Shown: positions 1 through 38,691 of the stretch, piece by piece
How positions within the stretch are numbered: position 1 is the first letter of the stretch
Layout of the letters: every line of letters starts with the position of its first letter
From: Rubrivivax sp.
GTDB taxonomy: Bacteria; Pseudomonadota; Gammaproteobacteria; Burkholderiales; Burkholderiaceae_C
DNA length: 38,691 nt
Assembly: GCA_039915715.1 (NCBI GenBank)
Contig: JBDSMV010000100.1
Location: forward strand, 1 to 38,691
Reading direction: 5' to 3'
Notes under the pieces: model-generated
The model's database searches: none
What the model saw: only the letters and a program-made list of their open reading frames with translations
What the model was told of the DNA's origin: nothing
Translations under genes and position numbers: made by a program

Positions 1-2116
1 GCAGCCACAACACGCTGCATTCGACGTTTGACAGCAGGCGCATCCAGATGTCGAAGACCTCGGGGGTGATCTTGTAGCTGTTGTTGAAGCAACAGAACAC
101 GAAGCCGGTCTGCGGCAGGCCGAGTTCAGAACGGCTGAAGGCGCGCGACGAAATGGCACGCGCCGCGTCGTTGCATTGGTAGCTGTCCGGCAGCCGCACG
201 ATCTGTTCGCTGAAGTGGGGAGTCAGGTCGTCGGGTACCGTGGTGGCGTCGGCCAGCAAGTAGTCCATCTGCGGCAAGCCGCTGGTGCCGGGAAATCCCA
301 AATAGGACACCTGCACCGGTGCCGCGCGGTGACTGAAGATGCCGATCCGGCCGTTGTGGGTGTAGCCCTTCAGGTCGATGGCGATGTCGATGCCGAGAGA
401 CCGCATCGTCGACGCAGCTTGCGCATCGGACTGATCCCGGATATCGACGAACCGGTCAAACGCCCGCTGCAGACGCTGCTGGTAACGGTCGCCGTTGAGC
501 GGTCCGTACGACAGGGCCACGCTTTCGAAACGCTTTTTGTCGAGCGATTCGATGAGTCCCGCGATCAGATGTGACGTGGCATGTTCGTGGAGATCGGCGC
601 TGACGAAGGCGACGCGGATGCGGCGCAGGTGGTCCGGTCGCAGTGCGGCTGTTCCGTCGCCGACGGCATCCGGGGCGACGGGCTTGGCAGTGCGGGGCTG
701 AAGCGCCGGGTCAACCTCGGCGACGAGGTCGACGACCAGGCCTGCGGCAAAGCTGCGGGCTGCCTGCAACTGCACGGCGGGGTCGTCGGTGACGGCAAGC
801 ATGACGAACGGCGTGGCCAGCGATCCGCCCTGCAACGCATCGTCGGTCAACTGCTTCGCGGCGGCTTCGCGCCCGGTCCAGTCGCACAGGGTCTGCTTCA
901 GGTAGAAAACGTTGCCCGCCTGGTAAGGCTGCTGTGAATCGAACGACAGTGATGCCTGGGCATCGGCAGCAGCTTCTGACTGTCGCCGCATGCGCATCCA
1001 CAACGCACTGCGGTTGGCGTAGGCCATCGCGGTTTCGCGAGGGGCGCACTGCGCGCGCGCAGCCACGGCCCGGTCGTAGGCCTCCATCGCCTGCGGCAGA
1101 TGGTCCAGTGCCGCCTCGGCCACACCCAGGTTGATCGCGGCCTGGACCAGACCGGGTTGCAGGCGCAATGCCTGGTGGTAGCAATCGATGGCGGCGGCGT
1201 ACTGGCGCTGCGCCGCCAGCAGCACGCCCATGCCGTTGTGCGTGTCGGCCCTTTCGGGTTGCAGCGCCAGAGAGCGCTGCAGATCGGTCTTGGCGCCGGC
1301 ATGGTGGCCGCGGGCGGTGCGCAGCGCGGCGCGGTGGGTCAGCGCTTCGGCATAGTCGGCCTCGAGCTCGATGGCGCGGCCGTAAGCTGCTTCGGCGTCA
1401 TGCAGCCGTTTGAGGTTCCACAGCGCCAGCGCCCGGGCGTTGTGCGCTGGCGCATGGGTCGGGGCCATTACCAGCACGCGGTCGAACTGTTGCAGCGCCT
1501 GTTGGTTCTGGCCCTGCCCCAGCCATGCGATGCCGAGGTTGTTGGCGGCTCGCAGATGACCGGGATCGCTGGCCAGGACCGTCTGAAAGTGCTGAACGGC
1601 CTGCGCCGTCTGTCCCAGCTCACGTTCGCAGATGCCGAGCCCCACTCGCGCGCCCAGGTCCTGCGGTTGCGTGGCGAGCACACCCGCAAATGCCGCGCGC
1701 GCGAGCTGCATGCGGCCTGCCTCCAGATTCAGCTCGCCCAGGGCCGCCAGAGTTGCAGCGTCGCCGCCGGTGAGTTCCACGCACTGTTGCAGGGCGTCGG
1801 CCGCACCGGCCACCTGCCCAAGGGCCCGACGCGCCGATGCCAGGTTGCGCCACGCCGGCGCCGTGCTCGGTTGCAATCGCACGGCTTGCTCGATCAACTC
1901 GGCCGCAGCAGCGGCGTCGTCGCTCTGCAGCCGTGCCACGCCCAGCATGTGCAGGGCGTCGAAGTTGCGGGGCTCTGCACGCAACACGTCCTCGTAGGCG
2001 GCGCAGGCGCCGGCCAGATCTCCGCCTTGATGCCGGCTGAAGGCGTGCCGGAGCAGGGACTGGGTGTCGGCAGCTTGTGAAGGCGGCGCGGCGGGCGTAT
2101 GGGAGTCCGTGATCAC
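1..2116 (-). CDS. TPR-containing GT41/SPINDLY-family O-GlcNAc transferase-like glycosyltransferase (3' end truncated by window edge)
   Basis: Not in the ORF track because it has no stop in the window. Manual translation from GTG 2116 gives MITDSHTP...AYEDVLRAEPRNFDALHMLGVARLQ (TPR repeats). Near the left edge the same frame reads PVQVSYLGFPGTSG..MDYLLAD...FSEQIVRLP.SYQ.ND...FVFCCFNNSYKITPEVFDIWMRLL..V..SVLWL, the hallmark GT41 motifs. Start codon uncertain. Confidence 0.9.
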   Translation of the reverse strand, partial: MITDSHTPAAPPSQAADTQSLLRHAFSRHQGGDLAGACAAYEDVLRAEPRNFDALHMLGVARLQSDDAAAAAELIEQAVRLQPSTAPAWRNLASARRALGQVAGAADALQQCVELTGGDAATLAALGELNLEAGRMQLARAAFAGVLATQPQDLGARVGLGICERELGQTAQAVQHFQTVLASDPGHLRAANNLGIAWLGQGQNQQALQQFDRVLVMAPTHAPAHNARALALWNLKRLHDAEAAYGRAIELEADYAEALTHRAALRTARGHHAGAKTDLQRSLALQPERADTHNGMGVLLAAQRQYAAAIDCYHQALRLQPGLVQAAINLGVAEAALDHLPQAMEAYDRAVAARAQCAPRETAMAYANRSALWMRMRRQSEAAADAQASLSFDSQQPYQAGNVFYLKQTLCDWTGREAAAKQLTDDALQGGSLATPFVMLAVTDDPAVQLQAARSFAAGLVVDLVAEVDPALQPRTAKPVAPDAVGDGTAALRPDHLRRIRVAFVSADLHEHATSHLIAGLIESLDKKRFESVALSYGPLNGDRYQQRLQRAFDRFVDIRDQSDAQAASTMRSLGIDIAIDLKGYTHNGRIGIFSHRAAPVQVSYLGFPGTSGLPQMDYLLADATTVPDDLTPHFSEQIVRLPDSYQCNDAARAISSRAFSRSELGLPQTGFVFCCFNNSYKITPEVFDIWMRLLSNVECSVLWL

Positions 2117-2152
2117 GGAGGCAAGCGACGGTCAGACAGCGTAGGCCTGCGG

Positions 2153-3856
2153 TTAGACGACCGCTTCGGCGGTCGCGTCGGGTGAGGGCAACGACAGCAC
2201 CTCTTCCAAGCTGGTGTCGCCCGTCCAGAACTTGCGCATTCCGTCGTGCTGCAGCGACCGGAAACCCGGGGTGTCGATGGCCAGCAGGCTGCGAGGCGAG
2301 AACGCGCCGCTGGACAGTTGCTGGCGCAGGGCGTCTGTGGTCGGCAGGAATTCGTGCACGCCAACGCGTCCGCGGTAGCCGCTGCCACCGCAGGCTGGGC
2401 AGCCGCGGGCCACGCGGCCCTGGAAGCCGGCCTGCAACAAGCCCTGGCGTTCTGCCGCGTCCAGCAGCCGCGGCGGTACATCGGACAAGCTTGCCGCAGT
2501 AGCGCACTGAGCACACAGGCGCCGGATCAATCGCTGCGCAATTACCCCGCGCACACTGGCCGCCAGCAGGAAGGGTTCGACCCCCATGTCGACCAGGCGT
2601 ACAAAAGCCGACGCGGCGTCGTTGGTGTGGAGGGTAGACAGCACCTTGTGACCGGTCAGCGACGCCTGGATCGCGATGCGCGCGGTTTCGGTGTCGCGGA
2701 TCTCGCCGATCATGATCGTGTCGGGGTCGTGCCGCAGGATCGCCCGCAACGCGGTCGGAAAACTGAAGCCGATGTCGGCCTGGACCTGAAATTGTGTGAC
2801 GCCGGGCAGTTGGTACTCCACCGGGTCTTCGACCGTCAGCACCCGGGTGTGCGCCAGGTCGGTAGCGGCCAGTGCCGCATACAACGTGGTGCTCTTGCCG
2901 GAGCCGGTCGGCCCGGTGACGAGGATGATGCCGTCGGCTGCGCCCAGCCAAGACTTCAACATTCTGCCGTGGTCGTCCTCCAGTCCCAGCGCATCGAGCC
3001 GAAAGCGACGGTGCTCGGTCTTCGGCAGCAGGCGCAGCACGGCGGACTCGCCGTGCACACCGGGTATCACCGACACCCGCACCTCGGTTTCGATGCCGGC
3101 CGCGCGGGTCGAGAAGCGTCCGTCCTGCGGCAGCCGGCGCTCGGCGATGTCGAGGCCTGCGATCAGCTTCAGGCGGCTGGTGACGGCGTCGAATTTGGTG
3201 CGAGGCTGGGTGTCGACATGGCGCAATTCGCCATCGACCCGGTAGCGGACGGCGAAGCTGTCTTCGCTGGGTTCGATGTGGATGTCGGATGCATTCAAGT
3301 CGGTGCCACGCGCCAGCATCGATGCCACCAGTTCAACGATCGGTGCGTCCTGGGCCAGCTGGCGCAGGTCGAGCATCGCGCCGGAGAGACCGGTACCGAG
3401 ATTGGTGGACGGAGCGTAAATCGATGCCAAGGCAGCGGTCATGTCCTGCCCGCTGCACAGCATGACTTCCACTGTTGCGCTGCCCGCCTGGCGTTCGACC
3501 TGTTCGATCAGTTCGGGCAGCAGCGGGTCGCGCGCCACCAGTCGGATCGATTCGTTGTTGTTCGGGCTCACAAAGGCCTGCCAGCGTTTGGCAAGTGCTT
3601 CGGGCAGTGCATAGGTCTCGGCCAGCGCAAGCGTGGCGCGGCTCGCAATTTCCGGCTGCTGCTCTCGGTGCCACAGCGGCAGGCCGAGCTGCCGCGAGAG
3701 CGCTTCGTACAGGGTCGATTCCGACAACAGACCGTGCCGCACCAGGATCGACCCCAGGCGTTGGCCGGTGGCACCTGCCGTCTGCTCTTCAAGTGCCCGG
3801 GTCAGGTCGGTGGCCGACATCGCGCCCCCATCGATCAACATCTGTCCGATCAGCAT
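2153..3856 (-). CDS. gspE: Type II secretion ATPase GspE/PulE with an MshEN-like N-terminus
   Basis: ASDIHIEP, LDIAERRLPQDGR, Walker A GPTGSGKSTT, TVEDPVE, LRHDPD.IMIGEIRD, TGH.VLSTLHTN and a CxxC...CxxC zinc motif. Start trimmed to ATG 3856 because the longer ORF runs through a terminator and the upstream gene. Confidence 0.95.
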   Translation of the reverse strand: MLIGQMLIDGGAMSATDLTRALEEQTAGATGQRLGSILVRHGLLSESTLYEALSRQLGLPLWHREQQPEIASRATLALAETYALPEALAKRWQAFVSPNNNESIRLVARDPLLPELIEQVERQAGSATVEVMLCSGQDMTAALASIYAPSTNLGTGLSGAMLDLRQLAQDAPIVELVASMLARGTDLNASDIHIEPSEDSFAVRYRVDGELRHVDTQPRTKFDAVTSRLKLIAGLDIAERRLPQDGRFSTRAAGIETEVRVSVIPGVHGESAVLRLLPKTEHRRFRLDALGLEDDHGRMLKSWLGAADGIILVTGPTGSGKSTTLYAALAATDLAHTRVLTVEDPVEYQLPGVTQFQVQADIGFSFPTALRAILRHDPDTIMIGEIRDTETARIAIQASLTGHKVLSTLHTNDAASAFVRLVDMGVEPFLLAASVRGVIAQRLIRRLCAQCATAASLSDVPPRLLDAAERQGLLQAGFQGRVARGCPACGGSGYRGRVGVHEFLPTTDALRQQLSSGAFSPRSLLAIDTPGFRSLQHDGMRKFWTGDTSLEEVLSLPSPDATAEAVV

Positions 3857-3929
3857 GGTCTGGAAGTAGGTCGTGTGAGGATCCCGGCATGTCCGGGGGG
3901 AGATCGAGAACACGAAAGCGAAAAAACAA

Positions 3930-3963
3930 TGAAAAAAGCGGGGGTCGAAACCCCCGCTTTTCA
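3930..3963 (-). terminator. Rho-independent terminator of the S-layer-like gene
   Basis: Minus strand TGAAAAGCGGGGGT-TTCG-ACCCCCGCTTTTTTCA: perfect GC stem, UUCG tetraloop and U-tract, ~20 nt after the stop at 3984. Confidence 0.92.
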
Positions 3964-3983
3964 GGCAAGTCTCTCCGTGGAGA

Positions 3984-5678
3984 TTACTTGTTGGTTGCGT
4001 CCGCAGCGCGGGCGTAATCCGGGCCGTCGTCGCCTTGAGCAGACGACGATTCCTGGAAGTTGCCGGCACCCGGGTTGTAGATGTAGTTCTGCACTCGCAG
4101 CGACGAGCTGGCGGCGGTGATGCGCAGACGCGCATTGGCAGCCGTGTCACCAGGAGCACTGTACGTCGGCACCGCGGCGCTGGCGTTGGCGTTCATGGCG
4201 CCGTCGAGAGCCGACGAGGTGTAGTAACGCACTTCACGCGGCTTGAACGGGCCGTTCTTGCCCTGCACGTCGTTGACGACATCCAGCGAGGCGTTCGCGC
4301 CCAGCGTGCCGTCGGCCTTCAACACCTGGATCACCGGCGACACCGTCTGGGTCTCGTCGCTGTTGATCACACGGATCACGCTGTACCAGCCGCCCGAGGT
4401 GGCGCGGGCCACGTTCGGCACGTAGTTGCGAACGTCGATGCGAACACCGTTGGCCACCAAGGTGTAGATCGGGCCCGGGCAGACCGGGTTCGGCGCTTCC
4501 AGCGAGGCGGCGAACTTGGTCAACGAGCCGCCCGTGACGGCAAACACACTGGTCGGGATGACCTTGGCGCCAGTGGTGGCGTAGCACAGATAGGCGGGCT
4601 TGACTGGGTCGGTGGCGGTAGCACCGCGCAAGGCGATCAGGCCAGCATTAGAAACCGTAACCGTGGCCGTGGCGCCGTCGGCAGCGATGGTGCCGGCTTG
4701 CAGTGTGGTCGAGCAGTTGGCCAAGACGCTGACAAAGAAGCTGCCACCGTTGGCGGTGGTCAGGAACTTGCCACTCACATTGACGATCAGCGACTCTGCT
4801 TCAACCACGCCTGCACCAGTGCCTACGCTGGTGGCGAAGGCCGTGCCCTTGCTCGAGTACGGGTTGGTGCCATCCAGGTCGAACAAAACGGCGCGGTCAG
4901 TGATATTGATGGCACCGATGTTCAGCAGAGTGGTGCTAACGCCGGTAACGTCAGGAACGACCGGATTCCCACCCGCTCCAGCAGTAAACATCAAGCCGAG
5001 CGAAGGCAGCAGCACGTCGACTTTGCCCTTCTCGACGCCCACCGCGGCAGAGTAATTCTGCGAATCTTGCGGCTTGACGCTCAAAGCCACGCTTGCCTGC
5101 ACGATGGGAGTGGTATTGCTCAGGGGAGCGGCAGAGAAGTTGGAGTCGAACTCGACGCCAGCTGCATTCGTCAGCTTGACGGCCACGTTGACGGAGGCGA
5201 TGTCATTGCCGCAACCATTGCTCAGCGCAGGAGCGCCAAGGATCGTGCCGACCTTGGTGATCGACACCGGACCACCCGAACCCAACACGATTTGTGAGCC
5301 GACCGTGTAGTTCTGAGTAACGGTGAAGGTAGCGGTGATGGCCTTCTTGTCGGCACTCAGCGTTACCGTGCTCGGATTGAGCAACTGGGCGTTCGACGGG
5401 CTGCTCAGCGAGATATTTGCTGGAGCCGGCGCAATGGTGTACTCACCGCCGTTGGTCAAGGTCCAGGTGATCGAGAAGCTGTTCGGGTTGGCGACGGTGC
5501 CGGACAGCGGCAGGGCCAGCGCGTAGTTGATGGTCGGCGCGGTCAGGACGACCGCATCGGTGCCAAAAACTTCCGACGCGTAGTTCTTGTAAGAGGCCTG
5601 AATCACCCCCGCGCTGGCGGTGGTTGCAACCCCGGCAAACGCTGTGGCCAGCAATACGGAAAGTGCTTTCTGTTTCAT
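3984..5678 (-). CDS. Sec-exported Ala/Thr/Ser/Val/Gly-rich protein, putative S-layer protein / dedicated T2SS substrate (564 aa)
   Basis: Signal peptide MKQKALSVLLATAFAGVATTASA|G, GAGGA RBS before ATG 5678, beta-strand-rich small-residue composition, no His, 4 Cys, no recognisable catalytic motif. Has its own promoter and terminator and is embedded in the gsp cluster. The CDS is certain; S-layer function is inferred. Confidence 0.65.
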   Translation of the reverse strand: MKQKALSVLLATAFAGVATTASAGVIQASYKNYASEVFGTDAVVLTAPTINYALALPLSGTVANPNSFSITWTLTNGGEYTIAPAPANISLSSPSNAQLLNPSTVTLSADKKAITATFTVTQNYTVGSQIVLGSGGPVSITKVGTILGAPALSNGCGNDIASVNVAVKLTNAAGVEFDSNFSAAPLSNTTPIVQASVALSVKPQDSQNYSAAVGVEKGKVDVLLPSLGLMFTAGAGGNPVVPDVTGVSTTLLNIGAINITDRAVLFDLDGTNPYSSKGTAFATSVGTGAGVVEAESLIVNVSGKFLTTANGGSFFVSVLANCSTTLQAGTIAADGATATVTVSNAGLIALRGATATDPVKPAYLCYATTGAKVIPTSVFAVTGGSLTKFAASLEAPNPVCPGPIYTLVANGVRIDVRNYVPNVARATSGGWYSVIRVINSDETQTVSPVIQVLKADGTLGANASLDVVNDVQGKNGPFKPREVRYYTSSALDGAMNANASAAVPTYSAPGDTAANARLRITAASSSLRVQNYIYNPGAGNFQESSSAQGDDGPDYARAADATNK

Positions 5679-5781
5679 GAAAATCCTCATTTGTTTCAAG
5701 AGATGACATCTCAACAAGCACGCCGATTCACGAAGTGATTCGTCAGCGGCCGCTGCACCTGTTCGATGTGACAGCCGCCGC

Positions 5782-5809
5782 AGTATAGCGGGGGGTCGCA
5801 GCAGCGCAA
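5782..5809 (-). promoter_or_regulatory. Putative sigma70 promoter of the S-layer-like gene
   Basis: Minus strand TTGCGC (5809-5804) - 16 nt - TATACT (5787-5782), implying a ~95-nt 5' UTR. Confidence 0.6.
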
Positions 5810-5935
5810 CACGTAAAAGCAGGGCCGAAGCGCTGGCCTGTTGTCAAGAAACGACTCCCGCTTTGACGAAGTTGGAACCCGAAGAGATCGTGTCAGCCCC
5901 CTGTATCGGGGGTCAATGGCAGACCGGCCCACGGA

Positions 5936-8398
5936 TCACTTCGGCTTCAGCGTCTTTTGCAGTTCCTTCAAAATCTCGGGATCCGTGACCAACTTCGTGG
6001 TCGACGATCGTGTATCGGACACATCCGGATTGACAGCAGGAGCCGCCGGCGTTCGCGCGCCGGAGCTAGTCGATGGAGCACTGCTGAAATCCGGCCGCGT
6101 GATGATCGCACCCGAAGGTGCCAGCCGTTCCCCGGCTGGCGTTTCCGGAGACGTTTGCTTACCAGTTTGATCGATGCCGGGAAGTGGCGGCAGCACATAA
6201 GGCGTGGGCGGTGCCACGTTCTGCAACGGGTTGGCAGGTTGCGCGTTGCCCCGGAAGCTGTTCGGTGGGCGCAACTGCTGCGCCGCGGTGTCCGTGCTCC
6301 ATGAAAACTGGCCCTTGAACGCATTGGTGATCGCGCGGGCTTCGAATTCGTCGTCCAGCACATAGGGCGTGATCAGGACCACCAGTTCAGTGCGCACCCG
6401 CGTGACGTTGTTGCTCTTGAAGAGATAGCCGAACACCGGCACGTCCTTCAACAACGGCACGCCGGTGTCGGCATTGGTGGCCGTTTCCTGCATCAAGCCA
6501 CCCAGCAGCACGGTGGCGCCGTCGGTGACCGACAGCTTGGTGGTGATCCTGCGCGTGGCGATGGTGGGGGAGGCCGTGACCCCGGACAGCGTGGCGCTGG
6601 CGGAGCTGACTTCCTGTTCCACATCGAGGTCGATCCTGCCGCCGGCATGAATGACCGGCTTGACCTTCAGGATCACTCCGGTGGAGCGGTACTGGATCGA
6701 CTGCAGGATGCCGGCCTGCAAGCCCCCCGTCGTGCCGCCCGGAACGGTATTGCCCGCGATGGTGCCGGTGGTGGTTTGTTGAGAGGTCACCACCGGCACC
6801 TCGGAGCCGACCTGGATGGAAGCCGTTTCGCCATTGCGTGCCATCACGCTCGGGTTGGCCAGCACCCGCACCCGGCTGGTCGACGCCAGGGCGTTGAAAA
6901 CCGCGCGCGGCGACACGCTACCGACCCTGGAAATGACGGCTGACAGGCCGCCGATCGCGGTAGTGCCAAATGCGCCCAGGGTGCTGACATTGAAGTTGTT
7001 GCCGTCGACCCTAAACTGGTTGAGCATCCATTCGAAGCCCAGCTGTTCGCCGTCGTCGAGCCGGATCTCGGCCACCGTGACCGACACCAGCGCGCTGCGC
7101 GGCGGCCGGTCCAGCTCCTGCAGCAGTCCGAACCACTGCTGGTATTCGGTCGGGCTGCCCTGGATGATCAACGTGTTGCTGCTGGCATTGACGACCACCC
7201 GCGAGCGCACGGCGCCGGCCGCGCCAGGGACACCCGGTGCAGGGGTCATGACCTCTTGCAGTGTTTTGGCCAGATCGGATGCGTCGAGATTGCGCACGGC
7301 GTAAGTGAAGTACCCGGCACTGCCCCGCCCGCTGGCGGGTTGGTCGATGTCGGCGGCCCAGCGCAGCACATAGTTCAGGATCTCTTCGCTGCGCGTAAAC
7401 ACGATCACCGAGTTCAGCGGCGCTACCGGCAGCAAGATGATCGGTGCCTGGGCTTGGGCGGTGGTGCCCACCGCGTAACCCTGCGCCTGCATGATCTCGG
7501 CCAGCCGCTTGGCCATCTCATCGGCGGACCAGAACAGCGGTGCCAGGCGGGCGCTGACCCGGCCCCGCATGCTGGGCTGGTCGAGGAGCCGAATGGCCGC
7601 GATGCCGGCGGCCACGTCGTCGCTCTGGCCGCTCAGGATCAGCGCCTGCTCACCCAGGTCGTCCTGGATCGTCAGGCGGCGACCGAAAATCGTGCGCAGC
7701 GAGTTGATGATGGTCGCCGGGCTGACGGCCTCGAGCCCGACGATCTGAAACACCGGGCGCACGGCGGCCGGCACGTCGGGCAGCGAGCGTCCGCGCCGCA
7801 GCTCGGGCAGCAACCCGGTGGGGCCCGTCGCCGACGTGAACCGGATCAGCCCGTTGTATTCGGTCATCGCGACGCCGAACGACTTCAGCACCGACCGCGC
7901 GGCGTCGTAGAGCCCGGTGGCGGTCTGCGGCTTGCCGCTCTTGAGGCTGACGATCTCCTTGCGCTCGGCCACTGCCGGGTCGACCGAGATGTTGCGCTTG
8001 AGGATGCTGCCGAACACGGTGTCGATGAACACCGGCAGCGGCAGCTGCTCCAGCGCGACGGCGGTTTCCAGCGTCGGGTCGGCCGGCGGAGGCGTGCCGG
8101 CTGGCGACGGCAGCGCCACATCGCTGCGCGCGCGCGGCGCCGGCGGGGTCTGGAACATGCGGTCGGCGCCGGTCCGGGCGGGCTCGGCCTCGACTTCGCC
8201 GGCCAGTGCCGCGCTGTTGGGCGACGCTTGACCTCCGAGCGCTTTCTCGTAAGGAGCCACATCCCGTTTTGGCAGGATCTGCGGCGGCCGCGTGGCACAC
8301 GCGCCCAGCGCCAGCAAGAGCAACGCTGCCAACCAGCGGGCATCGGCACGTCGGTAGGGCTTGCCGACGCGGTCGCCGGACGGGGCTAGAAAAGTCAT
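5936..8398 (-). CDS. gspD: Type II secretion secretin GspD, probably a lipoprotein
   Basis: N-domain repeats (LILSG..DDV, VV.NASSNTLIIQG...LD.P), secretin core VLANPSVMARNGETASIQVG.EVP, TG.ILKVKP.I, GVPLLKDVPVFGYLFK...RTELVVLITPYV. Lipobox LGAC after a hydrophobic stretch. Confidence 0.93.
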   Translation of the reverse strand: MTFLAPSGDRVGKPYRRADARWLAALLLLALGACATRPPQILPKRDVAPYEKALGGQASPNSAALAGEVEAEPARTGADRMFQTPPAPRARSDVALPSPAGTPPPADPTLETAVALEQLPLPVFIDTVFGSILKRNISVDPAVAERKEIVSLKSGKPQTATGLYDAARSVLKSFGVAMTEYNGLIRFTSATGPTGLLPELRRGRSLPDVPAAVRPVFQIVGLEAVSPATIINSLRTIFGRRLTIQDDLGEQALILSGQSDDVAAGIAAIRLLDQPSMRGRVSARLAPLFWSADEMAKRLAEIMQAQGYAVGTTAQAQAPIILLPVAPLNSVIVFTRSEEILNYVLRWAADIDQPASGRGSAGYFTYAVRNLDASDLAKTLQEVMTPAPGVPGAAGAVRSRVVVNASSNTLIIQGSPTEYQQWFGLLQELDRPPRSALVSVTVAEIRLDDGEQLGFEWMLNQFRVDGNNFNVSTLGAFGTTAIGGLSAVISRVGSVSPRAVFNALASTSRVRVLANPSVMARNGETASIQVGSEVPVVTSQQTTTGTIAGNTVPGGTTGGLQAGILQSIQYRSTGVILKVKPVIHAGGRIDLDVEQEVSSASATLSGVTASPTIATRRITTKLSVTDGATVLLGGLMQETATNADTGVPLLKDVPVFGYLFKSNNVTRVRTELVVLITPYVLDDEFEARAITNAFKGQFSWSTDTAAQQLRPPNSFRGNAQPANPLQNVAPPTPYVLPPLPGIDQTGKQTSPETPAGERLAPSGAIITRPDFSSAPSTSSGARTPAAPAVNPDVSDTRSSTTKLVTDPEILKELQKTLKPK

Positions 8399-8895
8399 GG
8401 TGCTCGATCAGATGTCGACTGGGGGTCGATCAGGTACAGCGTTCGGGAGCGTCCGCGCGCACTGCGGACCACGAGATGGGTGTCGGATATCGAGAGGATG
8501 CGGTCCCCGTCGGGCAGCTTATCGCCCTTGCGCAGCTCCATGGGCTTGTGGCCCGTGGCCGTCAGCAGCGCATAACGGTCGGACCCGCGCACCACCAGCG
8601 CCGACAGGCGCCACAGCACAGGCGGCTCGGTCACCGCCGGCGCGGGCGCCCCGTCGGGTCCAAGCGGGCCGCGGTCGAGGTTCAGCGGGTCGACGGCGGC
8701 GATCCGCCGCGCCAGCTCCTGGGGCGAGGCGGCATCGGTGTCGGCCGCAGCCGAGGCAGCGGCCCGATTGGCTGCGCCAGCGCCCTCCACCGTTGCCGGC
8801 GTCTGCTGCTGCCACCACCAACCGAGTGCGGCTGCCGCCAGCCAGATCGGCAACGCCACAACCCATCGGGCCAGGCTGGCGGACCAAGGCGGCAT
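8395..8895 (-). CDS. GspC-like inner-membrane connector (TM + HR-like domain, no PDZ)
   Basis: One N-terminal TM, an Ala-rich linker and WRLSALVVRG..RYALL...LRKGDKLPDGDRILSI..THLVV, resembling the GspC-HR/PilP fold. ATGA overlap with gspD. Confidence 0.55.
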   Translation of the reverse strand: MPPWSASLARWVVALPIWLAAAALGWWWQQQTPATVEGAGAANRAAASAAADTDAASPQELARRIAAVDPLNLDRGPLGPDGAPAPAVTEPPVLWRLSALVVRGSDRYALLTATGHKPMELRKGDKLPDGDRILSISDTHLVVRSARGRSRTLYLIDPQSTSDRAP

Positions 8896-9614
8896 CAGCG
8901 TCCACCCCTGCGGGCGGGAGCCGGCACGGCACCCCTCACTGGCGCCGACGCTGTCGGCAGCGAGGCGACCTGGGGTTGCAGCAAAACCGGCACCGACACC
9001 GTCATCTGCAGCTGCCGCGACTGCCCCGACACGGTCAGCGCGTCGATCCGTGCAAGTTGACCGCCGCCCTCGATCGCCACCAAGGTTTTCTCCAGCACGC
9101 CGGGCAGCAGCACCACCGTCACGCCGGCCCGCACGCGGACGATGTCGGCGTCGCTTACTGCGCTCACGGGTTCAACGCCTGGGCCAGCCACAGAAAACCG
9201 TCCGCCGGTAACGGTGCTCCCGATCGCCCCCGGGGCTTGCGACGGAGGAAGCTGCGAAGCCATCAGGCCGATGACGGGGCGACCGCCGGCGGCGCTGTCT
9301 GGCAGCACCCGTCCCAACCAGTCGGCCAACCGGGCCTGCGCTTGCGCCTGCGAAGGTGCCGTCCAGAGGCGCTCGCGCAAGGCCTGCGCTTCTTGGTTGG
9401 CCGCCGTCGTGCGGGCGGCCCAATCGTCTGACGCACTGGCGCCGGCCAGCACCGTTGCCCGTGCCCTGGCGCTGGCCAGCTCGGCGAGCATTGACTGATG
9501 AGCCGCCATCGCGCGCAGAGCCCCTTCACCCAGCACGATCAGCGCCACGACGCCCAGCAGCCACAACAGCCGCGGGTTGATCTGAAAGCGCGATGCGGAT
9601 TCCGGCATGACCAT
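8895..9614 (-). CDS. GspM-like inner-membrane platform protein
   Basis: Single N-terminal TM, coiled segment and ferredoxin-like C-terminal pattern. Lies between the GspL-like and GspC-like genes. Start could be 9608. Confidence 0.55.
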   Translation of the reverse strand: MVMPESASRFQINPRLLWLLGVVALIVLGEGALRAMAAHQSMLAELASARARATVLAGASASDDWAARTTAANQEAQALRERLWTAPSQAQAQARLADWLGRVLPDSAAGGRPVIGLMASQLPPSQAPGAIGSTVTGGRFSVAGPGVEPVSAVSDADIVRVRAGVTVVLLPGVLEKTLVAIEGGGQLARIDALTVSGQSRQLQMTVSVPVLLQPQVASLPTASAPVRGAVPAPARRGGR

Positions 9615-9617
9615 CGT

Positions 9618-10730
9618 CTAGCGGCCCGGGTTCAACAACCGGCCCGGGGATGGCTCCGCGACGACCCGGGTGCTGAGCGCGATCGAGTTGCCGGCGCCTT
9701 CCTGGCCGACTTGTAGCGGCCCGAGTCCAGGCACGCTTTCGAGTCGGCGGGTGACCTGCAGCAAGGGCAGCGCGTTGTTGCCGGGCAAGGCCAGCGTCAT
9801 CTTCAGCTGGCCGTCGGTGTAAGCCCACTCCCGCAGTCTGACCGCGGTGTCGGTTGCGGCCGGCGACCCTGGCGCCAGGTTCGCGACCGGTGCGCCAGAG
9901 GTCGCCAACCGCTCGAAGACGCCGCTTTCGGCCACCCTGGCCAGCAATTCGAGCTGGGACGTGGCGGGTACCAGGCGGCGCAACGCCCCGAGCTCGGTGG
10001 CGGCGCGTTGGTAGGTGGCGCGCGCAAGCAGGCTGCTTTCGCGGCCGCCTTTCAATGCTTGCAATCGATCGTTTTCCTCTTGCAGCTGGCGGCGGGCCTG
10101 CAGGTGAGCGCCGGCACCAGCGGCCACCACGGCCCCGAGCGCGACCAGAGCGGCTTTCCAGCCCCAGCCTTTCCAGGGGTCGGCGGCCGGCAGGTTGTCC
10201 GCAGGCTGCCAGCGGACGTTGCCCCGCGGCAGCGGCGCCGCGTCCACCGCGGCCGGCAGTGGATGCGCGTCGGGGTCGAGTCCGCAGCCGCGCACGAAGG
10301 CGAGCCAACCGGCATCGGTGGCCCCATCGGCGAAGAATCGGCTGTGGGTGAGATCGCCGGTCGGACTCCAACATTGACCCTCGGCGCCGTCCTGCCGGCG
10401 CACGATCCGCAGGCCCGAGCCTGGCGCTTCCAATGCAGGCTCGGCCCAGGCACCACGCTGGCGTGGGCTGTGCACAGCGGAGTCGATCGGCCACATCCAG
10501 GCGGCCACCATGCCGTCCTGCTGCTGCCGCCAGACGAATCCGAACAAGCCGCCATGCTGGTACTGCGTCAACTGCAAGCGCAGGGCGCCGGCGAGTTGAC
10601 GGCGCACGACTCCCGGCATCGGCAGCCGAACGAAGGTGGCGTCGCGACGGCGCACCACTGCGCGAGGCGCGCGCAGGTCACCCCATATGGAGCGGGAGCG
10701 GAACGAAGCGGGGCTGACAGCGGTGCTCAT
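9618..10730 (-). CDS. GspL/PilN-like platform protein
   Basis: Cytoplasmic N-domain, central TM (WGWKAALVALGAVVAAG), coiled coil and periplasmic domain. ATG 10730 overlaps the gspK stop (TGATG). Confidence 0.6.
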   Translation of the reverse strand: MSTAVSPASFRSRSIWGDLRAPRAVVRRRDATFVRLPMPGVVRRQLAGALRLQLTQYQHGGLFGFVWRQQQDGMVAAWMWPIDSAVHSPRQRGAWAEPALEAPGSGLRIVRRQDGAEGQCWSPTGDLTHSRFFADGATDAGWLAFVRGCGLDPDAHPLPAAVDAAPLPRGNVRWQPADNLPAADPWKGWGWKAALVALGAVVAAGAGAHLQARRQLQEENDRLQALKGGRESSLLARATYQRAATELGALRRLVPATSQLELLARVAESGVFERLATSGAPVANLAPGSPAATDTAVRLREWAYTDGQLKMTLALPGNNALPLLQVTRRLESVPGLGPLQVGQEGAGNSIALSTRVVAEPSPGRLLNPGR

Positions 10731-11779
10731 CACTGAATGACGCCGAACGGCGACCGGATCGCTTCGGGCGCCGCGGCGGGCGCAGCAGTTGGCAACATCT
10801 GAACCTCGTCCGCCCGGGGCAGGGGCTCGGTGCGCATCATGCGCACGCTGTACTCGACATGCCAGGGTCCTTCGCCAAGATCGAACGTGGCCGTCAGACT
10901 GAGGGCCTGGCACCAGGCAACCGATGCCGGGCAGACCGTCACCAGCGTCGATGGCGACGGCAGCGTCATGAACCGGCCGGCCGCCAGGAAACTGCCGCCG
11001 GCCAGGTTGGGCAGCGATTCTATGGCCACCGGTGCGCCGGCCGGCCGCAACGCCAGCAGCGTGCGGGCGGTGATTAGGTCGGTGCCGCCAAGGGCAGCCA
11101 GCACTGGCGCGCTGACGGTGTTGCGGTTGACGGTGCCGACGTTGGTGATGCTGGTGTTGGCGATCACGCGTTGCAGCGTCGCTTCGTCCAGATCGCGCCA
11201 GCGTGCGATGCGTCTCAGCTCCATCGGTGAGACCAGCGGCGCGTTGCGCGGTGGCGGCAGCTTCGCCTCGGCATAGTCCGCCGCCTCGGCGCCGTTGAGG
11301 CGACGCAGCGAGTCGGCGTCGGCATAGTCGAGCAGCGAATCGACCAGACCCAGAATCTGCTCGGGCGGCAGGCCGAGCACGGCCAGCAGCGCCTGCAGGT
11401 CGGGCTCGGTGGCGCGGCGAAGGCTCATCAGACCGGCGGCGTCCTGCCAGCGCACGAAGGTGCCGGCGGCGCTGCGGTACCAGCGGCCGTCGATCTCGAT
11501 TTCACCCAGGCGGCTGCCGCGTCGGTATCTCGTGCCCATCAGCACCAGCGCTTCGGCGACCGTGTTGTGCACCTGCACCGTTGCCTGCTGCTCCTGGCGC
11601 GACGCCAGCACCAGCGCACGCAACTGGTCGCTGCGGTGCGACATCACCGCCACGCCGACCGCCACGATGGCCAGGGTAACGATCGTTACCGGCAGCACGA
11701 AGCCGGCCGCCCGCCTGCGGTGATGGCGAGGGTCTCCCGGCGACAACCGGGAGCAGCCACGGCGCGGGGCTGCAGACAT
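10730..11779 (-). CDS. gspK: Minor pseudopilin GspK
   Basis: G|FVLPVTIV (no Glu5, typical of K), QDAAGL.SL, LLDYADAD..RRLNGAE..DY...PRN.PL....EL..I. ATG 11779 overlaps the gspJ stop. Confidence 0.88.
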   Translation of the reverse strand: MSAAPRRGCSRLSPGDPRHHRRRAAGFVLPVTIVTLAIVAVGVAVMSHRSDQLRALVLASRQEQQATVQVHNTVAEALVLMGTRYRRGSRLGEIEIDGRWYRSAAGTFVRWQDAAGLMSLRRATEPDLQALLAVLGLPPEQILGLVDSLLDYADADSLRRLNGAEAADYAEAKLPPPRNAPLVSPMELRRIARWRDLDEATLQRVIANTSITNVGTVNRNTVSAPVLAALGGTDLITARTLLALRPAGAPVAIESLPNLAGGSFLAAGRFMTLPSPSTLVTVCPASVAWCQALSLTATFDLGEGPWHVEYSVRMMRTEPLPRADEVQMLPTAAPAAAPEAIRSPFGVIQ

Positions 11780-12465
11780 CAGTTGGGCATCAGGTCGCCG
11801 AACGGCGAGGTGGGCTCGGGCAACACCCAGGCGCTGGCACGCGGCGCCATCAGCAACGTCATCGGCCGCGCCTGGTCCTGAAACTGCAAGGTGAGCTGGA
11901 TCAGCGAAGGGATCGTCTTCGGCGGGCCCCCGTTGCCGGTCGGTGTGGCGGACAACGGCGTGGTGGTCGACGGCGCGGGCCAGCTGTCGTGCAGGACGCC
12001 ACTGGCGTCGGCATAGCGGAATTCGGCCAGTTGCAGACGCCACGGGTAGGTCGTGGCAGGCTCGCCGGGGTGTTCGATGCGCAGAGTCAGGCTGGGGTCG
12101 CCGCTCTTGAACTGCACCGAAGTCGCGAGCGGGGCCGAACCCAAACCGGGCATCAGTGACGACGCCGTTTCGCTGATGAAGCCGTGGCGGTCGCCGGTGA
12201 AGACCAGCCCTTCGCGGTCGGGGGCCGTCTGCAGCTCACTCACCAGTTGCCGCATCGCCATCGAGAACTGCTGCTGCTGGCGAATCTGGTCGGCGGCGGC
12301 CGTCAACCGTTGTTGCGCTTGCAGCGACTGGAACCAGCCGGCCATCAAGACCGAAAACAAGAGCGCAAAGATCACCACGGTGACCAGCACCTCCAGCAGC
12401 GAAAAGCCGGCCTGGGTGGCGACCTGTCGCGTTGGCGGCGGCGCCTTCGGGGCGGCGCGCTTCAC
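11779..12465 (-). CDS. gspJ: Minor pseudopilin GspJ
   Basis: Class III signal QAG|FSLLEVLV; C-terminal SWP...IPSLIQL. GTG start overlaps the gspI stop (GTGA). Confidence 0.8.
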   Translation of the reverse strand: MKRAAPKAPPPTRQVATQAGFSLLEVLVTVVIFALLFSVLMAGWFQSLQAQQRLTAAADQIRQQQQFSMAMRQLVSELQTAPDREGLVFTGDRHGFISETASSLMPGLGSAPLATSVQFKSGDPSLTLRIEHPGEPATTYPWRLQLAEFRYADASGVLHDSWPAPSTTTPLSATPTGNGGPPKTIPSLIQLTLQFQDQARPMTLLMAPRASAWVLPEPTSPFGDLMPN

Positions 12466-12941
12466 CCTGGCGTCACCGGCGCAAAGCCCGGTGGTCCCTT
12501 GGACTTTTCGCGCACCTGACGGTACCCCGCGACATCGCGGTGCGTCACCAGGGGCTCGCCGCGGGACTCCAGATCGTCGACGCTGAAGCGCACGTCGTAC
12601 AAGGTGATGCGGTAAGGCCCGAGTCCCATCGGATGGCGGGCCTGGTCGCTGCTGCTGCGTTCGGCCACTGTCTGCCAGCGGTACCGATGGGTGGGGGTAA
12701 GCCATTCGCCGCCGGGGCGCTCGGCCGGGTTCAGGCTGGCAGCCAGTTCGGTGACGTTGCGTTCGATCTCGACTTCCTGCTGCACCTGTACGGCTCGCGA
12801 AGCCGTCTGCAAGGTCTGGCCGGCCCAGACGAACAGGGCCGCACCGAAGCCGGAGATGACCACCAGCGCCACCACCACCTCGATCAGCGACAACCCGCGC
12901 TGAGCCCGCGCGCCGCCATGCCACGCCGCCGCGTGTGTCAT
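12462..12941 (-). CDS. gspI: Minor pseudopilin GspI
   Basis: QRG|LSLIEVVVALVVI prepilin motif; size and position in the pseudopilin run. Confidence 0.8.
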   Translation of the reverse strand: MTHAAAWHGGARAQRGLSLIEVVVALVVISGFGAALFVWAGQTLQTASRAVQVQQEVEIERNVTELAASLNPAERPGGEWLTPTHRYRWQTVAERSSSDQARHPMGLGPYRITLYDVRFSVDDLESRGEPLVTHRDVAGYRQVREKSKGPPGFAPVTPG

Positions 12942-13372
12942 GCCACCTCGGTCACGCCGATGGCGCAGGTGGCGCGCGCCACCGTGATGCGCCAGCGCTG
13001 GCCGGTGCTGGCCTGGGTGAACAGCACTGACCCCGCTGCGCAGGCTGTGGAATGCCAGAAACGGGCCGCGGTCTCGACCGTGGCGGTCCAGCCCGGCGGG
13101 ATGTCGATCGGAGGGTTGCCATCGGGCAGCGCCAGCGCCAGCGCCTTCTGGTCCAGCACCAGATCGATGCCGAGCGTGGCGACACGGGCTGGCAAACCCT
13201 GTGCGCTGCTGCCGAGTTGTTGCAGGTCGGCGTCGGCGAACGCCGTGTCCAGTCGGCGCGCCATGTTCGGCAGCGCCACTGCCGCCAGCAGCGCAACGAT
13301 CGCCAGCGCGATCAGCGTCTCAAGCAGCGTGAAGCCGGTCAGCCTGCCGGCCCCGAGAGGGCCCGTGCGCAT
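12938..13372 (-). CDS. gspH: Minor pseudopilin GspH-like
   Basis: TG|FTLLETLIALAIVALLAAVALP. Start set at ATG 13372; stop overlaps the gspI start. Confidence 0.75.
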   Translation of the reverse strand: MRTGPLGAGRLTGFTLLETLIALAIVALLAAVALPNMARRLDTAFADADLQQLGSSAQGLPARVATLGIDLVLDQKALALALPDGNPPIDIPPGWTATVETAARFWHSTACAAGSVLFTQASTGQRWRITVARATCAIGVTEVA

Positions 13373-13382
13373 GGTCGAAGGC

Positions 13383-13904
13383 TCAGCGCTGGGCTGGGAT
13401 GGTGTTGCCGACGCGACCGATGTCAGCGTCGTTGCCTTCACCACCTGCCCTGCCGTCGGCCCCCAGCGAAACGATCGTGAATGCATGGCCGTTGTCGCCG
13501 GGGATCTGGTATTGGTAGGTGTTGCCCCAAGGGTCCAGCGGCACGGCTTCATCCAGATACGGTCCCTTCCAGCGCTGGCGCAACGTCGGGTCGGAAGGTG
13601 GGGTCACGAGCATCGCCAGGCCCACGTCGCCTGGCGGATAGCTGCCCAGGTCCAGGCGCATGGTCTCGATGGCGCCGCGCAGTAATTTGACCTGCACGCC
13701 TGCGGTCTGGACCTTGGAGGAATCGACCTTCGAGAACAGTCGTGGGCCCACCAGGCCGGCAATCAAGCCGATGATCACCAGCACCACCAGCATCTCCAAC
13801 AACGTGAAGCCGGCCGCGCGAAGGCGTTCGGGCCGGTTCAGCGGGGTCTGGCGCTGAGCGGCGCGGCGGCCGGCAGCAGGGATCAGACGGGTGGGCGAAG
13901 GCAA
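13383..13904 (-). CDS. gspG: Major pseudopilin GspG
   Basis: AG|FTLLEMLVVLVIIGLIAGLVGP, LDLGSYP, WKGPYL, DPWG..YQY, SLGADG..GGEG.DADIG. Probable TTG start 3 nt after the gspF stop (uncertain). Confidence 0.93.
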   Translation of the reverse strand: MPSPTRLIPAAGRRAAQRQTPLNRPERLRAAGFTLLEMLVVLVIIGLIAGLVGPRLFSKVDSSKVQTAGVQVKLLRGAIETMRLDLGSYPPGDVGLAMLVTPPSDPTLRQRWKGPYLDEAVPLDPWGNTYQYQIPGDNGHAFTIVSLGADGRAGGEGNDADIGRVGNTIPAQR

Positions 13905-13906
13905 GT

Positions 13907-15148
13907 TCAGAACCGGATGTCGTTGAGCGATGTGATGGCGAGCACCACGCCCACGATGATGGCCGCGATGATACCGCCCAGCACCAGGATCGATGCCGGC
14001 TCGATCAGGGCCACCAGGCGCTTGCGCTGGCGCCGGTTCTGCTCCAGCGCATGCCGCGCCACGTGGCCCATCATCGGCCCGACCTGCCCGGTCTGCTCGC
14101 CCACCCGCACCATGCTCAGCGCGCTGACCGGCAGCAGGCGCCGTTCGGCGAAGCTGCGCGACATGGTCTCGCCGCGGCCGATGTCGCCGATAGCCCCACG
14201 CAGGCTGCCACGCACGTCCGCCAGCCCGACCGCACTGGCTGTCAGGTCCAGCGCAGTCAGGATCGGCACCCGGCTCTGCAGCATCAGCGACAGCATGCCG
14301 GTCCAGCGCGACAACTCCTGCTGGCGGATCCACGTGCCCAACACGGGCAGGCCGGCCAATCCGCTGCGGATGCGGTCACCGCCCAGCAGCCGCCACACCG
14401 TCACTGCGGCGGCGACCACCACGCCGATGGCCAGCGCGATCGCGGTGCCGTGGGCGTTGACAGCCTCGCCGGTGGCCATCACCACGCTCGACAGCCACGG
14501 CAACTCGGCGCGGCGTCCTGCCAGCAGCGACGAGAAGCGCGGCACCACGAACGAGAACACGAACAGCACCGCGCCGATGCCAGCGGTGATCAGGATCGCC
14601 GGGTACACCAGCGCTTCGGAGGTTTCGGCGCGCACCTGTTCGTCGAACTCCATCTGCTCGGCCGCCCGCCCCAGTGCATTGGCCAGGTCGCCGGTCGATT
14701 CGCCGGCCGAGATCAGCGCCACGACATACGACGGCAGGGCGAGCGGCCCCGCGCTGACCTGGGCCCGCACCGCCGCCGAGAAGCGCTCACCACCCAGCAC
14801 CTGCGTCAGCACCGCTGTCAGCGCCGGCTCCAGGTGCAGGCCACGCCGGCTCTGGATCAAGGTGCGCAGCGACTCTTCCAGCGTCACCCCGGCTGCCAGC
14901 AGCGAAGCCAGCTCCCGCACGGTCAGCACCAGGGCAACGCGGCCGGCACTTTCGCGGCGTTGCCAGGCCGTGGCACCCGAGCCCGCAGGCGGATTGCCGC
15001 TGGCATTGCGGCGCGGCGCGGCGCGCATCGACACCGGTGTGAGACCCCGGCGCAGCAACTGCGCGACGGCGTCGGCTTCGGCGTCGGCTTCTTCGAACCC
15101 GCGTTGCGTGCTGCCGTCGGCGCCCAGGGCCTGGTACTCGAACTGCAT
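13907..15148 (-). CDS. gspF: Type II secretion inner-membrane protein GspF
   Basis: F.YQAL..DG...G..EA, RELASLL.AG..L, GE.TG.L, ALVYP..., VVPRF, M.RVGEQTG, LIEP. GAGGA RBS. Confidence 0.93.
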   Translation of the reverse strand: MQFEYQALGADGSTQRGFEEADAEADAVAQLLRRGLTPVSMRAAPRRNASGNPPAGSGATAWQRRESAGRVALVLTVRELASLLAAGVTLEESLRTLIQSRRGLHLEPALTAVLTQVLGGERFSAAVRAQVSAGPLALPSYVVALISAGESTGDLANALGRAAEQMEFDEQVRAETSEALVYPAILITAGIGAVLFVFSFVVPRFSSLLAGRRAELPWLSSVVMATGEAVNAHGTAIALAIGVVVAAAVTVWRLLGGDRIRSGLAGLPVLGTWIRQQELSRWTGMLSLMLQSRVPILTALDLTASAVGLADVRGSLRGAIGDIGRGETMSRSFAERRLLPVSALSMVRVGEQTGQVGPMMGHVARHALEQNRRQRKRLVALIEPASILVLGGIIAAIIVGVVLAITSLNDIRF

Positions 15149-15204
15149 GTCGGCGGTCCTCTGCTCAGGCGCCGGTGATGGTCGCCGCGCTGCAGGGCTC
15201 GAAT

Positions 15205-16320
15205 TCAGTGTGCAGCGGTTGCAGGCAGCGGTGTGAGGTAATCATCGATCAGGTAGGGCGCCTGCAGTGCGAGCGTGGCTGCGGCATGGACCAGCAGATA
15301 AGTGGTGGCAATGGCGATTCTGAGTCCCTTCTGCTGCACGGCGGCGCGCACCAGCATCGGCATCAGCAGCACCTCGACGAAGCCGAGCGCCGAAGACAGC
15401 CGTGCGCTCAGGATCAGGAAGTCGTAGAACCCCAGGCGCAGCCCCAGGCTGGCGGCGAACAGGCCGACCATCAGCCGATACACGCGGGTCTGCAGCAATG
15501 CCGGCGGCGCCGCCAGTACGAACAGCAGCAGCAGCAGCTCGGCGCGGATGTTGGCAGGCGCCAGCAGGCTGCGATCGCCGCTGTATTCCTCGTCCACCGC
15601 GTAGACGCTGAGCCGCCCCAGTGCGCTGATCACGTCCAACTGCATGAAGGCCCGCGCCGCCAGCACCGAAAGCGCGGCGATGACCACGCACCACAGCAGC
15701 AGCCGCAGTCGCGTGGGCCTGGGCGTTGTCAGGTGCAGCAGGCGTGCCCCCACCAGCAGGAACACTGCCGTGGCATGCATGCAGGCCGCCGCCACCACCG
15801 CCGCGGCGGTCTTCCACAGCGGCAGCCGCCCAGCCGGGATCAGGGTCAGCATCGCCAGTGCGAAGGCCATGCCCAGGCCTTGGCGGATCTGCATCAGCTG
15901 CTGCAGCAGGAAAAAGCTGCCGAGGTAGTAGGGGGCGATCGCCGGCAGGCTCAAACCGACCCGACGCGCTGCGATCGCCAGGAACCAGAAGGTCAGCAGC
16001 GAGTAGACGAAGAACAGCGCCACCGGTCCGAGTCCGATGCCGTTCAGCACCCAGCTCAGCAGCCCGAAGCCCCACTCCATGCCGAAGCTGCCGTAGTAGC
16101 CGAGCGGGTCTGAAGGAAAGTTCAACGTCTGCGCGAAGGCATCGATGTAGGTGTCGGTGTCGCGGGTGGCGCCACGCCACGCCACGGCCAGCATCACCGG
16201 CAGGAACAGCAGCAGCCAGGCAGGATGCGGCCGGCGCACGCGCCAGGCCCAGGCAGGGCGCAGCGAGGATGGAGTCTGGGTTGTAGCCATGCGCGAGGGG
16301 TGCGGAGGCGCCGGACTCAA
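15205..16320 (-). CDS. EpsG-family polysaccharide polymerase (Wzy-like)
   Basis: About 10 TM segments; motifs RG...D..TY, EWGF, QIRQGL, H.TA. TTG start overlaps the wecB stop (alternative ATG 16290). Confidence 0.75.
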   Translation of the reverse strand: MSPAPPHPSRMATTQTPSSLRPAWAWRVRRPHPAWLLLFLPVMLAVAWRGATRDTDTYIDAFAQTLNFPSDPLGYYGSFGMEWGFGLLSWVLNGIGLGPVALFFVYSLLTFWFLAIAARRVGLSLPAIAPYYLGSFFLLQQLMQIRQGLGMAFALAMLTLIPAGRLPLWKTAAAVVAAACMHATAVFLLVGARLLHLTTPRPTRLRLLLWCVVIAALSVLAARAFMQLDVISALGRLSVYAVDEEYSGDRSLLAPANIRAELLLLLFVLAAPPALLQTRVYRLMVGLFAASLGLRLGFYDFLILSARLSSALGFVEVLLMPMLVRAAVQQKGLRIAIATTYLLVHAAATLALQAPYLIDDYLTPLPATAAH

Positions 16321-17480
16321 GTCGTCCCGCTGGCCTGCAGGATCGCCGCCACCGTGCGCTCGGCGGCATGGCCGTCGCCATACGGGTTGCGGGCCTGGGC
16401 CATGGCCGCGTAGGCGTGCCCGTCGTCCAGCAACCGGGTGGCTTGCTGCACCAACCTGTCGCCATCTCGCCCCACGAGCAGCGCGGTGCCGGCCTCGATC
16501 GCTTCCGGCCGTTCAGTGGTGTCGCGCGTCACCAGCACCGGCTTGCCGAGCCCGGGGGCCTCTTCCTGCACGCCGCCGCTGTCGGTGATGACGAAATGAC
16601 AACGGCGCAGCATCGCAACGAAACACGGGTGGTCCATCGGCTCGGTCAGGTGCACCCCTGCCGTGTCGGACAGCAGGCCCTGCACCTGCTGCCGCACGGC
16701 AGGGTTCAGGTGCACCGGGTAGACGATCTCGACATTGCCGCGTGCGGCCAGCCGCTTCAGACTCTGGCACATCTGCGCCAGGCCCGCGTCCAGGTTTTCG
16801 CGCCGGTGGCCCGTGACAAGGATGATGCGACGCCCGCTGCCCAGCACCACGGGGGCCAGTGGCCCCAGGAAGGCTTGCAAGGAGGCGGGGGTGTCGGGCC
16901 GCGAGTCGACCCAGTGCAGCGCGTCGATAACGCTGTTGCCGGTGACGACGATGCGCTCGTCTGCGATGCCTTCGCGCCGCAGGTTGCCGGCGGCCCATTC
17001 GGTGGGCGCGCAGTGCAGATCGGCAAAGAGGCCGATGGCGCGGCGGTTCAACTCTTCCGGCCAGGGCGACTGCAGGTTGCCGGTGCGCAGCCCGGCTTCG
17101 ACATGAACCACCCGCACGCGTTCGTGAAACGCCGCCAGCGCCGCGGTGAACGCGGTGGTGGTGTCGCCCTGCACCATGACCCAGTCGGGCTTGAAGCTGC
17201 GGATCACGCGTTGCACGCCGAGCATCGCCGCAGCCGCCAGTTCATTGAGCGACTGACCAGGCCGCATCAGCTGCAAGTCTTCGTCGGGCGTCAGGCCGAA
17301 GACCTGCAGCACATGGTCGAGCATCTGGCGGTGCTGCCCGGTGGAGCACAGGCGGTGCTCGATGCGGGGTTGCTGCAGGCAGGCCCTAACGATCGGCGCC
17401 AGCTTGATCGCTTCCGGCCGGGTGCCGAGCACGGTCAGCAGCCGGATCGGCGTTGGATCGGTTGCGACGGGGGCGGGCAT
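16317..17480 (-). CDS. wecB: UDP-N-acetylglucosamine 2-epimerase (non-hydrolysing)
   Basis: GTRPEAIKLAP, TGQHRQM, QGDTTT, HVEAGLRT, SPWPEE.NR, TGHRREN, TDSGGVQEEAP, TERPE, NPYGDG. Confidence 0.96.
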   Translation of the reverse strand: MPAPVATDPTPIRLLTVLGTRPEAIKLAPIVRACLQQPRIEHRLCSTGQHRQMLDHVLQVFGLTPDEDLQLMRPGQSLNELAAAAMLGVQRVIRSFKPDWVMVQGDTTTAFTAALAAFHERVRVVHVEAGLRTGNLQSPWPEELNRRAIGLFADLHCAPTEWAAGNLRREGIADERIVVTGNSVIDALHWVDSRPDTPASLQAFLGPLAPVVLGSGRRIILVTGHRRENLDAGLAQMCQSLKRLAARGNVEIVYPVHLNPAVRQQVQGLLSDTAGVHLTEPMDHPCFVAMLRRCHFVITDSGGVQEEAPGLGKPVLVTRDTTERPEAIEAGTALLVGRDGDRLVQQATRLLDDGHAYAAMAQARNPYGDGHAAERTVAAILQASGTT

Positions 17481-17508
17481 CGAAGGCAGGGGTGATGGCA
17501 GCACGGGG

Positions 17509-18522
17509 TCAACGGTCGAGGCCGGTGCGCTTGAAGAACTCGCGCAGGCCGGGGCCGTAGAGGGCGGGGTCGAAGTAGGTCTCGAACACACGACGATAGC
17601 GGTCGCGCACCGCCGCCGGCTGCAAGGTCTGGGCATCCAGCGCCAGCACGGCGGCGGCGACCGCATCCACATCGAGCTGCCCGACCATGACCATCGGATG
17701 CACATCACGCAACGCGGCTGCGTAGTCCTGGACCGCGGTGGTGGTGACGGGAATGACACCCGCAGCCATGTAGCTGGACACCTTGGTCGGCGTGGCCACG
17801 CGGTTGACCACATGGTGGCGCCGCAGCACAAAGCCGTACTTGAAGTCGGCCAGCCGCGATTGCAGTTCTGCGAGCGGCACATGGTCGATCTCGACGCCCT
17901 CGATGCCTTTCTTCTGCACCATTGCGCGCGCCGCTTCGGCGTCGCGGGTCAGCAGTGTCAACGTGGCCTGTGGCAGGCGGTCGCGGATGCGCTTGAAGAC
18001 ATCCAGGGTCTCGTCGATGCACTGCCAGGCGTGCATGCCGCCTGCATAGACGAAGCGCGGGTGATCGTACTTTCCCGGCCGGTCGAAGCAAGTGGGGCAC
18101 AGGTCGGCATTGACGCAGGGCATCACGAAGGTCGGCGGCATTCGCGCGCCATAGCGATCGGCGAAATGGCAGCGCATCGCTTCGGACACCAGCACCACGC
18201 CGCGCAGCGCCGGCAGGCTGAACCATTCGAAGAAGCGTTGCAGCCATTCGCGCGCGCGGCTGCCCATGTGCAGGCGGGCCTCTTCCGGGTAGACGCCCTG
18301 CATCCACATCCAGATGCGGGCGCGCGGTCGAAGCAGCCGCAGCTTGAACGCGCCTTTGCACTGCACCACCAGCACGGTGCTGTCGGTACCGACATCGGCC
18401 AGGCGAGTGACATGCCTCAAGGCATAGCCGAAGCTCAGAGCTGCTGTGGCAAGGGTTCCGACATACCACTCGGTGGCCTCATTCAACTGCGAGGGGGGGC
18501 AGTAGAGCAGCAGTTCCTTCAT
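17509..18522 (-). CDS. GT-B (GT4-like) glycosyltransferase
   Basis: LVSEAMR, FVYAGG...WQCID, N.VATPTKV..YMAAG.P motifs; lies in a polysaccharide cluster. Confidence 0.8.
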   Translation of the reverse strand: MKELLLYCPPSQLNEATEWYVGTLATAALSFGYALRHVTRLADVGTDSTVLVVQCKGAFKLRLLRPRARIWMWMQGVYPEEARLHMGSRAREWLQRFFEWFSLPALRGVVLVSEAMRCHFADRYGARMPPTFVMPCVNADLCPTCFDRPGKYDHPRFVYAGGMHAWQCIDETLDVFKRIRDRLPQATLTLLTRDAEAARAMVQKKGIEGVEIDHVPLAELQSRLADFKYGFVLRRHHVVNRVATPTKVSSYMAAGVIPVTTTAVQDYAAALRDVHPMVMVGQLDVDAVAAAVLALDAQTLQPAAVRDRYRRVFETYFDPALYGPGLREFFKRTGLDR

Positions 18523-18538
18523 GGTGCCGACCCATGCG

Positions 18539-19885
18539 TCATCGGGCGGCCAGGCGGGTCGAGCGCCGCAGCACCGTGATCGCCATCACCAGCAGCAGCA
18601 GCGACGCCACCAGCCGTGCCGCCTGCAGCCCCGTGTTTCCATGGCCGGCCCAGGCGGCGGTCAACCCCAGGAACACGCCGGCCCAGGCCAGATTGAGTAC
18701 CCCAGCGGTGACGATCAGCCCCGAGCCGATCAATGCCCCGCCCAGCACCGCCAGGCTCGCGCCCAGCGATGCGTTGAGCACCATCCAGCGCACCGCCCAC
18801 GCATCGTGCGCCAGCAGCGCCGGGTTCTTCAGCAGGCCGATGAACCAGCCGGGCTGGAACGCCAGCGCTGCGCCGAGCCCCAACCCCGCCGCGGCGGTCA
18901 GCACTGAGGCGATCGAGAGCCGGGTGATCAGCCGCGACCGGGCGCCAACTCCTTCGACCGTGCTCAGGCTGCGGCTGAGCATCGGCAGCAGAGCCTGGCC
19001 GACGATGGCGGGCAGGTAGATCAGCAATTGATGGATCTGTTCCAGCGCGAAGTACTGTGCCAATTGCCGCACGCCATCGGTCCCATGCGCGACCAGGCTG
19101 CTGGCGAAGAAGCTCACCGGCATCACCGCAGCCGACGCGATGCTGGTCCACAGGATGTGGTTGCGCCACAGCGGCACTCGTACCTCGGCAACGGCCAGCG
19201 CCGTGCCGTGCAAGGTACTGGCGGCGCCGGCAACCTCCGGGTCCTGTTCGCGGGCGTTCTCGGCGCCTTGCCGGCGCCAGGGCAGTGCGCGCCACACCAG
19301 CGCAGCCGCCACACCGCAGGCCAACACACTGCCACAGAGCAAGCCCCAGGACAGCGTCACGGCGCGGGCATCGCCCATGGCAATCGCCAGCGCCATGCTG
19401 CCGCCTTGCAGCAGGCCACACGCGGCCAGCACGACCGATGCTGCCACCGCGCGGTGGCAGCCGTTCAGTGCCGCTACGCACAGCACCACCTGCGCCCAGA
19501 GCACTGCCGATAGGGCAGCAGGCGTGGTGACCACCGGGTCGAACGCGGCACCGAAGATCAAGCCCCCCCCGGTTTGGCCGAACAGCAGCACCAACGCGGC
19601 CAGCGCGCCCGAAAAGCCCAGCGACAGCCGCAGGTGGTGGATGAACACCCGCTGCTGCGCCAGCGCCCCGGTGCTGGCCGCCAGCCGCCGCGTCATGATG
19701 GTGGTCAGGCCCATGCTGGTCAGGCTCATGCCCACCCCGGCCCAGGCATAGGCCGCGCTGGCACTGGCGAACTGCCGTGGCTCCATCACGCGGCTGGCCA
19801 GCAGCAGCACCAGCAACGGCAGGAAGCGGCCGATGGCCGCGCCGATCGCGAGCCAGGTCGACCGGCGCACCAGTTCTTTCAGCAT
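18539..19885 (-). CDS. Wzx-type oligosaccharide flippase
   Basis: About 12 hydrophobic segments with a MOP/PST-like pattern; located between the methyltransferase and the GT. Confidence 0.72.
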   Translation of the reverse strand: MLKELVRRSTWLAIGAAIGRFLPLLVLLLASRVMEPRQFASASAAYAWAGVGMSLTSMGLTTIMTRRLAASTGALAQQRVFIHHLRLSLGFSGALAALVLLFGQTGGGLIFGAAFDPVVTTPAALSAVLWAQVVLCVAALNGCHRAVAASVVLAACGLLQGGSMALAIAMGDARAVTLSWGLLCGSVLACGVAAALVWRALPWRRQGAENAREQDPEVAGAASTLHGTALAVAEVRVPLWRNHILWTSIASAAVMPVSFFASSLVAHGTDGVRQLAQYFALEQIHQLLIYLPAIVGQALLPMLSRSLSTVEGVGARSRLITRLSIASVLTAAAGLGLGAALAFQPGWFIGLLKNPALLAHDAWAVRWMVLNASLGASLAVLGGALIGSGLIVTAGVLNLAWAGVFLGLTAAWAGHGNTGLQAARLVASLLLLVMAITVLRRSTRLAAR

Positions 19886-19912
19886 GGGCGCGCGCGCAAC
19901 GCCAACGCGGTC

Positions 19913-20728
19913 TCATCCAAGCGACTGCCGCAGATAGCCCCGTTCTGCCAGCCAGCTGGCGCTGACGAAGTGGCAGTCGAAGTCGATCATGTCTGGCACC
20001 TGGCTGTAGTTGTGCGCCGGAAGGAACGACAACCTGAAACCCATCTGCTCGATCTCGCCCATCAGCTCCAGATAACCGGGCATGCCGTCGTACAACGGGA
20101 TCACGCTGGCTTCGGCCTGCAGCGCCGAAATCCGCGGCAGCGCCGGCTTTGCCCCGCGCAACACCTGCAACTCGAAGCCCTGCACATCCAGCTTGAGGTA
20201 GATGCGCTGCGCCTTCGCGGCCAGCGGATGTTCCTGCAGCAGCCGCGCCAGCGTCTGCACCGGCACCTGCACCGTGCGCTGCACGCTGTTGAGCTGTTCG
20301 AGCCGGTCGGTGGCGGCGGCGCTGGGGGGCAGCAACGAACTCATCTCGTGGCCGCGCATGACATTCAAGGTCGCTGTGCCGTCGGCATCGCCCAGCGCGC
20401 ACGACGCCAGCGCCCAGTTGCGGTCGCCCCTGAAGCGTTGCTGCAGCACGCTGGCCATCGCCGGGTTCGGCTCGACCGTGATCATCGGGCCGCAATAGCC
20501 CACCCGGCTGCGGATCAGGCTGGCGTATTGGCCCTGGTTGCCGCCCACGTCCACCACCAGGTCGGTGTCCTGCATCGCAAACAGGCGTTTCAGATACCAG
20601 ACCTGCTGGCTGTCGCCAAGCCGCATCCAGCGCACCAACCGCCAGTCGAAGCTGCGCGCGAGCCGGTTGCCGATGCGTTCGGCCATGCCGATCTGTTTGA
20701 GAGGGTGCATGAGCAAGTGAGAAGACAT
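19913..20728 (-). CDS. FkbM-family SAM-dependent methyltransferase
   Basis: VVDVGGNQGQY, VEPNP, ALGD..G, V.V.TL, LKLDVQGFELQVLRGA. Start could be 20710 or 20686. Confidence 0.9.
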   Translation of the reverse strand: MSSHLLMHPLKQIGMAERIGNRLARSFDWRLVRWMRLGDSQQVWYLKRLFAMQDTDLVVDVGGNQGQYASLIRSRVGYCGPMITVEPNPAMASVLQQRFRGDRNWALASCALGDADGTATLNVMRGHEMSSLLPPSAAATDRLEQLNSVQRTVQVPVQTLARLLQEHPLAAKAQRIYLKLDVQGFELQVLRGAKPALPRISALQAEASVIPLYDGMPGYLELMGEIEQMGFRLSFLPAHNYSQVPDMIDFDCHFVSASWLAERGYLRQSLG

Positions 20729-20772
20729 CGTCGCCAGGGCCGCGCCACCGGCGCGCCGGCGTCACAACCGGG

Positions 20773-21930
20773 TCAACCCCGGGCCGTGCGGAAGCGCACC
20801 AGCTTGGCGGCGTTGCGGGGTTCCTGCACCGAACGGCGCCATCTGGCCTGCAGCGCGACCCCGCCGACGATCAGCAGCAGCGCAACCATCCCGGCGGCGA
20901 TGGCGATGACGGCCCGCTTGGGCCGGCTCTTCCATTCGGGCGGGGTCGCCTTGTCCACCACCTGAATCAGCGCGCCTTCGCGGCTTTCGTCGACGCGGGC
21001 CATCTCGTACTGGCGCGCGAACAGGTCGAACAGCGTTTCCTGGTACTTGAAATCGCGGTACTTGCCGACATAGCCTGGCCCGCCATCGGTGGTGGGCGTC
21101 GCGCGTTCGACTTGCGACAGCTGCGAGCGCAGGGCACCGATCTGCGCTTGCTGGCCCAGCACTTCCGGGGCCGAATCGGCGAGCCCGCGGCGCAGGGTTT
21201 GCAAGCGCACTTCGGCTCCGGTGAGTTCGGCCTGCAACTGCGCATAGCGTTCGGCCGCGGCGCGCGGCTCGGCTTTCAATGCCCCCGGATTGAAGCCGCT
21301 GCTCTGAAGCGCAATCTGCGCTGCCGTCAGGCGGTCTCGGGTCTGCTCGAGCTGGGTTTCAAAAAAGGCACGGCGCTTCTGGGCTTCGGTCAGGGTCAGC
21401 CCGGCGGCCACCGAACGCAACTCGACGATGTACTGGTTGGCGATCGCCGCCGCGCGTTGCGGCTCTTGGTCGTCGACCGACACCGAGATCAGCGCGTCTT
21501 TCTTGCCGACCGTGATCTGCACGTTCCGGTTCAGGTCGCGTCGAGCCTCGAAGCGGTGATCGGCCTTGTAGATCTTCATCAGATCGAAGCGGTCGACGAT
21601 GCGGTCGGCCAATGTCACGCTCTGCATCAGCGCCACATACTCGTCGCCCGGTCCGCGCAGCCCACCGGCGTTGCCCACCAGTCCCGAAAGCGCTCCCAGC
21701 GACGCCATCGCAGTCGCAGACAGGCTGCTCTGCTGCTGCGGCGGCAGGAACGTGGTGGTGGCCGTGTAGGTGGGCGGAATCAGATAGGTGATGCCCAGCG
21801 CCAGCAGGGCCGTCAGCAGCGGCCCCAGCAGCAGCAACCACTTGTTTTCGGCCGCCATCAAGGCCCAGTCGACAAGACCCAGCTGTTCGACCTCGTCTTC
21901 CGGCAGCGGAAGTGCGCGCACGTCCTGCAT
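20773..21930 (-). CDS. Wzz/PCP-family polysaccharide co-polymerase (no kinase domain)
   Basis: N- and C-terminal TMs, P.YTAT...PP, long periplasmic coiled coil, IQVVD.A.PPE.KS.PKR motif; no Walker A. Confidence 0.88.
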   Translation of the reverse strand: MQDVRALPLPEDEVEQLGLVDWALMAAENKWLLLLGPLLTALLALGITYLIPPTYTATTTFLPPQQQSSLSATAMASLGALSGLVGNAGGLRGPGDEYVALMQSVTLADRIVDRFDLMKIYKADHRFEARRDLNRNVQITVGKKDALISVSVDDQEPQRAAAIANQYIVELRSVAAGLTLTEAQKRRAFFETQLEQTRDRLTAAQIALQSSGFNPGALKAEPRAAAERYAQLQAELTGAEVRLQTLRRGLADSAPEVLGQQAQIGALRSQLSQVERATPTTDGGPGYVGKYRDFKYQETLFDLFARQYEMARVDESREGALIQVVDKATPPEWKSRPKRAVIAIAAGMVALLLIVGGVALQARWRRSVQEPRNAAKLVRFRTARG

Positions 21931-21933
21931 GGC

Positions 21934-23889
21934 TCAGAACCCGATCACGCGCAGCCCGGCGACGCCGAGGCCGAACTGGTAGAGGATCTGGGTCCAGTCC
22001 TTGAAGCCTTGGGTCAGCGTTGTCTTGTTGATCTCTTCGGGCGAGAAGATGGTGTCGCCCGGCTGCACCTGCTGCTTGTAGAACGAGTCGCCGATGCCGA
22101 ACCAGGCGCTGCTTTGCAGGCCACTGACGACGGTGCCGTCGGCACGCACCATGAAAGCGCTGCCCTTGTCGGCACCGCGGGTCGGGCCGCCCGCCAGCCG
22201 CAGATAGTCATCGACCGTGCGCGGCGAATCGTAGAGGTAGCTGCCGGGGTTGAAGACACTGCCGAACACGCCCACCGTGACCGGGCGTGGCGGCACATAC
22301 AGGGTGTCGCCATCCTCAAGCACCAGAGCCGGCAGCGTGCCGCCGCTGGGTTTGAGCTGCAGCACCACGCGTCCGGTAGGCTTGACGAGCCGCAACCTGG
22401 CAATCAACCGCGCGGCAGCGGCGTTGCGCTCGGAAGCGGTCACCGAGTCCTCGGCCGAAGCGATCCGCTGCGTCGAGTTCGAGCGGGTGAAGTCGGTTTC
22501 CAGGTCGCGCAGCGCCCGTTCGTAATTCTGCTGCTGCTGTTCGCGAACGCTTTCGCGGTTGAACTGGGAGCCGTACAAATAGGCTTCATCAGTCAGGCCG
22601 CCCGCCGCCAGCAAGGCGTCGATCAGGGTGCTGGCCGGCGGCAACACGAAGTCGCCAGGCTGCTTGACCTCGCCGTCGACGCGCACGCGCTTGTTCTGGC
22701 GGGCCACCGGCATCTGCGCGCTGACCGCGCTGAAGACCCGCAGCACATCGGCATTGCGCAACGGCTGCGGGCCATCCTGCGGCAACGCCAACTCGGCGAT
22801 TCGCGAACCTGCGCGCTGGTCCAGTCGTTCAAGCGTGATGCGGCTGGTGTCGGCCACGGCCGCGAAGCCGCCAGCCATCTGCAGCGCATCGGCAAGGGTT
22901 TCCTTCGGCTTTAGTTCGTAGATCGCGGGCTGGTTGACGCTGCCGATGATCGCCACCAGCGAGCCGACCGGGCCGACATGCACCACATCGCCGGGCTGCA
23001 GCAGCATGTCGGCTTCGCGATTGCCTCTCAACAGCAGGTCGTAGAGGTCCAGGCGCGACACCAGACTGCCGCGGCGCCGCAGTTCGATGTTGCGCAGGCT
23101 GCCGGCATTCGACGGGCCTTCTGCGGCCAGCACGGCTGCGGTCACCGTCGACAGTGCGTTCACCGTCACCGCGCCGGGTTTCTGCACGAAGCCGGTCACA
23201 TAGACCCGCAAGCCGCGCAGTTGTCCCAAGGTGACGCTGAGCTGGAAATTCTTGTAAACCGCCGCCACCCGCCTGGAGATCACATCGGGCAGGTCGCCAT
23301 AGCGCACTCCGGCCAACATCACCGAGCCGATGCGGGGCAGGCTGATGCGGCCCGAGCGGTCGATGGTGGCGCGCAGGTCGGCCACCACCGATCCCCACAG
23401 TGCCACCACCACTTCGTCGCCGACCTGCAGCAGGTAGTCCGGCGGCACCAACGGGCTGTAGTCGGGCGCGTCGGGGGACTCCGTCCCATCAAACATCGGC
23501 GACACCAGGTCCACGCCGAAGCGTTTGAGTTCAGGCAGATTCGCCAGGCGGCGCACATACAACTCGAATTCGCCGACCACCCGGCGCGGGGCGATGTCAT
23601 CGGCATACGGCAGACGGTCCAACCGGTCCCGCCGGTAAGCCTCGCGGTCCAGACGACGATCACCCTGTCTGGAGGGTGCGGTGTTCTGCCTCAGCGTTGG
23701 CACGCCCGGGGGCAAATCCGGGGACTGCGACCGCTGCGGCTCACCTGCAGTCTGCAAATTGCCAACCGCACCCGGCGCCACGGGCAGGTTCTGCGCCATC
23801 GCTGCCTGACTGAACAGCAGGCCGGCCAACAGCCAGCCAAGGGGTTTCGTGAAACGGAGGGCGTGAGTGGGATTCAAACGGGGTTTCAA
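21934..23889 (-). CDS. Large multi-SLBB polysaccharide export protein (OPX family, KpsD/OtnA-like)
   Basis: Signal peptide ending AAMA|Q with no lipobox; Poly_export domain P.DY.L..GDE...WG....IDRSG.I.LPRIG; repeated SLBB units (V.V.G.V..PG, L..AGG). TTG start. Confidence 0.88.
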   Translation of the reverse strand: MKPRLNPTHALRFTKPLGWLLAGLLFSQAAMAQNLPVAPGAVGNLQTAGEPQRSQSPDLPPGVPTLRQNTAPSRQGDRRLDREAYRRDRLDRLPYADDIAPRRVVGEFELYVRRLANLPELKRFGVDLVSPMFDGTESPDAPDYSPLVPPDYLLQVGDEVVVALWGSVVADLRATIDRSGRISLPRIGSVMLAGVRYGDLPDVISRRVAAVYKNFQLSVTLGQLRGLRVYVTGFVQKPGAVTVNALSTVTAAVLAAEGPSNAGSLRNIELRRRGSLVSRLDLYDLLLRGNREADMLLQPGDVVHVGPVGSLVAIIGSVNQPAIYELKPKETLADALQMAGGFAAVADTSRITLERLDQRAGSRIAELALPQDGPQPLRNADVLRVFSAVSAQMPVARQNKRVRVDGEVKQPGDFVLPPASTLIDALLAAGGLTDEAYLYGSQFNRESVREQQQQNYERALRDLETDFTRSNSTQRIASAEDSVTASERNAAAARLIARLRLVKPTGRVVLQLKPSGGTLPALVLEDGDTLYVPPRPVTVGVFGSVFNPGSYLYDSPRTVDDYLRLAGGPTRGADKGSAFMVRADGTVVSGLQSSAWFGIGDSFYKQQVQPGDTIFSPEEINKTTLTQGFKDWTQILYQFGLGVAGLRVIGF

Positions 23890-23995
23890 ACGAAGCGGGA
23901 ATAAGCTGACGGGTCAGGCAGGGTCATCCTGTATGGACACCTGTTCAATGGCCGGGCGATCCGGTAGGGGAACCTGATCGACGCAGCGGCCGGCA

Positions 23996-24035
23996 ATTGT
24001 AGCGGGGCGGTCCCTGCAGGCCTGCTCGATAGAAT
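23996..24035. promoter_or_regulatory. Back-to-back -10 hexamers of divergent promoters
   Basis: TACAAT on minus (24001-23996) faces the glycan/T2SS operon; TAGAAT on plus (24030-24035) faces the WecA-like gene. -35 elements not convincing. Confidence 0.45.
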
Positions 24036-24041
24036 TGATCC

Positions 24042-25190
24042 ATGTCCACCGTGCTCCTGGCCTTTGCGACCTCGCTCGTGCTGACGCTTGTCGTGATCCG
24101 CTATGCCAAGACGCGGGGATCGGTGTTGCACGACACCGACCTCTCGGGTCCACAGAAGTTTCATGTCGGCCCGGTGGCGCGCGTCGGCGGCGTCGGCATC
24201 GTCTGCGGGCTGCTGGTGGCCGCCATCGGCTTCTGGCTCACCCTGCACGTCGGGAGTGATGATTCCTGGATGGCGCTTGCCATTCTGGCTTGCGGTGCAC
24301 CGGCATTTGCTGCCGGGCTGGTCGAGGACATCACCAAGCGGGTCAGGCCGCGCACGCGACTGCTGTTCACTGCGGTTTCGGCGCTGCTGGCGGCCTGGCT
24401 GCTCGACGCCGTGCTTCGCCGCACTGCAATTCCGGGGCTGGACTGGATCGTGGCCATGCCCGCGGGGGCCTTGGTGGTGACGGTTTTCGCGGTCGTGGGA
24501 GTGGCCAATTCGGTCAACATCATCGACGGCTTCAACGGCTTGGCGTCGATGTGCGTGATGCTGATGTTGACGGCGCTGGCGTATGTGGGCTTCCAGTCCG
24601 GGGACGTGCTGATGGGCACGCTGGCCCTTGCCGGCATCGGCGCCGTCATGGGGTTTTTCATCTGGAATTACCCGGCGGGGCTTATTTTTCTGGGCGATGG
24701 GGGTGCCTATTTCCTCGGCTTCTTCGTGGCCGAACTATCGGTGCTGCTGTTGGTCCGCAATCCCCTGACCGTATCGCCACTGTTTCCGATCCTGGTGTGC
24801 ATTTACCCGGTTTTTGAAACCGTGTTTTCGATTTACCGCAGGCGCTTCCTGCGCGCCCAACCCACCAGCATGCCCGATGGCATTCACCTGCATTCGCTGA
24901 TCTATCGGCGGGTGCTGCGCTGGGCGGTCGGCGATCGCAGCGCCAAGGCGCTGACTCGGCGCAATTCGATGACCTCGCCCTACCTCTGGATGCTGTGCAT
25001 GCTGTCGGTGTTTCCAGCCATGATGTTCTACGGCAGCACGGCCATCCTGGCGCTGTTCATCGTTATATTCGCGGTCACCTACGTGGCGCTGTATTGGCGC
25101 ATCGTCCGCTTTCGTTCCCCGCGCTGGCTGCGTCTCTTGTGGGAGAGCAAGCGCCGCGAGCCGCTGGCAGCGGATAATGATGGGTTATGA
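24042..25190 (+). CDS. MraY/WecA-family polyprenyl-phosphate HexNAc-1-phosphate transferase (initiating transferase)
   Basis: H..PVARVGG, GLVED, NSVNIIDGFNGL, N.P.G.IFLGDGG, PDGIHLH; about 11 TMs. Confidence 0.9.
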   Translation: MSTVLLAFATSLVLTLVVIRYAKTRGSVLHDTDLSGPQKFHVGPVARVGGVGIVCGLLVAAIGFWLTLHVGSDDSWMALAILACGAPAFAAGLVEDITKRVRPRTRLLFTAVSALLAAWLLDAVLRRTAIPGLDWIVAMPAGALVVTVFAVVGVANSVNIIDGFNGLASMCVMLMLTALAYVGFQSGDVLMGTLALAGIGAVMGFFIWNYPAGLIFLGDGGAYFLGFFVAELSVLLLVRNPLTVSPLFPILVCIYPVFETVFSIYRRRFLRAQPTSMPDGIHLHSLIYRRVLRWAVGDRSAKALTRRNSMTSPYLWMLCMLSVFPAMMFYGSTAILALFIVIFAVTYVALYWRIVRFRSPRWLRLLWESKRREPLAADNDGL

Positions 25191-26728
25191 CTGAAACGAT
25201 CGACTCGGCGGTTGCCGATACTGAACCCACTGTTGCGAGCGCCGCCGGCCCGGCCTCTCCCATCACCGAGGCTCCGGCCGAAATTGCGCCGCGTTTCGAC
25301 ACGCTGGCACTCGATCAGAAGCTGCTGCGCGCAGTGATGGAGTCCGGCTACACGGCGATGACACCGATCCAGGCCAAGGCGATCCCGATCGTGCTGGCCG
25401 GTCGCGATGTGATGGGTGCGGCTCAGACCGGCACCGGCAAGACCGCCGCCTTCACGTTGCCGCTGCTGCAGAAGATGCTGCGGCATGAGACATCGAGCAT
25501 GTCGCCGGCCCGCCATCCGGTGCGTGCATTGGTGCTGACCCCCACGCGCGAATTGGCCGACCAGGTCGCCAACAACGTCAAGAACTACGCCAAGCACACG
25601 CAACTGCGCTCGACCGTGGTGTTCGGTGGCATCGACATGAAGCCGCAGACGCTGCAGCTGAAGGCCGGCGTCGAGGTGCTGATCGCCACGCCTGGCCGTT
25701 TGCTCGACCACATCGAGGCCAAGAACGCGATCCTGAACCAGGTCGAGTACGTGGTGCTGGACGAAGCCGACCGCATGCTCGACATCGGCTTCCTTCCCGA
25801 CCTGCAGCGGATCCTGTCGTTTCTGCCCAAGGCGCGCCAGACGCTGCTGTTCTCGGCCACGTTCTCGCCCGAGATCCGGCGCCTGGCGAACAGCTACCTG
25901 CAGGATCCGGTCACGGTCGAGGTGGCCCGCGCCAACGCCACTGCCACCAATGTCGAGCAGCGTTTCTACAGCGTGTCCGACGACGACAAGCGCGGAGTGG
26001 TGCGGCAGTTGCTGAAGAGCCGCAACCTGTCGCAAGCCCTCATCTTCGTCAACTCGAAGCTCGGTGCGGCGCGGCTGGCCCGCTCGTTCGAGCGTGACGG
26101 GCTCAGAACCGCGGCGCTGCACGGCGACAAGAGCCAGGACGAGCGTCTGAAGTCGCTGGCCGCCTTCAAGGCCGGCGAGGTCGATCTGCTGGTGGCCACC
26201 GACGTGGCGGCGCGCGGGCTCGACATTGCCGACCTGCCGGCAGTCTTCAACTTCGATGTGCCCTTCAACGCCGAGGACTATGTGCACCGCATCGGGCGCA
26301 CCGGCCGTGCCGGGGCTTCCGGACTGGCAGTGACGCTGGTCACACGAGACGATGCGCGGCTGGTGTCCGACATCGAGCGGCTGATCAAGAAGTCGCTGGA
26401 GATCGAACCGATCGAGATCGAGGACGACCGCCCGCGCCGCAGGCCGTCGGCTGCTCCGTCGCCCAGCGAAGCCGACCAGCCTGCGCGGCGTGATGAACGC
26501 AGTGACCGAGGCGACCGAGGCGAGAGGGCTGCAGAACCGCCACGCCGACCGCAGTCGCAGGCGGCACGCGACCCGTTTTTCGACAAGCCTTACGAGCCCG
26601 ACAGCGCAGCCACACCGTCGTGGGACAACGTCCAGAACCGCTCGTCGACCCCACCGGTTCGAACCGGCATGTCACCCAACATCCGGCAGAAGAAGAAAGT
26701 GGCGTCGCTGCTCGGCGGCAGCTGCTGA
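25187..26728 (+). CDS. DEAD-box RNA helicase (RhlE-like)
   Basis: Q motif TPIQ, AQTGTGKT, PTRELA, TPGRL, DEAD, SAT, ARGLD, HRIGRTGR. Confidence 0.96.
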   Translation: MTETIDSAVADTEPTVASAAGPASPITEAPAEIAPRFDTLALDQKLLRAVMESGYTAMTPIQAKAIPIVLAGRDVMGAAQTGTGKTAAFTLPLLQKMLRHETSSMSPARHPVRALVLTPTRELADQVANNVKNYAKHTQLRSTVVFGGIDMKPQTLQLKAGVEVLIATPGRLLDHIEAKNAILNQVEYVVLDEADRMLDIGFLPDLQRILSFLPKARQTLLFSATFSPEIRRLANSYLQDPVTVEVARANATATNVEQRFYSVSDDDKRGVVRQLLKSRNLSQALIFVNSKLGAARLARSFERDGLRTAALHGDKSQDERLKSLAAFKAGEVDLLVATDVAARGLDIADLPAVFNFDVPFNAEDYVHRIGRTGRAGASGLAVTLVTRDDARLVSDIERLIKKSLEIEPIEIEDDRPRRRPSAAPSPSEADQPARRDERSDRGDRGERAAEPPRRPQSQAARDPFFDKPYEPDSAATPSWDNVQNRSSTPPVRTGMSPNIRQKKKVASLLGGSC

Positions 26729-26740
26729 CCCGTCCGGCGC

Positions 26741-27547
26741 TCAGCTGGCCAGCAAGCCGAACACGGCCGGCATCCGCGGCCAGGGCGGCGGCAGCGGCGC
26801 AGCACCTCGGCGCCAGCCAGCCACGCTATCGGTGCGGCTCCAGCCACTGGGCAGGCTCAAGCCGCAACTGACGGTGACCTGGGTCTGCGGCGCCAGCGCT
26901 GCCAGCATGGCCATCCACATGGCCTGGTTGCGGTAAGGCGTCTCGATCAGCAGCTGGGTTTGCGACGCGCGCCGTGACAGCGCTTCCAACTCTTTCAGCC
27001 GCTGCCCGCGCGCGTCGCCGTCCTGCGGCAGGTAGCCCACAAAGGCAAAGCTCTGTCCGTTGAGGCCACTGGCCGCAAGGGCCATCAGCAACGAGCTGGC
27101 TCCTGGCAGCGCGAGCACGGGCACGCCAGCCCGGTGCGCCGCCTGCACCAGCGCCGCGCCGGGGTCTGCCACCGCAGGCAACCCGGCGTCCGAGATCAAC
27201 CCCAGGTCGTGCCCTTGCAGCGCCGGTTGCAGCAGGTCGTGCCACTCCGAAGTCGGCACCGGCTGGCCACTGCCCTTGCGAGCGCGCGGCAGCTCGGCGA
27301 TGGCAATTTCCTGCAGCGGCAGCGCCAGCGGAACGATGGCTGCCACGCGCTTGAGAAAGGCCCGGGCACTGCGTGCGTTCTCCGCCGCCCAATGTCTCAA
27401 GCTGGCGGCGCGCCGGATCGCACCGTCTGCCAACACCGCTCGCAGGTCCACCGGGTCGGCCCCCAGGTCGAGCGCGTTCGGCACCAGCACCAGCGTGCCT
27501 GCAGCTGGCGCGGTGGATTCGAGGGTAGCGTGCGAATCAATCTCCAT
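26741..27547 (-). CDS. Tetrapyrrole-methylase-family SAM methyltransferase (RsmI-like)
   Basis: GTL.LVPN, LISDAG.PAVADPG, LPGASSL.MAL.ASGLNGQ.F.F.GYLP, IETPYRN. Confidence 0.88.
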   Translation of the reverse strand: MEIDSHATLESTAPAAGTLVLVPNALDLGADPVDLRAVLADGAIRRAASLRHWAAENARSARAFLKRVAAIVPLALPLQEIAIAELPRARKGSGQPVPTSEWHDLLQPALQGHDLGLISDAGLPAVADPGAALVQAAHRAGVPVLALPGASSLLMALAASGLNGQSFAFVGYLPQDGDARGQRLKELEALSRRASQTQLLIETPYRNQAMWMAMLAALAPQTQVTVSCGLSLPSGWSRTDSVAGWRRGAAPLPPPWPRMPAVFGLLAS

Positions 27548-28142
27548 CGGGGGCACGCAACGGGTCGATGCCGACCGCACGCAGCAGGCGCGCCGTGCGG
27601 ATCAACGGCAAGCCGATCAACGCGGTGGGATCGTCGCTGTCGATGCGTTCCAACAGGGCGATGCCGAGGGCTTCGCAGCGCGCGCTTCCGGCGCAGTCGT
27701 AGGGCTGCTCGAGCCGCAGGTAGGCGGCGATGTCGGCGTCGCTCAGGTTACGGAACCGCACCGCGACGGTGGCCACATCGGCCTGTTCGAATCCGCTCGA
27801 CCGCTGCAGCACAGCGACTGCGGTGTGGAACTGCACATCGCGACCCTGGAGCTTTCTAAGCTGTGCCACTGCACCCGGGTGGTCACCGGGTTTGCCGATC
27901 GGCTCGGCATCGACTTCAGCCACCTGATCCGAACCGATCACGACCGAGTCACGGTGGGATACGGCCACCGCGCGAGCCTTGGCAAGGGCCAGGCGCAAAG
28001 CCAGCGCCCGAGGTGCCTCGCCCGCACGCGGGGTTTCCTCGACATCGGGTGCCACTACATCGAACGGCAGTTGCAGACGCGATAGCAGTTCGCGCCGGTA
28101 GCGAGAGGTCGAAGCGAGGATCAGGTGTTTCGAGCGGGGCAT
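27537..28142 (-). CDS. maf: Maf-family nucleoside triphosphate pyrophosphatase (YceF-like)
   Basis: LILASTS.YRRELL, DVEE, AKA, IGSDQV, GKP, CAGS, LIGLP; divergent from yceD. Confidence 0.93.
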   Translation of the reverse strand: MPRSKHLILASTSRYRRELLSRLQLPFDVVAPDVEETPRAGEAPRALALRLALAKARAVAVSHRDSVVIGSDQVAEVDAEPIGKPGDHPGAVAQLRKLQGRDVQFHTAVAVLQRSSGFEQADVATVAVRFRNLSDADIAAYLRLEQPYDCAGSARCEALGIALLERIDSDDPTALIGLPLIRTARLLRAVGIDPLRAPDGD

Positions 28143-28304
28143 TCGGTGGTGGTAGCAAGGGAGGCTAGCAAGGGGTGGTGGCAAGGGCTGGACCGGCCCA
28201 GGGATCCCGACATTCTCGGTGCATGGATCGGGCTCACATGGGGCCATCGCGCGTCAGGCCCTGGCTACACTCGCTGGCGTGACCTGCAGCAACAACGCAT
28301 TCCA

Positions 28305-28853
28305 GTGAGCCACCGGCCATCCGACCCCAAAGCCATCGAACTGGGTGGCTTTTGCCGTCAGGCCATGATTGTCTCGGGCGCGCTTCCGTTGACTTCTCTC
28401 GAGCGGTTGGCCACAGGATTCAGCGCCTTGCCCGATGGCGACGTGTCGTGGTCGGCCGCAGGCAGCACGGTGCCGATGGCCGGGGGTGCAGACGCGATGT
28501 GGCTGCACTTGCGGGCCTCGGCGGTGGTGCCACTGCAGTGCCAACGATGCCTGCAGACCCTGGCCGAACCGCTGCGCGTCGACCGCCGGATGCGCTTTGT
28601 GCGAACCGAGGACGAAGCCGCGCGGCTGGACGAGGAACTGGAAGACGACGTGCTGGTGCTGCCGCCGCGCCTGGATCTGCACGGCCTTCTCGAAGACGAA
28701 TTGATCCTGGCGCTGCCGCTGGTACCGCGGCATGAGCGCTGCCCGCAGCCGCTGCCGACGCCCGCCCAAAACGCAGCCAACGACAGCGCCCCGGCGCCGA
28801 ACCCTTTCGCAGCGCTGGCGGCATTGCGTAAAACGGACGGCGCCGATCGGTAG
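28305..28853 (+). CDS. yceD: YceD/DUF177 family protein
   Basis: L.CQRCL, LLEDELILALPLVPRH..C, NPFAALA.L; directly upstream of rpmF. GTG start uncertain. Confidence 0.9.
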   Translation: MSHRPSDPKAIELGGFCRQAMIVSGALPLTSLERLATGFSALPDGDVSWSAAGSTVPMAGGADAMWLHLRASAVVPLQCQRCLQTLAEPLRVDRRMRFVRTEDEAARLDEELEDDVLVLPPRLDLHGLLEDELILALPLVPRHERCPQPLPTPAQNAANDSAPAPNPFAALAALRKTDGADR

Positions 28854-28963
28854 CGGGTCGCTGGCTGATTGACAGTGAGTCGCGTGTGCCGCACTGCTCC
28901 CTGGTGTGCGTCGGTTGTGGACGATTCCCCGGCTCCAGGCGTGTTTTCGGTCCCGAACCGGCT

Positions 28964-28972
28964 TGATATACT
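28964..28972 (+). promoter_or_regulatory. Extended -10 promoter element upstream of rpmF
   Basis: TG-A-TATACT in the yceD-rpmF intergenic region. Confidence 0.5.
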
Positions 28973-29105
28973 CATGGGCTTTGCCGTCGCGGCCGGCCGC
29001 CTCGCCGAGGTCCGCACGAACCGTGCCGACCACGCAGCAGGCAGCCAGCATTGAGTGCGGCGCCGATGCAGCGCCCATGCGCGCCGCCCATCTTTGGAGA
29101 ATCTT

Positions 29106-29288
29106 ATGGCCGTTCAGCAGAACAAGAAGTCGCCGTCCAAGCGCGGCATGCACCGCTCGCACAACGCCGTGGCAGCGCCGGGCATCGCGATCGAGCCGAC
29201 CACGGGCGAGGTGCACTTGCGCCACCACATCAGCCCCACGGGTTTCTACCGTGGGCGCAAGGTCATCAAGACCAAGGCCGACGCCTGA
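29106..29288 (+). CDS. rpmF: 50S ribosomal protein L32
   Basis: [19 protein letters not shown]...[16 protein letters not shown]; GGAGA RBS. Confidence 0.98.
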
Positions 29289-29474
29289 TCGGGCGTTGGC
29301 GGGTCGCGTGCCGGCCCGTCTCATGCTGCGTGACGCGGCTTCTGCCCGCAATTCAGGACTTGCGTCAGCGCACAGCAACCGCCACGGTTCGGTCAACCGC
29401 GTCGGGCTGGTGGCTTCGCTTGCGGCGTAGGCCACTGCGTCTCGCACGGATTTGCCGACAACCCCCATTCGGCC

Positions 29475-30632
29475 ATGTCGACTTTGCCGCCGCCTGACGC
29501 GTTTGCCGGACGGGCGCTCGCGCCGCTGCCGCTGGTGCGCATCGCCGTCGACTGCATGGGCGGCGACCACGGCCCTTCGGTCACACTGCCGGCCTGCCGG
29601 GCCTTTCTGGCCAAGCACCCCGATGTCGAATTGATCCTGGTCGGCACCGAAGCCGCCATCGGCTCGACAACGTTGCCTCGCTGCACCTTCGTGGCTGCCA
29701 CCGAGGTAGTGGCGATGGACGATTCGATCGAGGTGGCGCTGCGGCGCAAGCGCGATTCGTCGATGCGGGTGGCGCTGCAGCAGTTGAAGGGCGACGCGCA
29801 TGCTTGTGTGTCGGCCGGCAACACAGGTGCGCTGATGGCGTTGGCGCGCTATCTGCTGAAGACACTCGATGGCATCGACCGGCCGGCCATCGCGACCGTG
29901 ATGCCCAACCGCCTGGACGGCTACACCACGGTGCTGGACCTGGGCGCCAATGTCGACTGCACGCCCGAACACCTGCTGCAGTTCGCGGTCATGGGCAGTG
30001 CCCTGGTGTCTGCGGTGGATGGCAAGCCGGAGCCCAGCGTCGGGCTGCTGAACATCGGCGAGGAAACGATCAAGGGCAGCGACACCATCAAGCAGGCGGG
30101 CGAATTGCTGCGGGCGGCAGGCGAGCGCGGGACCATTCGTTTCCATGGCAACGTGGAAGGCAACGACATCTTCAAGGGCACCGTCGACGTGGTCGTTTGC
30201 GATGGCTTCGTCGGCAACGTGCTGCTGAAAACCGCCGAAGGCCTGGCGTCGATGCTGGCGGACTTCATCCGCCAGGAGTTCACGCGCGGCCTGTTCAGCA
30301 AGCTGGCTGCCGCGGTGGCATTGCCGGTGTTGAACCGCTTCAAGCGCCGGGTCGACCCCCGGCGCTACAACGGCGCGGCGCTGTTGGGCTTGCGCGGGCT
30401 GGTGTTCAAGAGCCATGGTTCTGCCGATGCCTTCGCCTTCGAGCAGGCCCTGGCGCGCGCTTATGATGCGGCGCGCAACCGGCTGCTCGACCGTGTGCGC
30501 GAGCGCATCGGGCCCACGCTGGCTGCGCTGCCGGCGGCAGCCGATGTCGATGCCGCAACTGCGGTGGCCGGGGTTTCGCCACTGCCGGGACTTGCGGGCC
30601 TCGCCGGCACGGCCAACGAATCTCCCGCATGA
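29475..30632 (+). CDS. plsX: Phosphate acyltransferase PlsX
   Basis: [52 protein letters not shown]. Confidence 0.97.
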
Positions 30633-31636
30633 ATCCAGAGGCTCCCATCAGCGACCTGCCTGTTCGTCACGCCCGCATCACCGGTACCGGCTCGCACCTG
30701 CCGCCGCGGCGACTGACCAACACGGATCTGGCGCGCATGCTGGCCGAGCGTGGCCAGGAGACCAGCGATGCCTGGATCGTCGAGCGCACGGGCATCCACG
30801 CGCGGCATTTCGCCGACGATGGCGTGGTGTGCAGCGACCTGGCGCTGCACGCCGCCCGCGCGGCACTGGAGGCTGCCGGCCGCAGCGCTGCGGAACTCGA
30901 CCTGATCATCGTTGCCACGTCGACACCGGACATGGTGTTCCCGTCGACTGCCTGCATCCTGCAGCACAAGCTGGGCGCCAATGGCTGTGCTGCCTTCGAC
31001 CTGCAGGCCGTGTGCTCGGGCTTCGTCTACGCCCTGGCTGTGGCCGATTCGATGGTGAAGTCCGGTGCCGCGCGTTGCGCACTGGTGGTCGGTGCCGAAA
31101 TCTTCTCTCGCATCCTCGACTTCGACGACCGCAGCACCTGCGTGCTGTTCGGCGATGGCGCCGGCGCCGTCGTGCTGGAAGCCAGCGACGAACCCGGCAT
31201 CCTGGCCTGCGAGTTGCACGCCGATGGCCGCCATGTCGGCATCCTGTGCGTGCCGGGCAGCGTGGCCGGCGGGCAGGTGGTGGGCGACCCGCTCTTGAAG
31301 ATGGACGGTCAGGCGGTGTTCAAGCTGGCGGTGGGGGTGCTGGAAAGCGCCGCCCGCAGCGTGCTGGCCAAGGCCGGTCGCACCGAGAGTGATGTCGACT
31401 GGTTGATTCCCCACCAGGCCAACATCCGCATCATGCAAGGCACGGCCAAGAAGCTGAAGCTGTCGCTCGACAAGCTGGTGGTGACGGTGGACGAGCACGG
31501 CAACACCTCGGCGGCCTCGGTGCCACTGGCGCTCGACGTGGCGGTGCGCAGCGGCCGGGTCAAGCGCGGCGACACAGTGTTGCTCGAAGGCGTCGGTGGC
31601 GGTTTCACCTGGGGTGCGGTGCTGCTCGACTTCTGA
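30629..31636 (+). CDS. fabH: Beta-ketoacyl-ACP synthase III
   Basis: [42 protein letters not shown]. Confidence 0.97.
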
Positions 31637-31685
31637 AGACGCAGCAGACGCTTTGCACCGCCCGCACAGAGAGATCAACCATTCC

Positions 31686-32624
31686 ATGCCTGCTTTCGCA
31701 TTCGTCTTTCCCGGCCAGGGTTCCCAGGCCGTCGGCATGCTCGACGGCTTCGGCGACCACCCGGCGGTGTTGCGAACGTTGCAAGAGGCCTCTGACGCCA
31801 TCGACCTCGATCTGGGCAGCCTGATCCGCAGCGGACCGAAAGAGCGCCTCGACCTCACCACCAACACCCAGCCGGTGATGCTGGCTGCAGGCATCGCCTG
31901 CCTGAACGCCTGGCGCGCCGAGGGCGGGGCCGAACCTGCGGCGGTGGCCGGACATTCGCTCGGCGAGTACAGCGCTTTGGTGGCTGCCGGTGCGTTGGAT
32001 CTTGCCGACGCGATGCCGCTGGTGCGGCTGCGTGCCGAAGCCATGCAGAAGGCCGTGCCGGTGGGCGAAGGTGCGATGGCGGCGATCCTGGGGCTGGATG
32101 CCGAGGTCGTCCGCAAGGCCTGCGCCGAGATCGAACAGGAGCGCGGGCAGCCGGTGGCGGCCGCCAACTACAACGATCCGAAACAGACCGTGATCGCCGG
32201 CAGCAAGGCGGCTGTCGACGCGGCCTGCCTGCGGCTGAAGGAGATGGGTGCGAAACGCGCGCTGCTGCTGGCGGTGTCGGCGCCGTTCCACTCGCCACTG
32301 ATGCGGCCTGCGGCCGAGGCGCTGCGCGGGCGGCTGGCCACGGTGCCGATTCGGTCCCCGCGCCTGCCGGTGATCAACAACATCGACGTGGCGGTGTGCA
32401 GCGACCCCGACGACATCCGCGACGCACTCTATCGCCAGGCCTTCGGTCCGGTGCGTTGGGTCGAAGTGGTGCATGCGTTGCAAGCGCGCGGTTTGCAGAC
32501 GGTGGTCGAATGCGGACCGGGCAAGGTGCTGGCAGGCCTGCTCAAGCGCATCGACGCCAACATCACGGCAGCGACCGTGGCCGACCCGGCCAGCCTGCAG
32601 GCCACCAAGGAGTTGGTCGCTTGA
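31686..32624 (+). CDS. fabD: Malonyl-CoA:ACP transacylase
   Basis: FVFPGQGSQ, GHSLGEY, VSAPFHS, GPGKVL. Start at ATG 31686. Confidence 0.97.
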   Translation: MPAFAFVFPGQGSQAVGMLDGFGDHPAVLRTLQEASDAIDLDLGSLIRSGPKERLDLTTNTQPVMLAAGIACLNAWRAEGGAEPAAVAGHSLGEYSALVAAGALDLADAMPLVRLRAEAMQKAVPVGEGAMAAILGLDAEVVRKACAEIEQERGQPVAAANYNDPKQTVIAGSKAAVDAACLRLKEMGAKRALLLAVSAPFHSPLMRPAAEALRGRLATVPIRSPRLPVINNIDVAVCSDPDDIRDALYRQAFGPVRWVEVVHALQARGLQTVVECGPGKVLAGLLKRIDANITAATVADPASLQATKELVA

Positions 32625-33391
32625 ACCCGCCGCAGCCAATCCATACCCCCGAGCCGATGACGGCCCTGGTCACCGGCGCCTCGCGCGGCATCGGCCGCGC
32701 GGTGGCGCTGGCGCTGGCGCATGCCGGCTGCCGCGTGGTCGGCACCGCCACCACCCAAGCCGGCGCCGAGCGCATCGGCCAGATGCTGGCAGCCAATGGC
32801 GCGGGACCCGCTGGCAGCGGCATCGTGCTCGACGTCACCGATGGCCCAGCGCTGGACGCCGCCATCGACGGCATCGTCAAACAGCACGGCGGGTTGCAGG
32901 TGCTGGTCAACAACGCCGGCATCACGCGCGACATGTTGTCGATGCGCATGAAAGACGACGACTGGGACGCCGTGCACGACACCAACCTGAAAGCGGTGTT
33001 CAGAGCCTGCCGCGCTGCCAGCCGGCCGATGATGAAACAGCGCTTCGGCCGCATCGTCAACATCACGTCGGTGGTGGGAGCGATCGGCAATGCCGGGCAG
33101 GCCAATTACGCGGCTGCCAAGGCGGGTGTGGCGGGTCTGTCACGGGCCTTGGCCCGCGAGCTGGGCAGCCGCAACATCACGGTCAACTGCGTGGCCCCCG
33201 GTTTCATTGCCACCGACATGACCGAAAGTCTTCCAACAGCCGCTCGCCAGGCGCTGCTGGCGCAGATTCCGCTGGCGCGCCTGGGCGAGGCCGAAGAGGT
33301 GGCTCATGCGGTGGTGTTCCTGGCGAGCCGCCAGGCCGGCTACATCACCGGCGCCGAGTTGCATGTCAATGGCGGCATGCACATGAATTGA
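32621..33391 (+). CDS. fabG: 3-oxoacyl-ACP reductase
   Basis: TGASRGIG, NNAGITRD, NYAAAK, VAPGFI.TDMT. TTG start overlaps the fabD stop with AGGAG upstream (alternative ATG 32657). Confidence 0.96.
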   Translation: MNPPQPIHTPEPMTALVTGASRGIGRAVALALAHAGCRVVGTATTQAGAERIGQMLAANGAGPAGSGIVLDVTDGPALDAAIDGIVKQHGGLQVLVNNAGITRDMLSMRMKDDDWDAVHDTNLKAVFRACRAASRPMMKQRFGRIVNITSVVGAIGNAGQANYAAAKAGVAGLSRALARELGSRNITVNCVAPGFIATDMTESLPTAARQALLAQIPLARLGEAEEVAHAVVFLASRQAGYITGAELHVNGGMHMN

Positions 33392-33543
33392 AGCAGGCGA
33401 GTTGAAACCCGCCAGGCCGTGTTGTTGCCCCTTCTGCCGCCCTTCCAGCGGCCGGGGTTTAACCCGGTCGGCGGCATCCAAACCCCAAGCGGGCCACCGG
33501 TAGAATCGCCGGTTGTCCGTACGATCCCACTCCCGGAGGAGTC

Positions 33544-33783
33544 ATGAGCGATATCGAAGCCCGAGTCAAGAAAATCATTGCCGAACAACTCGGCGTTCCC
33601 GAGTCCGATGTCACCAACGAAAAGGCCTTCGTTGCCGATCTGGGAGCCGACTCGCTCGACACCGTCGAACTGGTGATGGCGCTTGAAGACGAGTTCAGCA
33701 TCGAGATTCCGGACGAAGAAGCCGAGAAGATCACCACGGTGCAGTTGGCGATCGACTACGCGTCGAGCCACCAGAAGGCCTGA
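33544..33783 (+). CDS. acpP: Acyl carrier protein
   Basis: [17 protein letters not shown]; GGAGGAG RBS; upstream TAGAAT at 33501-33506. Confidence 0.98.
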
Positions 33784-33799
33784 AGGCGGTGGCCCACAG

Positions 33800-35044
33800 A
33801 TGACCCGCCGGCGTGTCGTCGTCACCGGCCTCGGGCTCATCAGCCCGGTCGGCAATTCGGTCGCCGAGGGCTGGTCCAACCTGGTGGCTGGAAAGTCCGG
33901 CATCGATCTCATCACCAAGTTCGACGCATCGGCCTTTGCCTGCCGCGTTGCCGGTGAGGTCAAGGACTTTCGGATCGATGACTACATCCCGGCCAAGGAA
34001 GCGCGCCACATGGATGTCTTCATCCATTACGGCATGGCTGCGGCGATTCAGGCGGTGCAGGATGCGGGGTTGCCCCATGGCGCGACGCTGTCCGAAGCCG
34101 ACGCCGAGCGCATCGGTTGCCTGATCGGCTCGGGGATCGGGGGGCTGCCGATGATTGAGCAGACCTGCGACGAGTACCGCGCCCGCGGCCCGCGCCGCAT
34201 CACACCGTTTTTCGTGCCGGCCTCGATCATCAACATGATTTCGGGCCATGTCTCGATCAAGTACGGCTTCACCGGGCCGAACATGGCCATCGTCACCGCC
34301 TGCACCACCGGTCTGCATTGCATCGGCGAAGCGGGTCGGTTGATCGAGTACGGCGATGCCGATGTGATGGTGGCGGGGGGCGCCGAGAGCACGGTGTCGC
34401 CACTGGGCATCGGGGGCTTCGCGGCTGCACGCGCGCTGTCGACCCGCAACGACGACCCGAAGACCGCGTCGCGCCCCTGGGACCGCGACCGCGACGGCTT
34501 CGTGCTCGGCGAAGGTGCCGGCGTGCTGGTGCTTGAGGAATACGAGCATGCGAAGCAGCGCGGCGCGAAGATCTATGCCGAGCTGGCTGGCTTCGGCATG
34601 GGCGCCGACGCGTACCACATGACGGCGCCCAACGTCGACGGCCCGAAGCGGTCGATGCTGGCGGCGTTGCGCAATTCGCGCATCAATGCCGATGAGGTCA
34701 ACTACCTCAATGCGCATGGCACCAGCACGCCGCTCGGTGACCTGAACGAGACCAACGCCGTCAAGCTCGCCTTCGGCGCACATGCGAATAAGCTGGTGCT
34801 CAGTTCCAGCAAGTCGATGACCGGCCACCTGCTGGGGGGCGCCGGCGGGGTCGAGTCGTTGTTCACGGTGCTGGCGCTGCACCACCAGGTCGCACCGCCC
34901 ACCATCAATATCTTCAACCCCGACCCGCAATGCGATCTGGACTACTGCGCCAACGAGGCGCGAGCGATGAAGATCGATGTGGCGGTGAAGAACAATTTCG
35001 GGTTCGGTGGCACCAACGGCACGCTGGTGTTCCGGCGCGCCTGA
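33800..35044 (+). CDS. fabF: Beta-ketoacyl-ACP synthase II
   Basis: RRVVVTGLG, TACTTG, DGFVLGEGAG, NAHGTSTP.GD, GHLLG.AG, N.FGFGG.N. Confidence 0.97.
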   Translation: MTRRRVVVTGLGLISPVGNSVAEGWSNLVAGKSGIDLITKFDASAFACRVAGEVKDFRIDDYIPAKEARHMDVFIHYGMAAAIQAVQDAGLPHGATLSEADAERIGCLIGSGIGGLPMIEQTCDEYRARGPRRITPFFVPASIINMISGHVSIKYGFTGPNMAIVTACTTGLHCIGEAGRLIEYGDADVMVAGGAESTVSPLGIGGFAAARALSTRNDDPKTASRPWDRDRDGFVLGEGAGVLVLEEYEHAKQRGAKIYAELAGFGMGADAYHMTAPNVDGPKRSMLAALRNSRINADEVNYLNAHGTSTPLGDLNETNAVKLAFGAHANKLVLSSSKSMTGHLLGGAGGVESLFTVLALHHQVAPPTINIFNPDPQCDLDYCANEARAMKIDVAVKNNFGFGGTNGTLVFRRA

Positions 35045-35050
35045 GGCTGC

Positions 35051-35557
35051 ATGCAAGCGGCGCCGCCGGTCAGCGTGCGGGGCTCCGGCGGCGTCGTCTG
35101 GCGCCTGGGGTGCGCGTTGTTGCCAGCGCTTGCAGCGATGGTTTTCGCGGCGTGGATGCTGGCGCACTCGGGCATTGAGGGATGGCGCCTCGGCGCTGCT
35201 TCTATGGCGGCTGGGGTCGTGACCATCTGCATGGCTCGCAGCACCGTTGCAGCAGTGCAGCGCGGTCGGTCTCAGACCCGCTGGTGGGCTGCCGTTGCGA
35301 CCGAGCTGCGCTGGGACGGCCAGCAATGGTATTGCGGTGCCAGTGCCAATTCCGATCCTGATGTCGTCATCGAGCCCGACGTGATGATCGATCTGGATGG
35401 CTGGCTGCTGCTGCGACTGCGCGCACCGGGTGGCGGCGTGTCCCGTTGGATGCCGATCACCGCGGCAGAGGCCGGCAACGCCTGGCACGACCTGCGCGCA
35501 GCCTTGTACGCGCGGGCTCCGCAGGTGGCTGCGTCCGTGGCGGCGACACGTCGTTAG
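35051..35557 (+). CDS. Hypothetical two-TM membrane protein (YgfX-like architecture)
   Basis: Fills the fabF-rpoE gap exactly; two TMs, then L.WDG..W...LLLRL...W.P......W..LR..L. Confidence 0.6.
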   Translation: MQAAPPVSVRGSGGVVWRLGCALLPALAAMVFAAWMLAHSGIEGWRLGAASMAAGVVTICMARSTVAAVQRGRSQTRWWAAVATELRWDGQQWYCGASANSDPDVVIEPDVMIDLDGWLLLRLRAPGGGVSRWMPITAAEAGNAWHDLRAALYARAPQVAASVAATRR

Positions 35558-35565
35558 GCGTTTGA

Positions 35566-36174
35566 ATGGCTGACGGCGATGCCGACGCCCTGTTGGTCGA
35601 ACGCGTCAAGCGGGGCGACGTGCGCGCCTTCGAGATGCTGGTGGTCAAGTACCAGCGCCGGATCGAGCGGTTGATCGGCCGCATGGTGCGCGACAGTGAC
35701 CTGGTGCAGGACATCGCGCAGGAGACCTTCATCCGCGCCTACCGGGCGATCCCGCAGTTCCGTGGCGACAGCGCCTTCTACACCTGGCTCTACCGGATCG
35801 CGGTCAATTCCGCCAAGAAGGCGCTCAGCGACATGAAGCGCGATCCGCTGGTGCTGGAATCGTCGCGCCGCGTTTCCGAGGATGGTGAAGAAACTTCGCG
35901 GGCCGAGAATGAACTAACCGACGGCGAGACACCCGAAGCCCTGCTGGCCACCAAAGAGATCGGCGCTGCGGTCAATTCCGCCATCGAAGCGCTGTCTGAA
36001 GATCTGCGCCAGGCGATCACGCTGCGCGAGATCGAAGGCCTCAGTTACGAAGAGATCGCCGAAGCCATGAACTGCCCCATTGGCACCGTCCGTTCCCGCA
36101 TCTTCCGCGCCCGAGAAGCAATCGCCACCCGACTGCGCCCGTTGCTGGACACCGCCAGCGGCGAGCGCTGGTGA
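35566..36174 (+). CDS. rpoE: ECF sigma factor RpoE (sigma-E)
   Basis: LVERV..GD..AF..LV.KYQ, QE.FI.AYRA...FRGDSAFYTWLYRIAVN, LREIEGLSYEEIA..M.CPIGTVRSRIFRARE. Confidence 0.97.
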   Translation: MADGDADALLVERVKRGDVRAFEMLVVKYQRRIERLIGRMVRDSDLVQDIAQETFIRAYRAIPQFRGDSAFYTWLYRIAVNSAKKALSDMKRDPLVLESSRRVSEDGEETSRAENELTDGETPEALLATKEIGAAVNSAIEALSEDLRQAITLREIEGLSYEEIAEAMNCPIGTVRSRIFRAREAIATRLRPLLDTASGERW

Positions 36175-36201
36175 GGCAGAAACCCAGAAAGCACCGAAGC
36201 G

Positions 36202-36897
36202 ATGACCACTCATCTCGATCTTTTTGCCCACGACCGCGTCGCCGATGACCAGCAGACCTGCCTGTCCGGACTGGCCGATGGTGAGGCGGCTGCGGTCGAC
36301 GCGGCTTGCAGTCGCTGGCGCGACGATCCCGAGGCGCGGCGCACGTGGCATGCCTACCACCTGATCGGCGATGTCATGCGCTCCGACGAACTGGCCACCA
36401 GGCCCGCTCACGATGCGGCCTTCATGGCTGCGTTGCGACAACGGCTGGCGGCGGAGCCGGTGGTGCTGGCACCGGCTTCGGCCACGTCCGCAAGCCCGGC
36501 GCGGCGCCAATCCTGGTTGCTGCCGGTAGCGGCCGCGGCCGGCTTCGTGGTGGTGGCGGGGGTGCTGGTGCTGACACGCCCTGCAGCGCCCGATGCCGCT
36601 GGCGGATCGGAGGCCACAGCGTCGCGCCTGGCGATTGCCGACCGCACGGTGCCGGTCGCGCCGACGGGTTCCAGTGGTGAGCCGCTGATCGCGGTCTCGG
36701 GCCCGCAGCAACCGGGAGGTGGCGCAGGGTTGCGCCCGGCGCCGCTCAGCCCCATGCCCGCACCGATGTTGGTGCGGGATGCCCGACTCGACGACTACTT
36801 GCGGGCCCATCAAGCTGCTGGCGGCTTGGCTGCGGCCACGCCCGGCGGCTGGCTGCAGCGGGTCGATTCGCGCGTGTCACAACCGCCCGAGCGTTGA
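36202..36897 (+). CDS. rseA: Anti-sigma-E factor RseA/MucA
   Basis: LS.LADGE, W..YHLIGDVMR, single TM, YL.AHQ. Confidence 0.92.
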   Translation: MTTHLDLFAHDRVADDQQTCLSGLADGEAAAVDAACSRWRDDPEARRTWHAYHLIGDVMRSDELATRPAHDAAFMAALRQRLAAEPVVLAPASATSASPARRQSWLLPVAAAAGFVVVAGVLVLTRPAAPDAAGGSEATASRLAIADRTVPVAPTGSSGEPLIAVSGPQQPGGGAGLRPAPLSPMPAPMLVRDARLDDYLRAHQAAGGLAAATPGGWLQRVDSRVSQPPER

Positions 36898-38030
36898 TGC
36901 AGCAGGCGATGCAGGCGCGGCGCTGGCCTGCGCGGGCTCTCTTGGCGTGTGGCGCCTTCTGCCTGTGGGCCGCTGCGAACTCGGGCCATGCGGCCGCCGC
37001 TGGCAGCGGTGATCCGCTGGTTGCCGACAACGCAGCCGCCAGTCCCAAGGACGCGCATGCCTGGCTTAGCCGCATCCACCGCGCGGCGACCCGAGGCAAC
37101 TACGAAGGCACGCTGGTGTTCAGCGCCGAAGGCACGATGTCCAGCGCGCGGGTGGCGCACTATGCGGTCGGTGGCCAGACCTACGAAGAGCTGGAAGCAC
37201 TCGACGGTCGGCAGCAGCGCATCGTGCGCCGCAACAACGCTGTCCACACCCTGTGGCCGCAGTCACGGCTGGCGGTGGTCGAAACCCGCGAGACACTGGC
37301 AGCGTTGTCGGCCACGCCGCAGTCCATCGATCCGGTGGCGTTGGAACAGTACAGCCTGCGTTCGGAGGGACCGGCGCGGGTGGCGGGTCGTGACGCCGAA
37401 GTGATCCTGCTGCAACCGCGTGACGACCTGCGCTACGCCCAGCGTCTGTGGGCCGACCGTGCCACCGGCCTGCTGTTGCGCGCCGATGTGCTGGCGCCAG
37501 CAGCAGCAGGGGCGGCGCAACCCGGCGCGCCGCTGCCGGTGCTCGAATCGACAGCGTTCTCCGAAGTGCTGATCGGCGTCAAGCCGCAGCCCCGGCGGCT
37601 GATGCAGGCGCTGCAGGAGTTGGAGCCCGCCGCGTCTTCCGGCGCGGTCAAGGCCGCCGCCGACAGCGGACGCCCGGGTTGGCGGGTGCAGCGTCAACCG
37701 CAGGCCCGCACCACCCTGGGCGCCGAAGGCTGGGTGCTCGAGCATCCGGTGCCCGGGTTTCGCCTGGCGGGTTGCGTAAGACGCGGCATGCACGCGGCGG
37801 CGCCCGACGAACCGGTGCTGCAGGCAGTTTTCACCGATGGCCTGACCCATGTGTCGGTGTTCGTCGAACCCTACAAGGCGGGCGTGCATGGCGAGCCGAT
37901 GCAGGCCCGGCATGGCGCCACCGCTTCGGCCATGATGCGTCGCGGAGAACGTTGGGTCACCATCGTCGGCGATGTGCCCCTGTCGACCTTGATGCGGTTC
38001 GGTGACGCCCTGGTGCGCCAGCCCCGCTGA
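36897..38030 (+). CDS. rseB: RseB/MucB periplasmic regulator
   Basis: Signal peptide, NYEGT.V, LDG, R.AGR, P.D..RY...LW.D..TGLLL, FTDGL..VSVFVE, T.VGDVP. ATG overlaps the rseA stop. Confidence 0.92.
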   Translation: MQQAMQARRWPARALLACGAFCLWAAANSGHAAAAGSGDPLVADNAAASPKDAHAWLSRIHRAATRGNYEGTLVFSAEGTMSSARVAHYAVGGQTYEELEALDGRQQRIVRRNNAVHTLWPQSRLAVVETRETLAALSATPQSIDPVALEQYSLRSEGPARVAGRDAEVILLQPRDDLRYAQRLWADRATGLLLRADVLAPAAAGAAQPGAPLPVLESTAFSEVLIGVKPQPRRLMQALQELEPAASSGAVKAAADSGRPGWRVQRQPQARTTLGAEGWVLEHPVPGFRLAGCVRRGMHAAAPDEPVLQAVFTDGLTHVSVFVEPYKAGVHGEPMQARHGATASAMMRRGERWVTIVGDVPLSTLMRFGDALVRQPR

Positions 38031-38063
38031 CCGCGGCGTGGCACTTCCTGCGGCCGACTTCTG

Positions 38064-38134
38064 TTCCCCGTTTCCCCGCTCCCCGTTCCCCGTTCCCCGT
38101 TCCCCGTTTCCCGTTTCCCGTTTCCCGTTTCCTG
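38064..38134. repeat. Heptamer tandem repeat (TTCCCCG/TTTCCCG) x ~10
   Basis: ttccccg tttccccg ctccccg ttccccg ttccccg ttccccg tttcccg tttcccg tttcccg tttcctg in the rseB-degP intergenic region. Confidence 0.95.
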
Positions 38135-38177
38135 TTCCAGTGTCGCCTTCCTGCCCGTCATCTCGATCGAACCGCCC

Positions 38178-38691
38178 ATGAACCCATCGAACCGACATCC
38201 ACTTGTTCCGACCCTGCGCCTGGCCCTGGCTACGGTGGTGCTTGCAACCGCCGCGGTTCTCCCGCAAGGCGCCCATGCCCAGCAGCCGCTGCCGCCGCCG
38301 ATCGTGTCGCTGCCCGACTTCACCGAACTCGTCGATCGAGTCGGGCCATCGGTGGTCAACATCCGCACCACCGAGCGCCGTGCCAGCAACGCGCCCTCGG
38401 GCATTGACATCGACCCCAACATCGAAGAGTTCTTCCGCCGCTTCGGCATTCCGATGCCGGGCCGTCCCGACCCCCGTCGTGGCGGCCGGGGCGGTGACGC
38501 CGAGCCGCAGCAACGCGGCGTCGGCTCCGGCTTCATCCTGAGCGCCGATGGTTTCGTGATGACCAACGCGCACGTGGTCGACGGTGCCGATGATGTCATC
38601 GTCACCCTGACCGACAAGCGCGAACTCAAAGCCAAGATCATCGGTGTCGACAAGCGCACCGATGTGGCGGTGCTGAAGGTCGAAGCCACCG
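38178..38691 (+). CDS. DegP/MucD (HtrA) periplasmic serine protease, 3' truncated
   Basis: Manual translation: signal peptide ..AHA|Q, LPDFTELV....[46 protein letters not shown]. Confidence 0.93.

What the first reader, a model, noticed from the sequence alone, without database searches (positions are those of the whole stretch)
3984..5678. Orphan-looking 564-aa secreted protein, probably a novel S-layer family member
Seen: clean Sec signal peptide; dominated by A/T/S/V/G/N; alternating beta-strand patterns; four Cys that could form two disulfides, fitting periplasmic folding before T2SS export; no RTX, autotransporter, SLH or PEP-CTERM motif; own promoter, RBS and terminator. Inference: an abundant structural protein such as an S-layer or sheath subunit.
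Basis: partly seen in the sequence, partly recalled or inferred. Interest (0 to 1): 0.8.

Follow-up and report, generated by a model that had tools for sequence, protein, structure and literature searches.

The report
Slr4-like S-layer protein with dedicated exporter

Summary
It is not an orphan: 66 homologs at 39-73% identity, and 16 of 16 related loci lie beside type II secretion genes. AlphaFold predicts three beta-sandwich domains; the last resembles the tetrameric ASRT/TM1070 fold. Profile comparison links the family over nearly its whole length (hhalign 99%, E 1.6e-20) to a sister family some of whose members pass the Pfam Slr4 cut-off; the protein itself does not hit Slr4. Best reading: a highly expressed, T2SS-exported S-layer subunit of a divergent Slr4-like subfamily in Burkholderiales, likely forming a square lattice. 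No lattice, export or expression was shown. Side finding: 25 secreted proteins from other bacteria (11 proteases) end in exactly four copies of the last domain, predicted to pack as one unit. This may be a lattice-mimicking display tag, but co-occurrence with a matching S-layer gene was mixed and this genome has none. Ordinary kind of system, new subfamily, one testable lead.

The parts
3984..5678 (-). Predicted S-layer subunit gene, 564 aa; mature 541 aa, 54.6 kDa, pI 5.1
5610..5678 (-). Sec-type signal peptide, residues 1-23 (by eye)
   Evidence: A21, A23, G24 invariant in 64 of 64
5088..5609 (-). Domain 1, about residues 24-197, predicted Ig-like beta-sandwich; C156
   Evidence: best Z 8.2, rmsd 3.2, 126 aligned, pilin domain; not distinctive
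4449..5087 (-). Domain 2, about residues 198-410, predicted beta-sandwich; C322, C365, C400
   Evidence: (Z 6.6-6.7)
4023..4448 (-). Domain 3, about residues 411-552, ASRT/TM1070-like beta-sandwich; predicted four-fold node
   Evidence: (1nc7 Z 10.2, rmsd 3.1, 107 aligned; 2ii7 Z 7.8, rmsd 4.1, 99 aligned)
5684..5688 (-). Ribosome-binding site GAGGA
5782..5809 (-). Sigma-70-like promoter motif TTGCGC-N16-TATACT (predicted)
   Evidence: same motif in 11 of 14 related loci; below the scan's threshold
5679..5776 (-). Conserved leader of about 100 nt; possible 5' hairpin, structure not supported by covariation
   Evidence: no Rfam match at gathering score
3933..3962 (-). Intrinsic-terminator-like hairpin, 13 pairs, U tail
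5936..8398 (-). gspD secretin directly upstream
   Evidence: Pfam Secretin; TIGR02517 below cut-off
8395..15148 (-). gspF, G, H, I, J, K (Pfam hits) and three genes without Pfam hit in the L, M, C positions (names inferred from order)
2153..3856 (-). gspE ATPase directly downstream, behind the terminator
2..2116 (-). TPR + GT41 glycosyltransferase, cut by the contig end; link to the S-layer untested

Best explanation
The gene likely encodes a highly expressed S-layer subunit that is predicted to be exported by the type II secretion system whose genes surround it, and it likely tiles the outer membrane as a square lattice. Shown: ORF, signal-peptide pattern, position between gspD and gspE, conserved upstream motif and terminator, family of relatives always beside gsp genes, remote homology to a family that reaches Pfam Slr4. 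Inferred: Sec transit, two disulfides (156-400 and 322-365) formed in the periplasm, export through the dedicated secretin, its own strong promoter with a terminator that keeps gspE far below it. Predicted: three beta-sandwich domains, the third tetramerising like ASRT/TM1070 to make one four-fold node of a p4 lattice, domains 1-2 making the other contact and the outer-membrane anchor (which domain faces the cell is unknown).
For: Synteny: 16 of 16 related loci beside gsp genes, gspD directly upstream in 13 of 16; of 13 other genomes (of 150) with the closest secretin type, 12 show a family or sister-family gene in the cluster (12 fetched, one seen in L019, one stretch ended at the contig edge). 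The same layout is reported for slr4 and npdA. Homology: A2 vs A4 hhalign 99.3%, E 1.6e-20, 425 columns; A1 vs A4 93.5%, E 2.4e-7, 249 columns; 2 of 30 tested proteins pass the PF19526 cut-off and 32 of 77 carry its precomputed label; the L060 protein scores 171 bits on A2 and 174 on A4 over its full length; P0001 scores 17.5 bits on A4 against a maximum of 2.1 for 500 shuffles. Atlas: feature score 0.97, 22 of 30 hits are clusters with Slr4 on part of their members (10-25% in the three rows shown), TM 0.53. Expression signature rank 5 of 2228 with a hand-made codon score, among a phasin-like protein, a porin-like protein and ribosomal proteins recognised by eye. Model pLDDT 88, pTM 0.79. Four tandem copies of domain 3 in P0168 fold with pTM 0.81; TM1070 and ASRT are tetramers. 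Slr4 is p4 by TEM. Single copy in the genome.
Against: No lattice, export, abundance or localisation was measured. P0001 and all 64 members of A1 miss PF19526 even at E<=1; only 1 of 74 remote homologs hits it, below cut-off. The Slr4 and NpdA reference sequences were never compared directly. No solved S-layer appears among the 50 rows shown in either fold search. The gene is patchy: 21 of 401 genomes of the family, absent from 2 of 3 other genomes of its genus searched. The p4 symmetry is borrowed from a remote relative.
Confidence: 0.85

Rival explanations
1. A T2SS-exported, non-crystalline surface or matrix protein (adhesin or lectin) whose tetramer-forming last domain binds a cell-surface sugar.
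For: Ig-like domains match Gram-positive pilins and adhesins best; ASRAH domains were proposed to bind sugars; the same domain is used on many other secreted proteins.
Against: Those fold matches are generic (Z about 8 or less, TM by query under 0.26); full-length homology to Slr4-like proteins; own promoter-like motif, terminator and high-expression codons; a dedicated T2SS cluster around one gene.
Confidence: 0.09
2. Subunit of a sheath, filament or tube (nanopod-like) rather than a cell-covering lattice.
For: Relatives are Sphaerotilaceae-type bacteria, a group that includes sheathed genera (recalled); Slr4 coats filaments and vesicles and NpdA forms nanopods.
Against: Named carriers (Roseateles, Pelomonas, Niveibacterium, Polaromonas) are not known as sheathed (recalled); in Slr4 and NpdA tubes are secondary to the S-layer.
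Confidence: 0.04
3. A secreted enzyme or a porin.
For: None beyond the signal peptide.
Against: No catalytic family in Pfam or NCBIfam, no PDB sequence match, beta-sandwich rather than barrel model, no terminal aromatic residue.
Confidence: 0.02

Closest known systems
Slr4 (EAR28894) of Pseudoalteromonas tunicata, Pfam PF19526 (PMC7821379)
   Same: Sec signal peptide, 55-59 kDa, directly downstream of a T2SS cluster, no other domain; remote profile homology through the sister family A4.
   Different: Below Pfam detection; soil and freshwater Burkholderiales rather than marine Gammaproteobacteria; our model is three beta-sandwiches whereas the paper's I-TASSER model was a beta-helix; no lattice shown here.
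Remote slr4 homolog and spsD operon of Piscinibacter sakaiensis (bioRxiv 2025.11.11.687616)
   Same: Related host group, S-layer secretion operon; mutants there improved conjugation.
   Different: Its sequence was not seen, so it may belong to this subfamily or to the 470-aa sister family.
NpdA of Delftia acidovorans and Paracidovorax citrulli (PMC3110197, PMC10765051)
   Same: About 52 kDa, signal peptide, beside a 12-gene gsp cluster, tetragonal lattice, Betaproteobacteria.
   Different: Reference sequence not obtained. A second secretin-linked family (A6), which I take for NpdA-like from recall only, aligns with this family in the signal peptide alone (27 columns).
Aeromonas VapA / AvsA S-layers
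   Same: T2SS-linked, p4 (VapA, PMC11410804), three predicted beta-sandwich domains (AvsA, bioRxiv 2025.04.15.648961).
   Different: No sequence or structure comparison was made; no Aeromonas name appeared among the named hits.
ASRAH superfamily: ASRT (2ii7), TM1070 (1nc7), DUF5719 (PMC2739507)
   Same: Fold of domain 3; conserved Asn at the matching place; tetramers, and tandem dyads or tetrads in secreted proteins.
   Different: The hallmark Trp of strand 1 is not at the matching place; the parts of the paper read list amidase-fused tetrads of Chloroflexi and actinobacterial lipoproteins, not S-layers or protease fusions.

Membership tests
Slr4 (PF19526) | Scores above the Pfam gathering cut-off (25 bits) | tested here: not met
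   0 of 64 A1 members at E<=1
Slr4 (PF19526) | Remote full-length homology to proteins that pass the cut-off | tested here: met
Slr4 (PF19526) | Gene adjacent to a dedicated T2SS cluster, Sec signal peptide | tested here: met
   feature
Slr4 (PF19526) | p4 lattice on the cell, lost in the knockout; most abundant protein | not testable with these tools
   needs EM and proteomics; codon score only suggests high expression
NpdA | BLAST-detectable similarity to WP_011797163 | tested here: inconclusive
   reference not obtained; the candidate family A6 matches only in the signal peptide, but its identity as NpdA is recalled
NpdA | Linked 12-gene gsp cluster, signal peptide, about 52 kDa | tested here: met
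   feature
NpdA | SDS-resistant oligomer, nanopods | not testable with these tools
   bench test
ASRAH domain (domain 3 only) | Eight-stranded beta-sandwich of ASRT/TM1070 type | tested here: met
   Z 10.2, rmsd 3.1, 107 aligned; Z 10.7, rmsd 2.6, 100 aligned for a repeat unit
ASRAH domain (domain 3 only) | Conserved Asn at the end of strand 2 (N32 of TM1070) | tested here: met
   N439 invariant; range offset 4..115 to 411..552 puts N32 on 439; residue-level alignment not seen
ASRAH domain (domain 3 only) | Conserved Trp at the start of strand 1 (W7 of TM1070) | tested here: not met
   the same offset gives I414; the invariant W431 lies elsewhere. Hence 'ASRAH-like', not filed as a member
ASRAH domain (domain 3 only) | Homotetramer | tested here: inconclusive
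   only indirect: natural four-repeat P0168 folds with pTM 0.81
RsaA-type (RTX, T1SS), SLH-anchored, autotransporter, PEP-CTERM | Family motif or Pfam domain | tested here: not met
Aeromonas VapA/AhsA/AvsA | Sequence or structure similarity to VapA | not tested
   no reference sequence or model on hand

The most novel reading that the evidence does not exclude
The last domain is the four-fold node of Slr4-type square lattices, and bacteria have turned it into a display tag: a single chain of four tandem copies mimics the node and plugs proteases, beta-propellers and LRR proteins into the S-layer, a lattice-insertion route for surface display in Gram-negative bacteria.
Probability: 0.25. Interest if true: 0.78.

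Novelty: new member of a known kind. Interest (0 to 1): 0.42.

Why it matters
It extends T2SS-exported Slr4-like S-layers to unannotated proteins of soil and freshwater Burkholderiales that Pfam misses, and offers a structural reason for the square lattice (a tetramer-type last domain) in place of the published beta-helix guess for Slr4. S-layer loss improved conjugation in P. sakaiensis, so spotting such genes is useful for making relatives tractable. If the four-repeat tails insert into the lattice, they would be a natural, portable surface-display tag and would say how enzymes ride on Gram-negative S-layers.

Tried and rejected
Pfam, NCBIfam and PDB sequence searches of the protein were blank. 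Genome searches with PF19526 found 0 of 301 and 0 of 400, and no control rang, so they say nothing. A third homolog search with the wider alignment A2 added only 3 proteins. No solved S-layer was listed in fold searches; this does not exclude one. NpdA sequence not obtained: supplements unreadable, plasmid collection blank. Sixteen plus four weaker secretin loci held no member of this family (0 of 19; the twentieth stretch was G148). Earlier findings of the scan: none. Four-repeat proteins: none in this genome (87% complete), none among 301 genomes of the order (the one clear match was a single-domain S-layer gene), none confirmed among 101 of the family of G148 (the weak G1156 match was not examined). 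P0138 and P0169 gave two segments but are single domains split by an insertion and were dropped from the repeat count. L004 was in the promoter alignment by mistake (its gene is cut) and is left out of the count. My notebook says N17 and 11 of 11 for the promoter; the correct figures are N16 and 11 of 14. I first took W431 for the ASRAH Trp; the offset check rejects that.

Full report
Observation. The window is contig C195 of an 87% complete, 3.86 Mb genome; named relatives are Burkholderiales (Roseateles, Pelomonas, Rubrivivax, Niveibacterium, Polaromonas). The ORF 5678-3984 gives 564 aa. The cysteines co-vary: C156 and C400 are in 64 of 64 aligned relatives, C322 and C365 are lost together in 17, which suggests pairs 156-400 and 322-365 (not checked in the model's coordinates). 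The promoter was missed by the consensus scan but TTGCnn-N16-TATACT stands about 130-145 nt upstream in 11 of 14 related loci, followed by a conserved leader of about 100 nt. A hand-made codon score ranks the gene 5th of 2228 ORFs. 'Orphan' is wrong: 66 other proteins at 39-73% identity, 252 representatives with a profile, 21 of 401 genomes of the family.

Context. The gene lies between gspD and gspE of a complete type II secretion cluster, downstream of polysaccharide genes and upstream of a TPR-GT41 glycosyltransferase. All 16 related loci lie beside gsp genes; gspD is directly upstream in 13, two contigs begin inside the gene, one is divergent. Searching from the secretin instead, 13 of 150 genomes have a close, near full-length match; 12 of these show a protein of this family or of a 470-aa sister family in the cluster. 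This is the layout reported for slr4 (PMC7821379) and npdA (PMC10765051).

Structure. AlphaFold2 gives pLDDT 88, pTM 0.79: three beta-sandwich domains. Domains 1 and 2 give only generic Ig-like matches; domain 3 matches TM1070 (Z 10.2, rmsd 3.1, 107 aligned) and ASRT (Z 7.8, rmsd 4.1, 99 aligned), both tetramers (PMC2739507). By range offset the ASRAH Asn maps to invariant N439, while the ASRAH Trp does not map to a Trp, so I call the domain ASRAH-like.

Relation to known S-layers. The protein misses Pfam Slr4. The sister family (A4, 57 sequences chosen from the 77 hits) reaches it: 32 of 77 carry the precomputed label, 2 of 30 rescanned pass the cut-off. The wide alignment A2 (55 sequences, single-domain-3 proteins of 480-592 aa picked) aligns with A4 over 425 columns at 99.3%, E 1.6e-20; the narrow A1 over 249 columns at 93.5%; one protein (L060) scores about 170 bits on both profiles end to end. 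The Atlas points the same way. So it works like Slr4 and is a remote homolog, but fails the Pfam membership test, and Slr4 itself was not compared. NpdA could not be tested directly. A different family behind weaker secretin matches (A6, 10 proteins) looks NpdA-like from recall only and shares just the signal peptide with A2. A preprint on Piscinibacter sakaiensis already reports a remote slr4 homolog in an spsD operon whose mutants take up plasmids better; its sequence was not seen.

Mechanism. Shown: gene anatomy, synteny, homology. Inferred: strong own transcription, Sec transit, disulfide formation, export by the surrounding T2SS, a terminator that holds gspE well below the cargo. Predicted: domain 3 forms a four-fold node of a p4 lattice. 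Confidence 0.85 for S-layer subunit, about 0.7 for p4.

Side finding. Among the best 150 profile hits, 26 proteins carry repeats of domain 3; 25 have exactly four at the C-terminus and one is a fragment. Eleven of the 25 bear protease domains (trypsin-like, S8, M6, M10/M12B, C1), others RCC1, fn3, NHL or BACON. P0168, a signal peptide plus four repeats, folds with pTM 0.81, which implies packed domains, each ASRT-like. 100 of 103 units match one S-layer-like protein (P0192) best, median 54% identity, and the 100 units of the complete proteins form one clade (FastTree support 0.87) inside 128 single domains (rooted on P0001, and sampled by one search). In G1190 a propeller plus four-repeat gene directly follows gspD-gspE in the S-layer cluster itself. 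Against the plug idea: only 1 of 5 S-layer carriers searched had one; the G1190 units match their own S-layer domain at only 25-33%, ranks 24-52 of 64-117; G716 (100% complete) has several such proteins yet no full-length A2 match, no A4 match, no S-layer gene in the 17 kb around its closest secretin, and only a weak N-terminal A6 match; this genome has none; and ASRAH tetrads on amidases were described in 2009 as probable sugar binders. A self-contained sugar-binding anchor or secretion tag explains the data as well. I give lattice insertion 0.25.

Literature seen. PMC10765051: parts 2-4 of 7 and passages. PMC7821379: parts 2-3 of 7. PMC2739507: parts 1-2 of 3. PMC3110197, PMC11410804, PMC12175726, bioRxiv 2025.11.11.687616, 2025.04.15.648961 and 2024.05.28.596244: passages only. 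Ten searches showed no paper linking an ASRT-like domain to S-layers or describing four-repeat tails as lattice tags; the library lacks most subscription papers, and unread supplements (ortholog lists of the NpdA and Slr4 papers, the P. sakaiensis tables, the S-layer catalogue of 2024.05.28.596244) may already list this subfamily.

Verdict. A real, well-supported S-layer candidate; new member of a known kind (T2SS-exported, Slr4-like), not a new family in principle. Interest 0.42, raised above ordinary by the structural reading of the lattice node and the four-repeat lead.

Noticed in passing
P0144, P0151, P0153, P0155, P0158, P0160, P0162, P0163, P0168 and 16 more; L063:341-3427, L064:2782-5151: Secreted proteins with varied N-terminal cargo that end in exactly four tandem copies of the S-layer's last domain.
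   Followed up: yes
G1190:C348:3075-5876 (L087, L095): Beta-propeller plus four-repeat gene directly after gspD-gspE inside an S-layer T2SS cluster.
   Followed up: partly
G716 contigs C26, C182, C205, C216, C333, C334: Several proteins with diverged repeats of the domain (four in three of them, three detected in one) in a genome with no detected S-layer gene of this family; a 152-codon frame at C26:25167 holds a single copy.
   Followed up: partly
L060:787-2202 (G148:C29): S-layer-like protein after gspD that scores equally on both subfamilies, bridging them.
   Followed up: yes
L048-L052: The same secretin type paired with a 470-aa Slr4-like gene placed before gspG, order gspG-K...D-E-F: cargo and gene order vary around one T2SS type.
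   Followed up: partly
L071, L072, L075-L082, L084: A second family of 490-600 aa, mostly four-Cys proteins directly behind another secretin type, probably NpdA-like (recalled); its N-terminus has a short VPY...VVNT motif like the repeat units (hhalign not significant).
   Followed up: partly
window 5679-5776: Leader sequence conserved between relatives more strongly than the flanking DNA; no Rfam match; possible mRNA-stabilising or regulatory element.
   Followed up: partly
window 2-2116 (-): TPR + GT41 glycosyltransferase after gspE; a similar TPR gene follows gspE in L002. Could glycosylate a surface protein.
   Followed up: no
window 15205-23889 (-) and 24042-25190 (+): Polysaccharide cluster (wza-, wzz-, FkbM methyltransferase, flippase, glycosyltransferase, UDP-GlcNAc epimerase, EpsG/wzy-like; divergent GT4 WecA-like gene) running straight into gspF; may make the glycan that anchors the coat.
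   Followed up: no
L003 and L012 (one MAG): Two different family members (64% and 41% to P0001) with near-identical upstream DNA on two contigs of one genome: strain mixture or variant alleles.
   Followed up: no
L006, L007, L009, L010, L011: About 1.2 kb between the S-layer terminator and gspE, absent in this window; content not identified.
   Followed up: no
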